From assembly GCA_031414955.1 (NCBI GenBank), contig JANOQV010000012.1, positions 31,100 through 95,099 of the forward strand: 64,000 nucleotides of DNA, given 5' to 3'. The notes beneath the pieces are model-generated. The model made no database searches, was not told the origin of the DNA, and worked only from the letters and a program-made list of their open reading frames with translations. A program made the position numbers and the translations under genes. This document shows, one piece after another, positions 1 through 64,000 of the stretch. The DNA comes from Pedosphaera sp. Its GTDB lineage: Bacteria > Verrucomicrobiota > Verrucomicrobiia > Limisphaerales > SIBH01. The first letter of the stretch is position 1. The number at the start of each line of letters is the position of its first letter.

Positions 1-83
1 CCAGTGTGACCAAGCAGGCCCAGGAACGGCTCAACGATTTTTCTTCTATCGCCGCCATCTCACTGCGCGTGTAAGTTCCGCGC

Positions 84-1172
84 ATGGAAGTTTTCAACCG
101 GATACTCAGGGCGGCCGTGGACGCGCACGCCTCTGATTTGCACATAAAAGTGGGCGGCCCGATCGTTCTGCGCATCAGTCGCCAGCTCATCGCTATCGAG
201 GCTCCCATTCCCACCGTCGAGTGGATGGATAATGTGATCACCCATCTCATTCCCCACCACATGAAGGCGCATTTTGATGAAAAGCGTGAGGCGGACTTTT
301 CCTATCTCGTCCACGGCATCGGGCGGTTCCGGACCAACGTCTTCCAGCAACGAGGCGAAATGGCCGTCGCCATGCGCTACGTCAAGGCCCAGGTGCCCGA
401 CTTCGAGCATCTGGGTTTGCCTCCCATCATGCGGCAGTTGGCCGAGTCGCCCCGCGGCATCGTGCTGCTGGCCGGCACCACTGGCTCGGGCAAATCCACC
501 TCGCTCGCCGCGATGATCGAGCACATCAATTGTAACTTCCGCAAACACATCGTCACCCTGGAAGACCCCATCGAGTACGTGTTCGAGGACAATCAATCCA
601 TCATCGAGCAACGCGAAGTCGGCCTCGATACTGAGACCTTTTACTCGGGCCTGCGCGCCGCCCTGCGCCAGGATCCGGACGTGGTGATGATTGGCGAAAT
701 GCGCGACTCCATCACGTTCGCGTCCGCCATGAATTCCGCCGACACAGGTCAAACAGTGCTCTCCACCGTTCACACCACCAACGCTTCGCAATCCATCGTC
801 CGCATCCTTGACTATTTCCGGGCGGATGAACGCGAGCAGGTGCGCCGCCAGTTGTCCGTCACCCTCAAGGCCGTCGTCTGCCAGCGCATGGTTCCCTCGC
901 TCGATGGCAAAATGGTTCCCGCCTGCGAGATCATGCTCAACACGCCCCTCGTGCGGAAACTTATCGAGGAGAATCGCCTCGACAAACTTTCCGTAGCGGT
1001 CGAGACCGGGGTCGATGACGGCATGCAGGATTTTAACAAAGCCGTCTTCGATCTCTACAACGCGGGCAAGATCTCCAAGGAAGAAGCCATGCTCAAGGCC
1101 AGCAACCCCGCCGCGCTGGAGATGAACCTCAAGGGCATCTTCCTCACCCAGGGCAGCCGGATTCTCGGGTAG
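84..1172 (+). CDS. pilT: Type IV pilus retraction ATPase, PilT/PilU family
   Basis: 362-aa ORF. Walker A 'GTTGSGKSTS', Asp-box 'DPDVVMIGEMRD', His-box region 'TGQTVLSTVHT', and an N-terminal 'ASDLHIKVGGP' segment typical of PilT. Confidence 0.9.
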   Translation: MEVFNRILRAAVDAHASDLHIKVGGPIVLRISRQLIAIEAPIPTVEWMDNVITHLIPHHMKAHFDEKREADFSYLVHGIGRFRTNVFQQRGEMAVAMRYVKAQVPDFEHLGLPPIMRQLAESPRGIVLLAGTTGSGKSTSLAAMIEHINCNFRKHIVTLEDPIEYVFEDNQSIIEQREVGLDTETFYSGLRAALRQDPDVVMIGEMRDSITFASAMNSADTGQTVLSTVHTTNASQSIVRILDYFRADEREQVRRQLSVTLKAVVCQRMVPSLDGKMVPACEIMLNTPLVRKLIEENRLDKLSVAVETGVDDGMQDFNKAVFDLYNAGKISKEEAMLKASNPAALEMNLKGIFLTQGSRILG

Positions 1173-1390
1173 GTCCGGAGCGCTTGGCCAAACCCTGGCG
1201 AGTCAGGCCCGATCAAACTGAACGCGCTTCGTTTTCACCATTCCCGCTTTCAGGCTGGCTCTCGTTGGGCGGACTTTGGGGGATGCGGTCGGTGGCGCTC
1301 GCCTTTCGCTACGGGTGCTTCCGTAGCGCCGCCGGAGAGAATGCAGTTGCACGAACCGACCTGACGGCTTTCATTGGCCGCAACCTGACT

Positions 1391-3253
1391 ATGATTCAAA
1401 CAAACACGCCGCTGAAAGTCTTCCTCGCCACCACCGCTCTTTTTCTTGCCACCCAGGGCGCGCGCGCAGCCGCCCTGCCGCCGGGATTTGTGGAGATCAC
1501 TCTGGCCAGCGGTTTCACGAATGCCAGCGCCCTGGTCGTGGCCCCCGATGGCCGCGTTTTCGTAGGACAGCAAAACGGCGTCATCAGGGTGGTGAAGAAT
1601 GGCGTCTTGCTGCCGACACCTTTCGTGCGCGTGCCGGCGGACTCGAACACCGATCGCGGCCTGATTGGTTTGACCATTGATCCTGGGTTCTTGAGCAACG
1701 ACCTGGTGTATGTGAGCTACACCGCCACGAACACGGCGGTCGCCGGAACTTTTCTCCAGCGCATCAGCCGGCTCACAGCCAGCGGCGATGTGGCCCTGCC
1801 CGGCAGCGAAACGATCTTGTTCGAGACCGATGCCTTCGCCGGGTCAGTGGTCCGCGAGGTAGGCGGTGGTTTGCGCTTCGGCCCGGACGGCTTGCTCTAC
1901 GCCGGCATGGGACGGAGCGGCCCGGATTCAAACTCTCAAACCCTGAACAGCCAGTTCGGGAAAATTCTACGCCTGAACAGTGATGGCAGCATTCCGCCCT
2001 CGAATCCGTTCTTTGCCACGGCGGTGGGGAAGAATCGCGCCATCTGGGCGGTGGGCTTGCGTAATCCCTTCGCCCTCTCCTTCCAACCCGGCACGGGCCG
2101 GATGTTCATCAACGATGTGGGCCAATTAACGCGGGAAGAAATCAACGAGGGGGTGATGGGCACGAATTACGGCTGGCCAGTGTGTGAAGGGCCTTGCGTC
2201 AGCGTGACCAACCTGAATCCCGTTTTCAGCTACTCGTCCGCCGCGCCGGCCGTGGAATGTGCCATCACGGGCGGCACATTCTACAATCCGGCCGCAGCGC
2301 TTTTCCCACCGCAGTTCGTAGGAAACTATTTTTACTCCGACTACTGTTCCTCCAAGATTTACGCCCTCCAGCCCGCCACGACGAATTCCACCGTCTTCGC
2401 CAGCAACATCGTCGGCTTTGTGGTGGCATTGGATGTGGGGCCGGAAGGATCGCTCTATTGTCTGGGCCACAGCGCCTCGCCGACGGGGGGCGGTGTCCTG
2501 AGCAAGTTCGTTCCGGGCGTCGAGACGCTGCTGCCCTTCGGCTCGACCTGGAAGTATCTCGACACCGGCATCTCCAACATCCCTGCCAACTGGGTGCAAT
2601 CTGCCTTCGACGACAGCACCTGGTCCAACGGACTAGCGCAGTTGGGCTGGGGCATCAACGGCGAAGTCACCCTCGTGCGCAGCAACCGCACCGACCTCAC
2701 CCGCATCACTACCACTTACTTTCGCAAGTCCTTCGTGCTGACCAATACCGCGCCTTACAGCAATTACGTGGTGAGTTTGGTCCGTGATGACGGCGGCGTG
2801 GTTTATCTGAACGGAACGGAAGTGTTTCGCAGCAACATGTCCACCGGGTTGATGACTTCGACCAATCTGGCCCTCGTCGGCATCGCCAATAACGACGAGC
2901 GGGCGACGCATGGCGCGGTGCTCAATCCCTCGTTGCTTCTACATGGCACCAACCAATTCGCCGTGGAGATTCACCAGCAGTCAATCGTTGGAACCTCCAT
3001 CGACATGAGCTTCGATCTCTCGCTGCTCGGAGTGAATGGCGGGGCCACGCTCCGCGCGCTCAGTTCCGGAGGCGGCATCACCCTGGCCTATCCGCTCTGG
3101 GCCTCGCGCTTCGCCGTCGAGTCCACAACCAACCTGACCACCGCGAGTTGGCTCCCGGTGCCGACGAACGGCGCGACCGCGGTCGGGAATGAACTGCAAC
3201 TGCCTCTGAACACGACCCAGCCTCTGGAAGTTTTCCGCCTGCGCAGCCCGTGA
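1391..3253 (+). CDS. Secreted PQQ-dependent sugar (glucose/sorbosone) dehydrogenase-like beta-propeller fused to a C-terminal jelly-roll module and a short C-terminal tail domain
   Basis: The ORF track starts at 1184, but the Met at 1391 begins a signal peptide (MIQTNTPLKVFLATTALFLATQGARA). 'LPPGFVEITLASGF..LVVAPDGRVFVGQQNGVIRVV', 'GLRNPF' and 'NYGWP' fit the SGDH fold. The C-terminal module carries 'WKYLD..W..FDDSTW..TTYFRKSF..RDDGGVVYLNGTEVFRSNM..AVEIHQ'. Confidence 0.75.
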   Translation: MIQTNTPLKVFLATTALFLATQGARAAALPPGFVEITLASGFTNASALVVAPDGRVFVGQQNGVIRVVKNGVLLPTPFVRVPADSNTDRGLIGLTIDPGFLSNDLVYVSYTATNTAVAGTFLQRISRLTASGDVALPGSETILFETDAFAGSVVREVGGGLRFGPDGLLYAGMGRSGPDSNSQTLNSQFGKILRLNSDGSIPPSNPFFATAVGKNRAIWAVGLRNPFALSFQPGTGRMFINDVGQLTREEINEGVMGTNYGWPVCEGPCVSVTNLNPVFSYSSAAPAVECAITGGTFYNPAAALFPPQFVGNYFYSDYCSSKIYALQPATTNSTVFASNIVGFVVALDVGPEGSLYCLGHSASPTGGGVLSKFVPGVETLLPFGSTWKYLDTGISNIPANWVQSAFDDSTWSNGLAQLGWGINGEVTLVRSNRTDLTRITTTYFRKSFVLTNTAPYSNYVVSLVRDDGGVVYLNGTEVFRSNMSTGLMTSTNLALVGIANNDERATHGAVLNPSLLLHGTNQFAVEIHQQSIVGTSIDMSFDLSLLGVNGGATLRALSSGGGITLAYPLWASRFAVESTTNLTTASWLPVPTNGATAVGNELQLPLNTTQPLEVFRLRSP

Positions 3254-3519
3254 GGACTGGAGTGCGGAGCCAGCCTCGCCCTGCCCGCGACTTTCGGCGG
3301 GTCGCCCCTCTGCGTTCGAAGCGGAGGAATCCTGCTTGTGCAAGGGAGCCTTCTCCATAGGATTCATTCCGTTGTCTGGGGGGCATCCGCGCGGAGGCTG
3401 GGAAACCGCTGGCTCGTCGGGCCGCGGGCCGGTGACCTGATCGTATGGCAGAACACCGGGCCATGGCTGGTTTCCGCGCCGCCCCACCCGACCTCGTTTG
3501 ATTCAACACAGTACTTAAA

Positions 3520-4485
3520 ATGAAAAAATATCTTTGGCCGGTGCTTGTCCCCATGTTCTTCACCCTGCTGTCGCTGGTCTCAGCCCAAGCCGCGACTCTC
3601 TTCCCCGTGCTGGTCGGCGACCGTTGGGGCTTCATCGACAAGTCCGGGACCGTGGTCATCAACCCGCAGTTCGAGCGCGCGGGCAACTTCGCCTCGGGCC
3701 TGGCGGAAGTGCGCCTGGGCAAGTGGGGCTACGTCGCTCCGTCGGGCAAGTTGGTCATCAACCCGCAGTTTGACCAGGCGGCCGGCTTCCAGGGTGGGCT
3801 GGCGGTAGTTGAGTTTGGCGACCGATTTGGCTTCATCAATGCCGAGGGCAAGTACGCCATCAACCCTCAGTTCGATGCCGCCGGCCCGTTCTCGGAAAAT
3901 CGAGCCGCAGTCAAACTCAAGCGCCTGCATGGCTACATCGACAAGACCGGTGGCATCGTGATCAACCCGCAGTTCCAAAGCGCGGAACCGTTCTCCGAGG
4001 GGCTGGCAGCCGTGGAATTAGGCGGTCGTTTTGGCTTCATCGATCCGGAGGGCAACATCGTCATCAATCCGCAGTTTGACAAAGCCAGTTCGTTTGCCTA
4101 CGGACTGGCCGCCTTCAAACTGAATCGGCGCTGGGGCTTCGTCAGCAAGGCCGGCAAGATCGTGATCAACCCGCAGTTCGACGAAGTTGGGCCGTTCGTG
4201 AAGGAAGTGGCGCCCGCGCGCCTGGGCAAGTGGGGTTACGTCGACGCGACGGGCAAGTTCACCATCAACCCGCAGTTTGACGAGGCGGGCGAATTCTCGG
4301 AAGGCCTGGCGCGGGTTCGGTTGGCCGGTCGCTGGGGCTTCATTGATCGCAGTGGCAAGTTCGCCATCAACCCCCAATTCGACGAGGCGATGTCCTTTAC
4401 CGACGGGCTGGCCCGGGTAAAGATCGGCCGCAAGATTGGCTACGTCGATCCCACCGGGAAGTACGTCTGGAATCCGGTGAACTGA
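3520..4485 (+). CDS. WG-repeat (KWG-type) secreted protein
   Basis: Signal peptide MKKYLWPVLVPMFFTLLSLVSAQA. About 9 tandem ~35-aa repeats follow, of the form 'WG(F/Y)ID..GK.VINPQFD.A..F..GLA.V'. Confidence 0.8.
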   Translation: MKKYLWPVLVPMFFTLLSLVSAQAATLFPVLVGDRWGFIDKSGTVVINPQFERAGNFASGLAEVRLGKWGYVAPSGKLVINPQFDQAAGFQGGLAVVEFGDRFGFINAEGKYAINPQFDAAGPFSENRAAVKLKRLHGYIDKTGGIVINPQFQSAEPFSEGLAAVELGGRFGFIDPEGNIVINPQFDKASSFAYGLAAFKLNRRWGFVSKAGKIVINPQFDEVGPFVKEVAPARLGKWGYVDATGKFTINPQFDEAGEFSEGLARVRLAGRWGFIDRSGKFAINPQFDEAMSFTDGLARVKIGRKIGYVDPTGKYVWNPVN

Positions 4486-4504
4486 GCGCCGAGGCCGTCC
4501 CGCC

Positions 4505-5125
4505 TCAGAACCGCACCATCAACCCGGCGGTGAAGCCCGCATAGGTCACGTCCTTTGTGGCCTGGGTCGGTCCTTGGACTTCGATGGACGAGCCATCGTA
4601 GCCAACCTCGATGGCCATGCCGATCTTCTTGCTCCGCCAAAAGTCGACCCCGACGGCGACCACCGGCCCTACTTGCGAAGACTCCACGTTGCGACCGCCG
4701 ACGATGGGGTACCGAAAGCCGACGCGCAGGTAGGGTGAGACATCCTTGTCCCGCAAAAAGGTGTAACGGAGATCGGCTCCGATGGGGACGACATAAGAGA
4801 CATCGTAGCTGTCCGACGATCCGTCGGAATAGATGGTGCGGTTGTTCAGGACAATGACGGTGGCGGGGCCGACATTCAGGCCGACGGCCAGACCGTTGTC
4901 GAATTCATAGTAGGGGTTCAGGGAAAGCCCGATAGGCACCACGACATTCTCTTCAAAACGATAACCCGCCGCCGTGTAGAGATCGTCCAGCGCGGACACG
5001 GCATCATTGATGCCAGAGGCATAGGTAATCCCCACCGGGAAGTAGAAGTGGCCCGCTTGCGCCGCCCCAGGCAGCGCGAGACCGGTGACGAGGGCAAGGA
5101 GGCATTTGAGCTGGCGTGTGTTCAT
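4505..5125 (-). CDS. Small outer-membrane beta-barrel protein (porin-family fold)
   Basis: Signal peptide ...ALPGAAQA. Alternating hydrophobic beta-strand pattern, Gly/Tyr rich, C-terminal '...GLMVRF' with a terminal aromatic residue. Confidence 0.6.
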   Translation of the reverse strand: MNTRQLKCLLALVTGLALPGAAQAGHFYFPVGITYASGINDAVSALDDLYTAAGYRFEENVVVPIGLSLNPYYEFDNGLAVGLNVGPATVIVLNNRTIYSDGSSDSYDVSYVVPIGADLRYTFLRDKDVSPYLRVGFRYPIVGGRNVESSQVGPVVAVGVDFWRSKKIGMAIEVGYDGSSIEVQGPTQATKDVTYAGFTAGLMVRF

Positions 5126-5430
5126 GGTGTTTCCTGTGTTTTGCCCTGGGCAACAGGGCGGTGTGCGTTTGGTCTTTTTTGGGCTTCCTCAAGGCTTTCT
5201 GTGCCCATTGCTGGATGTTGCGTAGAGCACGCGCCTGAGGAGTCGCTCGTTGCTATCCTCCGCTCCGAAGGTTGTCAAACGTCATCTTGTGGATAAATTT
5301 CGGCTCGGCGCAGTTTGCACGGCCGCTGCCGTGGGGCGGGATCAAGATCGGCGCGACGAAGTTGCTCGCCCATTTTTACTCCTTCTCGGTTGCGGCAGTA
5401 GCGCCAAGCCATGATACAACTTCGGTTGTC

Positions 5431-7062
5431 ATGCAAAGCACCAGGGTCCATTCATCTCGGAGACGCGGCCTCGGATGTTTCACCGGCCTGCTGCTGGCCC
5501 TGACGATCCAGGGAGCGGGGACGAAGAAAGAGCCGGGTGAAAAGTTCTTCACCGAGCTGATCCCGCGCACGTTTCACTTCGAGATTCCAGAAGCCACGAT
5601 GGCCCAGCTTCGCCGTTCGCCGCGCACTTATGTTTCAACCACCGTCCGCGAAGGCGACCGTGTGCTGACCAATGTTGCCGTCCGCGTCAAGGGCATGGGC
5701 AGCTTCCGCACCATCGATGAAAAGCCAAGCCTGGTGGTGAAGTTCGATGAGTTCGCCACCAACCAGCACTACCGCGGCCTACGCAAGCTCATGTTCAACA
5801 ACTCAGTCCAGGACTCGACCTACCTGGCCGAGTTGCTGGCCACGCAGATGTTCCGCGACGCCGGCGTGCCGGCGGCGCGCGGCACTCATGCGAGAGTGAC
5901 CTTGAACGGTCGCGACCTCGGCCTCTTCGTGGTCTTCGAGGCCATGAACAAGCAGTTCCTCAAGCAGCATTTCCCGAGCGGCAACGGCAACCTGTATGAG
6001 ACTTACGTCCGCGACATCGACGTGACGATGGAACAGGACGGCGGAAGCGACACCTCGCAGTCGGACGTGGCCGCCCTGCTCGCCGCCTGCCGCATCTCCG
6101 AACTGGCGGCGCGCTGGCGGGAATTGCAGAAGGTGCTCGATGTGGATCGATTCATCTCGTTCGCGGCGATGGAGGTTCTCACCAGCCATTGGGATGGCTA
6201 CGTGATGCACACCAACAACTTCCGGCTCTACCACGATCCAGTGACCGACAAGTTCGCCTTCATCACGCACGGCATCGACTGGGCCTTTCGCCGACCGAAC
6301 ATCTCCATCCATCCACCGCCGAAAAGTCTGGTGGGCCGGGCCGTGCTGGAAACGCCGGAAGGTCAACGGCTCTTCCGCGAACGCCTCGGCACGCTCTTCA
6401 CCAATTACTTTCGTGGGCCGGTGATCACCAACCGCCTCGAACAGGCGCTGGCGAAAATCCGCCGGGCCAACTTAAACGCCAGCGACCTGGAGAAGATCGA
6501 ACGTCGCGCCATCTGGTTGCGGCAACAGATTGAAGCCCGCGCCGCCAAGGTCAGCGAGCAACTGCGCGGAATCCCGTTGGCGCCGATGAAGTTCGGGCCG
6601 GACGGCACCGTGAGCCTGAGCGAAACCAATCGCTGGCGCGACGAGCCGGATCGCGGTGACGCGCGGATGGACCGCGGGAAGGTGGACGGGCACAACGCAC
6701 TGCACATCGCGGCGCGCAACGAGCGCACGCGCGCCTCGTGGCGGGCGCAGGTTTATCTGGCGCGGGGCTGGTATCGCTTTGAAGGTTTGGCGCGCACGGA
6801 AACTTTGAGCGGCGGCTCGGTGCGCCTGCGCATCTCAGGCGACACCCGCAGCGTCGGCATCGCGGATACGCGTGGCAGTTGGCGTCCGCTGACCCATGAC
6901 TTCGAAGTGGTGGACACCGGCATGGACATCGAGTTCGTCTGCGAACTGACCGCGATGCAAGGCGAGGTGTGGTTCGACATCGATTCGCTCAAGGTTCGGA
7001 AGTTGAACGCTGACGAAGCGCGCCCGGCCAACAATCTCCGCCGGACTATTTTGGAACAGTGA
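5431..7062 (+). CDS. CotH-family (spore-coat-kinase-like) secreted protein with a C-terminal carbohydrate-binding-like domain
   Basis: The Met at 5431 precedes a hydrophobic signal segment (CFTGLLLALTIQGAG). 'PSLVVKFDEF...YRGLRKLMFNNSVQDSTYLAELLATQMFRDAGVPAARGTHARVTLNGRDLGLFVVFEAMNKQFLKQHF' and 'SHWDGY..NNFRLYHDP' match the CotH signature. Confidence 0.8.
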   Translation: MQSTRVHSSRRRGLGCFTGLLLALTIQGAGTKKEPGEKFFTELIPRTFHFEIPEATMAQLRRSPRTYVSTTVREGDRVLTNVAVRVKGMGSFRTIDEKPSLVVKFDEFATNQHYRGLRKLMFNNSVQDSTYLAELLATQMFRDAGVPAARGTHARVTLNGRDLGLFVVFEAMNKQFLKQHFPSGNGNLYETYVRDIDVTMEQDGGSDTSQSDVAALLAACRISELAARWRELQKVLDVDRFISFAAMEVLTSHWDGYVMHTNNFRLYHDPVTDKFAFITHGIDWAFRRPNISIHPPPKSLVGRAVLETPEGQRLFRERLGTLFTNYFRGPVITNRLEQALAKIRRANLNASDLEKIERRAIWLRQQIEARAAKVSEQLRGIPLAPMKFGPDGTVSLSETNRWRDEPDRGDARMDRGKVDGHNALHIAARNERTRASWRAQVYLARGWYRFEGLARTETLSGGSVRLRISGDTRSVGIADTRGSWRPLTHDFEVVDTGMDIEFVCELTAMQGEVWFDIDSLKVRKLNADEARPANNLRRTILEQ

Positions 7063-7083
7063 ACTGCACCGACGCTCCGTGCG

Positions 7084-10000
7084 CTACGCCAGCACGTCCG
7101 CCAGGAATCGACCAGTGTGCGAGCCTTTGGTCCGCGCCACCTGCTCCGGCGTGCCCTGCGCCACCAGCGTGCCGCCGGCTTCGCCCGCCTCGGGACCGAG
7201 ATCGATCACCCAGTCGGCCTCGGCGATGAGGTCGAGGTTATGCTCGATGACGATGACGGAGTGTCCGGCCTCGACGAGCCGCTGAATCATTTCCACCAAT
7301 CGCCGCACATCGGCCATGTGCAATCCGATGGTGGGTTCCTCGAGGATGAACAGGTTGCGCTTCTGCTTGGGGTCGAACAGCGTGGGTTGCCTGAGTCCGG
7401 TGAGCAGATGCGTGACGAGCTTGACCCGCTGCGCCTCACCACCGCTCAAGGTCGGGCTGGTCTGGCCGAGTTGGAGGTAGCCCAACCCCGTGTCGCGCAA
7501 CGCCTCGATGGGCCGTTTGATTTTCGGGAAGCTCGCGAAGAACTCGATGGCTTCCTCGACCGCCAGATCCAGCACCTGCGCGATGTTCCGGCCCTTGTAT
7601 TCGATGTCGAGGGTCTCGCGATTGAACCGGCTCCCGCCGCACGTCTCGCAACGCACGTAAGCCGGCGGCAGGAAGTTCATCTCCAGCTTGATCTGGCCCG
7701 CGCCCTCGCATTCGGGGCAACGACCCTGCGCGCTGTTGAAGGAAAATCTTCCCGGCCCGTAGCCGCGCATCCGGGCCTCGGGCGTCTGGGCGAAGAGCGC
7801 GCGGATGTCGTCGAAGAAACCGACATAGGTCGCCGGCGTGGAGCGTGGCGTGCGTCCGATGGGCGATTGATCGACTTCATAGACTGCGGCGATTTGCTCG
7901 TGACCAGAAACAATCTCGCCCGAAGGCGGCCCGACCTTGGACGCTCGCTCGCGCTTTATCGGAGTTGGACCTTGGCCCTTGGACCGCTTCAGCTTCCCCA
8001 GGAGCGTGGGCAACAAACACTCCCGGATAAGCGTGCTCTTGCCCGAGCCGCTCACGCCGGTCACCACCACGAAGCGATTCAGGGGAAACTCGACGGTGAG
8101 GTTTTTGAGATTGTGAACGGACGCGCCGCGCAGCACCAACGTGCCCCCGGCGTCCCGCCGGGTCGGGGCGCTCTCCGTCCGGGCAGTCCTCCTGGGCTTG
8201 AGCACGGAACCCGGCGGGACGCCGGGGGCACGTTGCACTGACCGCCTCTCCCCGCGCGCCGGATACTGCTTATGTTCCCGCAGGCAGCGCCCCGTGATGG
8301 AGTCCTCTTGCCGCAACAACTCGGCCAGCGTTCCAGCCGCGACAACCACGCCGCCTTGCACGCCGGCACCGGGGCCAAGGTCCACGATGAAATCCGCGCG
8401 ACGCATGGTCGCTTCATCATGTTCGACGACCACGAGCGAATTGCCGCGCGCCCGCAACTGCTCCAGGGTGGCGATAAGCTGCTCATTGTCGCGCGCGTGC
8501 AGGCCGATGGTCGGCTCGTCGAGCACGTAGAGCACGCCGCAGAGGTTGGAACCAAGCTGGGCCGCAAGCCGGATGCGCTGGGCTTCCCCGCTGGAGAGCG
8601 TGGTCACGCTGCGACCCAGTTGCAGATAACCCAGACCCACTTCGAACAGAAACTTCAGCCGCTCGGAAATTTCCGGAATCATGTCGCGAGCGATGAGCGC
8701 CTCGCGTCCGCTGAACTGGAGCGTGCGGAAAAACTGCGCGGCCTGCGCCACCGACAGTTGAGCGACCGAATCGATAGTGGGCGGCTTTGGACCTTGGACG
8801 CTCGCTCGCGATTTATCGGAGTTGGACCTTGGACCCACACAATCAAGCCGCACCGCGCGCGCGATCTCGTTCAGCCGCCCGCCGTGGCACGTCGGGCACT
8901 CCTCGCGCTTGCCTTCCTGCCATCCAAACCATGACTCCTCGATGGCATCGGCCCGCGCGCCCCGCTCCACGTCTGGGAGGTAGAACAACTCGCCAAAGCC
9001 GCGGCATTGGGGACACCAGCCCTGCGACGAGTTGTAGCTGAACATCTTCGGGTCGAGCGGCTGAAAGGAGCGCCCGCACTGACCGCAGGCGCGCTCGGTC
9101 GAATGCACGCTCACATGCTGCTGGTCGTCCACCGCGAGCAAAGTGCCGTGGCCGAGGTCGAGCGTGGTGTCGATAAGTTGTTGCGGGGTGCGCTGGCCGG
9201 GCGCGGTGTTCTCACCGCGCCGGGCGGCGGACGACGTTCGCGGCGCGCTGAGGACAGCGCGCCCTACCTTGCGAGGTTTTGCTTCCAGCACCCCGGTCAC
9301 GATCTCCACATCGTGCTCCTTGAAACGGTCGAGACGCAAAGGCTTGTCGGTGCGGACCAGTTTTCCGTCGGCGCGAACTTCGGCGTAGCCGTGCTTCGCG
9401 GCCCACTCGGCGACGTCGGTATGGAAGCCCTTGCGGTTCTTGACCACGGGCGCGAGCAGCAGCAAATCACCGCGTTGCTTCATCTCCTTTTGCAACTGCG
9501 CCCGCAACTGGTCCCGGGTCTGCGGCTCCACCGGAATCTGGCAGGCCGGACAATACTGAGTGCCGAGCCGGGCCATGAGCAGGCGAATGAAATGATAAAC
9601 CTCGGTGACGGTGGCGACCGTGCTCTTGCCGCCGCCGCGCGTGGTGCGCTGCTCGATGCTGACCGCGGGCGGGAGGCCGGTGATGAGATCCACATCCGGC
9701 CGCGCCATCTGTTCCACAAACTGCCGCGCGTAGGCGTTCATGGAATCGAGAAAGCGCCGCTGCCCTTCGGCGAACAGCAAGTCGAAGGCGAGCGTGCTTT
9801 TGCCCGAGCCGCTTACGCCGGTGATGACGACAAACTTCCCGCGCGGGATGTCGAGCGAGATGTTCTTCAAGTTATGCTGGCGCGCGCCCAGGATGCGGAT
9901 GACATCCGGGCTGGCAACGAGAGTCAGAGGCGTGGGCGCGACGTTCACGGCGGGAGGAGTAACATGAGTCGGTCGAAACGCCAAAATTGAAACCCCGCCT

Positions 10001-10164
10001 CCATGAATGCAGGCCGGCCCAGGCACCCACGCCGCCGGCCCATTTTGGCTCGGGAGAACTATTTGATGTTTGGCGGGCGGTGTTTGGTGTTTATTCCGAG
10101 CGATGTATTCGGCCAACTTCAAAGACGCCGCACTGGTCTTGATTGGGCACGGCTCAACGCTCAA
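7084..10164 (-). CDS. uvrA: Excinuclease ABC subunit A (UvrA), carrying four in-frame repeat-element insertions
   Basis: Two ABC modules ('ITGVSGSGKSTLAFD' and 'VTGVSGSGKSTLIRE'; 'LSGGEAQR' twice; 'YVLDEPT', 'FILEEPT'). Zn-finger cysteines are present (CPAC, CGQCG..CPQCRG, CPTCHG, CPEC..CETC). The start is uncertain: conserved UvrA sequence begins near 'VIRILGARQHNLKN', and an in-frame GTG at 9948 is a more plausible start than the ATG at 10164. That ATG would overlap the divergent gene at 10103. Confidence 0.9.
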   Translation of the reverse strand: MSVEPCPIKTSAASLKLAEYIARNKHQTPPAKHQIVLPSQNGPAAWVPGPACIHGGGVSILAFRPTHVTPPAVNVAPTPLTLVASPDVIRILGARQHNLKNISLDIPRGKFVVITGVSGSGKSTLAFDLLFAEGQRRFLDSMNAYARQFVEQMARPDVDLITGLPPAVSIEQRTTRGGGKSTVATVTEVYHFIRLLMARLGTQYCPACQIPVEPQTRDQLRAQLQKEMKQRGDLLLLAPVVKNRKGFHTDVAEWAAKHGYAEVRADGKLVRTDKPLRLDRFKEHDVEIVTGVLEAKPRKVGRAVLSAPRTSSAARRGENTAPGQRTPQQLIDTTLDLGHGTLLAVDDQQHVSVHSTERACGQCGRSFQPLDPKMFSYNSSQGWCPQCRGFGELFYLPDVERGARADAIEESWFGWQEGKREECPTCHGGRLNEIARAVRLDCVGPRSNSDKSRASVQGPKPPTIDSVAQLSVAQAAQFFRTLQFSGREALIARDMIPEISERLKFLFEVGLGYLQLGRSVTTLSSGEAQRIRLAAQLGSNLCGVLYVLDEPTIGLHARDNEQLIATLEQLRARGNSLVVVEHDEATMRRADFIVDLGPGAGVQGGVVVAAGTLAELLRQEDSITGRCLREHKQYPARGERRSVQRAPGVPPGSVLKPRRTARTESAPTRRDAGGTLVLRGASVHNLKNLTVEFPLNRFVVVTGVSGSGKSTLIRECLLPTLLGKLKRSKGQGPTPIKRERASKVGPPSGEIVSGHEQIAAVYEVDQSPIGRTPRSTPATYVGFFDDIRALFAQTPEARMRGYGPGRFSFNSAQGRCPECEGAGQIKLEMNFLPPAYVRCETCGGSRFNRETLDIEYKGRNIAQVLDLAVEEAIEFFASFPKIKRPIEALRDTGLGYLQLGQTSPTLSGGEAQRVKLVTHLLTGLRQPTLFDPKQKRNLFILEEPTIGLHMADVRRLVEMIQRLVEAGHSVIVIEHNLDLIAEADWVIDLGPEAGEAGGTLVAQGTPEQVARTKGSHTGRFLADVLA
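7933..7985. repeat. 'TTGGACC-type' dispersed element, copy 1, in frame inside uvrA
   Basis: GACCTTGGAC-GCTCGCTCGCGCTTTATCGGAG-TTGGACCTTGGCCCTTGGACC. Translated on the minus strand as ...KGQGPTPIKRERASKVG... Confidence 0.85.
8141..8231. repeat. 91-nt palindromic element in frame inside the uvrA inter-ABC linker
   Basis: GTGCCCCCGGCGTCCCGCCGGGT (8141-8163) and its perfect reverse complement ACCCGGCGGGACGCCGGGGGCAC (8209-8231) flank a 45-nt spacer. Confidence 0.9.
8783..8835. repeat. 'TTGGACC-type' dispersed element, copy 2, in frame inside uvrA
   Basis: GGCTTTGGACCTTGGAC-GCTCGCTCGCGATTTATCGGAG-TTGGACCTTGGACC. Translated as ...GPRSNSDKSRASVQGPKP..., which is shifted by one nucleotide relative to copy 1. 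Confidence 0.85.
9199..9268. repeat. GC-rich repeat (related to the element at 59844-59945) in frame inside uvrA
   Basis: GGCGCGCTGAGGACAGCGCGCCCTACC (9242-9268) matches GGCGCGCTGGGGACAGGCGCGCCCTACC at 59918-59945. It is preceded by the hairpin GGCGCGGTG-TTCT-CACCGCGCC. Encodes ...KVGRAVLSAPRTSSAARRGENTAPG... Confidence 0.75.
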
Positions 10165-10969
10165 CGCCGATTCGGCCGCGCCGACCCATCAACACGCGGA
10201 CGAGCTGCGGCGGCGGGGCGTGTTCGGTCAAGTTCGCGTGGCTTTCTGGAAGCAGGAGCCGGCCATCCGCACGGTTTTGGACGGCCTGCAGACGCGACGG
10301 GTTTTCATCGTGCCGTTGTTCATCAGCGAGGGCTACTTCACTCAGGAGGTGATTCCCCGCGAGCTGGAGTTGTTGGTCCAAGGTCCAAAGTCCGAGGTCC
10401 AAAGCCTGGAGAGGGTGCAGCGGCGTGGCGCGCAGACGATCTATTACTGCGGCCCCGTCGGCACGCACGACAGCATGACGGAGGTGTTGCTGGCCCGCGC
10501 GTGCGAGGTCGTGGAACGGTTTCCCGCCGGCCCTGCACCCGCTCCGTCTGACACCACGCTTTTCATCGCCGGTCATGGCACGGGCAACAACGAGAACTCG
10601 CGCCGGGCCATTGAGCGACAGGCGGAACTAATCCGTGCGCGGAAGATTTACGCCGAGGTCCACGCCGTCTTCATGGAGGAGGAACCGCGCATTGAGACGT
10701 GTTACGCGATGGCCCGCTCCCGGAATATCGTCATGGTGCCGCTCTTCGTCAGCGATGGGCTGCACTCCCAGGAGGACATCCCGGTGCTGCTCGGCGCGTC
10801 GCCTGCAGTCGTCAAAGAGCGGATGCGGCTGGGTCAGCCGACCTGGCACAACCCGACCGAGATGCAGGGCAAACTCGTCTGGTACGCGCGCAGCATCGGC
10901 AGCGAACCGCACCTGGCCGACGTCATTCTGGAGCGTGTGCAGGAGCAGGTGGTCGCGGCGGTCGATTAG
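10103..10969 (+). CDS. CbiX-like (sirohydrochlorin chelatase-type) protein, double domain
   Basis: Two halves each begin 'L(V/F)I(I)GHGS/T' and are followed by 'VPLF(I/V)S(E/D)G.H', the CbiX/SirB fold signature. The Met at 10103 is preferred over 10070. Confidence 0.65.
   Translation: MYSANFKDAALVLIGHGSTLNADSAAPTHQHADELRRRGVFGQVRVAFWKQEPAIRTVLDGLQTRRVFIVPLFISEGYFTQEVIPRELELLVQGPKSEVQSLERVQRRGAQTIYYCGPVGTHDSMTEVLLARACEVVERFPAGPAPAPSDTTLFIAGHGTGNNENSRRAIERQAELIRARKIYAEVHAVFMEEEPRIETCYAMARSRNIVMVPLFVSDGLHSQEDIPVLLGASPAVVKERMRLGQPTWHNPTEMQGKLVWYARSIGSEPHLADVILERVQEQVVAAVD
10373..10406. repeat. Short form of the 'TTGGACC-type' element in frame inside the CbiX-like gene
   Basis: TTGGTCCAAGGTCCAAAGTCCGAGGTCCAAAGCC is the reverse complement of the uvrA copies, lacking their 22-nt core. 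Encodes ...LVQGPKSEVQSL... Confidence 0.75.
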
Positions 10970-10999
10970 ATCTGGCGGAGAGGCGCGGCTCAACCGCCC

Positions 11000-11836
11000 T
11001 CAAGACGGCGCGAAAAGCCGCTCGAACTGGAAGATCAGTTCGAGTCCGGTGACGAAAAGAAAGGCGAAGACCACGCGCATGAAAGCCCGTTCGGAAATTC
11101 TCCGGTTCATCCACACCCCGAGCCACACGCCGAGCGGGACGAGCGGGAAGAAAATCAGACTCGTGAGCAACGTCTCGCGGGTGATCAGCGCGCGGGCCGC
11201 AAAAACGGGCAGGTTAATCTGTGTCTGATCCAGGCAGAAGAAGGGCATCTTAAGCCAGTTCACGAAGGTGAAGATGAGCACATTGGTGGCGACGAAGGTT
11301 TCCTTGGGCAGCCGTTGCGGGATGAGAAACATGCTGATGATCGGCCCGGCCCCGTGGGCGAAGGTCGAGGTGATGCCAGTGGCCAGTCCGATCGGGACGC
11401 CCACGCGGTGATTCGGCGCGAAGGCGCCTTCGGCCCGGAAGATTCTCTCCTTCATCAGTTGAAAGAGCACGAAGGCCACGGCAATGCCGCCGATGGCAAT
11501 GTTGAGCTGCCGGTGGTTAAACTGCCCGATGAGTTGCACGCCGATCACGATGCCCACGATCACGCCGGGGAGGACAAACTTCAGATTTCGCGCCTCCCAC
11601 TTGCGCCAGTAGTTCCAGAGGGAGAAGGCATCGCCGGCACAGAGCAGCGGGAGGATGACGCCGATGGCGTCCTTCGAGCCGAAAGTGAGCACAGCCAGCG
11701 GAGTGGTGAGCAGGCCCAACCCGCCGCCGAAGCCAGCCTTGGAGATGCCGATGAAGAGCACGGCCACGATGGCAAACGCAAGCTTGGGTGAAATTTCCGG
11801 CACGACGGCGCGGACTAAACACCAAATCCGAAACAT
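11000..11836 (-). CDS. TauE/SafE (TSUP) family anion exporter
   Basis: Polytopic membrane protein with two 'G.GGG/HGAG' motifs ('ISKAGFGGGLGLLTTP', 'TSTFAHGAGPIISMFL'). The start is chosen at the Met before the first TM segment. Confidence 0.75.
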   Translation of the reverse strand: MFRIWCLVRAVVPEISPKLAFAIVAVLFIGISKAGFGGGLGLLTTPLAVLTFGSKDAIGVILPLLCAGDAFSLWNYWRKWEARNLKFVLPGVIVGIVIGVQLIGQFNHRQLNIAIGGIAVAFVLFQLMKERIFRAEGAFAPNHRVGVPIGLATGITSTFAHGAGPIISMFLIPQRLPKETFVATNVLIFTFVNWLKMPFFCLDQTQINLPVFAARALITRETLLTSLIFFPLVPLGVWLGVWMNRRISERAFMRVVFAFLFVTGLELIFQFERLFAPS

Positions 11837-11949
11837 CAGACACCAAATAAATTCCTGGCGACAAAGCGCCCTGGCGAGCACGGCGCAGCTCCGTGGTGCA
11901 GCTTTTCGCAGCGCGACCATGGCCAGGATGGAGGACCAAGGCGGGCGAC

Positions 11950-13281
11950 TCAGGGCGCGATCCAGAGGCCGAAGGGCGCGTATTTGGAAACCCCGCCAAT
12001 CTGCACCTGGGCGAACAAGCGCACCAGGCCCGGCTGGGGCGGAAAGAACTGGAACTCAAGCTCCGGTCCACCGCGCGCCGCCGGATCCGAAACCAGCCCA
12101 CCTTTCGGGTGCAGATGCAGCACCGTCTTGCGGTCTTCGTGGAAACCAACCAGATGCACAAAGGCGTTCATCAACGGCTCCAGCCGGGTGAAAGGTTTTC
12201 CGTCCGCGCCCGTCAGGCGCAGTTTCCCGACCACCGGACGGCCGCTGCGCAACTTCTCCGTGGCGAAGGTCAGCTCAAAGAGCATGCCTTCCACCAGCAC
12301 GCGGTTGGTGACCGTTCGATCGGAGAGCGGAGCCTCGGACGTCGTCGCGGAAATGGTGGTGGTGAGATATTGCTGCAGCCCCAGGGGCCGCGGACGGACA
12401 TCCACCCAGGCGAGATAGCGCCCTGGTCTTTGCGGAGTGAACGAGAACGGATACTCGCCCGGCACCCGGCTGACCTGCGGATGGAGGTGGTGATAATCGG
12501 TCAGAGTCGAATCGATGAGGAGCAAGTGGATGCGCTCCGTGTGCGCCACAATCAGGTCCGGCGGATACACCGCTGAACCGTCCAGTTTGTTCAGATCGAG
12601 AAACCCTTTGGCCGGCTGGCCAGGCACAAGCGGCTGGTCGGTGTGAATCTTCGCCGTCATGGAGGGCCGCGCCGGAGTGGGCAGTCCGCAGAACTCGGGC
12701 AGGATGCGCACGCGCTGATCGAGCAGGGCACCACACTTGGGACAGGTGTCGGCGCGCTGGCCGCGAATGTCCCGGTGCGAGGGACACATCCAGTGCGAAG
12801 CCGCCGTCTCGGCGTCAGCCACGGCCGAGGGGTTGAAACAGCCCTTGATGCGGCCCAGCGTTTCAAGAATCAGCCGGAGTTTCTCCTCCGCGACCGCCTG
12901 TTGCTGCAAATCCCCCGCGAGATGCAGCGCGGCCACGCCCTGCGCCAAGGTTTCCACATCCGCGCGAAAGGCCACGCGCCGTTCCTCGTCGATGCGCCGG
13001 GCCTGTTGCTGAATCGCCACCAGGCTCGCGGCCAGCACCATGTCCTCGCTGTGAATCGACGCGAGATCCTTCGACTGCACGGTCTCCTCCAGATGGCTCA
13101 CCACCTGCAAGAGCATCCCCAGCGCCTCGGTGGAACTGGCGAAATAGTTGGTCCCATCGACACGGGCAGACTCCGTTCCCTCCGCCCCGGCGACGGGCCG
13201 GGCCAAAGTCGCCAGCCCGAGGCTGACGGAAGCGAGCAGGCTCGCGCTGAAACAGAGGCTCAAACTGCGGTTCATAATCAT
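11950..13281 (-). CDS. Secreted protein with a heavy-metal-binding zinc-ribbon motif and a C-terminal Ig-like (FixH/YtkA-like) region
   Basis: Signal peptide MIMNRSLSLCFSASLLASVSLGLA. 'WMCPSHRDIRGQRADTCPKCGALL' resembles the HMBD motif found at the N-terminus of Cus/Czc-type adaptors. His-rich 'DYHHLHP', 'LHLHPKGG'. Confidence 0.45.
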   Translation of the reverse strand: MIMNRSLSLCFSASLLASVSLGLATLARPVAGAEGTESARVDGTNYFASSTEALGMLLQVVSHLEETVQSKDLASIHSEDMVLAASLVAIQQQARRIDEERRVAFRADVETLAQGVAALHLAGDLQQQAVAEEKLRLILETLGRIKGCFNPSAVADAETAASHWMCPSHRDIRGQRADTCPKCGALLDQRVRILPEFCGLPTPARPSMTAKIHTDQPLVPGQPAKGFLDLNKLDGSAVYPPDLIVAHTERIHLLLIDSTLTDYHHLHPQVSRVPGEYPFSFTPQRPGRYLAWVDVRPRPLGLQQYLTTTISATTSEAPLSDRTVTNRVLVEGMLFELTFATEKLRSGRPVVGKLRLTGADGKPFTRLEPLMNAFVHLVGFHEDRKTVLHLHPKGGLVSDPAARGGPELEFQFFPPQPGLVRLFAQVQIGGVSKYAPFGLWIAP

Positions 13282-13401
13282 CTCCGGCGCGAGAAGCTAT
13301 CGGCACGAACCCGCCTCCGGTCAACCCTGCGCAAGACGGTGGTGGTTTTATCCCTACAGGATTTTCCCTGGGCAGCCGATGTGGGGGAAGGAAAACAGTT
13401 C

Positions 13402-13812
13402 ATGAACACCAAGAACATTTTAGTGCTGGAAGACGCGGCTTTAATTCGCAACCTCGTGCATGGTCGCCTGGAGGCCGAGGGTTATCAGGTCACCTCGGCC
13501 AGCATGGTCTCGGAAGCCTTGCATGAAATCCGCGCCCGGATGCCGGACCTGATCATTCTCGACCTGGGCCTGGAGGATGACGATCCCTTCGCCGCCCTGA
13601 CTGACGGGTTCGCTTTTCTCGGCATGCTGCGCCGCAGTTACCCTGGCTCGGACACCTCGGTCATCATTTACTCGGTGAGTTACTCGCCGGAGATTGAGGT
13701 GCGCGCCAAAACGCTGGGCGTGCTCGAGGTCATCGAGAAAAAGCGCGGGATGACCGCCTTGCTCGGCGCGGTGCGGAAGGCTTTCGAGCGCCGAGAAGAA
13801 CAGGCGGCTTAA
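13402..13812 (+). CDS. Stand-alone response-regulator receiver (CheY-like) protein
   Basis: 'ILVLEDAALIR...PDLIILDLGL' receiver signature. The rest of the track ORF 12643..13812 is antisense to the gene at 11950..13281. Confidence 0.8.
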   Translation: MNTKNILVLEDAALIRNLVHGRLEAEGYQVTSASMVSEALHEIRARMPDLIILDLGLEDDDPFAALTDGFAFLGMLRRSYPGSDTSVIIYSVSYSPEIEVRAKTLGVLEVIEKKRGMTALLGAVRKAFERREEQAA

Positions 13813-13964
13813 CCCGCCTGCGGGGAGGGCCCGCCGGAAGGCCGGACCTGCACCCAGCCAACGATGGACTTGGTGGCACCGATCCGCCGAAGGCGAGGCC
13901 GTTCGCTCGTCTGGATTCTCAGAGCCGGTCTGAAAATTCACTGGGGCAGCGCAAGCTGCCCGCC

Positions 13965-14075
13965 CCGGAGTGCGCTCGTGCTCGGGCGCCGCCACTTGCA
14001 AACACAAGCGGGTGTGGGTTTTTCCGACGCGCTCCAAGTCATCACCTTGCTGCGCCCGAGGACGGGCGCACTCCG
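13965..14075. repeat. ~111-nt inverted-repeat element (family 'GCGCCCGAGGACGGGCGCACTCC')
   Basis: CCGGAGTGCGCTCGTGCTCGGGCGCC (13965-13990) and CTGCGCCCGAGGACGGGCGCACTCCG (14050-14075) are inverted, and each arm is itself a hairpin. It sits in a convergent intergenic region. Confidence 0.8.
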
Positions 14076-14098
14076 CCTCCGAATTTTCAGATCGGCTC

Positions 14099-16969
14099 TT
14101 ACCGAGGAATGGCGGCGGGCAGGACGGGCAATATGTTTAGCAGCACGGGCTGGGAGACGTGGTCCCCATCAACTCTCGCCCGGAGATGGAACAAGCGTCG
14201 GCCAGGCGAGGCGACCTTCGAGGCGGTCAGGAAGAACTCGCGCTCGGTCTGGCCTTCGACAATCAGCAGGCCGTTCAACCCGATGTTGTCCACATAGACA
14301 CCGTGCGGTGAATTGCGGCCGCAATCCTCCACGCCCAGCTCGATGCGCTCCTTGAAGTCATGACGCGTGGCCCGCACGAGGGCCGTGATGGTCTGGCCGG
14401 GACGGAGGGTAAACTCCAGCGGCTGGCCGGGAGTTTCCTTCACAAAGCTCCGGTCTTTTCCCGGCCGGATGGCCACCGTCACCTTGGCCGGCTTGGCAAG
14501 CTCGATGTTGCCGAGGGTGCCCAGTTCGTGCGTGACCGCGCGGCCGTGGATGCGGGCGGTGGCGATAATTTTCACGGCGCGGTCGGCATTCGTGTCCGGT
14601 GCCACGGCGTTGGTCGCGGCCTGCAACGTGGCCTGGGCGCGAATCTGGCCGGCCTCGATCTCGAGGGGCGAACTGGCGCTGAAGCCGATGGGCAGATTCG
14701 TAAGCTCGATGCGGATGGGACCCATGAATCCCTCCCGGCGTTGGGCGACGAAGCTGATTTCCCGGCCGCTGCCCGGACTGACCTTCGGATCCTTGCCCTC
14801 CACCGTGACGCTGAAGCCGGGGCGTTGTTCGCGCACAGCCAAGGTGTAATGGAAGTTCGTGCCGCCCAGGCCGCGCGTGTCGCGGACGCGCACCAGGTAG
14901 TCGCCGCTGGCCGGCGCGGTAAAGAGCAGCACGGAATCGGCACCGGCCCGGCGGCTTGGATCGTCGTCGTTTTCGTAGCTCAAGCGATAGACGGGCAGGC
15001 CGTTCGGCACCGGCTCCGTGCCGGGCGGGAGCGGCGTGACGATGTAGCCAGGTTCGTTGAGCGCGTGCGTGAGCGCGGTGGTGCCGAAATAAGTCTGCCG
15101 CCGGCCTTCGCCCGGATAGACCTTGTAGCCGGAGTCCGGCCCGCGCGGGTAAAGCCACAGCTTCACGACCTCGCCGTTGGCGTAGAAGTATTCGTCCAGT
15201 TCCATCTCGGCCCAGTTGTGCAGGCGGAAGTCATCCACGGTGTCGGAATCCTTGCCCCGGAAGGTGAACCACGAGTCGCGCACGGCTTGCAGCACGACTT
15301 GCTCGACCGGGCGACCATCGGCGTGCAGCACTTCGAGCCGGCTGTCCAGCGGCGACTTCGATTGCGCCGCGTGGATGGCCAGCGTGAATTCCTCTCCGGC
15401 CCGGGCGCGAAAGCGAAACAGGTCGGCGTCGCCGGGCGGGTCGATGACTCCCTTGATTTCGGCCGGCCAAGGCACGGAGGCGGCCTGCGCGGGCCGGTTG
15501 TTCGGCTCGGCTTCGGCGAGCTGCGTCACGTTGGTGGAAGCGGAGCCAGGCGCCTTCGTCACGAGTGACGTGGCCCGTGGTTTCTTCGCCGGGGAAACTT
15601 TCGCTTCGTAGAGTTGCAGTGAACCATCCAAGCGCACGGCGAGGAATTCATCGGCCTTGGGACGGGCCGCAATCGCGGCGGCGAGGTCGGGCTGGAGATC
15701 ATACGCATAACGCTCGGTCAGATCAGGCAGGCTCCAGAGCTTGAGCGTGCGATCGGCGGCCGAGGTGATGAGGAACTTGCCGTTCGCGCTGAGATCAAAG
15801 GCGGTGATGGCCGCTTCGTGGGCAAAGCGGGAATGAACCACGGGATTGAGCGCGGGCCCGGTCTTGGAAACGAAACGCCAGAGGTGGATGCGCTTGTCGT
15901 TCCCGGCGGCGAGCAGGTGCTGGCCGTCCGGCGTGAAGGCCACGGCGTTCAATTCGCCCTGCGGCTGGTTCAAGGTGTCGAGCCGCGCGCCATCGGCCAC
16001 GCGCCAGAGCTTCACGGTTTGATCCGCGCTGGCCGAGGCCAGGACAGTGCCGCTCGGATCGAAGGCGAGATCGAAGACCGCGCCGTTGTGGCCGGCGATG
16101 GCGTGAAGCAACGTGCCGTCGCTGATGCGCCAGAGTTTGATCACCCGATCGTAACCGGCGGTGGCGAGTGTCCGGCCGTCGGGCGAAAACTCCGCGTCGT
16201 AGAGCGCATCGCGATGGCCGCCAAACTCGCGCACCTTCCGTCCGCCGGCCACTTCCCAAAGCTGGGCCGCGCCGCTCAGTCCGGTGATACCGCTGGCCGC
16301 GATCAAATGCTTGCCGTCCGGCGCGAAGTGAACGGCGTTGACCTTGCCGGGCAGGCCGCTGAAGACGCGCAAGGCCGGGCCGCGCGAAGAACGACGCAGT
16401 TCGACCCGGTTGGCCAGGCCCACGGCGAATTGCCGGCCATCGGGCGACCAGGCCGCGGCGGTCAACGGCGGTCGCAGGCCGGGCGCGGTCTTGATTTCCG
16501 GGACCACGAGGCTTTCGAGAATGGAGACGTCCTGCCTGGGCGCGGCGGCTCCGGCGGCGATCCATTGCTTGAGCACGGCGAGTTCAGCGGCGGGAACTTG
16601 CGGTTCGTCCTTGGGCGGCATGTGCGGTCGCGCGCGGCTTTCAATCGATTTGATCAGAAACGATTCATCTGCCTGACCGGGCTTGATGGGGTCGCCCTTC
16701 TCGCTGCCGCCCTGGCGCAAGGCGGCGTAGGTCTCGACGGAGAAATCATTTTCGTGCTCGGTCGCGTTGTGACAGCCCGCGCAATAGGTGCGCAGAATGG
16801 GCGCGATGTTCTGCTCGAAAGTAATCTGGGCCCGAGCGGCGGCGCAAAAGGTGAGCAGGACCAGGAGGCCAGCCACCGGCCACGCGGGCAGAGCGAAGCG
16901 CCGGGACGGGCGAGGCCTGGCGCTCCAGGACGGGTTGAAGCAGGACGTAACGGATGGAACCAGGTTCAT
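14099..16969 (-). CDS. Planctomycete-type cytochrome c (PSCyt1) + WD40 beta-propeller + pre-peptidase-C-terminal-like domains protein
   Basis: N-terminal 'IAPILRTYCAGCHN...MPP' heme-binding module. Multiple WD40 repeats follow ('H.GAVFDLAFDPSG..LASASADQTVKLW'), then 'GDADLFRFRARAGEEFTLAIHA' and 'SGDYLVRVRD' PPC-like modules. Confidence 0.8.
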   Translation of the reverse strand: MNLVPSVTSCFNPSWSARPRPSRRFALPAWPVAGLLVLLTFCAAARAQITFEQNIAPILRTYCAGCHNATEHENDFSVETYAALRQGGSEKGDPIKPGQADESFLIKSIESRARPHMPPKDEPQVPAAELAVLKQWIAAGAAAPRQDVSILESLVVPEIKTAPGLRPPLTAAAWSPDGRQFAVGLANRVELRRSSRGPALRVFSGLPGKVNAVHFAPDGKHLIAASGITGLSGAAQLWEVAGGRKVREFGGHRDALYDAEFSPDGRTLATAGYDRVIKLWRISDGTLLHAIAGHNGAVFDLAFDPSGTVLASASADQTVKLWRVADGARLDTLNQPQGELNAVAFTPDGQHLLAAGNDKRIHLWRFVSKTGPALNPVVHSRFAHEAAITAFDLSANGKFLITSAADRTLKLWSLPDLTERYAYDLQPDLAAAIAARPKADEFLAVRLDGSLQLYEAKVSPAKKPRATSLVTKAPGSASTNVTQLAEAEPNNRPAQAASVPWPAEIKGVIDPPGDADLFRFRARAGEEFTLAIHAAQSKSPLDSRLEVLHADGRPVEQVVLQAVRDSWFTFRGKDSDTVDDFRLHNWAEMELDEYFYANGEVVKLWLYPRGPDSGYKVYPGEGRRQTYFGTTALTHALNEPGYIVTPLPPGTEPVPNGLPVYRLSYENDDDPSRRAGADSVLLFTAPASGDYLVRVRDTRGLGGTNFHYTLAVREQRPGFSVTVEGKDPKVSPGSGREISFVAQRREGFMGPIRIELTNLPIGFSASSPLEIEAGQIRAQATLQAATNAVAPDTNADRAVKIIATARIHGRAVTHELGTLGNIELAKPAKVTVAIRPGKDRSFVKETPGQPLEFTLRPGQTITALVRATRHDFKERIELGVEDCGRNSPHGVYVDNIGLNGLLIVEGQTEREFFLTASKVASPGRRLFHLRARVDGDHVSQPVLLNILPVLPAAIPR

Positions 16970-16972
16970 ACC

Positions 16973-19195
16973 TCAGTGCTGGAACAGGAATTCACGGCTG
17001 GTCAGGAGGGACCAGAAGATGTCCTCGACGATCAGGCGTTGCTCACCGGCGGAAGCCTCGCGCAGCATCGGCCCGAACTGCTCGAGTTCCTTGACCGAGG
17101 GCGGACGGCCCAGGCAGAGCAGCCAGGCCTCGCGGAGGAGTTGCTCCGGCGGCGGATTCGTCGCCAGGATTTTGGCGAGGCGTCCGTTGGTGGAAGCGAG
17201 CTTGTCGTTGATGGTGCCGCCGTTGGAGAGGTGCAACACCTGCACCAGGCTGGGCTGGTTGGAGCGTTCGCACTCGCAGGTGATTTCACGCTCGTTCCGG
17301 CCAAAGGTTTTCAGGAAGTAGTTCTTCACCTTCGAGTCGTAGAGTTGCACCGCGCGAGTGGTGTTGGTGTAGAGAGAAACCTTTTCCGTGGAACCGTCGT
17401 TGAGCGCGAGTTCGGTGTACTTGTCGCGCACGGCCGTGATGTCCGCGATGGCGTCGCTCAACACCTCGGCACTGAGCCGGCGCGGGAAGAAGCGCGAGTA
17501 ATGGCGGCGGTCCTCGCGGTTCTCGGCCAGCGGCTCGCTGGAGCGGCGATAGGTCTGGGAGGTGAGAATCAGCCGCATCAAGGCGCGCAGGTCGTAGCGT
17601 TGCTCCACCGTGGAGGCGGCCAGCGCCGCGAACAGTTGCTCATTGCTGGCCGGATTGGAGACGCGCAGATCATCGACGGACTCGACCAGGCCCACGCCGA
17701 GGAAGCTGGCCCAGACGCGGTTGACGATGGCGCGGCTGAAATACGGATTCTCCGGCGCGGTCAGCCAGTCCGCCAACACCTCTCGTCGGTCGCGCGTGTT
17801 TTCAGCCGGAATGGCCGGGGCGTCGAGCGGGGCGGGCGGCTGGGGTTGGCCGGTGCGCGGCTGAAGCAAGTCGCCGTGCGACTCGACGTAGAGCGTGCGC
17901 TGGCCGTCACCGCTGCGGGAATCGCCGCCCCAGCCCTTGGCCCGGACACGCGCGAAGAGGTTGGCGAACTGGTAATACTGATCGTTGGTCCACTTCTCGA
18001 GCGGATGATTGTGGCAGCGCGCGCAGCCGATGGAGAGCGAGAGAAAAGCCTGGCTCACGTTCTCGGCCATCGACTCCGGGTCCTGATGTACGGCGTAGAA
18101 ATTGGACTCCCCGTCCTCCAGCGAGGAGCCGCGCGCGGTCACTACTTCGCGGACCAATTTATCCCAGGGCGTGTTCTCGGCCACGCGTTGCCGAATCCAG
18201 CCATAGTAGGACTTCACCGCCGCAGGCCGCAGCTTCGCGCCGCTTACCAGCAGCAAGTCCGACCATTTGTAAGCCCAGTAGTCCACGAATTCGGGCGTGT
18301 TCAACAGGCGATCGGCCAGGCGGGCGTGTTTGTCCGGCGCGGCATTGGTGACGAAGGCGTTGACCTCCTCGGGCGTGGGCAGCCGACCGATGGTATCCAG
18401 CGTGGCGCGGCGGACGAAGGTGGCATCACGGGCGGGGGGCGAGGGCTTCAGGTTGAGCCGCTCCAACTGCGCGAGCACCAGGTCGTCGATCAAGTTGGCG
18501 CGCGGCGCACGGGCGAAAACGGCGGCGGGCAGATTGTTCGAGTAGGGCGAGGTCAGGCGGGCAATGACAATGCGGGAAGAATACCACGCGGTGATCGCGC
18601 CGGCCCCGGGACCGAGCACGGTGACGTGGCCATTGGCCTCGACGGTGGCCACGGTTTCGTCCGTGGAGGTGAACTTCGCCCAGCGCGTCACGTCGCGTTC
18701 CTGGCCGTCGCTGAACCGGGCGCGTACGACGAGCTTCAAGCTTTGGCCCTGCTGCACGGTGCTTTCCGCCGGCGTGATCGTGAGGTGCGTCATCTGGGCC
18801 TCATCCGGCCGCGGACCGGGCGCGCCCTCGGCAATCCAGGCCGCGAGAATGCGGTAGTCGTCCGAATCGACGGCGATGCGCTTGCCGCCCTTGTGCTTCA
18901 AGGCCGTGGTCGGCTTGGTCAGGAACAGGCTGGCCCCGGGCTGGGCCAGGTCGATGCGCCGGCCCCGCGACTCGCGGGTGAGGGCCAGGTAATCAGCCTC
19001 GGGATTGTAGCCGAAGAGGGAGAGCTTGAAACCGCCCTTCCCCGCCAGCGCCCCATGACAGCCGCCGCCGTTGCAGTTGGCCTTGGAGAGGACGGGAAGG
19101 ACATCGTTGCGAAACGAGGTCGCGGCGTGCGCGGACGTGAACAAGGAGAACGCGAGCGCCAGGAACAGAAGACGGGGTTTCTGCAAACGGCTCAC
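16973..19195 (-). CDS. DUF1549/DUF1553 (PSD1) domain protein with a Big_2-like Ig domain
   Basis: 'CNGGGCHG' and 'CARCHNHPLEKWTNDQYYQFANLF' motifs, with a C-terminal 'LTSREFLFQH'. A GTG start at 19195 gives the signal peptide VSRLQKPRLLFLALAFSLFTSAHA. It overlaps the upstream stop as GTGA. Confidence 0.85.
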   Translation of the reverse strand: MSRLQKPRLLFLALAFSLFTSAHAATSFRNDVLPVLSKANCNGGGCHGALAGKGGFKLSLFGYNPEADYLALTRESRGRRIDLAQPGASLFLTKPTTALKHKGGKRIAVDSDDYRILAAWIAEGAPGPRPDEAQMTHLTITPAESTVQQGQSLKLVVRARFSDGQERDVTRWAKFTSTDETVATVEANGHVTVLGPGAGAITAWYSSRIVIARLTSPYSNNLPAAVFARAPRANLIDDLVLAQLERLNLKPSPPARDATFVRRATLDTIGRLPTPEEVNAFVTNAAPDKHARLADRLLNTPEFVDYWAYKWSDLLLVSGAKLRPAAVKSYYGWIRQRVAENTPWDKLVREVVTARGSSLEDGESNFYAVHQDPESMAENVSQAFLSLSIGCARCHNHPLEKWTNDQYYQFANLFARVRAKGWGGDSRSGDGQRTLYVESHGDLLQPRTGQPQPPAPLDAPAIPAENTRDRREVLADWLTAPENPYFSRAIVNRVWASFLGVGLVESVDDLRVSNPASNEQLFAALAASTVEQRYDLRALMRLILTSQTYRRSSEPLAENREDRRHYSRFFPRRLSAEVLSDAIADITAVRDKYTELALNDGSTEKVSLYTNTTRAVQLYDSKVKNYFLKTFGRNEREITCECERSNQPSLVQVLHLSNGGTINDKLASTNGRLAKILATNPPPEQLLREAWLLCLGRPPSVKELEQFGPMLREASAGEQRLIVEDIFWSLLTSREFLFQH

Positions 19196-20583
19196 GCGAA
19201 CAACTCCTTGATCGGCTCCGTGCCCAGATCGGTCAGCGAGAAGGGACGCCCGCCGGGGCCGGGCAGATGCGCGGCATGATTGAAGCCGAGGCTGTGAAAA
19301 ATCGTGGCCACGACATCGCCGGGCTTGGCCGGGCGCTCGGCTGGGAATCCGCCGATGGGATCGCTCGCTCCGATGACGCGTCCCCCTTTCACGCCGCCGC
19401 CGGCAAAGTAGGTGGTGAAACATTGCGGCCAATGATCGCGACCGCCGGCTGGATTCACCTTGGGCGTGCGCCCGAATTCCGACAGACAAGCCACCAGCGT
19501 GTCATCCAGCAGACCGCGCTGGCTCAGGTCTTCAATCAGGGCGCTGTAGGCCTGATCGTACATCGGGCACACCAAGTCCTTCATGCCTTCGATGGAGGTG
19601 AAGGGCTTCGAGCCGTGAATGTCCCAGGTGATTTCGTCGAAGACGGTCAGGAAAGTGTTGATGGTGATGAAGCGCACCCCGCCCTCCACGAGCCGCCGCG
19701 CCAGCAGGCAGCATTGGCCGAAGCGGTTCATGCCGTAGCGCTCCCGCACCGCCATCGGTTCCTTGGTCAGATCAAAGGCCGCGCGCGCCTGGGCGCTGGT
19801 CATCATGCGGAAGGCGGCGTGGAAATTCTCGTCGAGCAACCGCGCATCTTCGCTCGCCTCGAAGTCCGCCACGGTCTGCTCCACGATGTCGCGCATCTTG
19901 CGGCGGCGTTCGAGCCGGTGCGCGCCGATTTGATCCGGCGGCAACAAGTCCGGCACTCTGAAATCCTTCTTCGACGGATCAGCCATGAGGGCAAAAGGAT
20001 CGTGGGCCTTGCCCAGGAAACCGCCGGCCTGGCCGTTGGGCAAATTGCCGCCGCCCCGGCCCATCAACTGTGGCAGCACCACAAAGGGCGGCAGGTCGGT
20101 CTTGCGCCCCATCAGGTGCGCGGTCACTGCACCGGCGTGCGGCGTGTGAATGCCGCCCGTAAAGCGCCGCCCCGTCTGCATCATCTGCCAGCCCGCGTCA
20201 TGCACGGCCGCGCCATCGTGATGACAGGAGCGCACGAGCGAAAACTTGTCGGCGATTTTCGCGTGGAGCGGGAGCAGTTCGGAAAGCTCGAAGGCGTCGG
20301 ACTTGGTGCGGATCGGTTTGAACGGGCCGCGAATCTCGCTCGGCGCGTCGGGCTTCATGTCCCACAGATCGATATGACTCGGTCCGCCGAGGTTGAAGAT
20401 CATGATGCACGAACGCTGATCCTGGCCCGGCTTCACCAACCCGGCCTGCTTGGCCTGCAACAGTTGCGGCAGCGAAAGACCGATGGCGGCCAGCGAGCCG
20501 ATCTGGAGGAACTCCCGGCGGCTGTGGCCGGGGCCGCACAGGCGCGCCCGGTCCTGCGGTGATTCAGCGAGGAAATCGAACAT
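19192..20583 (-). CDS. DUF1501 (sulfatase-fold) protein with a twin-arginine signal
   Basis: 'HSRREFLQIGSLAAIGLSL' Tat-like leader from the Met at 20583. 'DLWDMKP', 'FITINTF..WDIHG' and 'GRDHW' are typical DUF1501 blocks. Confidence 0.85.
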   Translation of the reverse strand: MFDFLAESPQDRARLCGPGHSRREFLQIGSLAAIGLSLPQLLQAKQAGLVKPGQDQRSCIMIFNLGGPSHIDLWDMKPDAPSEIRGPFKPIRTKSDAFELSELLPLHAKIADKFSLVRSCHHDGAAVHDAGWQMMQTGRRFTGGIHTPHAGAVTAHLMGRKTDLPPFVVLPQLMGRGGGNLPNGQAGGFLGKAHDPFALMADPSKKDFRVPDLLPPDQIGAHRLERRRKMRDIVEQTVADFEASEDARLLDENFHAAFRMMTSAQARAAFDLTKEPMAVRERYGMNRFGQCCLLARRLVEGGVRFITINTFLTVFDEITWDIHGSKPFTSIEGMKDLVCPMYDQAYSALIEDLSQRGLLDDTLVACLSEFGRTPKVNPAGGRDHWPQCFTTYFAGGGVKGGRVIGASDPIGGFPAERPAKPGDVVATIFHSLGFNHAAHLPGPGGRPFSLTDLGTEPIKELFA

Positions 20584-20653
20584 GGCCGCAGGTTGCCAGA
20601 ACCCGGCCCGTTCCGGCCTTGATAGAAACCGCATCTTTTTGTAATTAAACCGC

Positions 20654-21430
20654 ATGGCTGCAACCGTTATTCGCCCGCCCCCGGCCCCCGCCCTGGTGCG
20701 GGAGTTTTTCGCCGCGCTCGGCGAAGGCACGCCCTGGTTCCAGCTCTTCGACCATCTGCCGCGCGTTTACCTCTTCGTGAAGGATGCGCGCGGCCGCTTC
20801 ATGAAGGTGAACCGGGCCGAGCTTGATCTGCATGGCTGCCGGCAGGAGTCCGAGATGCTGGGCCGGACCGACTACGACTTCCATCCGCCGGCCATGGCCG
20901 CGCAATACGTGGAGGAGGATCAGCGCGTGATGAAGTCCCGCCGCCAGCTCCGGGACCAGGTCTGGCTGGTCATGGGCCATGACCGGATGCCGCGCTGGTA
21001 TTTAAGCACCAAGATTCCGCTCCTGGGCCGCGACGGGAAGCCCGTCGGCATCGCGGGTGTGATGCGACCCTACGACCACACCGGAGTCTCCCCGGCGGAT
21101 TACAATCGCCTCACGCCCGTCATGGAATACGTCCTGGCCCATTACGGCAAACGCATCGAGGTGGCCCAGCTCGCCGCGCGCGCCCACGTCTCGGTCAGCC
21201 AGTTGCAACGTGAATTCCAGAAACTCTTTGGCCTGACGCCCGGCGATTACCTCCTGAAGGTCCGCCTGCTCATGGCCCGGCGGCGGTTGGAGGAAGGAGA
21301 CGAGGCGGTCGGGGCCATCGCCCTCGACTGCGGCTTCTACGACCAAAGCCATTTCAACCGCGCCTTCCGCTCCCTGGTCGGCCTGCCGCCCAGTGATTAC
21401 CGGCGGAGGTTCCGGCGCACCAGCCGCTGA
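20654..21430 (+). CDS. AraC-family transcriptional regulator with an N-terminal PAS-like sensor domain
   Basis: C-terminal 'VSVSQLQREFQKLFGLTPGDYLLKVRL..A..L......IALDCGFYDQSHFNRAFRSLVGLPPSDYRR' is a canonical AraC HTH pair. The N-terminal 'VKDARGRFMKVNRAELDLHG' is PAS-like. Confidence 0.8.
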   Translation: MAATVIRPPPAPALVREFFAALGEGTPWFQLFDHLPRVYLFVKDARGRFMKVNRAELDLHGCRQESEMLGRTDYDFHPPAMAAQYVEEDQRVMKSRRQLRDQVWLVMGHDRMPRWYLSTKIPLLGRDGKPVGIAGVMRPYDHTGVSPADYNRLTPVMEYVLAHYGKRIEVAQLAARAHVSVSQLQREFQKLFGLTPGDYLLKVRLLMARRRLEEGDEAVGAIALDCGFYDQSHFNRAFRSLVGLPPSDYRRRFRRTSR

Positions 21431-21600
21431 GGCGCCGTGGTTCCACGCCCCCGCTGCTCCCGAACGAGGCCGGGCCGAACGACGAAACGAACGACCCGCC
21501 CGCCCCGCCGGTGCCCAAGGCTCCGTGAAGTGATGGTGGCAGTGGCGGGCCTCCTCGTGTCGCCGGCGGTTGCGTGAACGACTGGCGCAGCCGCGTTCCG

Positions 21601-22224
21601 TTAATCATTCTCCAGGCGGCGGACTTCCTTCTTGAGGCGGGTGGAGATTTTGTATTTCGCAAAATAAACCTGCGGCAATTTCGCGCCGAGGCGACGCGCC
21701 ACTTGCAAGGCCGGCATGTTCTTCACCACATGCAGGTAGAACATCTGAAACTCCCGGGCGTCGGCCTGCTCTTTGACGCGATCCAGCGCCGTGTCGAGCA
21801 GGTGGGTCCGCCATTCGTCCTCCCAGATCGCGTCCAGCGTCAGACCCGCATGGCCGGGCTGGGTTTCCAGCAGGGCGGTGCTGAGCGTCTCTTCGCGGGG
21901 CACTTGCTCGTCCCCCTGCTTGTAGCTCTTGCGGCGGAACGCGTCGATGATCCGGGACCGGGTGATTTGCAGCATCCAGCCTTTGAATGACCCGAGTTCC
22001 GGGTTGTAGCGAAACTCCGGCATGTGCCGCGAAATCGCCACGAAGGTTTCCTGGACAATGTCCTGCGCGGCGGCCTCGTTGAATCCCGCTTTTCGCGCCA
22101 CGCTAAAAATCAATTTCCAGTAGGTGTCGAAGAATTCGCGCCAGCTCTTGTCGTCCCCGAGATCCCGGAGCCGGAGCAGGAGCGTCTCGCGCGTCGGGAG
22201 CAGGTCTTCAGGTGGTGTGGTCAT
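21601..22224 (-). CDS. ECF-type RNA polymerase sigma-70 factor
   Basis: Region 2 is 'AQDIVQETFVAISRHMPEFRYNPELGSFKGWMLQITRSRIIDAFRRK'. Region 4 is 'MPALQVARRLGAKLPQVYFAKYKISTRLKKEV'. The start is at the Met 11 nt downstream of the kinase stop. No anti-sigma gene is adjacent. Confidence 0.85.
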   Translation of the reverse strand: MTTPPEDLLPTRETLLLRLRDLGDDKSWREFFDTYWKLIFSVARKAGFNEAAAQDIVQETFVAISRHMPEFRYNPELGSFKGWMLQITRSRIIDAFRRKSYKQGDEQVPREETLSTALLETQPGHAGLTLDAIWEDEWRTHLLDTALDRVKEQADAREFQMFYLHVVKNMPALQVARRLGAKLPQVYFAKYKISTRLKKEVRRLEND

Positions 22225-22235
22225 GGGAATTATTT

Positions 22236-24497
22236 TCAGGCGGGCGGTTCTGAGTCGAGCTGCTGTCGCAACTCGGCGAGACCGCGGCGCAAGTCCGCCG
22301 CGGTCTGGTGGCGTCTCGCGGGGTTGGCGTCGCACGCCTGGAGCACGATCCGGTTGAGTCCATACAGCACGTTGCCGCCGGGATTCGCGATCATGTCCGT
22401 GGGCAGTTCGGGGTAATGAGCCACCGCCAGTCCGAAACCGATCTCGTAGATGAGTTTGCCCAGGCTGTAGATGTCCGCCATCGGCGTGCCCGGCCCTTCT
22501 GGCGCGATGTAGCCCTTGGTGCCGAGGTAGGTGACGCTGGCGCCGCCCGTGGCGGCATCCGTGACCAGCCCGATGTCGGCAAACTTGGCGATGCCTTGCA
22601 CAAAAATGATGTTCGCCGGTTTGATGTCACGATGAATGAGCTTGTGCCTGTGCAGGTGATGCAGCGCATCGGCCAGGTGCATCGCGATGTCCAGGCACTC
22701 CGCCAAGGGGAGCCGCTGGCGCCGGCGCAATTCGCTCTTGAGCGTTTTTGCGGCGTAGGATTCGGGATTGATTTGCTGGCCCTGGGTTTCGTCGTCGCCC
22801 AGTTCCATCACGTAGTAGATGTAATCATCACGAACGCTGCGCCCGACGTGGAGGACGTGGACGAAACCGGGATGCGTTCGCGAAATTGGTGTGAAGCGGC
22901 TGATGCCCCGGAACTCCCGTTCGTACGGGCCCGCGTCCTGGAACACCTTCCGGTGAACGATCTTGACCGCGTGGTAGCTGCCGATGATGTCGCGCGCCAG
23001 CCACACTTCGCCATAAGCCCCCTTGCCGATGGGGCGCAGCATTTCGTGATCAGGGACGCTCGGCACCAGATCGTCCGGCTCGGGAAGAATCACCGTGCGC
23101 TCGGGCGCGACCCACGCCGCGCTGGCCGGAGCCAACGCTGGTCCGGCACTGCCCGGAGCTGGGGATCTTCCAGCCGGCGAATTCGCACCACCGCCCAAGG
23201 CGACTTCTTGTTCGAGCAGATTCATTTCCCGCTGCAATCGCCGCGTATGAATGACCACGGACCATCCGACCGCGCAGGGGATTTGCACGGCCGCGGGGAT
23301 CAGCCAGGGGAACCAGACCTGCGTGGTCAAAACGCTGATAATTCCGCCGACCGCGACGCAGCAGGCGAACACCATCCCGACCCAGACTGAGGTCAGCGGG
23401 CGCAAGGAGGTGAAATAAATTCCCACGATCGCTCCGAACAACATCACCAAGGGCAGCTCGACGAAGGGAGACAGCCGCGAGAGCGATTCGCCGCGCGCCA
23501 GGTTCAGATACGCTGTGGCGTTGACCTCGACTCCGGGCGCCTTGCGGCCGGTCCACAAGGTGTGCGGAATGCGGAAATCGTCGGTGCCCTTTCCGCCCGT
23601 AAAACCAACGCTCCACAAGGCGCCGACGAACACGACCTTGTTCGAAAAAGCCGCCACCACGTCGAAATCTTTCTCGAACACGTCCGCGTACGACTTGTGC
23701 GGCAGGTAGCCGGGCGGACCATAAAAGTTGACCCAGTGCCGCGCGAAGGGATCGCCGTCCAATTTTCCATGCGCCAGTTCCGCCGCGCGCCAGGCGAGGC
23801 TGGGGATTTGGAACACCGTGTCGCGATAATGTTCGCGCACGGCTTTGCTCGCGTCGCTGGCCTCGCTCATTCCCCAGGCGCTCACGGCGGCGAGTTCGTC
23901 GAAGGGCTTGATGATCTCGGAGCCGATGATTTCGCCGGCATGGACCCGGAAACCGTTGATGGCCGCCACCACGACTTTGCCATTCTCCCGCGCGGCCGCG
24001 GCGAGTTCGCGATTGGCCACCAGGTTGGTGTCTGCGCCGAACACCACGTCGAACACCACGGCCTTCGCTCCCGCCCCGGTGAGCCTCCGAATCAGCCGCG
24101 CATGCACCGTCCGATCCCATCTGTCCCATCGGCCCTGGCCCAGCGCCGCTTCGGAATGCTCGTCCATGTAGAGCACCACCACTTCATTCACCGGGACGGT
24201 CGCGCGAAAATAAAAAGGCAGGTCATAGCTGTAATTCGCCGGCCCTTGCAGGAAAGGAAGCGTGAGAAAGCACAGGCCGAGCAGGGCGGGAAAGGCGGCG
24301 GCGGTGGCCGGGGCGAGCCACTTGCGTCCGGCCCGGGAATCAAACATGCGCTGGAGCTGTGGTGATGAACCCTGGGGCCGGTCCGCCCCGGCGGGCTGGC
24401 CCGGTCGTTCCTTCTGAATGGGGCTTTGCAGGTTCACAATCGCGCGGCTGTCGATGAGCCGGATACGTCCGCAGTTTGAACCGCGGTCCCGGCGCAA
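22236..24497 (-). CDS. CHASE2 sensor-domain transmembrane Ser/Thr protein kinase
   Basis: N-terminal TM segment, then a periplasmic CHASE2-like region ('VVVLYMDE..', 'VVFDVVF', 'KVVFVGA') and a cluster of TM helices. The Hanks kinase carries 'GKGAYGEVWLA', 'HAVKIV', 'HRDIKPANIIF', 'DIGLV', 'GTKGYIAPE'. An alternative start is the Met at 24347. Confidence 0.85.
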   Translation of the reverse strand: MRRDRGSNCGRIRLIDSRAIVNLQSPIQKERPGQPAGADRPQGSSPQLQRMFDSRAGRKWLAPATAAAFPALLGLCFLTLPFLQGPANYSYDLPFYFRATVPVNEVVVLYMDEHSEAALGQGRWDRWDRTVHARLIRRLTGAGAKAVVFDVVFGADTNLVANRELAAAARENGKVVVAAINGFRVHAGEIIGSEIIKPFDELAAVSAWGMSEASDASKAVREHYRDTVFQIPSLAWRAAELAHGKLDGDPFARHWVNFYGPPGYLPHKSYADVFEKDFDVVAAFSNKVVFVGALWSVGFTGGKGTDDFRIPHTLWTGRKAPGVEVNATAYLNLARGESLSRLSPFVELPLVMLFGAIVGIYFTSLRPLTSVWVGMVFACCVAVGGIISVLTTQVWFPWLIPAAVQIPCAVGWSVVIHTRRLQREMNLLEQEVALGGGANSPAGRSPAPGSAGPALAPASAAWVAPERTVILPEPDDLVPSVPDHEMLRPIGKGAYGEVWLARDIIGSYHAVKIVHRKVFQDAGPYEREFRGISRFTPISRTHPGFVHVLHVGRSVRDDYIYYVMELGDDETQGQQINPESYAAKTLKSELRRRQRLPLAECLDIAMHLADALHHLHRHKLIHRDIKPANIIFVQGIAKFADIGLVTDAATGGASVTYLGTKGYIAPEGPGTPMADIYSLGKLIYEIGFGLAVAHYPELPTDMIANPGGNVLYGLNRIVLQACDANPARRHQTAADLRRGLAELRQQLDSEPPA

Positions 24498-24507
24498 ACG
24501 AGCCTCA

Positions 24508-27500
24508 TCAAAAATTAAATTTCAGCCGGGCCACGTAAGTTCTTTCGCGCGGCAGTTCCGCCGTCAGGTTCAACGGACTCAGCCGGTAGTCTTCGCCCGT
24601 CAGGTTCAGCACGCCGACCCGGACTTCAAAGCGTCGCTGAAATCCGCGCCATCCGGCATACAGATTGAACTGCCAGAACTCGTCGTCGGTCCCCGCCCCC
24701 GCTCCGCCGTTGATCTGACCGTTCCAAAGCGCCTCCGCCTGGGAGAAAAAGCCGGAGCGGTGATTGAAAATCGCGAAGAGATTCACCTGGTGCAACAAGG
24801 CGTCGCTCTTTGTGCGCGAATGAAAATCCAGGGCGGTCAGTGCGTTCCCGGGGATGTCTCTGAAGTGACTTTCCAGCTCGGCGTAGCTGACGCGGTAACG
24901 CACCCCGAGCGACCAGTCATCCGCGACGAGCTGGTTGAGGGTCAGCGCCACGGTCCGCTCCTGGTAATCCAGACGCTGGCGCGTCGAGGATCGTGCGACT
25001 TGGAATGACGGCAGAAAATCATAGACCCCGAAGTCCCGCTCGAGCTCCGATCGCAGCCATTCGCCGGACAGCCCGACATACGTGCCCTTCCCGAACCGCT
25101 GCTCGATCGACGCACCCCAGTTCTCGAAACTGGCCGCCGAGTTCGCGCCCGCAATCGACTCGGGAATAATGCTGCGAAACGCCTGGTTGAAGCCGGCCAC
25201 CTGCGTCGGCTCCAGACGAAAGCTCTGGTCGAAGCCGACCCCGCCGAGGGATTGCGAGTAGGCCGCGCGCAGCGTCGTGCGATCCGTCGGCGTCCAAATC
25301 AAACCGCCCTTGGGAGAAATTTGATCCGTCTCGTCTTCGCCCGCCCCGAGCGGCGCGTAACGAAAGTTCACCGGATAACGCAGCCAGTCATAACTCACTC
25401 CGGCCACCAGCAGGAGCGGCGTCACGGGACGCCAGTGGTAGTACCCGTAGCCGCTCGCACGCTCCATCTGCGAATCAACACTTTCGCGCCCGGTCGGAAA
25501 CAGCGCCGAGACAAAACCCGGAATAGGCGGAGGGACTTGCGCATTCATCTGCTCGCTGCGCGTCTCGAACTGCCCGGCCTGGTACCGGCCACCGACAATG
25601 AAGGCGTGATTCTCAGTCTGCCAAAGCTGCTGCAACTCGGCCGTGAACAGCCCAAGGTCGGTGGCATACTTCTGCTCGATCAGGATCGGCACCGCGTCCG
25701 TCACCTTGCCGCCTGAGTCCTTGCCCAGCAGCAGGGTTTGTTGCTGGCCGTTCTTGACCATCATCTCGTCCTGCAACCAGCCGACGAGGGCCAGGGTGTG
25801 AACGCCGGGCGCCCACTTGTGTTGCCAGCCCGCCAGCAACAACGGCTCCTGCCGCTCCTCTACGCGCAAGGTGCGGTTGGCCGAGGCCGGATCCTGCCGG
25901 GTCAGCAGATCGCCGCCTTCGATTTCACTGCGCACCGCGTGGAAGTAAAGGCTGTCTTCGGGCGTGATCTGGTACTTGAGCTGCAAGGACAGTTCATTCT
26001 GCTCCAGGTCGTTGCTGGCGCGCTGGCCCTGGTCGGAATTGTAGAACGCGGACACCGCGTAGCTGAAATTTTCGACGCTTCCGTATTGCGCGCCGGACTG
26101 CCACCACGCGCCGCGACTGTAGTATTCCGTGCTCGAGGAAACGCCCAGTCCGTCGCGCTCGAAGAGCTTTGAGTATTCGTTCTGGGTGACCGACTGCGCG
26201 AGGGTGCCCGCGCCGATCGGCGCGAGCAGGTTGGCCAGCAGGTATTCGGTCACGGCGGCCGTCTCGAACCGCTGGCTGATGCGCGCGGGATCGCGCCGGC
26301 GCTCATACGTCTCCGCGAGAAACAGGTGCGTCGAGTAATTCGCGGGATCAGCTTCCACGGCCCGGCCCGCTTCGCGCGCACTCACCTCCAACATGCCGGC
26401 ATCATCGTATAAGCCGGCCAGGTTCACGGCCTGCACGGCCAGATCCTGATCCAGCGTCAGGCGCGGGCGAAAGACCCGCCGGTTCTCGTTCAATTCACGC
26501 GCGTGTTCCAGATCCCGCACGCCTTCGTTGATTCGGTTCACGTCCCGGTTCAGCAGGGCCGAGTAAAGCCACGCCGTCGGGTCGTTGGGATCGAGGCTCT
26601 GCGCGAGATGCAGTTCTTTGCGCGCGCGCAGGACATCACGTTCGTTGCTGAAGGCTTTGCCCAGGTAGCTGCGAAAAATCGCGCGCTGCGGTTCGACCGT
26701 TGCCGCCACTTGCAAATCCTCCCGGCCACCCGCGAGATCACCGCGACGGATACGGCACAGGCCGCGTCCCAGCCAGGCGTTCCCCATCGCGCTGTTGAGC
26801 ACGATGGCTTCGTCGAAGGCCGCGATGGCTTCCCGGGTGCGATTGTCCGCGGCGAACAGAAATCCCCGGAGCGCGACGGCGTGGGCGTTGCGCGGCGCCA
26901 GGGATAAACTTTTCTCCACGGCCTCGCGCGCTGGCGTCGTTCGCCCGAAACTGAATTCCAATTCGGCCACCCGCGCCCAGGCAAAACTGAAACCGGGCGA
27001 CACCCCGGTGGCACGCCGCGCGAATTCCAGCGCCTCCTTCAGTTCGCCGCGCGACTGCGCGAAATACGATTCCGCGAGCAGCTTTGTGGCGGTCCCGGCT
27101 GCGCCTTGCTCCCTCTCCTGGGGGAGAGGGCCGGGGTGAGGGCGCAATTGAATCGCGGCCATGACCGTGCGCAGCGCCCGCGCTATCGACGCCGCTGGGC
27201 TGTTCACATCGGGAATCGTATTGAGAGCAGCCTGCGCCAGCCCGACCTCGCCGACCGCGAGGTCCAGCGCGGCCAGATAAACTTTCTCCGCATCCGAGGC
27301 GGGCTGACGGTTCGCCGGATAATTCGTCACCGCCGCGATCAAGTCGCCGCTGCGATACGCCGCCAGCGACGCCTCCAACGCCTGCGCCTCCGCTGGCGTG
27401 AGCGGCAGCTCCTCCAAATCCAAAACGCCGGGGTAATACAGCACCCATTGAATCACGTTCACCGCTTCGAGAGCGGGCACCTTGACTGGAGCAGAGTTCA

Positions 27501-28317
27501 CTTGCGCCGTGGCCGCTTCGCCATTCGTCAGCGTGAGCGGCGGCCCAAACTGATTCGTCATCACGAGGCTGCCGTCGATCAGCGTCACCCGCGTGGCGTC
27601 ATTGTCATCCACCTCGATCACGAATTCCGTGCCGAGAATGGCCGCGTAGGCGGAAGGTGTCTGCACCGGCAACGTGCCCGGCTCGTCGCGGTGAAAGTAG
27701 TAGAGCAGGCCGCGCAGCAACTGGACGCCGCCGCCCTTCTCCTCGGGAATGCGAACGAAGCTCAGCGGACCGAGGCGCAGCGTGCTGTGATCGGAGAGTT
27801 GCACCACGGCGCGGCTGCGTTCCATCGTGCGCAGACTGTCCCCGGGGAACAGCACCTGATTGGTGTAGCCCGGATCCCGGGCCGGGGAGTTGCCGCGCGA
27901 GACGAATATTTTCCCTTCAAAGCCCAGCAGCACCGCCTCCGTTTTCTGCGCCGCGCCCGCCGTGGTTCCGATCCCGCCCAGGACGATGGCCCACAGCGCC
28001 AGCGCGAAGCCAATGTAACGCCGCGTTATTCTCCCTCTCCCCTCACCGGGGAGAGGGCCGGGGTGAGGGGTGAGAATGGCAGTGGGCGGTGGTTGGCAAA
28101 CGACAGTGCTCGGACGATCCCACCCCTCACCCTCAATCCCTCTCCCCGTTGAGGAGAGAGGGAAGCCCGCCACGGACGCGCTCTTCATGGAAAGAGAGCC
28201 ATCCTCCTGAGTGTGCGGCAAGCTGCGCCGGCTTTCGCCGCGAGCCTCCCCAGCCGCGCCAACACTTCTGCTCCGCTGTTTCGAGGAAGGTTCAAGTTCA
28301 CATTTCATGCGTGTCAT
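24508..28317 (-). CDS. FecR-domain + TPR-repeat + C-terminal outer-membrane beta-barrel protein
   Basis: Hydrophobic segment 'YIGFALALWAIVLGGIGTTAGAAQ'. FecR-like block 'KIFVSRGNSPARDPGYTNQVLFPGDSLRT..AVVQLSDHSTLRLGPLSFVRI'. TPR-like helices run to about aa 700. A Gly/Tyr/aromatic-rich strand pattern follows, ending '...TYVARLKFNF'. The N-terminal ~95 aa are repeat-derived, so the true start is uncertain. Confidence 0.7.
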   Translation of the reverse strand: MTRMKCELEPSSKQRSRSVGAAGEARGESRRSLPHTQEDGSLSMKSASVAGFPLSSTGRGIEGEGWDRPSTVVCQPPPTAILTPHPGPLPGEGRGRITRRYIGFALALWAIVLGGIGTTAGAAQKTEAVLLGFEGKIFVSRGNSPARDPGYTNQVLFPGDSLRTMERSRAVVQLSDHSTLRLGPLSFVRIPEEKGGGVQLLRGLLYYFHRDEPGTLPVQTPSAYAAILGTEFVIEVDDNDATRVTLIDGSLVMTNQFGPPLTLTNGEAATAQVNSAPVKVPALEAVNVIQWVLYYPGVLDLEELPLTPAEAQALEASLAAYRSGDLIAAVTNYPANRQPASDAEKVYLAALDLAVGEVGLAQAALNTIPDVNSPAASIARALRTVMAAIQLRPHPGPLPQEREQGAAGTATKLLAESYFAQSRGELKEALEFARRATGVSPGFSFAWARVAELEFSFGRTTPAREAVEKSLSLAPRNAHAVALRGFLFAADNRTREAIAAFDEAIVLNSAMGNAWLGRGLCRIRRGDLAGGREDLQVAATVEPQRAIFRSYLGKAFSNERDVLRARKELHLAQSLDPNDPTAWLYSALLNRDVNRINEGVRDLEHARELNENRRVFRPRLTLDQDLAVQAVNLAGLYDDAGMLEVSAREAGRAVEADPANYSTHLFLAETYERRRDPARISQRFETAAVTEYLLANLLAPIGAGTLAQSVTQNEYSKLFERDGLGVSSSTEYYSRGAWWQSGAQYGSVENFSYAVSAFYNSDQGQRASNDLEQNELSLQLKYQITPEDSLYFHAVRSEIEGGDLLTRQDPASANRTLRVEERQEPLLLAGWQHKWAPGVHTLALVGWLQDEMMVKNGQQQTLLLGKDSGGKVTDAVPILIEQKYATDLGLFTAELQQLWQTENHAFIVGGRYQAGQFETRSEQMNAQVPPPIPGFVSALFPTGRESVDSQMERASGYGYYHWRPVTPLLLVAGVSYDWLRYPVNFRYAPLGAGEDETDQISPKGGLIWTPTDRTTLRAAYSQSLGGVGFDQSFRLEPTQVAGFNQAFRSIIPESIAGANSAASFENWGASIEQRFGKGTYVGLSGEWLRSELERDFGVYDFLPSFQVARSSTRQRLDYQERTVALTLNQLVADDWSLGVRYRVSYAELESHFRDIPGNALTALDFHSRTKSDALLHQVNLFAIFNHRSGFFSQAEALWNGQINGGAGAGTDDEFWQFNLYAGWRGFQRRFEVRVGVLNLTGEDYRLSPLNLTAELPRERTYVARLKFNF
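27109..27145. repeat. 'CTCTCC..GGAGAG-GGCCGGGGTGAGG' hairpin repeat in frame inside the TPR region of the FecR-barrel gene
   Basis: CTCCCTCTCC-TGG-GGGAGAGGGCCGGGGTGAGGGCGC. Encodes ...RPHPGPLPQEREQGA... The same family occurs at 28031-28164. Confidence 0.75.
28031..28164. repeat. Composite palindromic repeat (two inverted copies of the 'GGGAGAGGGCCGGGGTGAGGGG' family) within the 5' end of the FecR-barrel ORF
   Basis: CTCCCTCTCCCCTCACCGGGGAGAGGGCCGGGGTGAGGGGTGAG ... CCCACCCCTCACCCTCAATCCCTCTCCCCGTTGAGGAGAGAGGGAAG. Encodes ...GIEGEGWDRP...TPHPGPLPGEGRGRI... upstream of the only hydrophobic segment. Confidence 0.8.
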
Positions 28318-28326
28318 CTCGCCAGG

Positions 28327-28354
28327 GATACGTATGGGACCCGTCGAGTTTTAA
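28327..28354 (-). promoter_or_regulatory. Weaker copy of the same bipartite motif facing the FecR-barrel/kinase/sigma operon: TTAAAA-N16-CGTATC
   Basis: The minus strand reads GAAAGATTAAAAC-TCGACGGGTCCCATA-CGTATCCC. It has one mismatch in the -35-like hexamer and the same 16-nt spacing. It lies only ~10 nt from the first ATG of the ORF, so it would imply a downstream start. Confidence 0.25.
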
Positions 28355-28372
28355 TCTTTCTGCAACTTTGTG

Positions 28373-28408
28373 AAGATTTTTTCAAAAAGGCCCGGCCGGT
28401 TGCGTGTT
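28373..28408 (+). promoter_or_regulatory. Candidate ECF-type promoter, distal copy upstream of RCC1 paralogue 1: AAGATTTTTTCAAA-N16-CGTGTT
   Basis: TTCAAA at 28381-28386, an exactly 16-nt spacer, CGTGTT at 28403-28408. One of five co-oriented copies of the same bipartite motif. Confidence 0.4.
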
Positions 28409-28440
28409 CATGCCAGTGCAGGCAGCCGCGCAAATTGTTT

Positions 28441-28700
28441 TCAGCCGCTCTGGTCCACCGCCGAGACGGGAAGAGCGCAGAGGTTTTCCGGCCGGGATCT
28501 CTGTACTGCAATCCATCCGAATCCTCGTGCGCCGCGAGGATTTCTGCCCGCCTGATCCACCGCCGAGGCGGGAAGGGCGCAGAGACAGCGCGTTCGGAAA
28601 GCTCTGCCCCCTTCCCGCCTCTGCGGTGGATCAGCCCGTTCCCTTTGGTTGCGGCTCCGCCGCGCTGTGTCCTTCCCGTCTCTGTGGTGCCACCGGGTGG
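28441..28700. repeat. Cluster of four ~35-nt GC-rich repeats (family 'CTCTGCGCCCTTCCCGCCTCGGCGGTGGATCAG'), two forming a long hairpin
   Basis: GATCCACCGCCGAGGCGGGAAGGGCGCAGAG (about 28552-28582) and CTCTGCCCCCTTCCCGCCTCTGCGGTGGATC (about 28600-28630) are inverted. Further copies lie near 28450 and 28665, and at 34845-34935 upstream of paralogue 2. Confidence 0.75.
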
Positions 28701-28745
28701 ATCGTTTGGTTGCGGCTTGGCCGCTCCGTGTCCAGCCGTGGTTAA

Positions 28746-28781
28746 AAGATATTTTCAAAAAGGCCCGGCCCGTTGCGTATT
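28746..28781 (+). promoter_or_regulatory. Candidate ECF-type promoter, proximal copy upstream of RCC1 paralogue 1: AAGATATTTTCAAA-N16-CGTATT
   Basis: TTCAAA at 28754-28759, 16-nt spacer, CGTATT at 28776-28781. About 110 nt upstream of the ATG at 28892. Confidence 0.45.
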
Positions 28782-28891
28782 GCTCTGTAGAGATGGACAG
28801 GATGTGTTATGACAGGACCCGAATTGCCCAGGTCATCCGGCGACGAGGCGCAGCTTTGTCCGCGAATGACACCCCGGCGGCTACTTGACGA

Positions 28892-31800
28892 ATGAAATTT
28901 TGCTTCACAGTTTGCGGTGATCCAAGGCGGCGGTGGCGTGGCCCTGCGGCCCTGCGGCGGTGGCGGCTTCTTCTGCTGCTGGGGTCCGCGCTCCTCCTCC
29001 TGTGCGCCTGGCTCGGAATGGGCACCGCTTATGCCGCTACTCCCGGCGCGGTGCTGGGGTGGGGAATCTCCTCCCAAAGTTACATGCCCCTCGCGACGCA
29101 GAGTGGGGTGGTGGCCGTTGCGGCGGGACAGTATCGCGCGGTGGCCTTGAAGACCGACGGGAGCTTGCTGGCGTGGACACCCTTCGCCTACGAGGTAACG
29201 ACCGTGCCCGTGGAGGCGCAGAGCGGGGTGATGGCCATTGCAGCGGGAGGGGATAACATCGTGGCCTTGAAGACCAACGGGAGCGTGCTGGAGTGGCTGG
29301 TGTGGGGAGACAACTGGTCCGTCCAAACGGTGCCCGTGGAGGCGCAGAGCGGGGTGACGGCCATTGCAGCGGGAAGCTTTCACGCCGCGGCCTTGAAGAC
29401 CAACGGGAGCGTGGTGGCGTGGGGATCCACCGTCCACGGCCAAACGACGGTACCGGTCACGGCGCAGAGCGGAGTGATAGCGATTGCAGCGGGAGGTTCT
29501 CACACCGTGGCCTTGAAGTATGACGGGAGCGTGGTGGCGTGGGGTTATAACGCCTACGGCCAAACCAATGTGCCCGTGGCCGCGCAAAGCGGGGTGGCGG
29601 CCATTGCGGCGGGAAAATATCACACCGTAGCCTTGAAGTATGACGGGAGCGTGGTGGCGTGGGGAGACAACGGCTTCGGCCAAACGACGGTGCCCGCGGC
29701 GGCGCAGAGTGGAGTGATGGCCATTGCAGCCGGATACGGACACACCGTGGCCTTGAAGACCAACGGGAGCGTGCTGGCGTGGGGAGACAACTGGGCCGGC
29801 CAAACGACGGTGCCCGTGGCGGCGCAGAGTGGAGTGACGGCGATCGCGGCGGGAGAGGGACATACCGTGGCGCTCGTCATCCCGACTCCCCCCACCATCA
29901 CCACTCAACCCGTGAGCCTGACGGTGAACGCGGGGCAGAGCGCGAGCTTCACCGTGGTGGCCACGGGTTTTCCCTTGAACTACCAATGGTTCAAGGACGG
30001 AACCAATCTCAACGGGGTAACGAGCCACGGCCACGGCTTGGACCACGCATCGTTCAATGACGCGGGAAGCTACACCGTGGTGGTGACCAACTCTGTCGGG
30101 AGCGTGACGAGCGCGCCACCGGCGGTGCTGACGGTGAACGCGGCGCTTCCCGGCGCGGTGGTGGAGTGGGGAGTCAACTTCTCGGGCCAAGTGAATGTGC
30201 CTGTGGCGGCGCAGAGCGGGGTGACCGCCATTGCGGCGGGAGAGTATCACACGGTGGCCTTGAAGACCGACGGGAGCGTGCTGGCGTGGGGACAAAACGA
30301 CGTTGGCCAAACGACCATTCCCGTTGAGGCCCAGAGCGGGGTGATGGCCATCGCCGCGGGAGAGATACATACCGTGGCGCTGAAGAATGACGGAAGCGTG
30401 GTGGCGTGGGGAGACAACGCGGAAGACCAAACGACCGTGCCCCTGGCGGCCCAGAGTGGAGTGACGGCCATTGCGGCGGGAGCATATCACACCGTGGCCT
30501 TAAAGAACGACGGAAGCGTGGTGGCCTGGGGATACGCCGGCATCGTAACGACGGTGCCCGTGATGGCGCAGAGCGGGGTGACGGCCATCGCGGCGGGAGG
30601 CTATCACACCGTCGCCTTGAAGAATGACGGAAGCGTGGTGGCGTGGGGAGACAACTGGGCTGGCCAAACGATCGTGCCCGTTGCAGCGCAGAGCGGGGTG
30701 ATGGCCGTTGCGGCAGGAAACTCCCACACCGTGGCCTTGAAGACTGACGGGAGCGTGCTGGCGTGGGGAGACGGCTCTTACGGCCAAATGAATGTGCCTG
30801 TGCCGGCACAAAGCGGAGTGACGGCCATTGCGGCGGGATATGGCCACACCGTGGCCTTGAAGAACGACGGGAGCGTGATGGTCTGGGGCCGCAACGACTA
30901 CGGCCAAGCAACGGTGCCCGTGGCGGCGCAGAGCAGAGTGACGGCCATTGCGGCGAGAGGTGGTCACACCGTGGCGCTGCTCGGAGATGGGAGGCCGGTG
31001 GTGACCGTGCCACCGGTGGAACAAACCGCGCTCCTCGGTAACACCTTCCGCCTGGCGGCCATGGTCGTGGGCAACGGGCCGTTGTTTTATCAGTGGCGCT
31101 TCAACGGAGTGGACATCGCCGGAGCGACCAATGCCCTGCTCGAACTTCTCAACGTGCAAACCAATCAGGCGGGTGGTTACACGTTCGTCGTGACCAATGC
31201 CCTCGGCGCGGTAACGGGCGCGGTGGCGCAAGTGACAGTTCTCGTTCCGGCGCACGTTGATCCCTTGCCGCCGAGCACCACGGTGTTGCTTGGCTCCAAC
31301 GTGACGCTGTCTGCGAATGCGGAGGGCACGCCGCCGCTGCGGTATCAGTGGCGCAAGAACGGGGCGAACATTCCGGGAGCCACGAACAGCAACTACACCA
31401 TCACCAACGTCCAGGTCAGCGATGGCGGCGCGTACACGGTGGTGGTGCAGAACGATTACGGCACAGCCACCAGCGACCCGACGCTGCTCATCGTCCAAGT
31501 GCCGCCCCAGGCTCCGGGCGATAATTTCGCCAACCGAGTCGCGATCATCGGCACCAACGGGGTGGTCGGGGGCACGAACCGTTTCGCGACCAAGGAAGCG
31601 GGCGAACCCAACCACGGCGGCAAGGCGGGCAGCAATTCAGTCTGGTACACCTGGCAGGCGCCGAGCAACGGCATCGCCACCTTCCGCACCCAGGGCAGCG
31701 TGTTCGACACCCTGCTCGGCGTTTACACCGGCGGCACCGTTTCCAATCTCACGACGGTCGCCAGCGACGAAGATCTCGGCGGCTTCTTCACCAGCGAAGT

Positions 31801-33100
31801 GCAGTTCAACGCCGTGGCCGGAACCGACTACCAGATCGCCGTCGATGGCTTCGCCGGGGGACAGGGCGAGTTCATCCTGGGCTGGGATCTGGAGATCACC
31901 AGCGACACCCTGCCCGTGATCACCACCCAACCACTTAGCCGGGCCGTGTTGATCGATTCAGACGTGACGTTCAACGTGTCTGCTACGGGAACCGGCCTGA
32001 CCTACCAATGGTTCTTCAACGGCTCCGCCCTCTCCGGCGCAACCAACACCGCCCTCACCCGCAGCAGCGTGCAAGCGGCGGATGTCGGCTACTACACCGT
32101 GCGCGTGCGCAACAGCGTGGGACGTGAAGTGGACAGTCTGGCCGCAGCCTTGGAACTGGTGAGCGAGCTGCGGCCACTCTCCCAGGATAAGTTCGAGGAT
32201 CTACTGTCGCCGCCGGTCCCGGATCGTTACCCGCCCAAGGGCGGCTCCTCGTTCACCGTGTCGCTGGGGACGATCGATTATCAGATCGTGAGCAACGTGC
32301 GTTCGACGACCGATCTGGGCGAGCCGACCCCGTGCGACGTGATCGGCGGGGCCAGCCAGTGGATCACCCTGCGCGGGACGAGCAATGGGGTGTTCCGCAT
32401 CGACACCATCGGCAGCGCCATCAACACGGTGCTGACGGTCTATCGCTCGACCAACCTACTTTACCTCCACACGGCGCAAGTGGCCTGCGACGACAATGGC
32501 GCGCCGGACGGTGTGCGCAGCCTGCTCTGGTTCAATGCCACCGCCAACACCGATTACCTGGTGGTGGTGGACGGCGTGAACTCCGCGCGCGGCACCATCC
32601 ACATCAACTGGGCCTTCGGCCTGCCGCCCTCAGCAGCAACCAACAGCCTGCCGCCGCGCCACGCTTTTCTGCCCGGCCAGAGCCTGACGCTGCGCTCACC
32701 GGCGACCAACGGCCTTCCCCCGCCGCGTTTCCAGTGGCTTTGGAACGGCAGCCCGATCGTCGGTGCGACCAATGCGCTGCTCACCCTGACCAACCTGCAA
32801 TCGGCCCAGGTCGGTTTCTACACTGTGGTAGTCAGCAATGCCCTGGGCATACTGACCTACGCGACCGACCTCAGCCTGGAGGTGCCCACCTTCCAGGCCG
32901 AACTCACGCTGACCAACAAGACGCTGCGCCTCTGGCTGCCCACTACGACTAATCAAATCACCATCGTGGAAACTTCCACCAACCTCCTGAACTGGACGCC
33001 GGTGTACTTTTACGCGCCGCCCCAGAACAACTACTTCGACCTCTCCATCACCAACGCCGCCCAGCAGTTCTTCCGCACGCGTTCGATCACCGGGCCGTAA
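28892..33100 (+). CDS. Giant secreted RCC1-repeat (two 7-bladed propellers) / Ig-like / PPC-like multidomain surface protein, paralogue 1
   Basis: Signal segment 'RLLLLLGSALLLLCAWLGMGTAYA'. There are 14 blades of ~39 aa, 'GQTTVPVAAQSGV.AIAAG..HTVALK.DGSV.AWG.N'. Ig-like modules carry 'YQW..NG..I.GATN..L.L.NVQ...G.Y..VV.N..G'. Two modules carry 'GEP.H...SVWY.W.AP..G...F.T.GS.FDT.L.VY.G'. A C-terminal ~70-aa tail ends 'QQFFRTRSITGP'. Confidence 0.85.
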   Translation: MKFCFTVCGDPRRRWRGPAALRRWRLLLLLGSALLLLCAWLGMGTAYAATPGAVLGWGISSQSYMPLATQSGVVAVAAGQYRAVALKTDGSLLAWTPFAYEVTTVPVEAQSGVMAIAAGGDNIVALKTNGSVLEWLVWGDNWSVQTVPVEAQSGVTAIAAGSFHAAALKTNGSVVAWGSTVHGQTTVPVTAQSGVIAIAAGGSHTVALKYDGSVVAWGYNAYGQTNVPVAAQSGVAAIAAGKYHTVALKYDGSVVAWGDNGFGQTTVPAAAQSGVMAIAAGYGHTVALKTNGSVLAWGDNWAGQTTVPVAAQSGVTAIAAGEGHTVALVIPTPPTITTQPVSLTVNAGQSASFTVVATGFPLNYQWFKDGTNLNGVTSHGHGLDHASFNDAGSYTVVVTNSVGSVTSAPPAVLTVNAALPGAVVEWGVNFSGQVNVPVAAQSGVTAIAAGEYHTVALKTDGSVLAWGQNDVGQTTIPVEAQSGVMAIAAGEIHTVALKNDGSVVAWGDNAEDQTTVPLAAQSGVTAIAAGAYHTVALKNDGSVVAWGYAGIVTTVPVMAQSGVTAIAAGGYHTVALKNDGSVVAWGDNWAGQTIVPVAAQSGVMAVAAGNSHTVALKTDGSVLAWGDGSYGQMNVPVPAQSGVTAIAAGYGHTVALKNDGSVMVWGRNDYGQATVPVAAQSRVTAIAARGGHTVALLGDGRPVVTVPPVEQTALLGNTFRLAAMVVGNGPLFYQWRFNGVDIAGATNALLELLNVQTNQAGGYTFVVTNALGAVTGAVAQVTVLVPAHVDPLPPSTTVLLGSNVTLSANAEGTPPLRYQWRKNGANIPGATNSNYTITNVQVSDGGAYTVVVQNDYGTATSDPTLLIVQVPPQAPGDNFANRVAIIGTNGVVGGTNRFATKEAGEPNHGGKAGSNSVWYTWQAPSNGIATFRTQGSVFDTLLGVYTGGTVSNLTTVASDEDLGGFFTSEVQFNAVAGTDYQIAVDGFAGGQGEFILGWDLEITSDTLPVITTQPLSRAVLIDSDVTFNVSATGTGLTYQWFFNGSALSGATNTALTRSSVQAADVGYYTVRVRNSVGREVDSLAAALELVSELRPLSQDKFEDLLSPPVPDRYPPKGGSSFTVSLGTIDYQIVSNVRSTTDLGEPTPCDVIGGASQWITLRGTSNGVFRIDTIGSAINTVLTVYRSTNLLYLHTAQVACDDNGAPDGVRSLLWFNATANTDYLVVVDGVNSARGTIHINWAFGLPPSAATNSLPPRHAFLPGQSLTLRSPATNGLPPPRFQWLWNGSPIVGATNALLTLTNLQSAQVGFYTVVVSNALGILTYATDLSLEVPTFQAELTLTNKTLRLWLPTTTNQITIVETSTNLLNWTPVYFYAPPQNNYFDLSITNAAQQFFRTRSITGP

Positions 33101-33101
33101 C

Positions 33102-33119
33102 GCCGACATTCGTGTCGGC
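33102..33119 (+). terminator. Stem-loop immediately after the RCC1 paralogue 1 stop (possible terminator or RNA-stabilising hairpin)
   Basis: GCCGACA-TTCG-TGTCGGC, a 7-bp stem with a UUCG tetraloop, begins 2 nt after the TAA. No U-tract follows. Confidence 0.3.
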
Positions 33120-33149
33120 CGGTCAAGACGCTTTCCAGCGTCGCCCCGC

Positions 33150-33432
33150 CAGTTGAGTTGGCCGGTGGCGTTGGCCTCCGCGGTGCCTCCAAGCCCTGTC
33201 CGACCTCCCGCCGCCCCATGCTTCGCGCGAGCGTCTTGGAGTGCGGTAGCCCTCTACCGCTTTCCCCCTGACGGGGGATGAGTCCGAGAGCGAAGTTCTG
33301 CCCGCCGTCCTTTTCACACGCGCGGTCAAAGCGCCAGAGGACTGGCGCACTCCAAGCCCTGGCGGCCCTCCCAGCGCCCCGTGCTTCGCGGAGCGTCTTG
33401 GACTGCAGTAGCCCTCTACCGCTTTTCGTTCG
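33150..33432. repeat. Two tandem copies of a ~120-150-nt intergenic repeat (family '...GCTTCGCG.GAGCGTCTTGGA.TGC.GTAGCCCTCTACCGCTTT')
   Basis: 33205-33265 and 33375-33425 align nearly base for base. They generate the spurious minus-strand ORFs with 'GLPHSKTLAR' / 'LLQSKTLREA' and 'SAPVLWRF' peptides. Confidence 0.8.
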
Positions 33433-33579
33433 CAGTGCGCCGCGCCCACGACAAATCCCGCGCCTACTTCCTTCCCCCGCCCGCCGCCAAGGCGCCACGG
33501 CCCTCTCACCTCCATCGCTCGTAGCAGCCGACGTCAGGAGGCTCCGATCCATTTCCCCTTTCTGCTTTTCCAGACGCCC

Positions 33580-33597
33580 TTGACAATCTGGTGTCAA
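33580..33597 (+). promoter_or_regulatory. Putative TacA/TacT promoter -35 embedded in an operator-like palindrome TTGACA-N6-TGTCAA
   Basis: Perfect TTGACA (33580-33585) and its reverse complement TGTCAA (33592-33597), about 20-35 nt upstream of the antitoxin ATG. TA operons are typically autorepressed at such palindromes. Confidence 0.35.
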
Positions 33598-33614
33598 AGT
33601 GGCACCAAGCTGGA

Positions 33615-33899
33615 ATGGAACATGTCATCGAACAGCCTCGCAAGCGGATCACGGCCCGCGTTTCGGACACGGTGCGCGTGACGCTGGAACAGGCGGCGGA
33701 GCTTTTGGGTTCGACCGTCAACCAGTTCGTCGTGCAAACGGCGTATCAGGAAGCGCAGCGCGTGGTGGAGCGTGAGACGGTCATCCGGCTGTCGCAGAAA
33801 GACGCGCGGAAGGTTCTTTCCCTGCTCGACCATCCGCCCAAACCCAACCAGCGTCTCAAGGACGCGGTAAAAGAATTCAAAGGCACGGTGCGTGCGTAA
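33615..33899 (+). CDS. DUF1778-family (TacA/KacA-type, RHH) antitoxin
   Basis: 'RKRITARVSDTVRVTLEQAAELLGSTVNQFVVQTAYQEAQRVVERE..I.LS..D....L..L..PP.PN..L..A' matches the DUF1778 antitoxin pattern. It overlaps the downstream toxin gene by 8 nt. The Met at 33615 gives the usual ~94 aa. Confidence 0.85.
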   Translation: MEHVIEQPRKRITARVSDTVRVTLEQAAELLGSTVNQFVVQTAYQEAQRVVERETVIRLSQKDARKVLSLLDHPPKPNQRLKDAVKEFKGTVRA

Positions 33900-34404
33900 A
33901 ATCGAACGGCTGGCCAAGTCTCACGACCGGGACGGATTCGACTGCGGGAGTGAACCGCTCAATCTGTTTCTGAGGCAAACCGCACGCCAACACGCGGAAC
34001 GGGGAATCTCGCGGACCTTCGTTCTCGTGGACGGGGACGCTGCCGCACCCAAACCCATTTTGGGTTTCTTCTCCCTCAACATCTGTCAGATAAAATCGGA
34101 ATCCCTTTCAGCGGAAGAAGCGAAGAAGCTGCCGCGTGACGTGTCCGGGATAAGGCTTGGCCGGCTGGCCGTCTCGAAAGCATTCCAGCGGCAAGGCATC
34201 GGGAAAACCCTGCTGGTCGCGGCCATGGGGAAATTCATCGAGATTTTCAACACGGCGGGCGGGATTGGACTTTTCGTGGACGCGAAAGACCAGGAAGCCA
34301 AACGCTACTACGAGCAATTTGGTTTTGTTTCCCTGCCGTCGAACGAATTGGAACTGTTCCTGCCGGTCAAAACGATTCAAGAGGCATGGACCTCGCACCC
34401 GTAA
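33892..34404 (+). CDS. GNAT-family acetyltransferase toxin (TacT/KacT/AtaT-type)
   Basis: GTG start. 'FDCGSEPLNLFLRQTARQHAERGISRTFVLVD', 'GRLAVSKAFQRQGIGKTLLVAAM' (acetyl-CoA P-loop-like Q/RxxGxG) and 'VDAKDQEAKRYYEQFGF' are hallmarks of GNAT toxins paired with DUF1778. Confidence 0.85.
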   Translation: MRKIERLAKSHDRDGFDCGSEPLNLFLRQTARQHAERGISRTFVLVDGDAAAPKPILGFFSLNICQIKSESLSAEEAKKLPRDVSGIRLGRLAVSKAFQRQGIGKTLLVAAMGKFIEIFNTAGGIGLFVDAKDQEAKRYYEQFGFVSLPSNELELFLPVKTIQEAWTSHP

Positions 34405-34772
34405 GGCGACGGGGCAGAGGTGACGGACCTTTGGCGTGGGGGGCTGGGGACGGCGCAAGTACCCAAGGAAAGAAAAAGGCGGTCGAGTCGCTATGCCCCG
34501 GCCGCGTGCTTTACCGGCGATCCATCCTGGTCTGGCACCATCACGGTGATGGCGGGTTGTGGGTCGTTGCTGGCGAGCGTCCCGCCAGTGGCGATGAGTT
34601 TCAGCAGCCGTGAACTGTGGTCGGGGGAAAGCTCCCAACCGCGGATAAACACAGACGGACAAGGATGAAGAGCGGGCTATTTCGGCTTCCGCCGGTCACG
34701 AAATGACAATTGGTTCGCGGTGATCACAAGATGGCTCCTTATCCGTGTTTATCGGTCTTCATCCGCGGTTGA

Positions 34773-34808
34773 AAGATTTTTTCAAAAAGGCCCGGCCCGT
34801 TGCGTGTT
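34773..34808 (+). promoter_or_regulatory. Candidate ECF-type promoter, distal copy upstream of RCC1 paralogue 2
   Basis: TTCAAA at 34781-34786, 16-nt spacer, CGTGTT at 34803-34808. The surrounding ~125 nt are almost identical to 28372-28495. Confidence 0.4.
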
Positions 34809-34943
34809 CATGCCAGTGCAGGCAGCCGCGCAAATTGTTTTCAGCCGCTCTGGTCCACCGCAGAGACGGGAAGAGCGCAGAGGTTTTCCGGCCGGCGATC
34901 TCGGTGTCCTTCTCGTCTCTGCGGTGCCAGAACGCGCCCGGCG

Positions 34944-34979
34944 AAGATTTTTTCAAAAAGGCCCGGCCCGTTGCGTATT
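34944..34979 (+). promoter_or_regulatory. Candidate ECF-type promoter, proximal copy upstream of RCC1 paralogue 2
   Basis: TTCAAA at 34952-34957, 16-nt spacer, CGTATT at 34974-34979. About 105 nt upstream of the ATG at 35084. Confidence 0.45.
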
Positions 34980-35083
34980 GCTCTGTAGAGATGGACAGGA
35001 TGTGCTATGACAGAACCCGAATTGCCCAGGTCATCCGGCGGCGTGGCGCGGCTGCGGATGACACCACGGCGGCTCCTTGGCGA

Positions 35084-38000
35084 ATGATTTTTTATATCAC
35101 AGTTTGTGGTGATCCGAGGCGGCGGTGGCTGTTAACCCTGCTGCTTTTGTGCGCTGCGCTCCCTGGCCCGGCGACGCACGGCGCGGGTTCCTTGCTGTCG
35201 TGGGGTTTGAACAACGCCGGCCAGACCAATGTGCCGGCGGGCCTGACCAATGTTGTGGCCGTGGCGGCGGGCCAGAACCACAGCCTGGCCTTGAGGGACG
35301 ACGGCACCGTGGTGGCGTGGGGCAGCAATGCCACCGGCCAGACCAACCTTCCTCCGGGGCTGGATGGAGTGAGCGCCATGGCCTCCGGACTCTTCCACAA
35401 CCTCGCCGTGCGCGCCGATGGCACTGTCGTGGCGTGGGGCCAGAACATCTATGGCCAGACCAATGTCCCGGCCGGGCTGCAAAATGTCGTCGCGGTGGCG
35501 GCTGGCACCCGACATAGCCTGGCCTTGCGGGCGGATGGCACCGTCGCCGGCTGGGGCACGAATGAGGACGGCCAGATCACCATCCCGCCCAACCTCACCA
35601 ACGCCCTGGCCATCGCCGCCGGGGCTTATCACAGCCTGGCGCTCCGCCGCGACGGCACCGTCGTGGCCTGGGGCCGGACGAACTACTTGCAGACGGCGGT
35701 CCCGGCCTCGGCCACGAACATCCTCGCCCTCGCCGCCGGCGGAGATCACTCCCTCGCCCTGCGCGCGGACGGCCAGGTGATCGCCTGGGGTTACAGCGTC
35801 TCCGGCCTGACCAACGTGCCGGTCGATCTCACCAATGCCGTGGGCGTTGCGGCGGGATACTATTTCAACAGCGCCCTGCGCGCGGATGGCCGAGTGGTGG
35901 CCTGGGGTGCCAACAACTCCGGCCAGACCAACGTGCCGCCGGGCATGACGAACGTGGTAGCGCTGGCCGCGGGTTACGGTCACGCCTTGGCTCTGCGCGA
36001 TTCAGATTTTGTCGTGTCCTCTGCGCCAAGGATTCTAACCCAGCCGCACGCACGGACCATCTACAGCGGCACTACCGTCACGCTGGACGTGCTCGCCATC
36101 GCTCCCGATCCAATCGCCTATCAGTGGCAATTCGGGGAGACGAATCTGGCCGGGGCGACGAATGCGTCGCTCGTTTTGGAGAACGTGCAGTTCGCGCAGG
36201 CGGGACTGTATCGTGTGGTGGTCAGCAGCAGCGGTGGAGTTGCTGTGAGCATCGACTCCTTGCTTTCGGTGGTTGGCGCCGGCCCGATCATCGTCAGCGG
36301 ACCATCGAATGTGGTGACGCTTGCTGGTTCGACTGCGGAGTTCCACGTCACTGCGGACGGATCAGAACCCTTCAGCTACCAATGGCAGTTCAATGGTGCG
36401 GACATCAGTGGGGCCACCAGCAGCAGTTTGTTTCTCTCGAATATCCAACTGGCTGACCAGGGCGGGTACCGCTGCGTCGTCAGCAACGCCTTCGGCGTCA
36501 TCACCAGTTCGGCGGCGATCTTGATCGCACCGGCGCTCGTCATCGCGTCGCAGCCTCAAAGCCAGACTGTCTTGGCGCTGGCCAGCGTCACCTTCAGCAT
36601 CGTCGCCGTTGGCTCTGGCCCCTTCACCTACCAGTGGCGGAGATCCGGCATCAGCCTGACGGAGGGCGGCTGGATTCTGGGGGCGCAGACGGCCACGCTG
36701 ACCTTGTCCAATGTTCTGCCCGCCGACGCGGGCAGTTACTCGGTGACGGTGCATAATGCCTTTGGCACCGCGTCCAGTTCCAACGCTTGGTTGGCGGTGG
36801 TGCCACTGGTGGCTTGGGGCACCAATTCATTCGGGCAAACCAGCATTCCACTGAGTCTCACCAACGTGACGGCGGTGGCTGCGGGCGCCTATCATAATCT
36901 GGGGCTGAAGGCAGACGGGACAGTAGTCGCTTGGGGGCAGAACTCTTCCGGTCAGATCAATGTTCCACCGAGCTTATCCAATGTGGAGGCCGTCGCGGCA
37001 GGAGTCGCTTGGAGCCTGGCTCTGCGCGGCAATGGAACGGTGATGGCGTGGGGATCTGGTATTCAGACCAATGCTCCGTCCGCGCTGTCGAACGTGATCG
37101 CGATCGCGGCTGGCGGCTTTCATGGTCTGGCCTTGAAACAGAACGGCACCGTGGTGGCCTGGGGCCAGAACACCGAGGGCCAGACCAATGTGCCTCCCGG
37201 CCTGTCGAACGTGATTGCGATTGCGGCCGGACAATCCCATAGCCTGGCCTTGAAGGCGGACGGTCGGGTCGTCGCCTGGGGCTGGAACACCTGGGGCCAG
37301 ACGAACGTGCCGCCGGGGCTTTCAAACGTGGTCGCGATTGCAGCGGGCATGTTCTACAGCCTGGCCTTGAAAGACAACGGGACCGTGGCGGCCTGGGGTT
37401 CCAACTCCCTTCCCAGCGGATTAAGCAACGTCGTGGCCATCGCGGCAGGTGCGGCAGGTGCGCCCGATCACGGTCTCGCACTCACGGACGACGACACGTT
37501 GCTACGGTGGGGAAACACTTGCTGTGGCCTGACGAACATTCCGTCTGGCCTGACCGGCATCGCCGCTGTCGCGGCGGGTGCCAACCATGACCTGGCTCTC
37601 GTGTTTGGCTCATTGGCCGTGAACCCGATAACTCCTGGTGCCGTGGTGGCCTGGGGAAACAACAACTACGGCCAAACGACGGTGCCCGTGGCAGCGCAGA
37701 GCGGAGTGGTGGCCATTGCGGCGGGAGGTTCTGAATACGGTGGTCACACCGTGGCCTTGAAGACCGACGGCAGCGTGGTGGCGTGGGGAGAAAACGACTA
37801 CGGCCAGACGACGGTGCCCGTGGCGGCGCAGAGCGGAGTGACGGCCATTGCGGCGGGAGCTGGTCACACTGTGGCCTTGAAGAACGACGGGAGCGTGCTG
37901 GCGTGGGGACGCAACTTCGAAGGCCAAACGAACGTGCCCGTGGCGGCACAGAGCGGAGTGACGGCCATTGCGGCGGGACGTGTTTATACCGTGGCCCTAA

Positions 38001-41000
38001 AGACCGACGGGAGCGTGGTGGCGTGGGGAAGCTACTACACGGTCCCCGGGGAAGCGCAGAGCGGGGTGATGGCCATTGCGGCAGGAAGGAACCACACTGT
38101 GGCCTTGAAGAATAATGGGAGCGTGGTGGCCTGGGGACGAAACTACGAAGGCCAGACGACCGTGCCCGGAGAAGCGCAGAGCGGCGTGACGGCGATTGCG
38201 GCCGGAGCTAATCACACCTTGGCCTTGAAGATCGGCGGGCGCGTACTGGGCTGGGGAGACGACGACAACGACCAATCGGATGTGCCCGGCGAGGCGCAAA
38301 GTGGAGTGGTGGCCATTGCGGCGGGAGGTTATCACAGTCTGGCTTTGAAGGCTGACGGTAGCGTGGTGGCCTGGGGAGAAAACGAGGACCCATGGGAACA
38401 ACACTGGTACGGCCAGGCGACCGTGCCCGTGGCAGCGCAGAGTGGAGTGGAGGCCATCGCGGGGGGGAGCTACCACTCGGTCGCGCTCGTCATCCCCTCG
38501 GCCCCCAGCATCATTGCCCAACCCGTGAGCCAGGTGGCGAACGCCGGACAGAGCGCCACTTTCACCGTTACGGCCAGGGGTGCGCACAATTACTTCCAGT
38601 GGCGGAAGGATGGAACCAACCTCCCCGGGGCGGTGGGGGTCACCTTGCACTTGAACAACGTCTGGTTCAGCGACGCGGGTTATTATACTGTGGTGGTGAG
38701 CAACTCCCTGGGCAGTGTGACGAGCGCGCCAGCAGCCGTGCTGACCGTGAACGCCACCTCTCCCGGCGCAGTGATAGCGTGGGGATACAACGGCCGGGGC
38801 CAAACGACGGTGCCCGTGACGGCGCAGAGTGGAGTGATAGCAATTGCTGCGGGATATGGTCACACGGTGGCCTTGAAGAATGACGGAAGCGTGGTGGCAT
38901 GGGCAGGGGACGGGTACGGCGAAGCGATCGTGCCTGTGGCCGCGCAGAGCGCGGTCAGGGCGATTGCGGCGGGACGATATCACACTGTGGCCCTGAAGAA
39001 CGATGGGAGCGTGGTGGCGTGGGGAAGCTACTACACGGTCCCCGTGGCAGCGCAGAGCGGAGTGACGGCCATTGCGGCGGGAAGTTATCACGATGTTGCG
39101 CTGAAGAATGACGGGAGCGTGGTGGCGTGGGGGTGGAACGACTACGGCCAAACCATGGTGCCCATAGCGGCGCAAAGTGGAGTGATAGCAATTACTGCGG
39201 GATATGGTCACACCGTGGCCTTAAAAGACAACGGGAGCGTGGTGGCATGGGGAGACAATTGGTACGGCCAAACGACGGTGCCCGTGGTGGCGCAAAGTGG
39301 AGTGATAGCAATTGCTGCGGGATATGCTCACACCGTGGCCTTAAAAAACGACGGAAGCGTCGTGGCGTGGGGATACAACTACTCCGGCCAGACGACCGTG
39401 CCCGTGGTGGCGCAGAGCGGGGTAGTCGCTATTGCGGCGGGAGATTGGCACACCGTGGCCTTGAAGAACGACGGGAGCGTGCTGGCCTGGGGCCGAAACG
39501 ACTACGGCCAAACGACGGTGCCTGTCGCAGCTCAGAGCGGGGTGATAGCCATTGCGGGCGGAGGTTTTCACACCGTGGCACTGCTGGGGGATGGAAGACC
39601 GATCCTGACCTCTCATTTGGTGAATCAAACTGCTTTCCTTGGCGAAACCGTCCGCCTGGCCGCGATGGTCGTGGGCAACGGGCCGATGTTCTATCAGTGG
39701 CGCTTCAACGGACTGGACATCGCCGGAGGGACCAATGCCCTGTTCGAGATCCTCAACGTGCAAACCAACCAGGCGGGGGCTTACACATTCGTCGCGAGCA
39801 ATGCGCTGGGTTGGGTGACGGGCGCGGTGGCACAAGTGACAGTTCTCGTTCCGGCGCACGTTGATCCCCTGCCGCCGAGCACCACGGTCTTGCTCGGCTC
39901 CAATGTGACGTTCTCTGCGAACGCCTCGGGCACGCCGCCGCTGATCTATCAGTGGCGCAAGAATGGCGCGAACATTCCCGGCGCTACGAACGCCACCTTC
40001 ACCCTCACCAACGTGCAGGTCATTGATGGCGGTGCCTACACGGTGGTGGTGCAGAACAATTACGGCGTTGCCACCAGCGATCCAACGCTGCTCATCGTCG
40101 AGGTGCCGCCACAAGCACCGGGAGATAATTTCGCCAATCGTGCCACGATCATGAACACGGTTGGAGTCATCGGCGGCACGAACCGCTTCGCGACGAAGGA
40201 AACGGGCGAACCGCATCACGGCGGCAAGGCGGGCAGCAATTCTGTTTGGTACACCTGGACCGCGCCGGCCACGGGCATCGCCACGTTCCGCACCCAAGGC
40301 AGCGTGTTCGACACTTTGCTCGGCATCTACACCGGCGGCACGGTGTCCAATCTCACCACCATCGCCAGCGACGAAGACCTCGGCGGCTTCTTCACCAGCG
40401 AGGTGCAGTTCAATGCGCTGGCCGGAACGAGCTACCACATCGCGGTCGATGGCTTTGCCGGCGGCTCAGGCGAGTTCATCCTGGGCTGGGACCTGGAGAT
40501 CACGAGCGACACCTTGCCGGTGATCACCAATCAGCCAATCAGCCGTGCCGTGTTGATCGGTTCCGACGTGACGTTCAACGTGTCTGCTACGGGAACCGGC
40601 CTGACCTACCAATGGTTCTTCAATGACTCCGCGCTCCCCGGCGCGACCAACACAGCCCTCACCCGCAGCAGCGTGCAAGCGGCGGATGTCGGATATTACA
40701 CCGTGCGCGTGCGCAACAGCGTGGGACGTGAAGTGGACAGTCTGGCCGCGGCCCTGGAACTGGTGAGCGAGTTGCGGCCGCTTTCGCAGGACAAGCTGGA
40801 GGATCTGTTGTCACCGCCGCCAGCCCCGGACGGTCGCCCGCCCAAGGAGGGAGGCTCGTCCTTCACCGTGTCGCTCGGCACGATCGATTACCAGATCGTG
40901 AGCAATGTGCGTTCGACGACCCAGCCGTTGGAACCAACTCCGTGCGACGTGATCGGCGGGGCCAGCCAGTGGATCGTGTTGCGCGGGACGAGCAATGGCA

Positions 41001-41716
41001 TGTTCCGCATCGACACCCTCGGCAGCAGCATCAACACGGTGCTGACGGTGTACCGCTACACCAACCTGCTCTACCTCCACACCGCGCAGGTGGCCTGCGA
41101 CGACAACGGCGCGCCGGACGGAGTGCGCAGCCTGCTCTGGTTCAACGCCACGGCCAACACGGACTATCTCGTGGTGGTGGACGGAGTGAACTACGAGCGC
41201 GGCACGATCCATATCAACTGGGCCTTCGGCCTGCCGCCCTCGGCCGGCACGAACAGCCTGGCACCGCAGCACACGTTTCTGCGCGGTGAGAGCCTGACCT
41301 TGCGATCACCGGCGACCAACGGCCTTCCCCCGCCGCGTTTCCAGTGGCTTTGGAACGGCAGCCCGCTGGCTGGGGCGACCAATGCCTCGCTCACCCTGAC
41401 CAACCTGCAACCGGCCCAGGTCGGTTTCTACACTGTGGTAGTCAGCAATGCCCTGGGCACGCTGACCTACGCGACCGACCTCGGCGTGGAAGTGCCCACC
41501 TTCCAGGCCGAACTCACGCGGACCAACAAGACGCTGCGGCTCTGGCTGCCCACCGTGACCAATCAAACCACCGTGGTGGAAACCTCCACCAACCTGCTGA
41601 ACTGGACGCCGGTTTACTTCTACGCGCCGCCCCAGAACAACTACTTCGACCTCTCCATCACCAACGCCGCCCAGCAGTTCTTCCGCACCCGCTCGATCAC
41701 CAGCCCGCCTTATTAG
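35084..41716 (+). CDS. Giant secreted RCC1-repeat (four propeller blocks) / Ig-like / PPC-like multidomain surface protein, paralogue 2
   Basis: The start is chosen at the ATG at 35084 (MIFYITVCGDPRRRW...), homologous to the start of paralogue 1 (MKFCFTVCGDPRRRW...). The track ORF extension back to 34745 runs through intergenic repeats. Two blade types are present ('GLTNVVAVAAG..HSLALR.DGTVVAWG' and 'AAQSGV.AIAAG..HTVALK.DGSVVAWG'). The last ~700 aa are nearly identical to paralogue 1. Confidence 0.85.
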   Translation: MIFYITVCGDPRRRWLLTLLLLCAALPGPATHGAGSLLSWGLNNAGQTNVPAGLTNVVAVAAGQNHSLALRDDGTVVAWGSNATGQTNLPPGLDGVSAMASGLFHNLAVRADGTVVAWGQNIYGQTNVPAGLQNVVAVAAGTRHSLALRADGTVAGWGTNEDGQITIPPNLTNALAIAAGAYHSLALRRDGTVVAWGRTNYLQTAVPASATNILALAAGGDHSLALRADGQVIAWGYSVSGLTNVPVDLTNAVGVAAGYYFNSALRADGRVVAWGANNSGQTNVPPGMTNVVALAAGYGHALALRDSDFVVSSAPRILTQPHARTIYSGTTVTLDVLAIAPDPIAYQWQFGETNLAGATNASLVLENVQFAQAGLYRVVVSSSGGVAVSIDSLLSVVGAGPIIVSGPSNVVTLAGSTAEFHVTADGSEPFSYQWQFNGADISGATSSSLFLSNIQLADQGGYRCVVSNAFGVITSSAAILIAPALVIASQPQSQTVLALASVTFSIVAVGSGPFTYQWRRSGISLTEGGWILGAQTATLTLSNVLPADAGSYSVTVHNAFGTASSSNAWLAVVPLVAWGTNSFGQTSIPLSLTNVTAVAAGAYHNLGLKADGTVVAWGQNSSGQINVPPSLSNVEAVAAGVAWSLALRGNGTVMAWGSGIQTNAPSALSNVIAIAAGGFHGLALKQNGTVVAWGQNTEGQTNVPPGLSNVIAIAAGQSHSLALKADGRVVAWGWNTWGQTNVPPGLSNVVAIAAGMFYSLALKDNGTVAAWGSNSLPSGLSNVVAIAAGAAGAPDHGLALTDDDTLLRWGNTCCGLTNIPSGLTGIAAVAAGANHDLALVFGSLAVNPITPGAVVAWGNNNYGQTTVPVAAQSGVVAIAAGGSEYGGHTVALKTDGSVVAWGENDYGQTTVPVAAQSGVTAIAAGAGHTVALKNDGSVLAWGRNFEGQTNVPVAAQSGVTAIAAGRVYTVALKTDGSVVAWGSYYTVPGEAQSGVMAIAAGRNHTVALKNNGSVVAWGRNYEGQTTVPGEAQSGVTAIAAGANHTLALKIGGRVLGWGDDDNDQSDVPGEAQSGVVAIAAGGYHSLALKADGSVVAWGENEDPWEQHWYGQATVPVAAQSGVEAIAGGSYHSVALVIPSAPSIIAQPVSQVANAGQSATFTVTARGAHNYFQWRKDGTNLPGAVGVTLHLNNVWFSDAGYYTVVVSNSLGSVTSAPAAVLTVNATSPGAVIAWGYNGRGQTTVPVTAQSGVIAIAAGYGHTVALKNDGSVVAWAGDGYGEAIVPVAAQSAVRAIAAGRYHTVALKNDGSVVAWGSYYTVPVAAQSGVTAIAAGSYHDVALKNDGSVVAWGWNDYGQTMVPIAAQSGVIAITAGYGHTVALKDNGSVVAWGDNWYGQTTVPVVAQSGVIAIAAGYAHTVALKNDGSVVAWGYNYSGQTTVPVVAQSGVVAIAAGDWHTVALKNDGSVLAWGRNDYGQTTVPVAAQSGVIAIAGGGFHTVALLGDGRPILTSHLVNQTAFLGETVRLAAMVVGNGPMFYQWRFNGLDIAGGTNALFEILNVQTNQAGAYTFVASNALGWVTGAVAQVTVLVPAHVDPLPPSTTVLLGSNVTFSANASGTPPLIYQWRKNGANIPGATNATFTLTNVQVIDGGAYTVVVQNNYGVATSDPTLLIVEVPPQAPGDNFANRATIMNTVGVIGGTNRFATKETGEPHHGGKAGSNSVWYTWTAPATGIATFRTQGSVFDTLLGIYTGGTVSNLTTIASDEDLGGFFTSEVQFNALAGTSYHIAVDGFAGGSGEFILGWDLEITSDTLPVITNQPISRAVLIGSDVTFNVSATGTGLTYQWFFNDSALPGATNTALTRSSVQAADVGYYTVRVRNSVGREVDSLAAALELVSELRPLSQDKLEDLLSPPPAPDGRPPKEGGSSFTVSLGTIDYQIVSNVRSTTQPLEPTPCDVIGGASQWIVLRGTSNGMFRIDTLGSSINTVLTVYRYTNLLYLHTAQVACDDNGAPDGVRSLLWFNATANTDYLVVVDGVNYERGTIHINWAFGLPPSAGTNSLAPQHTFLRGESLTLRSPATNGLPPPRFQWLWNGSPLAGATNASLTLTNLQPAQVGFYTVVVSNALGTLTYATDLGVEVPTFQAELTRTNKTLRLWLPTVTNQTTVVETSTNLLNWTPVYFYAPPQNNYFDLSITNAAQQFFRTRSITSPPY

Positions 41717-41831
41717 TCTTGCGTTCCCTTCCCGCCGCGGAAGCCGTGTTCATGCTGTTGGAATTTCAACGCCAAGACGCTGGGGAAAACTGACTGATGG
41801 GGGATGGGTTCCAGCAGCGACGGCAAAAATC

Positions 41832-41944
41832 CCGGAGTGCGCCCGTCCTCGGGCGCAGCAATGCTCGCAGGGTGGCAAAGTCTCGAAAACCTGGCTTCTT
41901 TCCGCGCGAGGACATCGCTGCGCCCGAGGACGGGCGCACTCCGG
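41832..41944. repeat. ~113-nt inverted-repeat element, same family as 13965-14075
   Basis: CCGGAGTGCGCCCGTCCTCGGGCGCAGC (41832-41859) and GCTGCGCCCGAGGACGGGCGCACTCCGG (41917-41944) are perfect reverse complements with a 57-nt spacer. The pair is nested inside a second, weaker inverted repeat (TTTCAACGCCAAGACGC near 41765 and GCGCCTTGGCGTTAAAC near 42005). Confidence 0.85.
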
Positions 41945-42069
41945 GTGAGTTCTGCAATCGCGTCTCCAACTTTCCATTTCCGCCTGGCGTCTTCGCGGCT
42001 TTGCGCCTTGGCGTTAAACAACTTGGCCCTCAACCGCATGGATACGGTCCAGAGCCGAAACTCGAGCAA

Positions 42070-42105
42070 AAGATATTTTCAAATAACGCCTCCCTCCTGC
42101 GTATC
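42070..42105 (+). promoter_or_regulatory. Candidate ECF-type promoter upstream of the FHA gene: AAGATATTTTCAAA-N16-CGTATC
   Basis: TTCAAA at 42078-42083, a 16-nt spacer of completely different sequence (TAACGCCTCCCTCCTG), CGTATC at 42100-42105. Both half-sites and the spacing are conserved while the spacer is not. Confidence 0.45.
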
Positions 42106-42165
42106 CCTCAGTGGCCGGACATTCAACCAGACCGGCCTGTGGAAAATTTGAAAGACGATGTCGCT

Positions 42166-42609
42166 ATGCCAAAACTGATATTCATCGGTGAACATTTCGC
42201 CGGCCGGGTTTACGAACTCACGCTGGAAAAAACCACGGTGGGCCGGGGCGATGGCAACATTCTCGCCATTCACGAACCATCGGTCTCGCTCGCGCACTGC
42301 GAGATTCTGGTGCATGGCCCGGAGGTGATTGTGCGGGATCTCGGCTCCTCCAACGGCACCTTCGTCAACCGGGTGCGCCTCGAACACCGCCAGGCCCAGC
42401 TCAAATCCGGGCAAGTGGTGCGGTTCGGTTCGGTCGAGGCACGCTTGGAGTTGGATCCGGCCGACGATGAGTACGGGGCGTCCGAAATCACCGCCGTCCA
42501 CGAACACGCGCGACTGCTGCGCGACCAGCGGCGCGAGCAGAGCCATCCCAAGGCCGCGGACCCTACCATGACACTCGCCGACGGCGCGACTGGCGCGGGA
42601 GGCTCCTGA
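42166..42609 (+). CDS. Small FHA-domain protein
   Basis: 'TTVGRGDGNILAIHEPSVSLAHCEILVHGPEVIVRDLGSSNGTFVNRVRL' is a canonical FHA core (GR...S..H..., SxNGT.VN). The upstream part of track ORF 41797.. is repeat sequence. Confidence 0.8.
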   Translation: MPKLIFIGEHFAGRVYELTLEKTTVGRGDGNILAIHEPSVSLAHCEILVHGPEVIVRDLGSSNGTFVNRVRLEHRQAQLKSGQVVRFGSVEARLELDPADDEYGASEITAVHEHARLLRDQRREQSHPKAADPTMTLADGATGAGGS

Positions 42610-42688
42610 CGGATTACTGTTTCACAGATCACTTTCCCCTACTCCGCGCTTCCGTTCCAACAGGGTTTGCCCTAGAACCGCCGCACCT

Positions 42689-44095
42689 ATGAAACATTGC
42701 CTCGCCCTTTCGACGTCCCTGGCGTTCCTCACTTTATTTTCAACGCTGGCCCAGGCTGCGGCGGCGCTCCTGCCGCCCAAGTCGGCGGATGCGTATTTCG
42801 AGAAGTTCAATCCCAAGCCCGCGCCCCAGCCCGCTGGACTGATGCTGAAGAAGGGCGACCGGCTGGCCGTCATCGGCGATTCCATCACCGAGCAGAAAAT
42901 GTATTCGCGCGTCATGGAAACTTATCTGACCGTCTGCGTGCCCGAACTGGATGTCACCGTCCGCCAGTACGGCTGGGGTGGCGAAACCGCGCCCGGCTTC
43001 CTGCGCCGCATGACTAATGACTGCCTGCGCTTCAACCCCACCATCGCCACCACCTGTTACGGCATGAATGATCACGGCTACCGTCCTTATGAAGCCTCCA
43101 TCGGCGACCGCTACCGCAAGGCGTCCACCGCCATCGTCCAGTCCTTCAAGGCCGCCGGGACGGGGGTCATCCAGGGTTCGCCTGGCTGCGTCGGCACCAA
43201 GAACCAGCCCGGCTGGGACGCGGCGGGCGTCGAGTCCAAGAACCTCAATCTCGCCACGCTGCGCGACATCGGCATCGAGATCGCCGGAGCCGAGCAGGTC
43301 GGTTTCGCGGACGTGTTCTGGCCGATGCTGAACGCGGGCTTTGAGGCGCGGAATCGTTACAGCACCAACTACAACATTGCCGGCGGCGACGGCGTGCATC
43401 CGGGCTGGGCCGGCAGCTTCTCGATGGCCTACGCGTTCCTCAAGTCCTTCGGCCTCGACGGCGAGATCGGGACGATCAACGTCGATCTGAAATCAAATAA
43501 GGCCAGCGCCTCGAAGGGACACGATGTGCTCTCCGCCCAGGCCGGCGCGGTCGAGATCAAGAGCAGCCGCTATCCGTTCTGTGCCACGGGCGAATTGAAC
43601 AAGGACAACAACATCCGCTCCGCCATGACGCTTCTGCCCTTCAACCAGGAATTGAATCGCCTCACCCTCGTGGCCAAGAACGGCACGGCGCAGAATTACA
43701 AAGTGACGTGGGGCACGGAATCGAAGAGCTATTCCGCCGCGCAACTCGCGCAGGGCGTCAACCTCGCGGCGGACTTCGCGGTCAATCCTTTCTCTGATGC
43801 CTTCAAGAAAGTCGATGCCGCGGTCATCGCCAAGCAGAACTACGAGACCAAACAGATCAAGCAGCTCTTCCACGACCTGCCCGCCGGCAAATACAGCACC
43901 AAGGAAGACCGCTGCAAGCCGCTCGAAACGGTCAAGGACGCCGAGGTGCTCAAGCTTTTCGCCGCCTGCCAGGACGGCAAGTTCAACGCCGACACCATCG
44001 CCGCCGAGACCGAGAAGGTCCGCGCCCCTCTGGCCGCGGCCATCAAGACGGCGTTCGTGCCGGTGACGCACACCATCAAGATCGAGGCGGAGTAA
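42689..44095 (+). CDS. Secreted SGNH/GDSL-family hydrolase with a C-terminal extension
   Basis: Signal peptide ...STLAQAAA. Block I 'LAVIGDSITEQ', 'YGWGGET', 'GMNDHG' and 'DGVHPG' give the SGNH catalytic blocks. Confidence 0.75.
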   Translation: MKHCLALSTSLAFLTLFSTLAQAAAALLPPKSADAYFEKFNPKPAPQPAGLMLKKGDRLAVIGDSITEQKMYSRVMETYLTVCVPELDVTVRQYGWGGETAPGFLRRMTNDCLRFNPTIATTCYGMNDHGYRPYEASIGDRYRKASTAIVQSFKAAGTGVIQGSPGCVGTKNQPGWDAAGVESKNLNLATLRDIGIEIAGAEQVGFADVFWPMLNAGFEARNRYSTNYNIAGGDGVHPGWAGSFSMAYAFLKSFGLDGEIGTINVDLKSNKASASKGHDVLSAQAGAVEIKSSRYPFCATGELNKDNNIRSAMTLLPFNQELNRLTLVAKNGTAQNYKVTWGTESKSYSAAQLAQGVNLAADFAVNPFSDAFKKVDAAVIAKQNYETKQIKQLFHDLPAGKYSTKEDRCKPLETVKDAEVLKLFAACQDGKFNADTIAAETEKVRAPLAAAIKTAFVPVTHTIKIEAE

Positions 44096-44167
44096 CGGAG
44101 ACGAGGCGGTGGCGGGCCATGCCTCCGCCCGCAAACGGTGATCTGGTTCGTGCCTGTAGATCCTTCC

Positions 44168-44223
44168 GGCGTGCCGGCGAACGGGTCGGTGTCCAGATTC
44201 GGGTGCGCTCCGGCCGGCACGCC
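44168..44223. repeat. Inverted repeat downstream of the SGNH hydrolase gene
   Basis: GGCGTGCCGGC (44168-44178) and GCCGGCACGCC (44213-44223) are perfect 11-nt arms with a 34-nt spacer. Confidence 0.6.
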
Positions 44224-44337
44224 CGGAGGGAGACTGATGGAGGGGCATCGATACCTAGAACCCTGACGATAAAGCTCAACATCCGGCCGATGGTAATAGA
44301 CCTACCGGTCGATGGAATTGGGGGGGATTGTTGAATT

Positions 44338-44411
44338 GGAGCGGGCGAAGGGAATCGAACCCTCGTGGCCAGTTTGGAAGACTGGAGCTCTACCATTGAG
44401 CTACGCCCGCC
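44338..44411 (-). tRNA. tRNA-Gly (anticodon UCC)
   Basis: Minus-strand read GCGGGCG-TA-GCTC-AATGGTA-GAGC-T-CCAGT-CTTCCAA-ACTGG-CCAC-GAGGG-TTCGATT-CCCTT-CGCCCGC-T-CCA. It folds as a full cloverleaf with a 7-bp acceptor stem, a TTCGATT T-loop, anticodon TCC and an encoded CCA. Confidence 0.92.
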
Positions 44412-44633
44412 CAAGTGCGCCGCAGTCTAGCCGCGAACCCCGTCTTGTCAACGCGGCGAGGTGGGTGCGGTGAAGTGAGTGGAAAGAGCGTATCCGACAC
44501 ACGCCTGACTGGCCGCATATCCCTTCCGCTCCGAGACCCGCCACCGCCCGTCGCACCGGGAACGCGGTCGCGTCCAGGTCACAATCACGTTGCACGGCGC
44601 GGCGGTTCGCGGCTTACTGGCTGCATGCCTTGC

Positions 44634-46319
44634 ATCTTCACCCTGCTACGTTGTTCCGCCACGGCCGGCTTCATGTTGATAGCCTTCGCGTGGCGGGCCG
44701 GCGCGGCCACGGAGCCGTTCTCGCAGGCGGCAGTGGTGGCGCAGGACAAGATCGCAGCCCAAGTCGGCACGGACATTCTTCGGCACGGTGGTAACGCGAT
44801 CGATGCGGCGGTGGCCACGGCCTTCGCCCTCGCGGTCACGCATCCAGCGGCGGGCAACATCGGCGGCGGCGGCTTCCTGGTCTTTCGCTCCCACCGCGGG
44901 ACGGCGGCGGCGTATGACTTTCGCGAAATGGCGCCCGCCGCCGCGCGCGCGGACATGTTTCTGAACGAGGGCCAGTATGACGCGCAGCGGCATCACCACA
45001 GCCATGTGGCGGTGGGCGTCCCGGGCACGGTGGCCGGACTGCACCTGGCGTGGCGGGAGCATGGCAGCCTGCCGTGGAACGAGCTTGTGCAACCCGCTCT
45101 CAAACTGGCGGGCGAGGGATTTGTCGTCAGCCCCGGCCTGGCGCGCTCGCTCCAGACCGCGCTGCCGGTGCTGAAAAAATATCCGGCCTCGCTCGCTCAG
45201 TTCACCCGGCGCGGCCGGCCCTTCGAGGCGGGCGACACGCTGCGGCAGCCAGATCTCGCCCGGACGTTGCAGCGCATCGCGAATGAGGGGCCGGACGGAT
45301 TCTACGCCGGCGAGACGGCGCGTCTCATTGAGCGGGAGATGAGCGCCCACGGAGGTTTGATCACGCGCGCTGATTTGAAGAACTACCGCGCGGTGAGGCG
45401 CGAAGCGGTGCGGGGCACGTATCGGGGCTGTGAGATCATTTCCATGCCGCCGCCCAGTTCAGGCGGCGTCGCGCTCATTGAGATGCTGAACATCCTCGAG
45501 GGCTATGATTTGCGGCGCGAAGGCCCGGGGGCGTTGGCCAACGTGCATCGCATCGCCGAGGTCATGCGCCGCGCCTTCGCCGATCGCGCGCAACATCTCG
45601 GCGATCCTGAATTCAATCCCGCCCGGCCGGTCGCGCGGCTCATCTCGAAGGATTACGCGGCGACCCTACGGGCCAGCATCTCTCCGGCGCGCGCCTCGGT
45701 TTCGACGACGACGAATTTCTCGTGGCCAGCGGAGAGCCAGGAGACGACGCATCTCTCCGTGGTGGACTCGAACCGCAATGCCGTGGCCCTGACTTACACG
45801 CTGGAGGAATCGTATGGTTCGGGCATCGTGGTGCCAGGTGCGGGCTTTCTGCTCAACAACGAGATGGGCGACTTCAATGCGGTGCCCGGCTTCACCAGCA
45901 CCAACGGACTCATTGGCACTCCGCCCAACCTGGCCGCACCGGGCAAGCGCATGTTGTCCAGCATGACGCCGACCATCGTGGTCCGTGACGGCAAGCTGCT
46001 CATGGTCACGGGCAGCCCCGGCGGGCGCACCATCATCAACACGGTACTGCTGACCGTGCTCAACGTGGTCGACTTCGAGATGAACGCGCAAGCCGCCGTG
46101 GATGCGCCACGCTTTCATCATCAATGGCTGCCGGCGCAAATTCAGTTCGAGCGCGGCGGATTCTCGGCGAACGTGATGCAGGGTCTGCGCGAGCGCGGTC
46201 ATGGGTTGCGCGAAACCGGCGCGCAAGGCGCGGCCCAAGTCATCGTGGTGAATGGCACCGGCACGCTCGACACGGGCGCGGATCGCCGGGCCCACGACAG
46301 CGCGGCGGCCGGTTGGTGA
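44634..46319 (+). CDS. ggt: Gamma-glutamyltransferase
   Basis: 'AAGNIGGGGFLV', 'ETTHLSVVD' (autoprocessing Thr), 'MLSSMTPTIV' and 'TGSPGGRTIINTVL' are the GGT family signatures. The Met at 44634 precedes a signal-like segment. Confidence 0.9.
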   Translation: MFTLLRCSATAGFMLIAFAWRAGAATEPFSQAAVVAQDKIAAQVGTDILRHGGNAIDAAVATAFALAVTHPAAGNIGGGGFLVFRSHRGTAAAYDFREMAPAAARADMFLNEGQYDAQRHHHSHVAVGVPGTVAGLHLAWREHGSLPWNELVQPALKLAGEGFVVSPGLARSLQTALPVLKKYPASLAQFTRRGRPFEAGDTLRQPDLARTLQRIANEGPDGFYAGETARLIEREMSAHGGLITRADLKNYRAVRREAVRGTYRGCEIISMPPPSSGGVALIEMLNILEGYDLRREGPGALANVHRIAEVMRRAFADRAQHLGDPEFNPARPVARLISKDYAATLRASISPARASVSTTTNFSWPAESQETTHLSVVDSNRNAVALTYTLEESYGSGIVVPGAGFLLNNEMGDFNAVPGFTSTNGLIGTPPNLAAPGKRMLSSMTPTIVVRDGKLLMVTGSPGGRTIINTVLLTVLNVVDFEMNAQAAVDAPRFHHQWLPAQIQFERGGFSANVMQGLRERGHGLRETGAQGAAQVIVVNGTGTLDTGADRRAHDSAAAGW

Positions 46320-46559
46320 AGGAGAAATCCTGGCCCAAGGCACTTATTGATTCCTCGGGCCATCCATGCCGGGGCGGACGCGGACATCGAATGGGTGGCG
46401 AGCAGCGCTCGGCACGAGAAGAAACGCCGCGCCTTCCGGATTTACGGTTTCTGGCGAACTTGCTTGAGCCGCGCCGGACGGTTTGGCACCAAGGAGCGGT
46501 TGGAGATGGCCGGGCGGCGTGCGTTTGCGCTCCCGAGCGGTTCCAATCCGAATTGATTG

Positions 46560-47645
46560 ATGTCCGCAGCAATTCCAAATCGCAAGACCGTCCTCTTTGT
46601 GGATGACGACACGCAGTTCCTCGAACTGCTCCAACCCTACATGGAACGCCTCAGCCGTGGCGAGTGGGAGGTCTTGGTGGCCTCGAACTCCGGGGCCGCC
46701 CTGAGCACGCTGAACTCCCGCACGATTGACCTGGCCGTGCTCGACGTGCAGTTGCCGGTCATGGATGGGGTGCAACTCTTGCAACTCGTCCATCGCAAGC
46801 ATCCCCAGCTCAAGAAGGCCGTGCTGAGCGGATTCGTGGACGAGGCCTGCCGTTCCCGCTCGTTGATCGGCGGGGCCGAGCTGGTTCTGGAAAAGCCGCA
46901 CGACGCCCCGGGCTACGAAGCCCTCTTCGCCGCCTTGAACGAGTTGCTCCACACTCAGAATGAACAGGGCTTCCGCGGCATGCTCCGCAAGGTCGGGTTG
47001 GAGGACATCATCCAGATGGAATGCCTGAGCCGGCATTCGCTGATTTTGGAAGTAGTGGCGCGCGGCAGCCGCGGGAGGCTTTACATCTGCGAAGGAGCGC
47101 TTGTGCATGCGGAGTTCGGCCAGCACAGCGGCGAGGCCGGTTTGCAGCAACTGCTCAGCCTGACCGGCGGCGAATTTCACCACCGCGCCTACACCGATCC
47201 GGCCAAGAAGACTTTGGAAGGCTCCTGGGAATTCCTCCTCATGGAGGCGGTGCGCCAACGCGATGAGGCGGTGGGTGCCGCCGCAGAAAAGGCTGCCGAG
47301 GAGGCGCTCGCATCAGCCATCGCTCCCACCTCATCGGTGGAATTGCCCGAGACTCCGGTGAGGGCCGAGGAACCGCCCGCCGAAATCCAAATCGAAGAGC
47401 AGGCCCCGGTCATCAACGAGTTGGTCGTCTGCACTTCCAAAGGGGAGCTGCTCTACGCCTCGCAGTCGCCCAATCCCCAGGAGCGCTGCCATTTGTGCGT
47501 GGCATTGATGGAAGCCGCCGCGCGCCTGCAACCGCTGCTGCCGTTTGGATCGCTCGAACGTGTGGAGTTCGTCTCCGTATCCGGCCGTATGCTCACGCGG
47601 CTTCAAGATGGGCAGGCCGTTTTCCTGCGCGCCAACGATGTTTGA
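46560..47645 (+). CDS. Response-regulator receiver + DUF4388-like + C-terminal roadblock/LC7-like region
   Basis: 'VLFVDDD...DLAVLDVQLPVMDG' receiver. 'GMLRKVGLEDIIQMECLSRHSLILEV....GRLYICEGALVHAEFG...GEAGLQQLL' is DUF4388-like. The C-terminal ~90 aa have an alpha/beta pattern like roadblock domains (weak call). Confidence 0.65.
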   Translation: MSAAIPNRKTVLFVDDDTQFLELLQPYMERLSRGEWEVLVASNSGAALSTLNSRTIDLAVLDVQLPVMDGVQLLQLVHRKHPQLKKAVLSGFVDEACRSRSLIGGAELVLEKPHDAPGYEALFAALNELLHTQNEQGFRGMLRKVGLEDIIQMECLSRHSLILEVVARGSRGRLYICEGALVHAEFGQHSGEAGLQQLLSLTGGEFHHRAYTDPAKKTLEGSWEFLLMEAVRQRDEAVGAAAEKAAEEALASAIAPTSSVELPETPVRAEEPPAEIQIEEQAPVINELVVCTSKGELLYASQSPNPQERCHLCVALMEAAARLQPLLPFGSLERVEFVSVSGRMLTRLQDGQAVFLRANDV

Positions 47646-47646
47646 T

Positions 47647-48015
47647 ATGGACGACGCAAAAAAAACGAACATGCAGTCCTGGTTCGAACAAGAGTTCGCG
47701 CTGGACGGCGTGCTTGCGGCCGGTGGGGGAGTGTCACCCACCGAGGTGTTCGCGGCCTTCGCCGCCGGCGAGTTCGTCCTCGCCAGCAATGAGGAAGTCT
47801 GGCGGAGCATCGGCGAGAGCGTCCAGTCGGTCAGCGCTCACGGCAGCCCGACGGGCGAAATGCTTTGGGGCTTCGAGCGCGCCCTGCTCTGCACCATTCG
47901 CCGGCCAGACGGGGCGTGGCTCGGCGTCATCACCGAACCGCAGTTGCGCGACGATTCGGCTCTCGCCCTCCGCACCAAGCTCGACGCGTTCAAGCAACAG
48001 GACTTCACCTCCTAG
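47647..48015 (+). CDS. Hypothetical protein, possibly roadblock/LC7-like, translationally coupled to the upstream regulator
   Basis: The ATG lies 1 nt after the upstream TGA (tgaTATG context). 122 aa with no recognisable catalytic motif. Confidence 0.4.
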   Translation: MDDAKKTNMQSWFEQEFALDGVLAAGGGVSPTEVFAAFAAGEFVLASNEEVWRSIGESVQSVSAHGSPTGEMLWGFERALLCTIRRPDGAWLGVITEPQLRDDSALALRTKLDAFKQQDFTS

Positions 48016-48034
48016 CGCTGACTCACGTCCGCAG

Positions 48035-48889
48035 CTACACGGTGACAACGCTGTTCTCCAGCACCCCGATCCCGGAAATCTCAATCCGTACCACGTCACC
48101 CACTGCGAGTGTGAAATCATCGCCGGGCACCACGCCCGTGCCGGTGAGCAGCACCGCGCCGTGCGGGAACGTCTGCGAGCGGAACAGGTATTCCGCCATC
48201 TCGGCGAAGGTGCGTTTGATTTGCGACACCGAAGTCTGGCCGGTGAAAACGGCCTGACCCGCGCGCGAAATCTGCACCGCGATGGTCCAGCCGCGCGCCG
48301 CTTCTTCACTTTCACCAACCACGATGCACGGCCCCACCGCGCACGCACGGTCGTAGATTTTCGCCTGCGGGAGATAGAGCAGATTCTCGCCCTCAATGTC
48401 GCGCGAGCTCATGTCGTTGCCCACGGTGTAGCCGACGACGCGGCCGCGCGCGTTCAGCACCAGCGCCAGTTCCGGCTCCGGCACGTTCCAGGTCGCGTCC
48501 CTGCGGATACCCACGGCGTCGCCCGTCCCGACGACTTTCTCCGGCATGGATTTGAAGAACAGCTCCGGGCGCGGCGCGTCATAAACCTTGTCGTAAGCCG
48601 TGGCGCTGAAATCCGATTCCTCCATGCGCGCCTTCTTGCTGCGCAGATACGTGACGCCCACCGCCCAGACCTCCTGCCGCTCGACCGGCGGCAACAACCG
48701 CACCTCGCTCGGCGAAACCTCCGGCAGCTTCTGCGCCGCGAGCGAACACAGATACGCGACGAGATCATCGCGCTCCAGCAACGGCGTGAGTTGTGTCACC
48801 CCCGCCGCGCTCAGGTCGGAGATTGTTCCGCCCTCGCTCCACAGGCCGATGCGGATTTGGTTTTGCTTCAGGAAACGACAGAGTTTCAT
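48035..48889 (-). CDS. Fumarylacetoacetate hydrolase (FAH) family protein
   Basis: 'GVTYLRSKKARMEE', 'PELFFKS', 'EPELALV', 'GYTVGNDMSSRDIEGEN' and 'KIYD..CAVGPCIV' fit the FAH/2-keto-4-pentenoate hydratase fold. Confidence 0.85.
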   Translation of the reverse strand: MKLCRFLKQNQIRIGLWSEGGTISDLSAAGVTQLTPLLERDDLVAYLCSLAAQKLPEVSPSEVRLLPPVERQEVWAVGVTYLRSKKARMEESDFSATAYDKVYDAPRPELFFKSMPEKVVGTGDAVGIRRDATWNVPEPELALVLNARGRVVGYTVGNDMSSRDIEGENLLYLPQAKIYDRACAVGPCIVVGESEEAARGWTIAVQISRAGQAVFTGQTSVSQIKRTFAEMAEYLFRSQTFPHGAVLLTGTGVVPGDDFTLAVGDVVRIEISGIGVLENSVVTV

Positions 48890-49148
48890 GGGGGATGATT
48901 TGACGAATGACTGGAGTTTGAAAAGCCAGGAGTCAGATCATTCGATCGAAAACCTGACCCGACGTTTCCGGCCTGGGACCAAGTGCGGAGGGCTTGACCG
49001 TGAAAAGCCCCGGATGGGATTTTACCAGACGCGCACGGCGCTTACGCCGCTTCACCATCCGCCCGCCCGCCGGTGAATCGATCCGCCCTCGCCAGCCCGG
49101 ACGCTGAAGCGACCTGAAGGCTGCGCAACGGGGACAAGGTGAGGGCGT

Positions 49149-49182
49149 GTTGCCCAAATCCCGGAGCGCGGGATTGGGCAAC
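49149..49182. repeat. Near-perfect 14-bp hairpin upstream of gmd
   Basis: GTTGCCCAAATCCCG-GAGCG-CGGGATTGGGCAAC. It is followed by the GTCCCGG..CCGGGAC hairpin (about 49198-49218) and the 12-nt palindrome TTGCCGCGGCAA (about 49233-49244). Confidence 0.6.
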
Positions 49183-49272
49183 AGACCCGCAGGATGCGTC
49201 CCGGCTCACTTCCGGGACGGATTGCAGACTTGTCTTGCCGCGGCAACTTCCGCACCGTCGCGCCTCATTGTT

Positions 49273-50292
49273 ATGGCAAAGAAAGCTCTCATCACCGGCA
49301 TCACGGGACAGGATGGTTCGTATCTCGCGGAGTTGCTCCTGAGCAAAGGCTACGAGGTGCATGGCATCATCCGCCGCGCCTCGACCTTCAACACTGGGCG
49401 GCTGGAGGACATTTACCAGGATCCGCACGCGAGCGGAAAAAGGCTTTCGCTCCATTATGGCGATCTCTCGGATGGCAGCGCGCTGGCGCGGTTGCTGGGG
49501 AAAATCGCCCCGGATGAAATCTACAACCTGGCCGCCCAGAGCCATGTGCGGGTGAGCTTCGATGCCGCCGAATACACGGCCGACGTGACGGCCACGGGCA
49601 CAGTGCGGGTGCTGGAGGCGATTCGCGAGACAGGCATGAAGCCGCGCTTTTATCAGGCCTCGTCGAGTGAGATGTTCGGGCTGGTGCAGGAGGTGCCGCA
49701 GAAGGAGACGACGCCGTTTTATCCACGCTCGCCCTATGGCTGCGCGAAACTGTTCTCGCACTGGCTGACGGTCAACTACCGCGAGAGCTACGGGATGCAC
49801 GCGAGCAGCGGGATTCTGTTCAATCACGAGTCGCCGCGGCGCGGGGAGACGTTCGTGACGCGCAAGATCACGCGGGCCGTGGCGCACATCAAACAGGGTC
49901 TGCAAAAGAAACTCTATCTTGGCAACCTCGACGCCAAGCGCGACTGGGGCTACGCGAAGGAATACGTGGAAGCGATGTGGCTCATGCTCCAGCAGCCCGA
50001 GCCGGATGATTACGTGATCGCCACCGGCGAGACGCATTCGGTGCGGGAGTTCCTCGAACACGCCTTCGCCCACGCCGGGCTGAACTGGAAGGATTACGTG
50101 GAGTTCGACGAACGCTACTGCCGTCCAGCTGAGGTGGATCTACTCATCGGCGATTGCAGCAAAGCCAAAGCAAAGCTCGGCTGGGAGCCGAAAACGAAGT
50201 TCACCGAGCTAGTGAAAATCATGGTCGAGGCGGACATGAAGAAAGTGCAGGACCGCCTGGCCGGCAAGATCAAGGTCATGGATCAACAGTGA
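49273..50292 (+). CDS. gmd: GDP-mannose 4,6-dehydratase
   Basis: '[40 protein letters not shown]...IYQDPH', 'LHYGDLSD', '[11 protein letters not shown]', '[13 protein letters not shown]' and '[22 protein letters not shown]' are near-identical in pattern to E. coli Gmd. Confidence 0.93.
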
Positions 50293-51455
50293 GGCGAGCG
50301 GTCCGGCCTTGAGTGCCTTGCCGACTGCCGGGCCAGCAGGCCATCGACCGCCTGGAGAACTTCCCCCACCGTGATGCGGCCCATGAATTCCTCGCCGCTG
50401 GAGGTGTTGGCCTCGGTGGGCGCAAGAAGACGGAAGTCTGGATCGCCTTGATGCGTCACCACCACGCTGTCGGCATGGGTTGGGGCCCAAAGCGGCAGCG
50501 ACCCTTGCCCAAACAAGGCAACCACCGGCCGACCAAGCGCGTCGTTCAGGTGCATCGGACCGGAGTCGAGCGTGATGATGAAGTCGAACTTCTGGAGCCG
50601 GGCGGCCCACTCGGCCACCGAGCCGCACTCCTGAACCTGTCCCCCAGTCTGGAGAATTTTTTCCGCCGCATCGCGTTGACCAGGACCGCACAAACCGACG
50701 GATTCGCAGCCGCGCTGCGCTAGTTGGCCGGCCAGCGCACGCCAGTTTTCTGCCGGCCACCATTTGCCCCGCCAGGGCGCGACCGGCACAAGGGCGATGC
50801 GCACGGGAACGGAACCGGCGCGCGTTTCGATGAAATGCGCCAGCCTCGGCCCCTCGCTGCTCCGCGCTTCCAAACCAAGGGGGGCAGCACAGCACAGATT
50901 GGACTCCCAGCGGCGCAGTCCGGGGGGGACTTCGACGGCGATGGCAGCGTGCCGGGGCATTTTCAAATCGGAACCAAGATAACGCGACAGGCTGACGACC
51001 CGCCGACAGCCGGCGAGATACAGGAGCAATACGCTGCGGATGTCGCCGCGCGTATCGAGACCAATCGCGCCGTGGGCCGCGTGGCTCAGGGTGCGCAGGA
51101 AGTCACGAAACTTCGGGCCGGTGTAAGCCTGGAGCGGATATTTTTCGCCCGCCGCGTGGCGTCCCCAGGCGATCTCGGAATCCACCCAATTGACTCCCGG
51201 CAGCAGGGATCGCCAGGCGGCAGCACCGCAAAAGGTCACATCGTAATGGTGCGCGCCCAGCAGCCTGACCAGTGGTTCGTGGGAAATAACGTCGCCCAGG
51301 CCAAACGGTTCGAGGATTACCACCGAGCGTTCGCGAGCCGGGCGCGATCGCCCCATCGCTCGGCCACCGCGCCACAGGCCGGCCGCGACCCCAAGCCCGG
51401 AGGCCAGAAGCCGTTTCCTAAGGCTGAAGTGAATGAGTGGCACGGTGCGCATCAT
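50283..51455 (-). CDS. Glycosyltransferase family 9 (heptosyltransferase-like)
   Basis: '[13 protein letters not shown]', '[20 protein letters not shown]' and '[25 protein letters not shown]' fit the GT9 pattern. It overlaps the gmd 3' end convergently by 10 nt. Confidence 0.75.
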
Positions 51456-51739
51456 GACGGGCGGAACTGTTCCCGAAAACCGTGGGAGGAATCAACCACG
51501 GGCCCGAGGCCCGGTGAGCGAAGGGCGCCGTTGCGGCCGTGGCAGCGCGGCTGGAACGCGAACGACTTCGCCAATCACCCCGCTGGAGTGGCTGGCTGAG
51601 GAAGGAAATCCAGGACTTTGTAGTTTGGGCCACCAGTCTGCGAGATACGCCCGGTCGAGCGAGCGCAATTAGTTTACCCTCCGAGTGCGGTGAGCATTCC
51701 GCAGCGATCAGATCGAACGGGTCGTCTGGAAATCCAGAT

Positions 51740-51772
51740 AAAAAAAGAGGGACCGGAGTTATCCGGTCCCTC
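51740..51772 (-). terminator. Rho-independent terminator of the giant Ig-repeat gene
   Basis: The minus strand has GAGGGACCGGA-TAAC-TCCGGTCCCTC (a perfect 11-bp stem) followed by TTTTTTT. It starts ~23 nt after the stop at 51795. Confidence 0.75.
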
Positions 51773-51794
51773 GTGAGAGCAGGCCACGGTCAGG

Positions 51795-54700
51795 CTAGGG
51801 CACCATCAATTCGTAGAAGACGGTATTGGTGCCAGCGAGCGAGTTCGTCACGGTGACCGATCCGAAGAAGTTGGTGTAAACATTCGTCCAGAGCGTGCTC
51901 GCGGCCGGGCTTCTCAGGCCGATGCTGCGCCGAAGGATGACGGTGGCATTGCTGCCACAAGTATTTATGACTGGATTGCTCCAGTTCAGCACACCTCGGG
52001 TGGTGCCATTGCTGTAGGTGATGCTAGTCCGCAGACCGTTGGTACCGAGCTTGAAGCCAGTCTGCCAGGCGATGTTCGTGCATATCACTCCTCCATTCGT
52101 CACGGTCAACACCGCCACGCTGCTGGTGGCGCTGCTGAAGGAGTTGTTGGCCCGCATCACATAGTTGGAAATGTTCGCGGTCGTGAGGTTCGGGATGACC
52201 AGCAGGCTGTTGGTCTCGCCGGAAAGAATAGCACCATTCTTGTACCACTGAAGGGTGATAGGCAGCGTGCCGGTGGCAGTAGAGCGGAAGAACGCGGTCG
52301 AAGCCACGCCATTCGTGCGACTGCGCGGATGCTCCACGATCCGCACCGGAATCGGCGTGGGCAACGGCCCGGAAGCAACGGTGGCAGTCATCTCCAGACC
52401 AAAAACCACATCGGAACTGGCGGCACCACTCTGGTGGACTTCCGCAGCAAAGACGTTGGTGCCGGGCAGCAAGGTGACGATCAAATCGACTGGTCCCACA
52501 ATGACGGCATCACCAACGGCTGCAATGCCCTGACTGGCGGCGGTCATCTGGCCGGCCGGCATGTTGAAGCGGTAGATTTCAGCCCCGTTCAGGTAGAGAA
52601 CCAGACCGTCGTCAACGATATGGCGGAGACGCAGCACGGTGTTCGCACCGCCGATCACGGCCGTGTATTTTTGGCGGAAATAGAATGTGTTGTAGCGGTT
52701 GCCAACTCCATCAGCCAAGGCCAGCGGGGTATTCTTGGCCGCTGGCAAAGGCGCGCCTTCCACGTAAAACAAGGCGTTGCTCGGCCCCGACCAGGTCGAG
52801 TCATCGAAAGAAGGAGTGAAGTAGGAGGCGTGGATTTCCTCGTTGGTGTTCACGAGCAGGTACTTCCAAGCGTTGGTGAAGGAGGCCACCTGCAAGACCG
52901 CGCCGACAGTGACTGAACTGTTGGGCGCGATGGGGTTGGCCCGGCTGGAGGCATCGGTCAGGTTGTTCACCACCACCATGTAGGCACCAACCGGGAGCGG
53001 GCTGGCAAAGTTCAGGACGACGTTGGAGCCATTCAGGACGGCGCTGGAGACGGGGAAGGTTCCGCCTACAATGTTGGTGACAAGATAGTTCACAACGAGT
53101 TGCGCCGGGGTCGCGGCCATTCGCTTACTGAAACCAAGCTGAATGGAAGTGCTGGAGACCAGAGAGCCGGACAGAAGAACGGGCGCGTTGGAATCAGTGA
53201 TGACATACAATCGAGCCACGATACTGGTGGCGCTGCCAGAGGCTGGGTTGCTCACGATGGCGCGGAATTGCCAGCCTGCCATGTTGGTCGAGACGTTCGC
53301 GATGGTGTAGTTGGCCGCAGCGGCCCCGGCCACATTCACGTTATTGGTCTGCCATTGATAGGACACTCCCGCGACAGAGAAGACCTGGAAGGTGGCGGAC
53401 TGGCCTTCGACCACGGTTTGATCAAACGGGCCATTCAAGACCTGCACCGGGCCGTTGGTGAAGGACTCCACGAAAGCATCCAGTTGCAGGCCAAATTCCT
53501 TGTCGATGTCGTTGATTTGTGGCTGATGCACCTCAACGGCGATCACGTTGCTGCCAACCTGATAGGAGGGAAGGGCGATGGAAATTGGTCCAATGCGGCT
53601 CGAATCACCCACCACTGCAGACGGCAGAGTCAAATAGTTGATCGCACCCGTGGGCATATTAAAGCGAAGAAATTCGCTCCCGTTCATCCAGAAAACGGCA
53701 CCATCGTCCAAAATGTGAGTGACGGCGAAATTCAGGTTGCCGGGGCTGGCCTGTAGGTTGAATCCACCCCGGAAGTAGGAGGTAATGCTCGGCGCTTCCG
53801 ACAAGGGCGTGCCGCCAGGGCCAGGAAGGTTATCTGCCGGTGAAACGTAAAACACACCGAAGCCAGGACTCATATATTGCTCATCCGGGTAACTGAAATC
53901 CTTCCAAGCGGTCCCCAAATCGGGCCCAATGACATCGAAAGGGGGGAATGGATCCAGGACGTTCCAAGCCGCAAGCGGATTGTTCAAACCACCCAAAGCC
54001 TTGGTCAGCACCTTCATGGTGATGGGCATCATGCTGTTCGGGGCGATGAGATTGGTGGCCGGGGAAGTATCGCGGACGTTGTTCACGATCAGAACGTAGT
54101 TGTTATTGACGAGGCGCGGGGCGGTCGTGGTGAGCAGGACGTTGCTACCATTAACCCGAACCGCACTGGAGACGGTGAGCATTCCGCCGAGAGTGTTGGT
54201 GATTTTGTAATAGGCAGCATTGGTGGCGGTGGAGGCCAGCACTAGTTCAGAGTAACCAACCAGCACCTGGGAGTTGGTGGCGGTACCGTCCGCCATGACC
54301 AGCAGGGGCCGGTTGGTGTCAACGATGACTCCCAAAGTGACCACGCTGCTGGTGACGCTGTTCACGGTATTGCTGGCCACGACGAAGTAACTTCCCACGT
54401 CGTTGGTGGTCGCCGACGCGATGATCAACGGATTTTGGGTGGCGTTGGAGACAGCCACGCCATCCTTGTACCACTGGTAGTAGGCGGGTTGGCCCTGGAG
54501 CCCAAGAGTGAAGTCGGCGATCTTGGTTTCCTCGACCACCAAATTTTGCGGCTGGCTGGTGATGGCGAGGAGACTGGGATTGTAAAAGTTGACGTTCACC
54601 TGCATACCGAAGTCAACGTCACTGCTGGTGTTGTTCACCTGGTGGACTTCCACCGCCAAGGTGTTGGTGCCCTGAATCAGGAGAGATGAAGGGATGTTGG

Positions 54701-56303
54701 ATACGACAAAAACAGCTTCAGTCAAAGTGCCCGGGGCTGTGACAGTGCAAGCCGGATCCCCAGCGGCCATGTTAATGCGAATCGCCTCGACCCCGTTAAC
54801 ATAAAAGATGGCTCCGTCGTCCACGTAGTTGCTGGCCACCAACTGAACTTCGCTGGGATTATTGGTCAGAACAAACTGCGTGCGAAAATAGTAGGTGATG
54901 ACGCGATTACCGCCGCCATCGGTCAGGGACAAAACGGTGTTGGTCAATGGGGTTAGGGCGGCATTGTCTTCGACAGCAAACAGTCCCCGTCCCTGCGGCC
55001 AAGCAGCATCATTAGTGTAATTAGCAGTTCTCCAACTCGCATCAAGACAGACACCCGCCTGGTTGTATTTCCAGAAATGATTGGTCAGTCCGACGATGAC
55101 ATACGGATTGTCCGCAACAGAGACCACGGCGCTGGCGCTGTTCGGCAACACGGCACAGTTGTCCACCGCTAGGGTGTAAAGCCCGGAATCGGAGGACACG
55201 GCGTTCAGTTTGGTGTAAGTGGCGTTGGTTGCGCCGAGGAGGATGGCTCCATTCCGATACCATTGATAGGAGATGGGCGAGGTGCCAGCCACTAGGGCGT
55301 TCACGGTGATGGTCGCTCCCGGAGCGACGGACTGGTCAGCGGGCGGAACAGTGAATGTGGTCGGGGTGGAGCAATTCACCACCACCAAGGCGTTGCTGCT
55401 GGTGACGGAGCCAAAGACATTCGCAACGACCACCGAATACAGACCGCCATCAATCGGCTGCGCATTGACAATGGTGAACGAACTGTTGGTTGCATTGACA
55501 ATCAGGTTGCTCTCCTTGCGCCACTGATAGGAGAGCGGTTGAGCACCGGTGGCGACCACGGTCAGGGTCACGTTTTGTCCGGGGGAGACAGAAGAATCCT
55601 GCGGCTGAGTGGTGATGCCGGGGAAAGGAATCGTGACGGCAAAATTATCGATCTGGTAGGCACCATCGGTATTCGTCACAGAGTTGTCATCCGCGAAAAG
55701 AATATACATCTTGCTGCCACCAACCCAGGGGCTGGCGAGGCTGATGTTGATGTTGGTGTTGCCCGCCGCGTAGAAGTTGCCGAGCGCCACCCAACTGCTG
55801 GCCAGACCGCTCAGGCTGTAATAGACGCGATGCCCGGGGCTTTCCTCCGCCGTCGCCGCCACGGCCACGGCCAGGCTGTAGCTCAGACCGATGTTAGTGA
55901 GACTGCTGCCAGAAGTGTTGGTGAGCGAGGCCATGAGCAAGGTCGCCGCGTTGCCCGTGGGCCGGGTTTGGAGATAAAAGCCCAAACTGCTCCATTGAGC
56001 AGTAGCGGCGGTACCAGGCGGATTAGCAGCATTGTTTCCCACGGCCGCGTTAATCAGAGCGGCGGTGTTGGTCTGCACGGCGGCATCCAGAGTTGCCAGC
56101 GTGGTGGCTGTTTGGAAATCGTTTGCGGTGCCTGGGATGGAACGTGTGGACCAACTAGTGGCCGGCGGAAGCGTGCCAAAAATATTCACCGCGCTGCCGG
56201 CCGGCCCGACGGAGATTTGGGCCGCAGCTTTGGATGGTCCGCTGAACAGAGCCAGAGCGATAGAGCCGGCCGTCAATAGGGTTCTCAGAGTTTGGGTTCG
56301 CAT
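51795..56303 (-). CDS. Giant secreted Ig-like-repeat protein with three 'FDDSxW' jelly-roll modules
   Basis: Signal peptide from the Met at 56303 (MRTQTLRTLLTAGSIALALFSGPSKAAAQ). At least five I-set-like modules ('YQW..NG..I.GATN..Y.I.N......G.Y..V..N..GS.TS'). Two SbsA-type Ig-like linkers. Three modules of the form 'W.Y......W....F.DS.W...........YFR......DDG...Y.NG.E..R.NMP...AVE.HQ'. A short C-terminal tail. Confidence 0.8.
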   Translation of the reverse strand: MRTQTLRTLLTAGSIALALFSGPSKAAAQISVGPAGSAVNIFGTLPPATSWSTRSIPGTANDFQTATTLATLDAAVQTNTAALINAAVGNNAANPPGTAATAQWSSLGFYLQTRPTGNAATLLMASLTNTSGSSLTNIGLSYSLAVAVAATAEESPGHRVYYSLSGLASSWVALGNFYAAGNTNINISLASPWVGGSKMYILFADDNSVTNTDGAYQIDNFAVTIPFPGITTQPQDSSVSPGQNVTLTVVATGAQPLSYQWRKESNLIVNATNSSFTIVNAQPIDGGLYSVVVANVFGSVTSSNALVVVNCSTPTTFTVPPADQSVAPGATITVNALVAGTSPISYQWYRNGAILLGATNATYTKLNAVSSDSGLYTLAVDNCAVLPNSASAVVSVADNPYVIVGLTNHFWKYNQAGVCLDASWRTANYTNDAAWPQGRGLFAVEDNAALTPLTNTVLSLTDGGGNRVITYYFRTQFVLTNNPSEVQLVASNYVDDGAIFYVNGVEAIRINMAAGDPACTVTAPGTLTEAVFVVSNIPSSLLIQGTNTLAVEVHQVNNTSSDVDFGMQVNVNFYNPSLLAITSQPQNLVVEETKIADFTLGLQGQPAYYQWYKDGVAVSNATQNPLIIASATTNDVGSYFVVASNTVNSVTSSVVTLGVIVDTNRPLLVMADGTATNSQVLVGYSELVLASTATNAAYYKITNTLGGMLTVSSAVRVNGSNVLLTTTAPRLVNNNYVLIVNNVRDTSPATNLIAPNSMMPITMKVLTKALGGLNNPLAAWNVLDPFPPFDVIGPDLGTAWKDFSYPDEQYMSPGFGVFYVSPADNLPGPGGTPLSEAPSITSYFRGGFNLQASPGNLNFAVTHILDDGAVFWMNGSEFLRFNMPTGAINYLTLPSAVVGDSSRIGPISIALPSYQVGSNVIAVEVHQPQINDIDKEFGLQLDAFVESFTNGPVQVLNGPFDQTVVEGQSATFQVFSVAGVSYQWQTNNVNVAGAAAANYTIANVSTNMAGWQFRAIVSNPASGSATSIVARLYVITDSNAPVLLSGSLVSSTSIQLGFSKRMAATPAQLVVNYLVTNIVGGTFPVSSAVLNGSNVVLNFASPLPVGAYMVVVNNLTDASSRANPIAPNSSVTVGAVLQVASFTNAWKYLLVNTNEEIHASYFTPSFDDSTWSGPSNALFYVEGAPLPAAKNTPLALADGVGNRYNTFYFRQKYTAVIGGANTVLRLRHIVDDGLVLYLNGAEIYRFNMPAGQMTAASQGIAAVGDAVIVGPVDLIVTLLPGTNVFAAEVHQSGAASSDVVFGLEMTATVASGPLPTPIPVRIVEHPRSRTNGVASTAFFRSTATGTLPITLQWYKNGAILSGETNSLLVIPNLTTANISNYVMRANNSFSSATSSVAVLTVTNGGVICTNIAWQTGFKLGTNGLRTSITYSNGTTRGVLNWSNPVINTCGSNATVILRRSIGLRSPAASTLWTNVYTNFFGSVTVTNSLAGTNTVFYELMVP

Positions 56304-56554
56304 AAAGGTGTAGGGTTTTTGATTCACGAGACACGCCGTTGTCGCATCGAAATTGAGTTTGCACTTCATGGGTTGTTTCAGAAGTGCAACAAGGAATCAC
56401 GGTTGGCCCTCTTTGGCAACAGTGAAAACAGGCGGCGCGATTATTTTTTGAGGTATTTTTCCTGCCTCGCCTTGGGAGGCGGCCTCGCGCCAGTTGCGGC
56501 CCGGCGGCTGGTTCCGCCGGTAATAATTTGTCGCCGGTATCAGGGACATAAAAA

Positions 56555-56582
56555 TTGACAATGATGGCTCGATTTGTAGAGT
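56555..56582 (+). promoter_or_regulatory. Putative sigma-70-type promoter of the FecR / CHASE2-cyclase operon
   Basis: TTGACA (56555-56560), 16-nt spacer, TAGAGT (56577-56582). About 40 nt upstream of the ATG at 56624. Confidence 0.35.
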
Positions 56583-56623
56583 GCCCTCCGAACAACTTGA
56601 AACTGGCCAAGCCAGAAAATGAT

Positions 56624-57370
56624 ATGAATTCAAACCCGCTGTTCTCTTGGAAGGCCGCTGTCGCCGTGGCAGCCGCCTTGTTACTGATCCCAGTTGCCCA
56701 GGCCCAAAATGCCGCGCAGCGCAAAGTGCTGGTCAAGGCCATCGCCGGCGAAGCTCGTTATTCAAGCGGTGGAGGCGAGTTTAAGATCTTGTCCCCCCAG
56801 ACTCAGGTGGGCAAAGGCGACGTCATCAAGACCTCCGTCAATTCCCACGTCGATCTCGACATGGGCAGCAATGTTGGCGTGCTCCAGATTCCAGAGAGCA
56901 CCACCCTGACCATAGACGAGGCCACCATCACTCAAACGCAGGTGGAAGAGCTGACTGACACTCAGATTTCGATCAGCGAAGGCGGAGTCTATGCCAAAGT
57001 CAATAAGCTGGCCAAAGGCTCGCGCTACGAAATTGCCACTCCCAAGGGCATTGCCGGCATTCGTGGCACTTCGATCTACTTGACCGCAGCGGGACAATTG
57101 ACGGTGGAAAAAGGCTTGGCGGGCATCGCCTACGGTCCCGGCGATGTGGTTTTGTGTCGCGAAGGTGAAACCGTCGGTCCCAGCGATCGTCCGCCGCACG
57201 AGGCTTCTTTGCTCGTCCTCCGCGAGATTGTCGAAGCCCTTCGCGATTGCTCCTTCCACGGAGTCTGGTACGGGCATCTGCCGTTTTTCCCGGGGTTCGA
57301 GCCATTTTGCTCTCCGGCCCTTCCGAATGGTAAGCCTTTCCCCGGTCGCGGTCGTCCGTTCGGCGGCTAG
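56624..57370 (+). CDS. Periplasmic FecR-domain protein
   Basis: Signal peptide 'AAVAVAAALLLIPVAQAQ'. 'AIAGEARYSSGGGEFKILSPQTQVGKGDVIKTSVNSHVDLDMGSNVGVLQIPESTTLTIDE' and 'YEIATPKGIAGIRGTS' fit the FecR sensor-domain pattern. Confidence 0.65.
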   Translation: MNSNPLFSWKAAVAVAAALLLIPVAQAQNAAQRKVLVKAIAGEARYSSGGGEFKILSPQTQVGKGDVIKTSVNSHVDLDMGSNVGVLQIPESTTLTIDEATITQTQVEELTDTQISISEGGVYAKVNKLAKGSRYEIATPKGIAGIRGTSIYLTAAGQLTVEKGLAGIAYGPGDVVLCREGETVGPSDRPPHEASLLVLREIVEALRDCSFHGVWYGHLPFFPGFEPFCSPALPNGKPFPGRGRPFGG

Positions 57371-57416
57371 AAATTTTGGCCAGACGTAGTCTTTTCAATC
57401 CCAGAGCGACCTTGAG

Positions 57417-59792
57417 TTGCTCTGGGGTTTTTGTTTCTGTCCTGCTGTGAAGTGGAAGGCGTCGCCACTTGTTCTCATCCTGATATGCGCTGGCGTGATC
57501 GCCGGTTTGAGTTTGCTTGAATGGTTAGGTGAGACTCAGCAGCGCCTCACTTTTTTCAAGCGGCTTGAATGGATCACCTATGATTGGCGGGTCCGTGAAG
57601 CGGCCCGGCACGCCTCGCCCGTCGCCACCAATCTTGGTTTTGTAACTTTGGATGAGGGCAGCATTGACGCTGTCTTGAACGGCTCGTTGCCTTATCGATT
57701 TGGGTTGCTCTGGCCCCGGCAGGTTTACGGTCGGCTTGTGAGTGAACTTTCCGCCCAAGGCGCGAATGTCGTGGGCCTGGATGCGTTGTTTTCCGAATTG
57801 CGACCGGATCACCAGGCGGTGTCCACCGATGGCGGCTCGATTTCTTCCGACGCCTTCTTCGCCCATGCCATGCGCCGCAGTGGACGGGTGTTACTTGCGA
57901 CGGAGGATGGTCTTTTCCCACCGGAATTGTTTGCGACCAATGCGCTGGGCGTGACGCATCTCGCCGCGCAACCGGAATCGGATGGCATTCTCCGGCGTGC
58001 TCAGGCTTTCATCGAGGTGCGCGAATGGCACCCCGCCATCAAGCAGGCAGCGCGGGAATTCGGCTGGGACTTGAATCGGTTCACCTCGAATTCGCGCCAA
58101 CTTATTTTTCCCCGGCAGGATGGCGGGGGCACAAACATTCTGGCCCTCGACGCCGCAGGCCGGTTCAACGTCGGCCTGCTGGAGCGCGCGCTATCCAGCG
58201 ACAAGATGAGCCCGCTCGTCTGGCGTTTTGCCGTGCCGTTCAAGGATCACCGTTTGTGGCACCTCGGCCTCGAAATAGCGGCGCGGGAATTGAAATTCGA
58301 CCTGAAGAATGCACTCATCGATTTGGAGCGGGGGCAAATCATTCTCTCGAATACCCAAGGTGTGCGGCGTGTGCTGCCCGTGGATCGCGCGGGCCGGTTT
58401 TACATCCACTGGAGCGTCGGGATGGCGGACCCACGGTTGACGACCAGGCCCATCGAGCACCTGCTTCACCAATACGAAGCTCGGCGGGCCGGGCGCATGG
58501 ACGAAGTGACCAACGAGTGGGCTGGTAAACTGGTGGTGGTTGGCTCCACGGCCTCCGGGAACAACCTGAGTGATCGGGGCGCGACGCCCTTGGAGCAGCA
58601 AACTTATCTCGTGAGCGGATATTGGAACGTCGCTAATTCGTTGCTCGTAAACCGGTTCGTGCATCCCCTGGGCCTGCCCGCCCGCCTGCTCATCATCGTA
58701 TTCTTCGCCGTGCTCTCCGCTTTCCTTACTTTGAATGCGCGCCTGCTGGTCGCGATCGCTTCCATTGTGGCGTTGGCCCTGGCTTACGCCGGCTTCGCCT
58801 ATGTTTTGTTTATCAAGACAGGCCACTGGCTTCCGATGGTGATGCCGGTGGCTGGTTCGTTGCTGGTGACCCATGTAAGCCTCATCACCTATCTGGTGCG
58901 CGTCGAACGGCGGCTGCGCAGGCACACCAAGGAGATCTTCAGCCGGGTGGTTTCCCCAGATATTGTGCATGAACTGCTGGATCGGGAAAAACTGCAACTG
59001 GGCGGCGCACGGCGGCGCATCACGATATTTTTCGCCGACATTCGAGGCTTCACCGCCGTGACCGAGCGCAGCCAGCAGCGAGCGGAAGAACTGGTGGCCC
59101 GGAGGTGCCTTTCAGGAGCCGAAGCGGAACGGCAATTCGATATCGAGGCCGAGACGGTGCTAAACACGGTCAACCCCTACTTGAGTGCCGTGGGTGATGT
59201 GATTTTGAAGCACGGCGGCTCGCTCGACAAATACATCGGCGATTGTGTGATGGCCTTTTGGGGCGCGCCGGCGGCAAATCCGCGCCATGCCGGTGCCTGC
59301 GTCCGCGCGGCGGTCGAGGTGCAGCGCGTCGTGCTGGAATTGAACGAGCAACGCCAGGCTGAGAATGTTCGCCGGACGGCGGAGCACCTCCATCGCGCGA
59401 CCCCCGGCCAGGATGCCTTGCCGATGCTCGAAATCCTGACGCTGGGCTCCGGCGTCAACACCGGCGTGGTGACCGTTGGCATGGTCGGTTCCGAGGCCCA
59501 TTTGATGAACTACACCGTGTTCGGCCGCGAGGTAAACCTGGCCAGCCGGCTCGAAGGTGCTTCGGGCCACGCCCGCATTTTGATCAGCGCAGAAACACAT
59601 GGTGATCTCCTGCGCGATGATCCGGAACTGGCCGCGCTTTGCCGGGAGCATCCGCCGCTCACGCTCAAAGGTTTCCGCGACCCGGTGAAAGCTTATGAGG
59701 TGATGTGGCGTCCGGCGGATGTCTCCGGGGACGAAGCCGGCCAAACCATGACCACCATCCGCTCCAAGACCCAGCGCGAGACCCCCAACTGA
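57417..59792 (+). CDS. CHASE2 sensor-domain adenylate/guanylate cyclase
   Basis: TTG start (a GTG at 57447 is an alternative). TM segment, then CHASE2 region ('GFVTLDE', 'VGLDALF', 'KLVVVGSTASG') and TM helices. The class III cyclase core has 'ITIFFADIRGFTAVTE', 'GGSLDKYIGDCVMAFWGAP' and 'YTVFGREVNLASRLE'. Confidence 0.85.
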   Translation: MLWGFCFCPAVKWKASPLVLILICAGVIAGLSLLEWLGETQQRLTFFKRLEWITYDWRVREAARHASPVATNLGFVTLDEGSIDAVLNGSLPYRFGLLWPRQVYGRLVSELSAQGANVVGLDALFSELRPDHQAVSTDGGSISSDAFFAHAMRRSGRVLLATEDGLFPPELFATNALGVTHLAAQPESDGILRRAQAFIEVREWHPAIKQAAREFGWDLNRFTSNSRQLIFPRQDGGGTNILALDAAGRFNVGLLERALSSDKMSPLVWRFAVPFKDHRLWHLGLEIAARELKFDLKNALIDLERGQIILSNTQGVRRVLPVDRAGRFYIHWSVGMADPRLTTRPIEHLLHQYEARRAGRMDEVTNEWAGKLVVVGSTASGNNLSDRGATPLEQQTYLVSGYWNVANSLLVNRFVHPLGLPARLLIIVFFAVLSAFLTLNARLLVAIASIVALALAYAGFAYVLFIKTGHWLPMVMPVAGSLLVTHVSLITYLVRVERRLRRHTKEIFSRVVSPDIVHELLDREKLQLGGARRRITIFFADIRGFTAVTERSQQRAEELVARRCLSGAEAERQFDIEAETVLNTVNPYLSAVGDVILKHGGSLDKYIGDCVMAFWGAPAANPRHAGACVRAAVEVQRVVLELNEQRQAENVRRTAEHLHRATPGQDALPMLEILTLGSGVNTGVVTVGMVGSEAHLMNYTVFGREVNLASRLEGASGHARILISAETHGDLLRDDPELAALCREHPPLTLKGFRDPVKAYEVMWRPADVSGDEAGQTMTTIRSKTQRETPN

Positions 59793-59843
59793 TCGAAGGG
59801 CGTGCGACTTGACCCTGTTCTTGGTACCGCCCAACCGGTGCAT

Positions 59844-59945
59844 GGTAGGGCGGCGCTGTCCCCAGCGCGCCGGGGTGAGGCGTGGAAAGTGCGGGAGTTC
59901 TCCTCCATTCGTGGCCCGGCGCGCTGGGGACAGGCGCGCCCTACC
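59844..59945. repeat. ~102-nt inverted-repeat element (family 'GGTAGGGCG.CGCTGTCCCCAGCGCGCC')
   Basis: GGTAGGGCGGCGCTGTCCCCAGCGCGCC (59844-59871) and GGCGCGCTGGGGACAGGCGCGCCCTACC (59918-59945) are inverted with 2 mismatches. It sits in the convergent intergenic region, ending 4 nt before the tail-collar-like gene stop. Confidence 0.85.
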
Positions 59946-59948
59946 CCC

Positions 59949-60410
59949 TCACTTCACCCGCAGCACCCACACCACTTCGTAATAAGTGGGCAGGCTCGAC
60001 GCGGGATCGCTGGTGTAATTGCCCGGCGGGAAGACGGTGACGTCCGCGCCCGCCACCACCGTGCCGCCGTTGATGTTCAAGGGCAGTCCATGCGAATGAA
60101 TCTCGTTGCCACCCGTGCCGCCGCTGGCATTCGCCCCGCGCAGGAAGACCGGCACCCCGCCTTGCGCTCCGTTCAGGTCCGGTGCGTTCAATCCGTTCAG
60201 CGGCGAGTCGGGATCACTGATGGCCTGCCCATTGCACTCGACCCAGGTGCCGGGCAGCGCGGGCACATTGGGCAGGCTTTTCAAATAACCGCTCACGCCC
60301 CCGACCGGATACACCGCGTCGATGAGCGCCTTGAGCGCGTTGAGTTGCGCGCGCATCTCGGCCGAGGCGAGCGGCGATTGGTTGGAAGGTTTGTTCGGAT
60401 CAAAGGGCAT
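59949..60410 (-). CDS. Phage tail-collar-like / tail-fibre-like small protein
   Basis: 153 aa. 'PGTWVECNGQAISDPDSPLNGLNAPDLNG......FLRG...SGGTGG...H.H' loosely resembles the tail-collar (MdpB-type) pattern W..CdGq....L.G...PDLrg. The N-terminal 'LASAEMRAQLNALKALIDAV' is like tail-fibre N-termini. Motif-level call only. Confidence 0.45.
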   Translation of the reverse strand: MPFDPNKPSNQSPLASAEMRAQLNALKALIDAVYPVGGVSGYLKSLPNVPALPGTWVECNGQAISDPDSPLNGLNAPDLNGAQGGVPVFLRGANASGGTGGNEIHSHGLPLNINGGTVVAGADVTVFPPGNYTSDPASSLPTYYEVVWVLRVK

Positions 60411-60418
60411 GGGCGAAG

Positions 60419-60449
<31 letters not shown>

Positions 60450-60616
60450 CGGGGAAAGCGGCGGTGAGGACCCTGTTCGTTGCCACGGCTCGGCGTTCCG
60501 TGGCGGGTGGCGGGAGCGGGCTTCTCACCCCGCTCTGAAACCAAGGAAACACCGGGCCAAAAACCCAAGTGAACCGGCTGGAAACCGCGCCGAAGTGCTC
60601 AAGAAGCCGACCTCGT

Positions 60617-60805
60617 TGCTCGGATATCCGACCTCCGGGCCTGGAATTCGAACCGGATCGGCCTCGGATTCCGACCTCAAAGCTCGGATTTCGGTGCTTC
60701 TGGGCGCGGTTTTCGACCGAAGAGGTCGGGTTTTTTACCTCGGAGTCCGGGTTTTTGACCGATTTGGCCGAGTTTTCAGGCACTGGGGCCGGGTTCTTTA
60801 CTGAT
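60617..60805. repeat. Degenerate ~21-bp periodic repeat array (about 9 units; core C(G/C)GG(A/G)TTTT(T)(C/G)(G)ACC)
   Basis: Cores start at about 60621, 60641, 60665, 60685, 60707, 60727, 60748, 60768 and 60790, spaced 20-24 nt with a mean near 21. Examples: GCGCGGTTTTCGACC, GTCGGGTTTTTTACC, TCCGGGTTTTTGACC. Confidence 0.75.
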
Positions 60806-60834
60806 AACGCCTTCATTGACAGCGATTAGCGTGT

Positions 60835-61422
60835 TTAAGGCGTCGGCGGCGTCGGCGTGGGGCCACCGCCGCCCCCGCGCGGGAAGAACCGCTTGAGATT
60901 GTCGAGGATGGTATTCGCGCCGGGCACGTTGCGCTTCGCGGCCTGCTTCACGTTGCTGTAGAAACTCAGGTAGGCCATGTAAGTGTCCACCCCCGCCGCC
61001 GTCTGCGTGTCATCCACGCCTTCGCAGAGCGGGCCGAGCTGCTGGAAGATCTCGCGCAAGGCCGAGCGCAGGGCGCGATCCTTGTTCACTTCGGCCAGGT
61101 CCACGAAGCCCGGCACCAGTTCGGGATGCGCGGCCATTTCCAGGGCGAAGGCCTCATCCATGCCGCTGCGGATGGTGCTCATCTTGGGCAGCGAACTTTT
61201 CTCCTCCGTGGTGAGGTTGAGCAGAAAGGGCAGTAGCGCGGTGATTTCATCCAGCTTGGTCAGGATGGTGTTTTTATTGGCCGAGGTCAGCTCGGCCGAG
61301 ATGCGATTATCCATGGTTTGTGTATGAGTTGAGGTTTGCGGTTGATGGCCATCCCAAGTGAGTTCGGGCGAATCCCACGACCAGGCGGGGTTCGGCGCGT
61401 CCCAAGTGAGCGGCGTTGACAT
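60835..61422 (-). CDS. Conserved-looking hypothetical protein (no assignable function)
   Basis: Coding-like composition. 'LTTEEKSSLPKMSTIRSGMDEAF..EMAAHPELVPGFVDLAEVNKD..L...L..I...L......VDDTQTAAGVDTYMAYLSFYSNVKQAAKRNVPGANTILDNLKRFF'. The start is ambiguous (ATG at 61422 or ATG at 61314). Confidence 0.5.
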   Translation of the reverse strand: MSTPLTWDAPNPAWSWDSPELTWDGHQPQTSTHTQTMDNRISAELTSANKNTILTKLDEITALLPFLLNLTTEEKSSLPKMSTIRSGMDEAFALEMAAHPELVPGFVDLAEVNKDRALRSALREIFQQLGPLCEGVDDTQTAAGVDTYMAYLSFYSNVKQAAKRNVPGANTILDNLKRFFPRGGGGGPTPTPPTP

Positions 61423-61639
61423 GCCCGTGGATATACGCCGGAGACGCGGCGGGCATAAGAGGAACAGTTGTTCCCCCCGGAGAACCGCCTCGCATTGCGA
61501 ATGTGGTGGAACCGGCCGCGCTGCGACCAGGAGCGCCGCGTAACAGCGGCGCAACAAACTCGCGAGAGTCTCGCCCGGTCGCACGCCCCACCCGGACCGC
61601 CCGCTGATGCGCGGGCGAGTTGTCGCAGCGCGACGACTG

Positions 61640-61954
61640 CTACCTCGCCACCCGCGCGCGGCGCTCGGCCTCGCGCACGAGCTGCCACGGAAATAATTCC
61701 AGCGCGTGCCCCAGTCGCGCCAGCGTGTCCAGCCCCGGCACGCGCTTGGCCCGCTCCACCAGCGACACGGCCTGATGCGACAAGCGCGAGCGCCGCGCCA
61801 GTTCCTTGAGCGACAGACCGAGCTTGACCCGCCGCTCGCGCAGCAACTCCGGCAGGGCCAGACAGACTGGTTCCAACAACGCGCGCGGCCCGGCCTGAGG
61901 TGCGCGCCGGGGGAGCGGTGGGGAGGAACTCTTTCGGGATGATTTCTTTTTCAT
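61640..61954 (-). CDS. XRE-family helix-turn-helix transcriptional regulator
   Basis: 'LRERRVKLGLSLKELARRSRLSHQAVSLVERAKRVPGLDTLARLGHALEL' is a classic Cro/C1 HTH. The start is chosen at MKKKSS (61954). Confidence 0.7.
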   Translation of the reverse strand: MKKKSSRKSSSPPLPRRAPQAGPRALLEPVCLALPELLRERRVKLGLSLKELARRSRLSHQAVSLVERAKRVPGLDTLARLGHALELFPWQLVREAERRARVAR

Positions 61955-62477
61955 GCCCGCGAGCCTCGCCCAAGGGATGGGACAAATACGGTCCCACCGG
62001 GGAAATAGTTTCGGAGCCAGCCAGGTGGGCGGCGACGAAATCCGGACCGGTTTCCAGGCAGGAGAAATCCATGCACCACAAACATATCCCGCCCGCCGAG
62101 GGTTCAATCTTCGGTGTAAAATTGGGAAACGAAGTCGGGTGCGGACCTGGCGGAGTGCCGCCATCGCCCCCGTTTGGGCGCTGGTTTGGGCTGGGAATGG
62201 CCGCAAGAATCGGGGCCTTCTGGCCAAGCCCGGTCAAGCGCGGGCCACCGGCTCAGGGCAATAATCGAGCATGAAGACCAGGGACCAAATGCACCCAAGC
62301 CCGCCGAGAAAGATGATCGGCCAGCACGAACCGGCGTGCCATAGCGAGTTGAAGAAACTAGGAACCGACCGCTCACGCTAATGGGTGCCCCCGTTATGAC
62401 CCCGTTACGACGACGCGGGCGACACCGACCTGCTGCGGGATGGACAAACCCAGGGACTTCAGGTAGGAAAATGAACG

Positions 62478-63296
62478 TTGAAAGCGCTGACCATACTCTT
62501 CGTTTCAATTGTTTCCATCCTGGCCCAAAGCCCGCCCCCGGCGCACCGTCTGCTTGGCACCAACATTGTAGATTTCACTTGGGTGTTGCGGGAACTGGCT
62601 AATCCCAATTCGGCGGTTGACTGGCACCGCAAATACATTGCGGCTGGTAAAGTGGAAAAAGTTTCCGCGGGCGGACTCATCGCGCTGGCCCAGACGCGAA
62701 AAGTTTACGAGTACAACACCGACTCTGTGAGCGGGCAACTGACGCGCCAGTACGGGGGCGGGTCCGATATGCTCGGCATGATGGCCGCGGCCAGGCTCGG
62801 GCAGAACGGTCCCATTAGCGCGGGCCATTACTTCTCGCTCAGCCCCAATCTGCGCCAGTATTTCAACGAAGTGAACCTGAAGACGGTGGTGACGGTGCGT
62901 GGCTATGAGCAGCCAACCTTCGTTGGTCAGAGTCTGGAGTTGGTCGCATGGCCGGTCGGCGTGAATACATTTGACTATGGCACGCCGGTGGCTGGCAACC
63001 TGGGTGACAAGGCCAGATTCGTCCTCAACGTGGGACCCAACGGAGTGACCACGTCACGCGCGGCGTCCACCGCAGATTTGAAACAGAGCGAGGCTGTGGC
63101 CTTCGAGCGCCAGCGTATCGCAGCCACCAACGGATCCGGCTCGGCGCAGTACGAGGTCGGCAAGCGATACCTGACCGCCGAGGAATTCGAACTGGCCCGC
63201 CACTGGCTGATGGCCGCGAAGACCAATGGATATGCGCAAGCCGCCGATAGGCTGCTCGAGAAGATCAAGCCTTCCAGTGCTCTCCCCGGCAAATGA
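62478..63296 (+). CDS. Secreted hypothetical protein with a C-terminal Sel1-like repeat
   Basis: TTG start about 9 nt after an AGGAAA. Signal peptide MKALTILFVSIVSILAQS. The C-terminal 'GSGSAQYEVGKRYLTAEEFELARHWLMAAKTNGYAQAADRL' is Sel1/TPR-like. Confidence 0.55.
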   Translation: MKALTILFVSIVSILAQSPPPAHRLLGTNIVDFTWVLRELANPNSAVDWHRKYIAAGKVEKVSAGGLIALAQTRKVYEYNTDSVSGQLTRQYGGGSDMLGMMAAARLGQNGPISAGHYFSLSPNLRQYFNEVNLKTVVTVRGYEQPTFVGQSLELVAWPVGVNTFDYGTPVAGNLGDKARFVLNVGPNGVTTSRAASTADLKQSEAVAFERQRIAATNGSGSAQYEVGKRYLTAEEFELARHWLMAAKTNGYAQAADRLLEKIKPSSALPGK

Positions 63297-63346
63297 CTGG
63301 CTGAATTTTCGGTGGGCAAACCCGGCTCTCTTGTTAAGCTCCTTCT

Positions 63347-63838
63347 GTGCGAACGGTCATTTATCCCGGCAGCTTCGATCCCCTCACGAACGGTCATCTC
63401 GACATCGTGCAGCGGGCCGCCAAGCTGTTTGACACGGTGATCGTGGCCGTGGCGGACAACGAAGGGAAGAAGCCGCTGTTTACGTTGCAGGAACGGATTG
63501 CGCTGGTGCAGGAATCCATCGGTTCCCTGCCCAATGTGAAAGTGGACTCGTTCAATGGGCTGCTGGTCGATTACGTGGAGAGCCGGGGCGGCCAGGCGGT
63601 CATTCGCGGATTGCGCGCCATCTCGGACTTCGAGTTTGAATTCCAACTGGCGCTGATGAACCGTAAGCTTAACGAGCGCGTCGAGACGATCTTCATGATG
63701 CCGAAGGAGACTTACACGTTTCTCAGCTCCCGCATCATCAAGGAAATCGCCCGGCTCCACGGCGATGTCCGGTCATTTGTCCCGGCGCATGTCGAAGCCG
63801 CCCTGAAAACGAAATTGGCGAAAGCGGTGAAGCATTGA
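63347..63838 (+). CDS. coaD: Phosphopantetheine adenylyltransferase
   Basis: GTG start. 'VIYPGSFDPLTNGHLDIVQRA', 'KKPLFTLQERI', 'IRGLRAISDFEFEFQLALMNR' and 'ETIFMMP...FLSSRIIKEIARLHGDV' are collinear with E. coli CoaD. Confidence 0.93.
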   Translation: MRTVIYPGSFDPLTNGHLDIVQRAAKLFDTVIVAVADNEGKKPLFTLQERIALVQESIGSLPNVKVDSFNGLLVDYVESRGGQAVIRGLRAISDFEFEFQLALMNRKLNERVETIFMMPKETYTFLSSRIIKEIARLHGDVRSFVPAHVEAALKTKLAKAVKH

Positions 63839-63924
63839 GAAGGGTCTGATCCTGGGACTGGTGCGAGGCGCGGCCATCTGCGCCTGATTCATCAGCTCAT
63901 GGAGAACTCAAACGAGAGGCATCT

Positions 63925-64000
63925 ATGCCATTAACATTTAACATCTGCCACTTGGGGAAGAAAGATCTCCACCTTCAGGGCGAGTTACCGGTCGAGGAAC
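63925..64000 (+). CDS. 5' fragment of a possible DUF177/YceD-like protein (runs off the window)
   Basis: ATG at 63925, 'MPLTFNICHLGKKDLHLQGELPVEE'. This resembles DUF177 N-termini, which are commonly found downstream of coaD. Only 25 codons are visible. Confidence 0.3.
   Translation, partial: MPLTFNICHLGKKDLHLQGELPVEE

Follow-up and report, generated by a model that had tools for sequence, protein, structure and literature searches.

How did two nearly identical tracts of DNA come to lie in frame within a single uvrA gene, and to be translated there in two different reading frames? The locus belongs to a 64-kb stretch of the Pedosphaera sp. contig JANOQV010000012.1, hereafter the window, to which all positions refer (Table 1). 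The answer that we consider probable is that a very small mobile module, a 22-mer, was inserted into two pre-existing arrays of the heptamer TTGGACC (GGTCCAA on the coding strand), both of which are situated in disordered surface loops of UvrA.

The uvrA gene carrying the 22-mers is intact. Its minus-strand ORF spans 7084-10164, and while it is open upstream to 10164, the true start probably lies near aa 61-85. The product matches solved UvrA structures over its whole length (E = 1.5e-241 to 9gxk and 1.3e-239 to 2r6f), and reaches BLASTP identities of up to 82% to orthologues. GVSGSGKST occurs twice, LSSGEAQR and LSGGEAQR are both found, and the two ABC ATPase modules, their motifs, the zinc modules and full-length similarity that characterise UvrA are all present, and the region matching reference residues 308-449 is shorter (67 vs 141 residues). 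Synteny of uvrA with its CotH and CbiX neighbours is kept in two of the loci compared (L022 and L024).

Table 1 Features of uvrA and its neighbourhood (positions within the 64-kb window)
Feature	Position	Strand	Remarks
uvrA CDS	7084..9912	(-)	both Walker A, both ABC signature motifs and zinc modules present
Copy B, heptamer-derived flank GACCTTGGAC	7933..7942	(-)	ancestral
Copy B, 22-nt core	7943..7964	(-)	GCTCGCTCGCGCTTTATCGGAG; one A-to-C difference from copy A
Copy B, heptamer array TTGGACC TTGGCCC TTGGACC	7965..7985	(-)	ancestral
Fourth in-frame repeat insert	8137..8235	(-)	aa ~643-675; 99-nt palindrome with 27-nt perfectly complementary arms
Copy A, heptamer arm TTGGACC TTGGAC	8787..8799	(-)	ancestral; relatives carry (A/G)GTCCAA x4 here
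Copy A, 22-nt core	8800..8821	(-)	GCTCGCTCGCGATTTATCGGAG on the + strand
Copy A, heptamer arm TTGGACC TTGGACC, other side	8822..8835	(-)	ancestral
Third in-frame repeat insert	9196..9267	(-)	aa 300-323, VGRAVLSAPRTSSAARRGENTAPG; GTAG-tagged REP-like palindrome GTAGGGCGCGCTGTCCTCAGCGCGCC...
Core-less GGTCCAA array, 4 units	10375..10402	(+)	inside neighbouring cbiX-like gene; peptide VQGPKSEVQS

An earlier note on this DNA had described two near-identical copies of a 53-nt element in uvrA. The repeat itself is real, as 43 of 45 bases are identical in register between 7933-7977 and 8790-8834 and no such match is expected by chance (0 in 100 dinucleotide-preserving shuffles), yet the ranges originally given were 7 nt out of register and the shared tract is about 45 nt long. 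Within the central 43 nt the sole difference between the copies is an A/C in the core, the consensus of which is GCTCGCTCGCG[A/C]TTTATCGGAG. The claim of translation in two frames is borne out by the translated minus-strand ORF, in which the copies are read one frame apart: the coding strand of copy A, AA[C TCC GAT AAA TCG CGA GCG AGC], gives N-SDKSRAS (context ...CVGPRSNSDKSRASVQGPKPP..., aa 444-460), and that of copy B, A[CT CCG ATA AAG CGC GAG CGA GCG], gives T-PIKRERA (context ...KRSKGQGPTPIKRERASKVGPP..., aa 728-744). The third frame of the same strand holds a TAA, and no copy is read that way. The copies also lie where they had been placed relative to UvrA motifs, copy A between CPTCHGGRL and TIDSVAQLSVAQAAQFF, and copy B between the second Walker A motif (GVSGSGKST, aa 703-711) and DQSPIGRTPRS (aa 765-775). 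That these are variable linkers, as had been proposed, is confirmed by three observations: both sites are hypervariable among 54 orthologues and, together with the sites of two further inserts discussed below, they correspond to gaps relative to solved UvrA and to coil with pLDDT<50 in an AlphaFold model.

The view that the insertion is a lineage-specific event at the level of DNA likewise stands, since the 22-mer is missing at both sites in 54/54 aligned UvrA orthologues, with the extra 7 aa found in the query only. Each insertion entails a net gain of 21 nt, one array base having been replaced at both sites, and the 22-mer occupies an identical array phase in each (GGTCCAA/CTCCGATAAAKCGCGAGCGAGC/GTCCAA, slashes marking the junctions). 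The same insert yields two different peptides because the two arrays, 857 bp apart, are themselves read one base apart.

What exactly was inserted depends on the status of the flanking repeats, which the earlier note had regarded as part of the element. Copy A (8787-8834) has an exact 13-nt TTGGACCTTGGAC on each side, and copy B has GACCTTGGAC to its left and TTGGACCTTGGCCCTTGGAC to its right. A selfish, RPE-like palindromic element of ~53 nt that brought its own TTGGACCTTGGAC direct repeats and inserted twice independently would explain why the two copies share ~45 nt including the flanks, and selfish in-frame repeats in repair genes are known. However, four orthologous uvrA genes without the 22-mer have, in their DNA, an (A/G)GTCCAA array at each of the two sites, and in the 54-orthologue protein alignment the closer relatives show peptides that derive from heptamers (such as SKVQGPK) at the same two places, such that the repeats attributed to the element are already there in genes that lack its core. 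Furthermore, a core-less GGTCCAA array exists in cbiX, the sequence around the 22-mer is altogether different in other genomes, and shuffled sequence folds as well as the core does. We consequently regard the 53-nt element as very improbable. Judging from these comparisons, the TTGGACC repeats are ancestral heptamer arrays and the 22-mer alone is new; a target-site duplication within the arrays was rejected on the same grounds, the apparent direct repeats being pre-existing in orthologues. The cbiX array, which is shared by the L024 orthologue (FEVQSPKSKVQSF), illustrates what an unoccupied array looks like. Across species the arrays have units of the form TTGNNNN, and the unit differs from one species to another.

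The 22-mer appears, from the sequences searched, to be low-copy. There are no copies in the 64-kb window beyond the two in uvrA, and diverged copies (<=5 mismatches) are absent from the 238 kb examined; ~50 kb of orthologous loci likewise contain no copy. This distribution bears on a tentative alternative for the second copy, in which there was a single insertion and the GGTCCAA arrays then exchanged sequence through ectopic gene conversion or template switching. The arrays are 857 bp apart in the same gene with 10-14 nt of homology on each side, the junctions are identical with the same array base missing at both sites, both copies reside in one gene and none elsewhere in the 64 kb, and the third array, in cbiX, is unoccupied. 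Against this, the stretches of homology are very short, a single core base distinguishes the copies, and the same phase-specific placement is seen in the arrays of L002 and L011, so that targeting alone can explain the identical junctions. We therefore hold conversion to be possible yet somewhat doubtful; it covers the second copy only, and is compatible with insertion of a mobile 22-mer as the explanation for the first.

Beyond this genome, exact-match scans recovered the core from 8 loci in ~185,000 species genomes and from 13 in metagenomes, and representative genomes with a match have one exact copy each. As the scans of public collections demanded an exact match, the identity seen across species is ascertainment-biased. 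The counts given above do not show the element to be abundant. The 22-mer is found in ~12 unrelated contexts in other Verrucomicrobiota. In nearly all of these contexts T(TG) follows it without a gap on its 3' side, and the orientation with respect to TTGNNNN heptamers is constant. At both sites in the window, and likewise in L002, L004 and L011, the insertion always lies on the boundary between heptamers, with TTG next on the 3' side and the orientation unchanged. The flanks around the identical 22-mer differ in other genomes, and include TTGAATG, TTGGAGC and TTGGATG arrays. Neither target-site duplications nor terminal inverted repeats were detected in any 22-mer context seen. Moreover, in-frame insertion extends to unrelated ORFs: in addition to the two uvrA copies, the core is present in a truA (L009), where it falls in the C-terminal tail, and in a class IV aminotransferase, where it forms a clean 7-aa insertion (RN/SDKSRAS/G) relative to the solved structure 7z79 and has no flanking direct repeats. 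The aminotransferase insert is kept in 120/120 closest homologues, with substitutions in 35/120. A phage or plasmid origin was rejected, given 0 viral contigs, and plasmid and phage BLAST matches at chance level only.

A further context is provided by an IS110-family element, recognised by a DEDD transposase (PF01548) with Transposase_20 (PF02371) and by the lack of a target duplication. It has subterminal repeats CAGTTAAGCCC and GGGCTTAATAGG and a 3' non-coding region of ~640 nt, in which a hairpin folds strongly (z about -3). The non-coding apical loop of this hairpin is empty in L026, L030 and L032/33, filled by the core in L015, L021 and L027-29, and filled by a related 24-nt variant in L031, and the insert is always positioned directly before TTG (GGCG^TTGGATC). 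Filled and empty sites are consequently available in three contexts, namely the two uvrA sites and the IS110-family hairpin loop. Hairpin inserts of 27-33 nt are also present in the IS110 3' region. We considered the IS110-family element as the mobiliser of the 22-mer and rejected it, as core-less copies exist, its own target (about GGCAGCATCGTCATG) is unrelated to the core sites, and no IS110 copy is present in the 64-kb window. It can be viewed as a host of the core and, possibly, as a vehicle.

Could the 22-mer instead owe its presence to selection, serving as a site bound by protein or RNA, as a structure in the mRNA or as a peptide of some use? Its 22/22 identity in many diverged contexts and its location in the apical loop of the IS110-family 3' hairpin, itself strongly folded, may be read in this way. 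However, extraordinary conservation implying function was rejected as an artefact of exact matching, since the 120 aminotransferase orthologues, which are free of that bias, exhibit ordinary drift. Moreover, the use of two frames in uvrA precludes a common peptide, IS copies are functional whether or not they carry the 22-mer, and it is absent from 54/54 UvrA orthologues. We attach very little probability to a functional motif. A known RNA family was rejected too: at the gathering threshold Rfam families matched tRNAs alone across 12 core-bearing loci. Translational bypass of short inserts occurs in phage T4 gene 60, and the direct repeats on both sides of the core raise the idea that the uvrA inserts are never translated, being removed from the mRNA or bypassed by ribosomes for which the repeats act as take-off and landing sites. 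Yet both inserts add exactly 21 nt, are stop-free in the frame used and are located in loops, the aminotransferase insert is in frame in 120/120 homologues in the absence of direct repeats, and nothing requires bypass; this explanation is barely credible.

With a translated, mobile 22-mer as the preferred reading, the question becomes which class of repeat it most resembles. As DNA, the 22-mer folds with an energy of -1.8 to -2.3 kcal/mol, which does not improve on shuffled sequence (z = +0.15 to +0.41) and rules out an RPE-like element or strong palindrome. Neither a GTAG nor a CGTC tag is present in the core GCTCGCTCGCGATTTATCGGAG; in uvrA, CGTC arises only at the core-heptamer junction, and it does not do so in other contexts. 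A MITE was also rejected, given that the 22-mer is without TIRs and that no duplication accompanies it in the aminotransferase, the IS hairpin, L019 or L020. Given this weak fold, the missing tags and the apparently low copy number, the 22-mer is therefore not RPE- or REP-like, and by analogy it most resembles the very small dispersed repeats (SDRs) of Nostoc.

Rickettsia palindromic elements (RPEs) are palindromes of about 100-150 bp that number in the dozens and code for a conserved peptide in a single frame (PMC10969869). Like them, the 22-mer is found in frame in unrelated housekeeping genes and is translated at sites compatible with protein folding. Unlike them, it has a weak structure, is translated in two frames and is apparently low-copy. 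The comparison with RPEs made in the earlier note fails on anatomy, the 22-mer being shorter by a factor of 5-7 and a poor palindrome that folds at the level of shuffled sequence. That note's suggestion that such insertions were undocumented in this lineage is also mistaken: the general phenomenon is published for Opitutus terrae, in which both uvrA genes have dual in-frame REP inserts (Di Nocera et al. 2013, PMC3733652). The two cases share in-frame short repeats at two sites of one uvrA, a verrucomicrobial repair gene, with GTAG/CGTC REPs in O. terrae, and in both cases the repeats are thought to be tolerated through their linker position. Pseudouridine synthase genes are recurrent REP hosts (PMC3733652), with which the 22-mer in the truA tail may be compared. 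Unlike REPs, which are tagged and present in hundreds of copies, the 22-mer is untagged, no real palindrome, fixed in its array phase and apparently low-copy. In-frame double repeat insertion in a verrucomicrobial uvrA is thus already published; what is unusual is a tiny, precisely placed 22-mer.

The likeness to the SDRs is one of size, placement and evidence for mobility. SDR1-8 of Nostoc punctiforme are 21-27 nt long, in comparison with 22 nt for the 22-mer and 24 nt for the L031 variant. SDRs are also known from tandem heptameric repeats and from the interior of other mobile elements, and to our knowledge their mobilising mechanism has been open since 2008. As for SDRs, the evidence that the 22-mer moves comes from conserved sequence in which the site is filled in some cases and empty in others. 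SDR5 enters HIP1 between its nt 3 and nt 4 (PMC4390886), and the 22-mer likewise has a precise and fixed position, in one orientation, within a short motif that is iterated. SDRs are multi-copy families within single genomes, however, whereas the 22-mer has two copies in 64 kb, both in uvrA. Two sources report SDRs only in Nostocaceae (PMC4390886, PMC5861425). Occupancy of the same phase of two arrays, combined with filled and empty sites in three contexts, suggests that very small mobile repeats exist beyond that family. The arrays have their own counterpart in cyanobacterial STRR, which are lineage-specific 7-nt units forming short tandem arrays dispersed over the genome. The TTGNNNN arrays share the 7-nt unit and lineage specificity, but differ in lying inside coding loops at conserved positions (uvrA, cbiX).

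Any mechanism has to account for a conserved ^TTG junction, for insertion that leaves no duplication and for a module lodged in an IS110-family hairpin. We suggest that the 22-mer may be a non-autonomous, orientation-specific insertion module of the very-small-dispersed-repeat kind, for which a ^TTG exposed in heptamer arrays or hairpin loops would serve as the landing site, and which is probably mobilised in trans by a separate enzyme. Insertion on the 3' side of a short CAA motif in one strand, with no duplication, would by analogy fit a single-strand mechanism of the HUH/Y1 type. Its persistence in uvrA could reflect the survival of insertions that were in frame, stop-free and in tolerant loops, and the second copy may stem from array-to-array conversion rather than a second transposition. 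The apparently low copy number speaks against a mobile module, as a selfish family is normally more abundant. A broader proposal, which we offer as speculation and think unlikely to hold, is that the 22-mer, its 24-nt variant and the 27-33-nt IS110 hairpin inserts form a class of ultra-small mobile DNA in Verrucomicrobiota, with active, duplication-free insertion at ^TTG, TTGNNNN arrays as landing pads or by-products, and an HUH/Y1-type or RNA-guided IS110-type enzyme acting in trans. If true, this would provide a second, independent system in which to work out the movement of repeats that are too small for recognisable transposon ends.

Two further in-frame inserts in the same gene were overlooked in the earlier note. 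The third insert has 90-93% identity to a REP pair at 59840-59945, forms a 24-aa gap relative to solved UvrA at a site that is hypervariable among orthologues, and is itself a GTAG REP of the O. terrae kind. At the site of the fourth, at least 5 different repeat-derived peptides are found across orthologues. Consequently, ~90 UvrA residues in four loops are derived from repeats and not from protein evolution, which matters for annotation and comparative work. These four loops tolerate arbitrary insertions, a property useful for engineering and one that bears on the idea, put forward as speculation in the literature, that repeats target repair genes preferentially. A 45-nt internal repeat is, moreover, able to break short-k assemblies. 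Reads of this strain are available in the runs SRR20217185 and SRR20217188. Separately, two Logan contigs, matched via the neighbouring OMP gene, are 100% identical to the window and both stop at 5861, short of uvrA; this contig break, in the same strain, is ~2 kb from the 45-nt uvrA repeat.

The uvrA reading frame matches solved UvrA structures (E = 1.5e-241 for 9gxk and 1.3e-239 for 2r6f, over the whole length) and is intact, with two Walker A motifs, two signature motifs and the zinc modules all found. Within it, 43 of 45 positions are identical between 7933-7977 and 8790-8834, the central 43 nt differing at a single A/C position; shuffled sequences are not expected to contain a match of this kind. 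The coding-strand sequence is, for copy A, GGT CCA AGG TCC AAC TCC GAT AAA TCG CGA GCG AGC GTC CAA GGT CCA AAG, translated as GPRSNSDKSRASVQGPK (aa 444-460), and, for copy B, TCC AAG GGC CAA GGT CCA ACT CCG ATA AAG CGC GAG CGA GCG TCC AAG GTC, translated as SKGQGPTPIKRERASKV (aa 728-744). Translation of the shared DNA thus uses two frames, as the earlier note had described; its two 53-nt ranges do hold the copies, but are mutually 7 nt out of register.

Features of the window, with positions and strands
Feature	Position	Strand	Remarks
uvrA ORF	7084-10164	minus	whole-length match to solved UvrA
Site 1, REP-like palindrome, GTAG-tagged, VGRAVLSAPRTSSAARRGENTAPG	9196-9267	minus	in frame, uvrA aa 300-323; 90-93% identity to REP pair 59840-59945
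Site 2, core copy A	8800-8821	minus	in uvrA
Site 3, 99-nt palindrome	8137-8235	minus	in frame, uvrA aa ~643-675, linker between ATPase halves; 27-nt perfectly complementary arms
Site 4, core copy B	7943-7964	minus	in uvrA
GGTCCAA array, four units, no core	10375-10402		neighbouring cbiX-like gene
GAGGGTT array, perfect, 4.4 units	60419-60449
Further palindromic dispersed repeats	13964-14075, 28552-28634, 34856-34926, 41831-41945, 59844-59945		at 41831-41945, CCCGGAGTGCGCCCGTCCTCGGGCGCAGCAATG with 33-nt arms, 97% complementary; related arms at 13964-14075
Arrays of 117-120-nt coding repeats	~29000-31050, ~35200-39650		in at least two large genes
Duplicated near-identical segments	28373-28495 and 34773-34895; 32238 and 40848		98%; 88%
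45-nt AT-rich motif, five copies	28371, 28744, 34771, 34942, 42068		upstream

The mechanism that the earlier note pictured, a selfish or neutral element with its own flanking direct repeats, akin to Rickettsia palindromic elements (RPEs), was wrong in part. An alignment of 54 UvrA proteins from Limisphaerales-like Verrucomicrobiota (identity to the query up to 82%) places SKFKVQGSKFP, PRSKAQGPKSP, PKSKVQSPKS, KAQGPKSKV and similar peptides, which translate a tandem 7-nt repeat, at both sites in closer relatives, while the extra seven residues occur in none of the 54. The DNA of four orthologous genes (L022-L025; L-numbers denote loci from other genomes, metagenomes or SRA contigs) agrees. At site 2 these relatives have AGTCCAA GGTCCAA AGCCCAA GGTCCAA AG and the query has GGTCCAA GGTCCAA, the insert CTCCGATAAATCGCGAGCGAGC, then GTCCAA GGTCCAA AG; at site 4 they have ...CAA GGTCCAA (A/G)GTCCAA AGTC and the query has ...CAA GGTCCAA, the insert CTCCGATAAAGCGCGAGCGAGC, then GTCCAA GGTC. 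The supposed direct repeats are therefore ancestral heptamer arrays. What is new is a 22-mer (the core), inserted at the same junction and in the same phase in both arrays with one array base replaced, a net gain of 21 nt. The identical insert yields two peptides because the arrays are read one base apart; both frames are compatible with translation and both loops permissive, and the third frame of the same strand, read directly from the sequence, contains TAA. The core-free array beside uvrA is ancestral as well, and is kept in the L024 orthologue.

Exact-match scans with GCTCGCTCGCGNTTTATCGGAG recovered 8 loci from ~185,000 species genomes (six under Verrucomicrobiota-type names, one Bifidobacteriaceae and one Akkermansia muciniphila), 13 from metagenomes and none from viral contigs. 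These independent occurrences have flanks that vary from context to context: heptamer arrays of other units (TTGAATG in L002, TTGGAGC in L004, TTGGATG in L011), a class IV aminotransferase (L007, L008, L010, L014, L016-18), the C-terminal tail of truA (L009), intergenic sites (L019, L020) and the 3' non-coding part of an IS110-family element (L003, L005, L012, L013, L015, L021). The base 3' of the core is T in all contexts, usually within TTG, and target duplication is absent from all contexts outside arrays. Compared with solved structure 7z79, the aminotransferase gains seven residues cleanly through the core (RN|SDKSRAS|G). Its perfect identity across contexts might be read as conservation, yet we reject this as an ascertainment effect of exact-match searching, given that the segment, present in 120 of the 120 closest aminotransferase homologues, carries substitutions in 35, like ordinary coding sequence. 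In intergenic structures of L002 (2969-3100) and L011 (core 3575-3596, minus strand), heptamer arrays in inverted orientation surround a second palindromic core, distinct from the first and ~18-22 nt long (CCGAGCGCGGGTTTAGCC and GCCGAGCTGCGTTTGGTTCGGC, respectively), with the 22-mer inserted into one arm. The core copy in L020 (2359-2380), followed by a terminator-like sequence, sits ~170 nt upstream of a Cas9-like gene whose N-terminal RuvC motif is DVGHSSIGWAV.

Filled and empty sites are also seen in the IS110-family element, whose transposase (PF01548 + PF02371) has close relatives in thousands. An alignment of the 3' non-coding sequence from ten copies shows a conserved hairpin with an apical loop that is empty (...GGCG^TTGGATC...) in L026, L030 and L032/33, is occupied by the core in L015, L021 and L027-29 (a T-to-C variant in the last), and in L031 contains CTCCGCTCGCGACCCGAGTCGGAG, a 24-nt variant related to the core; TTG directly follows the insert in every filled copy. 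The region (~640 nt; L015, oriented, 8799-9436; homologous in L021 and L026-L033) bears several presence/absence hairpin inserts of 22-33 nt; besides the core there are others of 27-33 nt, one of which also adjoins the core in L019. Between conserved GGAAGACCG and GGCCCGAT lies a hypervariable stretch of ~34 nt, at the position from which IS1111-type elements produce a guide RNA. We do not accept this element as a demonstrated mobiliser: it is absent from the window and its own insertion sites adjoin a different sequence, about GGCAGCATCGTCATG, so we regard it as hosting the core and possibly serving as its vehicle.

The core alone folds into a 6-bp bulged hairpin with an energy no better than that of shuffles, and lacks both a GTAG or CGTC tag and terminal inverted repeats; diverged copies (up to 5 mismatches) are absent from 238 kb of window and loci, and plasmid and phage collections give chance-level matches only. 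Because of this weak fold, the lack of tag and terminal inverted repeats and the apparently few copies, we reject classification as an RPE-like element, REP or MITE. The core resembles the small dispersed repeats (SDRs) of Nostoc in size, precise motif-internal placement, filled and empty sites and presence inside another mobile element, its low apparent copy number being the main difference. SDRs are reportedly also associated with heptameric repeats (Elhai 2008). SDR5 goes in between nt 3 and 4 of HIP1 (PMC4390886), and SDRs are reported in Nostocaceae only (PMC5861425). The core would be mobilised in trans by some enzyme; duplication-free insertion 3' of CAA would be consistent with a HUH/Y1-type mechanism acting on a single strand, and array-to-array conversion may account for the second uvrA copy.

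The general phenomenon of in-frame repeat insertion is documented, Verrucomicrobia and uvrA included (Di Nocera et al., PMC3733652), and site 1 is an instance of it. No published description was found of an untagged 22-nt module that keeps to one phase of heptamer arrays within coding sequence. The observation thus holds, and its general class is already known; the specific 22-nt module is a new form within that class.

Sites 1 and 3 are two further in-frame repeats that the earlier note lacked. Orthologues at site 1 have variants of the palindrome, other repeats or nothing, and across both sites the peptides that orthologues derive from repeats are of five or more kinds (including GRAVLSAP...EDSAPYQ, APGVPPG...RRDAGGT, AADVRRLTSK...QSLLTSAAT, LECGDLSPLS...GDKSPHSK and GKVGKRVSEK...LTHSPTH); site 3 by itself shows at least five repeat families. 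Aligned to solved UvrA, three of the four insert segments appear as gaps, and the surroundings of the fourth lie outside the alignment. With 46 sequences as input, an AlphaFold model predicts all four as coil with pLDDT<50 (model residues 215-237, 361-373, 565-588 and 646-660; ORF aa minus 84), which agrees with the alignment but is not independent of it, low confidence being partly expected for lineage-specific inserts. UvrA aa ~396-463, counterpart of reference residues 308-449, is much shorter (67 versus 141 residues) despite including an 18-aa repeat-derived segment; since the total length of orthologues is similar, a large part of this region seems to be missing from the clade.

Elsewhere in the window, the 117-120-nt coding repeats are RCC1/β-propeller-like (…DGSVVAWG.N.YGQTTVP…). 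Logan contigs L034 and L035 (SRR20217188 and SRR20217185), which stop short of uvrA, are 100% identical to window 470-5861, and the source strain was therefore present in those samples.

Follow-up and report, generated by a model that had tools for sequence, protein, structure and literature searches.

Does a long, perfect inverted repeat inside a uvrA gene represent a structure that serves the gene, a defect in the protein, an error of assembly, or a mobile repeat that has been tolerated in the coding sequence? The question is raised by the window analyzed here (i.e., a stretch of 64,000 nucleotides on contig C12), in which such a repeat is translated within a UvrA paralogue, at the point where its two ABC halves join. 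The contig belongs to a 6.55-Mb metagenome-assembled genome (MAG; 313 contigs; contamination, 5.8%) of a soil-type Verrucomicrobiota bacterium.

The initial annotation had described a palindrome with perfect 23-nt arms and a total length of 91 nt. The perfect pairing stood, but the size had been underestimated: the arms are 27 nt each, 100% complementary, and 45 nt apart, and the element spans 99 nt (Table 1). The cores reported earlier (8141 to 8163 and 8209 to 8231) lie inside these longer arms. When the 23-mer was searched against the window with up to three mismatches, only these two arms were recovered, with 0 matches expected (100 shuffles). The predicted RNA fold of the element had a free energy of -93.3 kcal/mol versus -66.6 ± 3.8 kcal/mol for shuffled sequences (z = -7.0), and the fold as single-stranded DNA (ssDNA) had a free energy of -54.2 kcal/mol (z = -9.0). 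The inverted repeat at 8137 to 8235 was thereby confirmed as real and beyond chance. A perfect 27-bp duplex, if formed, would be a substrate of the RNase III type, but translation may hold the mRNA open. There were no terminator-like sites within 7900 to 8500 and no T-run after the stem, and the element itself had no Rfam match and no promoter-like site; we therefore rejected an intrinsic terminator and a known structured RNA as candidates. Read directly from the sequence, the arms are free of stop codons in all frames.

Table 1. Positions of the host gene, the parts of the 99-nt element, the other in-frame family copies, and the transposase-associated copies in congeners
Feature	Sequence or host	Position	Strand	Details
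Host gene, uvrA paralogue	Window	7084..10164	-	ORF with translation, 1,026 aa, intact
Whole REPIN-like element	Window	8137..8235	.	99 nt = 33 codons; two inverted REPs plus spacer; minus-strand reading QRAPGVPPGSVLKPRRTARTESAPTRRDAGGTL
Left arm, REP 1	Window	8137..8163	.	CAACGTGCCCCCGGCGTCCCGCCGGGT; CAAC-GTGC-C-[CCCGGCG]-TCC-[CGCCGGG]-T
Left-arm internal 7-bp hairpin	Window	8146-8152 / 8156-8162	.	Read from the sequence
Spacer	Window	8164..8208	.	45 nt; variable part of the family
Right arm, REP 2	Window	8209..8235	.	Exact reverse complement of the left arm
Right-arm internal hairpin	Window	8210-8216 / 8220-8226	.	Read from the sequence
In-frame copy 1	UvrA paralogue (window)			
In-frame copy 2	Canonical UvrA			Directly after the DNA-binding domain
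In-frame copy 3	PriA			Between Helicase_C and PriA_C
In-frame copy 4	LamG-BNR sialidase-like protein			Between its two domains
REPINs around a transposase domain	G009 L078	1346-1442 and 2063-2153		Y1_Tnp domain between
REPs around a transposase domain	G003 L089	1067-1160 and 1775-1868		Same priA arrangement, own REP variant

The product of the host gene contains two ABC modules and a UvrB-interaction domain (Pfam matches to ABC_tran and UvrA_inter); the UvrA_DNA-bind (insertion) domain was not found by Pfam in this product. Its match among solved structures was UvrA 9gxk (phmmer against the PDB; E = 1e-241). Orthologues in 30 relatives were 61 to 82% identical, and two further UvrA genes are present in the same genome. 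Read on the minus strand across the insert, the frame gives ...YPARGERRSV-QRAPGVPPGSVLKPRRTARTESAPTRRDAGGTL-VLRGASVHNLKNL..., which agrees with the arm peptides quoted in the initial annotation. On the coding strand, the right arm reads TRRDAGGTL and replaces the native residues that immediately precede the LxLxGA strand in ABC module 2; in the PDB alignment, residues 669 to 676 (rrdaggtl) stand opposite rkpngkwl of 9gxk. Residues 643 to 668 of the paralogue were unaligned to solved UvrA structures, and the flanks of the insert (up to 642 and from 669) paired with the neighboring residues 628 and 627 of chain 9gxk_A. Given that the flanks align to adjacent residues, the segment is a pure insertion where the two ABC halves join. 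These data support the earlier proposal that the inserted palindrome forms extra linker between the UvrA halves, now put at 33 codons. All of the catalytic motifs are intact in the translation of the insert-bearing paralogue.

A search of the genome for the arms, as proposed in the initial annotation, identified about 13 further loci, showing that the element is dispersed and not unique to this site. The approximately 14 family loci (i.e., the window copy and the others) have arms of the form (C)AAC-GTGCCCCCGGCGTCCCGCCGGGT with its complement. The arms are perfect and identical in 6 of the approximately 14 copies, with the arm of the window copy among them, and the doublet form is common to 12 loci besides the window copy. 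Each REP unit is a short hairpin, CCCGGCG-TCC-CGCCGGG (7-bp stem and 3-nt loop), with a conserved (C)AACGTGCC before the stem. In copies with two recognizable arms, 21 to 66 nt separate the 23-nt arm cores (45 nt in the window copy), and the identity of the spacer in the window copy to those of the other copies is 0.43 to 0.62. A REPIN consists of two inverted REPs around a spacer that varies in length and is less conserved than the REPs, and it forms a hairpin in ssDNA or RNA (PMC3337134). The family has these features, namely, a short palindromic REP with conserved flanks, an inverted doublet hairpin, and a variable spacer. The GTAG or CGTC tag is not present at the foot of the stem, and GTGC is found there instead (GTGC-C-stem). 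The design is common in this genome: a census of hairpins with perfect arms of at least 18 nt returned 218 nonoverlapping elements, and at least 14 multicopy families share the same doublet arrangement.

Two other origins of the copies were considered and rejected. The element has the terminal inverted repeats of a classical MITE, but the flanks of the 14 copies share no direct repeat, and no target-site duplication marks an insertion event. Strain mixing was rejected on the grounds that redundancy is limited to C223, the only family-bearing contig that is redundant with another contig (the window contig [98.7 kb] is nonredundant). Contigs break at family repeats, and C223 begins within one.

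Four of the approximately 14 copies are in frame within Pfam-confirmed genes (the extragenic status of family copies being assigned without formal gene calls), and all four are at inter-domain linkers or domain boundaries (Table 1). The usual reading of the arms is APGVPPG / RRDAGGT, with APGVPPG found at six loci. A fixed reading frame was rejected, since G003 and G008 read the same REP in another frame, VPPAS(C/R)RV...GHV, in their second uvrA loop; the usual frame is at most a preference. The spacer of the copy in the canonical UvrA is clearly homologous in G009, and this copy looks inherited. Coding read-through also extends beyond this family: 22 of the 218 hairpin elements (approximately 10%) lie in ORFs that continue through them and show a coding GC3 signal to either side. 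The other hosts, which we named from our own reading of the sequences, include a MutY-like glycosylase, an SNF2 helicase, a sugar-transport ATPase (in its inter-ABC linker), NuoL, a PKS, and a Ser/Thr kinase.

To place the insert among its relatives, 21 orthologues of the UvrA paralogue were aligned over the linker, here taken as the segment from YPxRGERRxV to LxLxGAxxHNLK. Linker length ranged from approximately 8 to approximately 90 residues. Eight species have a short, repeat-free linker, and at least nine orthologues, from several families of the order, have a long inverted repeat at the same position. These linker repeats belong to at least five unrelated palindromic families in all (i.e., the window family and at least four others). 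The congeners G003 and G008, which are independent MAG assemblies, carry the window REP family at the same codon position, and the G003 copy is of the genome's own REP variant, GCATCTTGC, which also flanks its transposase. The linker of G011 contains a truncated remnant of the window family. Unrelated arms occupy the linkers of G006 and G013 (another genus; TGGAGTGCGGCGACTTGTCGCCGC type), G030 (TGTAGGAGACGACG type), and G005 and G007 (GTGAGTGAG type), with a further type in G025. The uvrA linker thus exists in empty, filled, and decayed states among relatives. The initial annotation had named uniqueness to this site together with protein-level conservation in other genera as the outcome that would mark a genuine linker; the opposite was seen, with other genera having either short linkers or unrelated palindromes.

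Comparison of G000 with G008 at the uvrA site revealed 0 differences in 46 arm positions, whereas the spacers were 57% identical and the flanking coding DNA was 67 to 77% identical. Spacer identity was 0.57 to 0.64 between orthologous copies, which is not clearly higher than between paralogous copies (mean, 0.54; maximum, 0.62). Identical arms despite diverged flanks suggest either that the site was hit recently and independently or that the arms have been homogenized or are under selection. A single old insertion that simply decayed neutrally does not account for the arms of G000 and G008.

The REP was present in all 12 genomes of the genus (2 to 183 matches each), whereas neither the sister genus nor 105 other sampled genera of the order had any match; a 106th genus of the order yielded one single-mismatch match. 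Judging by these matches, the REP family is confined to one Verrucomicrobiota genus. Public records with the REP are MAGs that go under the titles Verrucomicrobiota bacterium, "Pedosphaera sp.," and "Akkermansia sp." (the last probably mislabeled). The dominant variant is species specific (e.g., GCATCTTGC for GCGTCCCGC in G003), with pairing kept both within and between the arms.

A REPIN family is tied to one RAYT (REP-associated HUH/Y1 tyrosine transposase) that is flanked by REPINs, single-copy, and vertically inherited (Bertels & Rainey 2011; PMC3116915, PMC3337134). In G009, a Y1_Tnp / REP_Tyr_transpos domain flanked by the family repeats forms one open frame with priA, and G003 has the corresponding arrangement (Table 1). 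The HUH (NHVHVL) and Tyr (EYFDH) motifs of the priA-embedded transposase are intact in both genomes. The best NCBIfam match of the G009 RAYT was the REP-associated tyrosine transposase, at 71 bits and therefore below the 80-bit cut-off. G008 encodes the same priA-RAYT chimera (95% protein identity), and all three genomes have a single priA each. The chimera-bearing genomes contain 183, 151, and 67 REP matches, versus 2 to 44 in the nine genomes without the chimera. A REPIN remnant without a RAYT was found at the priA site in G010 and G006.

The genome of the window differs in this respect. None of its 12 Y1_Tnp matches is flanked by this REP, two of them being flanked by a different family, CCAGCCTGGGGCAACGCCCCAGG, and a tblastn search of the assembly with the G009 RAYT found no cognate RAYT (best match, 47% identity, located elsewhere). 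At the RAYT position, its main priA (on contig C56) contains an insert derived from a different palindrome, and C223, with a second priA fragment that resembles the G009 gene, begins within a family REPIN. With no cognate RAYT assembled and C223 starting in a REPIN, the family may have become an orphan, or a contig break may have cost the assembly its RAYT.

The nearest relatives of the RAYT in other families of the order (48 to 56% identity) lie in open frames of 970 to 1,040 aa. Three of these frames were checked: those of G093 and G042 are DinG/XPD-type helicases with a RAYT (Pfam DEAD_2, Helicase_C_2, and Y1_Tnp), and that of G046 resembles a DinG/XPD-type helicase by sequence. The G042 RAYT is bracketed by in-frame REPINs. 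A second RAYT clade lies in frames of 1,370 to 1,450 aa that belong to a UDPGP-domain protein. True GTAG REPs, AAAAGTAGGGCAGGCATCCTGCCTGCC, flank the nearest relatives, indicating that the architecture of the window family is GTAG-like and its tag different. We found no paper pairing a RAYT with priA and saw fusions nowhere mentioned in the RAYT classification paper; absence from the literature searched is not proof of novelty.

The best explanation of these data is a tolerated, in-frame insertion of a REPIN into a permissive UvrA linker, to which we assign a probability of approximately 0.85. Counting against it are the missing cognate RAYT in this assembly, the GTGC in place of the canonical tag, the lack of a target-site duplication, and the identical arms of G000 and G008. 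The element belongs to a genus-specific family of REP doublets, built of two 22- to 27-nt REP hairpins inverted around a variable spacer, and would be a nonautonomous mobile element of the REPIN type. From what is known of such families, it would have been mobilized as an ssDNA hairpin by a cognate RAYT; this mode of mobilization is established for HUH enzymes of the IS200/IS605 type and has been proposed for REPINs. The copy landed in the surface linker between the ABC halves of the UvrA paralogue, and it is retained because it is 99 nt long and stop-free and yields a product rich in Pro, Gly, Arg, and Thr. The 33 residues would then serve as an extended, flexible tether that hardly disturbs the function of UvrA, as the intact motifs suggest. 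The perfect stem would come with the repeat family, whose arms stay intact while its spacers drift, and would not be an adaptation of uvrA. If the mRNA hairpin (-93 kcal/mol) influences translation or decay at all, it would do so as a side effect.

The reading that competes best with a tolerated REPIN is improbable in our estimation. It holds that the hairpin at the boundary of the ABC halves is kept for the benefit of uvrA, with mobile repeats as the raw material; it could serve as a pause in translation during which the first half folds, as a site for RNase III or decay that tunes expression, or as a DNA cruciform with a feedback on repair. The recurrence of a long inverted repeat at the exact linker in at least 9 of the 21 orthologues, drawn from at least five unrelated families, speaks for such selection, as does the far better conservation of the arms than of the flanking coding DNA. 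Copy placement points the same way: 2 of the approximately 14 copies are in uvrA genes, which make up approximately 0.14% of the genome, against an expectation of 0.02 (Poisson P, approximately 2e-4, calculated post hoc), and Di Nocera et al. doubted that hits on repair genes are due to chance (PMC3733652). However, 8 of the 21 orthologues do with a short linker and no hairpin, and G011 retains only a truncated remnant. Perfect arms are typical of the family as a whole, intergenic copies included; similar elements occupy linkers of a sialidase, a sugar-ABC ATPase, NuoL, and a PKS; and a terminator tail, a promoter, and an Rfam match are all absent.

Somewhat less probable still is an attenuating insertion, in which the REPIN lowers or alters the activity of the UvrA paralogue and a weak mutator or altered-repair state is favored. 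A weak-mutator hypothesis for REP insertions was put forward by Di Nocera et al. in 2013 (PMC3733652), and hosts with functions in repair and replication do recur here (UvrA twice, PriA, the MutY-like glycosylase, and the SNF2 helicase) as well as in the literature. Against this, the catalytic motifs are intact and the insert lies in a linker that is missing from the solved fold, many hosts have no role in repair, and two further UvrA genes are available in the genome. An assembly artefact (i.e., a fold-back or repeat-induced misjoin in the metagenome bin) is very improbable: the fragmentation and contamination of the 313-contig MAG (5.8%), the redundant second priA on C223, and the breakage of contigs at repeats would allow for one, but the frame is continuous through both arms with UvrA sequence on either side, the 98.7-kb window contig is nonredundant, and G003 and G008, which were assembled independently, share the element and its codon position.

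An extension of the tolerated-REPIN reading can be offered tentatively, although we consider it doubtful. REPIN/RAYT systems may be coupled, physically and functionally, to replication-restart and repair proteins in this order and not merely tolerated by them. The suggestion comes from the presence of the RAYT in frame in the only priA of each of the three REP-richest congeners, with relatives in a DinG/XPD-type helicase, and from the strong overrepresentation of family REPINs in uvrA and priA (the uvrA arithmetic being post hoc). In one version of this coupling, helicase-RAYT chimeras would deliver the ssDNA transposase to forks or repair intermediates; in a second, essential repair genes would be deletion-proof shelters for the transposase and its hairpins. 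Under either version, what such a system produces would be visible, in one instance, as the uvrA hairpin.

As a tolerated REPIN, the element has a close precedent. Opitutus terrae, a verrucomicrobium, has REP dimers in both of its uvrA genes (Di Nocera, De Gregorio & Rocco 2013, BMC Genomics 14:522; PMC3733652) and the highest number of intragenic REPs and REP dimers in that study, which proposed location in flexible linkers as the reason that REP inserts are tolerated and described orthologous recB genes in which different REPs occupy roughly the same position (PMC3733652). The two cases share the phylum, the host gene family, and in-frame REP dimers (20 to 30 extra residues in O. terrae), and the overrepresentation of replication and repair genes as hosts recalls the 2013 set. 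Given that in-frame uvrA REP dimers were already reported for O. terrae, the window element is a new example and not a new phenomenon. It differs from GTAG and CGTC REPs in its genus-specific REP sequence, its GTGC in place of GTAG, and its perfect 27-nt arms. A cognate transposase within priA and at least five unrelated families at one UvrA linker were not found in PMC3733652.

The inverted REPs, variable spacer, and hairpin also resemble those of the REPIN-RAYT systems of Pseudomonas fluorescens SBW25 and Escherichia coli. In those descriptions, the REPINs are extragenic and the RAYTs are free-standing genes (approximately 500 bp), whereas here 4 of the approximately 14 copies are translated and the RAYT of congeners lies within the priA frame and scores below the NCBIfam RayT cut-off (71 versus 80 bits). 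The classical analogue of in-frame palindromic repeats is the Rickettsia palindromic elements (RPEs), reportedly described by Ogata et al. in 2000. RPEs are approximately 100 to 150 bp, encode family-specific conserved peptides, and belong to an alphaproteobacterial genus, so that their likeness to the window element is behavioral only. They occur in frame in many unrelated genes and were judged to be compatible with the fold of the host protein (PMC10969869).

As a single locus, another translated REP dimer in a uvrA linker matters little. Its value is as a clean case, with a perfect 27-bp stem, 33 codons, empty, filled, and remnant orthologues, and a traceable cognate transposase. Such a case is suited to asking how strong hairpins are tolerated in coding regions, how the identity of arms is preserved when spacers and host codons are free to drift, and what makes genes of repair and replication recur as hosts. 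The part likely to surprise specialists is the RAYTs in frame in priA or dinG-like helicases. For annotation, the family carries a warning, since its repeats break contigs, and it accounts for APGVPPG, RRDAGGT, and related peptides in the predicted proteins of the genus. In the window, peptides predicted from the insert region include APGVPPGSVLKPR and DAGGTLVLR.

The sole priA gene of three congeners of the window genome (G009, G003, and G008) was found to contain a complete RAYT-type Y1 transposase (RAYT, REP-associated HUH/Y1 tyrosine transposase) whose HUH and Tyr motifs are both intact. In each case, the RAYT was flanked by two REPINs of family 8 (the genus-specific REP doublet family of the 99-nt hairpin in the uvrA paralogue of the window), and the entire arrangement was contained in one open frame. 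The PriA 3'BD/winged-helix part lies on one side of the RAYT and the Walker A motif on the other. Within the genus, REPs are most numerous in these same three genomes (183, 151, and 67 hits). On contig C42 of G009 (loci L052 and L078), the canonical uvrA with an in-frame REPIN is located ~8.5 kb from the RAYT-bearing priA; local hopping out of the RAYT neighbourhood could explain this REPIN copy.

The nearest relatives of the priA-embedded RAYT in other families of the order (52 to 56% identity) were detected in frame within a DinG/XPD-type helicase. Pfam searches of two of these loci (L208 and L209) recovered DEAD_2 or DEAD, Helicase_C_2, and Y1_Tnp (the RAYT domain). The RAYT of G042 (L209) was bracketed by GTAG-tagged REPINs (AAAAGTAGGGCAGGCATCCTGCCTGCC), and the translations of G093 and G046 show the corresponding REP-derived peptides. 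A second RAYT clade, conserved in several families of the order, occupies a central, in-frame position within a ~1400-aa protein that ends in a C-terminal UDPGP (nucleotidyl-transferase) domain.

Features associated with RAYTs, priA, and REPIN-like families. G, genome (G000, window genome); C, contig; L, locus.
Feature	Location	Strand	Remarks
priA with embedded RAYT	L078 (G009:C42) 1-2790	minus	one open frame
priA with embedded RAYT	L089 (G003:C2) 349-3216		one open frame
priA with embedded RAYT	G008:C113:9017-11809		one open frame
RAYT-bearing DinG/XPD-type helicase	L208 (G093:C42) 724-3798		domains confirmed by Pfam
RAYT-bearing DinG/XPD-type helicase	L209 (G042:C64) 1581-4469	minus	domains confirmed by Pfam
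RAYT-bearing DinG/XPD-type helicase	L210 (G046:C45) 723-3641		
RAYT in UDPGP-domain protein	L082 (G009:C294) 181-3183	minus	
RAYT in UDPGP-domain protein	L092 (G003:C24) 184-3159	minus	
RAYT in UDPGP-domain protein, further loci	G007:C54, G042:C33, G078:C374, G025:C6, G087:C87		
priA, complete	G000:C56:36107-38185		121-kb contig; other palindrome-derived insert (SVRGSVSEWVGG...THPLTKP) at pre-Walker-A site
priA fragment	G000:C223:1-1729		5.2-kb contig; begins within family-8 REPIN
Long inverted repeats, other REPIN-like families (n=4)	window 41831-41945, 59844-59945, 28552-28634, 34856-34926		

The G000 bin contained two priA versions, on contigs C56 and C223; the C223 fragment shares 88% DNA identity with the other. 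Either two strains were binned together or the duplication is genuine.

The UvrA paralogue retains the UvrB-interaction domain. No Pfam match to the UvrA_DNA-bind (insertion) domain was detected in it (window 7084-10164), and only ~40 residues separate CPQCRGFG from CPTCHGGRL. More in-frame repeat-derived segments were observed at window 7933-7985, 8783-8835, and 9199-9268. At the first site, an alignment of orthologues (A1) revealed ~14 additional residues specific to G000 (GQGPTPIKRERASK); the loop equivalent to the second is instead occupied by a family-8 REPIN in G003 and G008 (L024, ~3231; L026, ~3205). Two further UvrA genes are present in the G000 genome (C40:22530-24125 and C191).

The four other long inverted repeats of the window are members of other REPIN-like families of G000. 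For one of these, family 0 (CGGAGTGCGCCCGTCCTCGGGCGCAGCAA), the genome contains at least 30 copies, none in frame. In a different hairpin family, CTCCCTCTCCCCTCAACGGGGAGAGGG, 6 of the 18 copies are in frame. One CTCCCTCTCCCCTCAACGGGGAGAGGG copy (C165:51015-51145) lies in frame between the two ABC halves of an apparent sugar-transport ATPase, paralleling the REPIN in UvrA; a MutY-like glycosylase carries another such in-frame copy (C248:5605-5734). Both hosts were assigned by sequence reading, not Pfam.

Among public records, the family-8 REP occurred on many contigs of several "Akkermansia sp." MAGs (L103-L165; JAYVNY, JAYVQC, and JAYVWQ), which are probably mislabelled members of the window's own genus. 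Bins titled Limnocylindria, Acidoferrum, Bifidobacteriaceae, and Planctomycetia also contained it, on a handful of isolated contigs that look mis-binned.

Follow-up and report, generated by a model that had tools for sequence, protein, structure and literature searches.

The locus described here raises the question of how a signal met at the bacterial cell surface could reach transcription through a FecR-type domain and an ECF sigma factor when no anti-sigma gene accompanies them. In the window, i.e. the whole 64-kb stretch of Pedosphaera sp. (Verrucomicrobiota) DNA that was analysed, three co-directional ORFs lie on the minus strand, namely gene 1 (24508..28188), which encodes a sensor of the NsrA family of outer-membrane proteins, gene 2 (22236..24497), which encodes a CHASE2 receptor Ser/Thr kinase, and gene 3 (21601..22224), which encodes an ECF sigma factor. 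These three genes probably relay a signal from the cell surface to transcription with no anti-sigma factor in between and, on balance, the evidence favours a trans-envelope relay joining two modules that are separately known.

Regarding the layout of the locus, the packing at gaps of about 10 nt given in the preliminary description stands in part, as the three genes are indeed close together but the exact spacing depends on the starts adopted. For gene 3, the maximal ORF (21601-22335) comprises 244 aa; as the 207-aa product of the ATG at 22224 aligns over its entire length with 115 homologues of about 207-210 aa, this ATG is the correct start, and the gap between the kinase stop and the sigma gene is therefore about 11-12 nt. 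The gap between genes 1 and 2 is 10 nt solely with the TTG start at 24497, which gives gene 2 a length of 753 aa at most; the alternative ATG at 24347, chosen by the gene caller, gives 703 aa and a gap of 160 nt. Since the peptide upstream of this alternative Met is kept in an 82%-identical relative, in which the Met itself is a Leu, the upstream start is favoured. The maximal ORF of gene 1 (24508-28317, 1269 aa) overlaps a conserved promoter and 5'UTR region (28250-28353), so its true start must lie downstream of 28317; it is taken here at M44 (28188), where the product begins in the NCBI source. After gene 3, the neighbouring gene is convergent and encodes a PAS-AraC regulator according to Pfam (20654-21430, plus strand).

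The hydrophobic N-terminal segment, FecR block and TPR region first ascribed to gene 1 are borne out by both Pfam and the sequence. A hydrophobic core at 27946..28014 (minus strand; residues 102-124 of the maximal ORF, ending TTAGAA/Q) is, as read from the sequence, a signal peptide of the cleavable type. Homologues, which start some 5-30 residues ahead of the corresponding segment, carry classical short signal peptides, e.g. MLTRRARLGLMPWVVVAAAFATTALGAQK, and their alignments with gene 1 begin at about residue 100-125 of the maximal ORF; the N-terminal extension in the window is a repeat insertion and is not conserved. The mature protein starts with a periplasmic, all-beta FecR-type domain (27478..27945, minus strand; mature residues 1-156 from the secondary structure of the AF2 model), in which Pfam places FecR at 27568-27837 (residues 161-250, E 8.6e-11). 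A TPR/helical-repeat region follows (26221..27396, minus strand; mature residues 184-575), all-helical in the AF2 model and matched by TPR families at residues 423-587. Just about 25 residues then separate it in the model from the first strand of a C-terminal 22-strand beta-barrel (24511..26148, minus strand; mature residues 600-1145), matched by TonB_dep_Rec_b-barrel at 736-1027 (PF00593, E 4e-9).

The C-terminus was initially proposed to be an outer-membrane barrel, and the structural model argues for it. The AF2 model has a pLDDT of 87 and a pTM of 0.83, with 22 strands listed and a barrel pLDDT mostly above 90; its best PDB matches in Foldseek are OprC, FhuE, FecA and similar transporters (E of about 1e-13 and TMt, the target-normalised TM-score, of about 0.5), and every one of the best 50 is a TonB-dependent transporter. 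The terminal LKFNF, already pointed out from the sequence, conforms to the family consensus LxFNF. Neither a Plug (PF07715) nor an STN domain was matched by Pfam in gene 1 at E <= 0.01. The C-terminus is thus confidently predicted to be a TonB-dependent-transporter-like 22-strand barrel devoid of a plug, and the FecR domain does belong, as first described, to the same product as this outer-membrane component. Considered as a TonB-dependent transporter or transducer, gene 1 has the barrel but lacks plug, TonB box and STN domain.

Gene 1 is no new kind of protein. Aligned by hhalign with NsrA of Sinorhizobium meliloti, it gives a probability of 99.6% (E 7.7e-25) over 997 columns, residues 29-1150 against 28-1171, and BLASTP finds 24% identity over 490 aa of the N-terminal part (E 5e-20) plus collinear barrel fragments; NsrA itself matches FecR, TPR and, weakly, an OMP barrel. 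From these alignments, gene 1 is a full-length NsrA homologue. The CHASE2 adenylate cyclase CyaK depends on NsrA to perceive its signal (PMC7529298, PMC13001267), and gene 1 may by analogy be required for signal perception by its own CHASE2 partner. Both proteins comprise a signal peptide, a FecR domain, a TPR region and a C-terminal barrel in about 1150-1200 residues, and both genes lie directly upstream of a CHASE2-family receptor gene, the S. meliloti locus being annotated nsrA|cyaK in CP140934.1; the CHASE2 assignment of CyaK is that of the literature, as Pfam gave no CHASE2 in the cyaK ORF at E 0.01. Besides, the cyclase version is present in many relatives of the window locus. The two systems differ in the output domain of the CHASE2 receptor, a Hanks kinase in the window and a cyclase in S. 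meliloti (CyaK, with CyaD1/D2), and in the effector, a co-transcribed ECF sigma factor instead of cAMP and Clr. Moreover, identity is about 22-24%, the hosts belong to Verrucomicrobiota and Alphaproteobacteria, respectively, and the signal of NsrA is a uL2-type protein whereas none is assigned for gene 1.

Gene 2 corresponds well to the CHASE2 sensor fused to a Hanks kinase that had been recognised at first sight, with Pfam matches to CHASE2 (75-360, E 2.3e-28) and Pkinase (486-689). Its hydrophobic segments (60-83, 345-365, 368-392 and 394-416) suggest the usual topology of a CHASE2 receptor, i.e. TM1 at 60-83, a periplasmic CHASE2 domain at about 84-344, TM2-4 within 345-416 and a cytoplasmic output, here the Hanks kinase at 486-746. 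The kinase motifs GKGAYGEVW, AVK, HRDIKPANI and APE are present, with DIG (in DIGLV) where DFG is expected; across the kinase family the G-loop and HRD are conserved and D[ILMV]G stands in place of DFG. On these motifs, the kinase is likely active.

The conservation of the neighbourhood was surveyed in 83 loci, i.e. 82 related ones and the window. Where at least 3 kb of downstream sequence was available, a CHASE2 gene lies downstream of the barrel gene in 51 of 63 loci, most at 0-300 nt, and 12 of the 63 have no CHASE2 gene within 10 kb. By CHASE2 output, 32 loci are of the kinase type and 17 of the cyclase type, and two have a hybrid histidine kinase. For 54 of 59 barrel proteins, the closest relative has a partner of the same class, and kinase-type and cyclase-type pairs coexist within single genomes. 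An orthologue of the sigma factor is found in 23 of the 32 kinase-type loci as against none of the 19 with a cyclase or histidine kinase; restricted to well-flanked loci, the counts are 20/27 and 0/9, respectively (Fisher p = 1.2e-4). This type-1 sigma is missing from the nine other kinase-type loci (9/32), and a second sigma-like family directly follows the kinase in five further kinase loci. Kinase-sigma pairs also occur without a barrel gene (L088, with a 4-nt overlap) and with a non-CHASE2 kinase (L093). The gene order of the window is repeated in five loci (L005, L089, L092, L094 and L095), and the three-gene arrangement recurs across many independent genomes, which is more than chance; the three are conserved neighbours. 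The statement of the preliminary description that the locus holds no anti-sigma gene also agrees with the comparison, since the gene after the sigma is convergent, a conserved small ORF after the sigma was seen in none of about 30 loci, and no conserved anti-sigma-like ORF was found at +1 or -1 of the sigma gene. As barrel and CHASE2 co-occur whatever the output and the sigma occurs only with the kinase output, the order barrel, CHASE2, sigma fits the comparative data.

One element of the relay as first drawn did not survive, namely a phospho-acceptor Thr in region 2 of the sigma factor. Gene 3 is indeed the ECF sigma factor it was taken for, with a Pfam match to Sigma70_r2, an NCBIfam match to TIGR02937 (sigma70-ECF; residues 65-237, 69.8 bits for a cut-off of 42.9), PDB matches to SigE and SigH, and about 200 aa holding sigma2 and sigma4 only. 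In ECF43 sigma factors, the acidic residues of the DAED motif in region 2.2 are gone and a conserved Thr is found instead (QTTA or STTA; PMC13147305, PMC8999054). The corresponding codons of gene 3 (22060..22071, minus strand) specify A52-A53-Q54-D55, which align with DAED of Mycobacterium tuberculosis SigE and include no Thr; from column counts over 115 homologues, region 2.2 of the family reads [E/A]AQD, in which D never varies and none of the positions carries S/T. In this decisive motif, the sigma is therefore unlike ECF43. At position 49, S/T is common in the family and N is found in the window. Because D55 is kept, an acidic residue at 50 is invariant and E occupies 52 in half of the family, the sigma is not obviously crippled for core binding as ECF43 is, and its phosphorylation may be unneeded or may act differently. 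The best candidate phospho-acceptor would be T116 in the sigma2-sigma4 linker (codon 21877..21879, minus strand; motif RE[EQ]xLxT[SAT]LLE), a guess based on conservation (T in 87/115 homologues and S in 8/115) and on the parallel with the linker phosphosite T106 of EcfK (PMC13147305).

This linker Thr, together with the juxtaposition of an ECF sigma gene and a transmembrane Hanks kinase gene in the absence of an anti-sigma, is what the locus shares with the ECF43 systems, namely EcfP-PknT of Vibrio parahaemolyticus and EcfK-PknS of Xanthomonas citri. It departs from them by AAQD in region 2.2 in place of the defining phospho-Thr, by the Pfam model matched (Sigma70_r2, as opposed to the Sigma70_ECF reported for ECF43), by a kinase with a CHASE2 domain and four TM segments at its N-terminal side, whereas the ECF43 kinase has an N-terminal kinase domain, one TM and periplasmic TPRs, and by a dedicated outer-membrane partner.

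Upstream of gene 1, the site TAAAAC-N15-CGTAT at 28328..28353 (minus strand) is a candidate ECF-type promoter for the operon of gene 1, kinase and sigma. The bipartite motif has the general form TAAAA[AC]-N15-CG[TA]AT, and five of the loci that show it also served to derive it; in five loci of the same gene order both boxes are kept while the spacer varies. In the 64-kb window, the operon promoter is the sole match to TAAAAM-N15-16-CGWAT, for 0.03 expected. Outside the derivation set, the motif is found upstream of the sigma operon in L093, L041, L088 and L095, as well as upstream of the separately transcribed sigma of L007, the non-derivation loci yielding four matches in target windows for 0.6 expected (p = 0.005). 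It is absent in L094 and in loci with a divergent sigma. The motif is presumably recognised by the gene 3 sigma factor.

The most serious alternative, though rather unlikely, holds that the kinase is co-regulated with the sigma but acts on a different target, for instance a response-type regulator or an anti-sigma or anti-anti-sigma factor encoded elsewhere, or else that the sigma is controlled by operon transcription alone. Region 2.2 of the sigma, which retains acidic residues and has no ECF43 Thr, is in keeping with this, and reviews point out that, outside ECF43, the mechanism of kinase-linked ECF groups may not be the same (PMC8999054); the ECF-like operon promoter would also permit a purely transcriptional amplification. 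However, kinase and sigma are very tightly and specifically adjacent, with an overlap or gap of 4-12 nt even where the barrel or CHASE2 is missing, the sigma never occurs with cyclase or histidine-kinase outputs, and the conserved anti-sigma-like ORF that such an indirect route might use is not there at +1 or -1. Elsewhere, adjacent Hanks kinases directly phosphorylate ECF sigma factors (PMC13147305, PMC8999054), as proposed here for genes 2 and 3.

Besides its own operon, the sigma might serve neighbouring genes. A second promoter-like site, AAAAA-N14-CGTAT (28757..28780, plus strand), lies 112 nt before the ATG of a divergent gene (28892..33100, plus strand) encoding a 1402-aa secreted protein with RCC1 repeats and five Ig_3 domains according to Pfam, a candidate regulon member. 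About 107 nt before the ATG (35085) of another giant RCC1/Ig gene, a paralogue at 35085-41716, lies a third copy (34955..34978, plus strand); since the 5' regions of both genes are duplicated, this copy does not count as independent of the second. The relaxed pattern gives three matches in the window for 0.18 expected. In L092, the boxes of the 28757 site are kept and the spacer is changed, analogous sites face Ig giants in L095 and L007, and the same divergent RCC1/Ig arrangement is seen in L092 and L095. Ig-repeat ORFs are found within 10 kb in 27/32 kinase-type loci and in 10/19 cyclase or histidine-kinase loci, and Ig-repeat genes are abundant in these genomes generally; apart from the promoter-like sites, the link of the RCC1/Ig genes to the relay is weak.

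These neighbours also bear on a second, improbable alternative, in which gene 1 would chiefly be a transport or export device for the RCC1/Ig proteins or a polymer, as a BcsC/PgaA/PelB-type exporter or a plugless importer derived from a TonB-dependent transporter, with the CHASE2 kinase monitoring the envelope. TPRs followed by a C-terminal outer-membrane barrel are the architecture of exopolysaccharide exporters, and gene 1 shares it. In addition, it has partial NCBIfam matches to the TPR lipoproteins PrsT, PilW and Tgl, giant secreted Ig-repeat genes often lie nearby, and the plugless 22-strand barrel of the model could form a wide channel. Yet the loci inspected showed no genes for glycosyltransferases or polymer synthesis, the partner is a CHASE2 receptor whatever the output class, Ig neighbours are often missing from cyclase-type pairs (9/17), and NsrA is genetically a signal-perception component (PMC7529298). 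Finally, that gene 1 acts on the sigma as a FecR-type, ECF267-like anti-sigma factor, as a FecR domain and TPRs beside an ECF sigma might suggest (PMC7826278, bioRxiv supplement), is very improbable and this candidate was rejected, as the protein is predicted to be fully exported and its homologues have only a short signal peptide ahead of the FecR domain, no cytoplasmic anti-sigma domain exists (the N-terminal extension in the window being the repeat insertion noted above), members of the gene 1 family also stand beside CHASE2 cyclases and histidine kinases in loci that have no sigma, and sigma and kinase occur without any barrel gene.

In the preferred reading, i.e. the trans-envelope relay, gene 1 would be exported via its signal peptide, its barrel would insert in the outer membrane with the loops outward, and its TPR and FecR-type domains would lie in the periplasm. 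A surface cue would be passed by the TPR/FecR part, presumably through physical contact, to the periplasmic CHASE2 domain of gene 2 and would switch on the cytoplasmic Hanks kinase. The kinase would then activate the ECF sigma factor without any anti-sigma, most likely by direct phosphorylation, for which T116 is the best candidate site, and the active sigma would transcribe its own operon from TAAAAC-N15-CGTAT and probably also the adjacent giant secreted RCC1/Ig-repeat genes.

Compared with the FecA, FecR and FecI cascade, a 22-strand barrel, a periplasmic FecR-type domain and an ECF sigma would likewise bring a surface signal to transcription, and the modelled barrel counts FecA among its structural matches. 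However, the gene 1 barrel lacks a plug, an N-terminal signalling domain and a TonB box, its FecR domain forms one protein with the outer-membrane component instead of being the periplasmic part of an inner-membrane anti-sigma, and the inner-membrane step is a CHASE2 kinase with no anti-sigma. The ECF267 group of the 2021 ECF re-classification (Sorangium, Chondromyces) has a FecR+TPR protein and kinases near an ECF sigma, the authors being unsure of the regulator (PMC7826278). Compared by description only, it differs by a one-TM 'FecR-like anti-sigma' at +1 and kinases at non-conserved positions; neither a barrel nor CHASE2 is mentioned, and its 28 proteins are all proteobacterial. A periplasmic or outer-membrane FecR-domain protein recurs beside a CHASE2 receptor in two further systems, namely the Burkholderia 'BiofilmReg', where a LysM-FecR protein accompanies a CHASE2 histidine kinase (PMC5192318), and a Campylobacterota gene cluster that groups a CHASE2 cyclase with a phosphodiesterase, a TPR protein and an outer-membrane protein bearing a FecR domain (PMC9239204). 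The former differs by its LysM accessory domain and histidine-kinase output, the latter by FecR and TPR on separate proteins and a cyclase output, and neither has a sigma.

The relay was at first thought to be undescribed as a unit. Its step from outer-membrane barrel, TPR and FecR domains to CHASE2 is in fact known from NsrA-CyaK, and each half of the chain is known elsewhere, while the full, joined combination was not found described in the literature. Tentatively, the locus may represent a distinct signalling class widespread in Verrucomicrobiota, in which a plugless NsrA-type barrel would sense a cue, possibly a macromolecule, and its TPR/FecR arm would drive interchangeable CHASE2 receptors; in the kinase version, a sigma factor phosphorylated at T116 of the linker, and not in region 2.2, and free of any anti-sigma would ensure both autoregulation and induction of the giant RCC1/Ig surface proteins.

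The three genes are best read as a relay in which an outer-membrane barrel/TPR/FecR protein (gene 1) would signal to a CHASE2 Ser/Thr kinase (gene 2), which in turn would phosphorylate an ECF sigma factor (gene 3) acting on its own operon and on RCC1/Ig genes; this whole chain, drawn wholly from comparative genomics, is favoured with moderate confidence. The three co-directional minus-strand ORFs were confirmed at 24508-28317, 22236-24497 and 21601-22335, and Pfam and NCBIfam searches recovered every domain named in the preliminary description, namely FecR (161-250), several TPR families (423-587) and TonB_dep_Rec_b-barrel (736-1027) in gene 1, CHASE2 (75-360) and Pkinase (486-689) in gene 2, and Sigma70_r2 together with the ECF model TIGR02937 over the whole length of gene 3. 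Regarding translation starts, gene 1 does not begin at 28317, since a conserved promoter and 5'UTR fill 28250-28353; its NCBI-source product begins at M44 (coordinate 28188). The single hydrophobic N-terminal segment ascribed to this protein is present but is a signal peptide, and close homologues begin a few residues before it, e.g. MLTRRARLGLMPWVVVAAAFATTALGAQK. The gap of 10 nt described between genes 1 and 2 holds only with a TTG start, a gene caller having taken an ATG 160 nt past the gene 1 stop; the upstream start is favoured because the peptide preceding that ATG is conserved in a relative where this Met is a Leu. The sigma factor starts at the ATG at 22224 and counts 207 aa, over which 115 homologues align end to end. 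Downstream and convergent with the sigma gene lies a PAS_4 and AraC-type regulator gene (20654-21430, plus strand), which is present in the same species (locus L090) and probably not part of the relay, since it is absent from the 82%-identical relative L092.

To survey the neighbourhoods, all ORFs of 83 loci (82 related loci and the window) were translated and searched, with queries taken from the domains of genes 1-3 and from cyclases and histidine kinases. Sequence reached 3 kb or more past the barrel gene in 63 loci, of which 51 had a CHASE2 gene, mostly 0-300 nt from the barrel gene. As to output, 32 of these loci were of the Ser/Thr kinase class and 17 of the adenylate/guanylate cyclase class, while 2 had a PAS-HisKA-HATPase-receiver module; Pfam was used to check ten examples. 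Counted at E < 1e-20, a sigma orthologue accompanied 23 of the 32 kinase-type loci against 0 of the 19 cyclase or histidine-kinase loci, and restricting the comparison to well-flanked loci gave 20/27 against 0/9 (Fisher p = 1.2e-4). Besides, five of the nine apparently sigma-less kinase loci encode, directly after the kinase, a second and more divergent sigma-like protein of about 250 aa with a weak Sigma70_r2 match, which brings kinase-type loci with a sigma-like neighbour to 28/32. In 54 of 59 cases a barrel protein and its nearest relative share the partner class, and both kinase-type and cyclase-type pairs occur in single genomes, which together imply, as far as sequence comparison goes, a long-standing and specific barrel-partner pairing. 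Functional coupling of genes 1 and 2 is regarded as very probable, and that of the kinase and the sigma factor as probable.

The expectation that the triad would be conserved in related genomes was borne out: the barrel-kinase-sigma order on one strand is shared by the window, L005, L089, L092, L094 and L095, the window's order in L089, L094 and L095 being reached from the sigma homologues. In a second layout the sigma gene is divergent from the barrel gene, often with an Ig-domain gene between barrel and kinase. Since the survey pairs the barrel with CHASE2, while a CHASE2-kinase and a sigma gene overlapping by 4 nt without any barrel gene (L088) and a sigma gene followed by a kinase without CHASE2 (L093) keep kinase and sigma alone, two separable modules, barrel plus CHASE2 and kinase plus sigma, are joined in the window. 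As a separate observation, the gene lying between the barrel and CHASE2-kinase genes of divergent-sigma loci is small (about 240-270 aa), on the opposite strand (e.g. L012 14053-14769, L026 9151-9954, L044 13811-14605, L046 10911-11723, among others), and its product is secreted, combining a single Ig_3 domain with a Cys-rich C-terminal part that is conserved. The second sigma-like family, with region 2.2 of the type ..SHRAQDLTQEF, is found directly after CHASE2 kinases in L003 (13813-14565), L010 (15745-16503), L014, L040 and L068, and L059 holds two copies next to kinases without a detected CHASE2 domain; it may constitute another kinase-linked ECF-like group.

How the kinase would reach the sigma factor is the step at which the alternative readings survive best. 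Kinase-linked ECF groups in the 2021 classification and its supplement comprise the proteobacterial ECF43 and ECF267, the planctomycetal ECF59, ECF61, ECF62 and ECF217, and the actinobacterial ECF283 (PMC7826278); CHASE2 is not mentioned in that supplement. The hallmark of ECF43 is the replacement of the region 2.2 DAED by QTTA or STTA, including the phospho-Thr (PMC13147305, PMC8999054). In the window sigma, the residues aligned with the DAED of M. tuberculosis SigE are A52-A53-Q54-D55, so that the phospho-acceptor Thr anticipated in region 2 is absent and ECF43 membership is rejected on this region 2.2 motif. Among the 115 homologues, position 52 is E in 57 and A in 55, position 54 is Q in 107, D55 is invariant and position 50 is nearly invariantly acidic (111/115); the acidic patch is weakened, as the position of the ECF43 phospho-Thr is occupied by an uncharged Q. 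The linker between sigma2 and sigma4 carries a conserved motif, RE[EQ]xLxT[SAT]LLE, in which, among the 115 homologues, the T116 position is Thr 87 times and Ser 8 times. In Xanthomonas, EcfK is phosphorylated at the linker Thr T106, and phosphorylation of T51 or T106 is needed for function (PMC13147305); given this linker phosphosite and the conservation of the linker Thr, T116 would by analogy be the best candidate phosphosite. On the kinase side, the G-loop and HRD are kept throughout the family and D[ILMV]G replaces DFG. The rival reading, in which the kinase has an indirect target rather than the sigma factor itself, has in its favour the AAQD motif without Thr and against it the kinase-to-ECF step already known from ECF43; the chances that direct phosphorylation is the activating step appear evenly balanced.

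A transport role for gene 1 is considered less likely. The AlphaFold2 model of the mature protein (1145 aa; alignment of 50 sequences) has a mean pLDDT of 87 and a pTM of 0.83, and comprises an all-beta domain corresponding to the FecR part (mature residues 1-156), a helical TPR solenoid (184-575) and 22 beta strands (600-1145), with only about 25 residues from the TPR region to the first barrel strand. The top Foldseek matches in the PDB are all TonB-dependent transporters (OprC, FhuE, FecA, FpvA and others; E about 1e-13, target-normalised TM-score about 0.5). Pfam finds no Plug or STN domain, and gene 1 as a true TonB-dependent transporter is rejected for want of a plug. The C-terminal barrel put forward from sequence stands up to structure prediction: the 22-strand model, the transporter matches and the lack of Plug or STN domains argue for a predicted barrel like that of TonB-dependent transporters but without a plug. 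The family is of considerable size: 799 database proteins matched at E <= 1e-5 among 8000 candidates scored, and a scan of one representative genome for each species gave at least 566 matching stretches, some genomes having more than one; the 120 matches listed all have E = 0 and 48-100% identity, nearly all over at least 88% of the query. Of the best 80 loci, most are labelled Verrucomicrobiota, mainly Pedosphaera or Limisphaerales-type metagenome-assembled genomes, and a minority otherwise, e.g. Bifidobacteriaceae, Haliangiales or Acidobacteriaceae; a second family copy is present in several genomes. A side observation on this gene is a hairpin-forming repeat, CACCCCGGCCCTCTCCC..GG(A/T)GAGGG, present in two copies in the window (0.04 expected) at 28039-28068 and 27112-27141, both in frame inside the gene 1 ORF and encoding PHPGPLPGEG and PHPGPLPQER. 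One copy stands just before the signal peptide, where an ancestral ATG seems to have been lost (R-I-T-R-R vs. M-L-T-R-R in a relative), and the other in a TPR-region loop of low confidence; the element is also found upstream of the L094 barrel gene (about 2030-2170).

When plasmids were searched by tblastn with gene 1, a match was found on pSymB, a megaplasmid of Sinorhizobium meliloti, where a 1190-aa 'FecR domain-containing protein' with the same FecR, TPR and barrel layout is encoded directly upstream of an adenylate cyclase gene, a locus that other records of this species label 'nsrA | cyaK'. Comparison of the gene 1 and NsrA family profiles aligned 997 columns (29-1150 vs. 28-1171) with a probability of 99.6%. 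From the shared layout, the nsrA | cyaK locus and this alignment, gene 1 is an NsrA-family protein. NsrA is a predicted outer-membrane barrel protein, with the barrel given as residues 600-1200, and perception of a plant signal by the CHASE2 cyclase CyaK depends on it (PMC7529298, PMC13001267, PMC10463352). The passage from barrel/TPR/FecR protein to CHASE2 therefore already has an experimental precedent, the outer membrane-to-CHASE2 half of the relay being equal to the NsrA-CyaK system. A gene cluster corresponding to this half is on record for Campylobacterota as well (PMC9239204), and a version with a LysM-FecR protein for Burkholderia (PMC5192318). Just upstream of nsrA on pSymB (L087, 5148-5693), adjoining this cyclase-linked signalling locus, a gene annotated as DUF5706 matches the Pfam family PycTM (Pycsar effector; E 9e-12). 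The weakest rival, an anti-sigma function of gene 1 such as the FecR-type one proposed for an ECF267 protein (PMC7826278), is contradicted because the gene 1 family also occurs with receptors lacking a sigma partner, its homologues having, besides, no cytoplasmic part. The locus itself was rightly described as free of an anti-sigma gene: the next window gene is convergent, and no conserved small ORF follows the sigma gene in about 30 loci.

L092 matches the window in layout, down to the giant RCC1/Ig gene on the divergent side, and alignment of the intergenic regions revealed an almost identical block near gene 1. Across five loci of window gene order this block reduces to TTAAAA[AC]-N15-CG[TA]AT, the boxes being kept and the spacers not, a form similar to that of 'AAC-N16-CGT' ECF promoters. 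Over the 64 kb of the window there is a single match (28328-28353, minus strand; 0.03 expected). At sites that did not enter the derivation, it stands 16 nt before the L093 sigma gene, before the L041 sigma gene, ahead of the L088 CHASE2-kinase-sigma pair, ahead of the L095 barrel gene (with a spacer of 13-14 nt) and ahead of the L007 sigma gene, which is transcribed separately. Loci outside the derivation set gave 4 target-window hits vs. 0.6 expected (p = 0.005); the pattern is absent in L094 and in divergent-sigma loci. In contrast to this ECF-like motif of window-type operons, the divergent sigma/barrel intergenic regions (L012, L018, L022-L028, L034-L039, L043-L053, L065, L067, L073) carry a different conserved sigma-70-type promoter, TTGCCAA-N17-CATTACT; as it ends about 7 nt before the ATG, it suggests a leaderless and possibly constitutive transcript. 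An enrichment of k-mer pairs upstream of barrel genes was discarded, being confounded by the divergent sigma coding sequence.

Relaxing the pattern to AAAAM-N13-16-CGTAT gave 3 hits in the window vs. 0.18 expected, a number reached in 0 of 100 shuffles. Of the two hits besides the operon site, one (28757-28780, plus strand) faces the RCC1/Ig gene, 112 nt before its ATG at 28892, and the other (34955-34978, plus strand) precedes the paralogue starting at 35085, the two being copies of one duplication; equivalent sites point toward Ig giants in L092, L095 and L007. Ig-repeat ORFs lie within 10 kb in 27/32 kinase-type loci, yet such adjacency alone is weak evidence, since 10/19 cyclase or histidine-kinase loci also have them. 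We infer, at about even odds, that the sigma factor is autoregulated with a regulon including RCC1/Ig surface proteins. As further observations, three giant secreted Ig_3/RCC1-repeat proteins are encoded within the 64 kb (28892-33100, 35085-41716 and 51795-56369), the first two being paralogues with near-identical 5' regions and N-termini (MKFCFTVCGDPRRRW vs. MIFYITVCGDPRRRW). A composite repeat lies at 28373-28781 and 34773-34979, in which palindromic units of 25-33 nt, of the type CACCGCCGAGGCGGGAAGGGCGCAGAG, are enclosed by a pair of 36-nt direct repeats, AAGATTTTTTCAAAAAGGCCCGGCCCGTTGCGT..; the 36-nt repeat occurs in 4 copies in the window. It was rejected as a conserved regulatory motif, a core search having returned genome-specific copies only and the L092 alignment revealing between gene 1 and the Ig gene a 373-bp insertion of palindromic units flanked by the repeat, one copy of which is native promoter sequence, the insertion duplicating part of the native promoter region.

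Taken as proposed, the relay is reasonable and is now backed by comparative data, but it does not form a category of its own, its halves being known from NsrA-CyaK and ECF43; judged from sequence, the finding is a recombination of known modules. No description of CHASE2, ECF and kinase as one unit was found in the literature searched, within which the fusion of both halves in one operon, the swapping of outputs behind the NsrA-CHASE2 pair inside a single phylum and a kinase-linked ECF family without the ECF43 signature appear undescribed. The CHASE2 sensor domain is widespread, and published work gives its input as unknown (PMC5192318). The NsrA-type partner stays constant as the CHASE2 output swaps between kinase, cyclase and histidine kinase, and the comparison suggests that the input is often a partner protein, i.e. 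an NsrA-type outer-membrane sensor, rather than a small ligand. The comparison also supplies testable sites, namely T116 in the sigma factor, the 28328-28353 promoter and, as candidate regulon, the RCC1/Ig genes. A kinase-controlled ECF factor coupled to an NsrA-type sensor would link the cell surface to RNA polymerase by a path wired unlike FecA-FecR-FecI, and would bring kinase-linked ECF regulation into Verrucomicrobiota as well as into a sigma family without the ECF43 signature.
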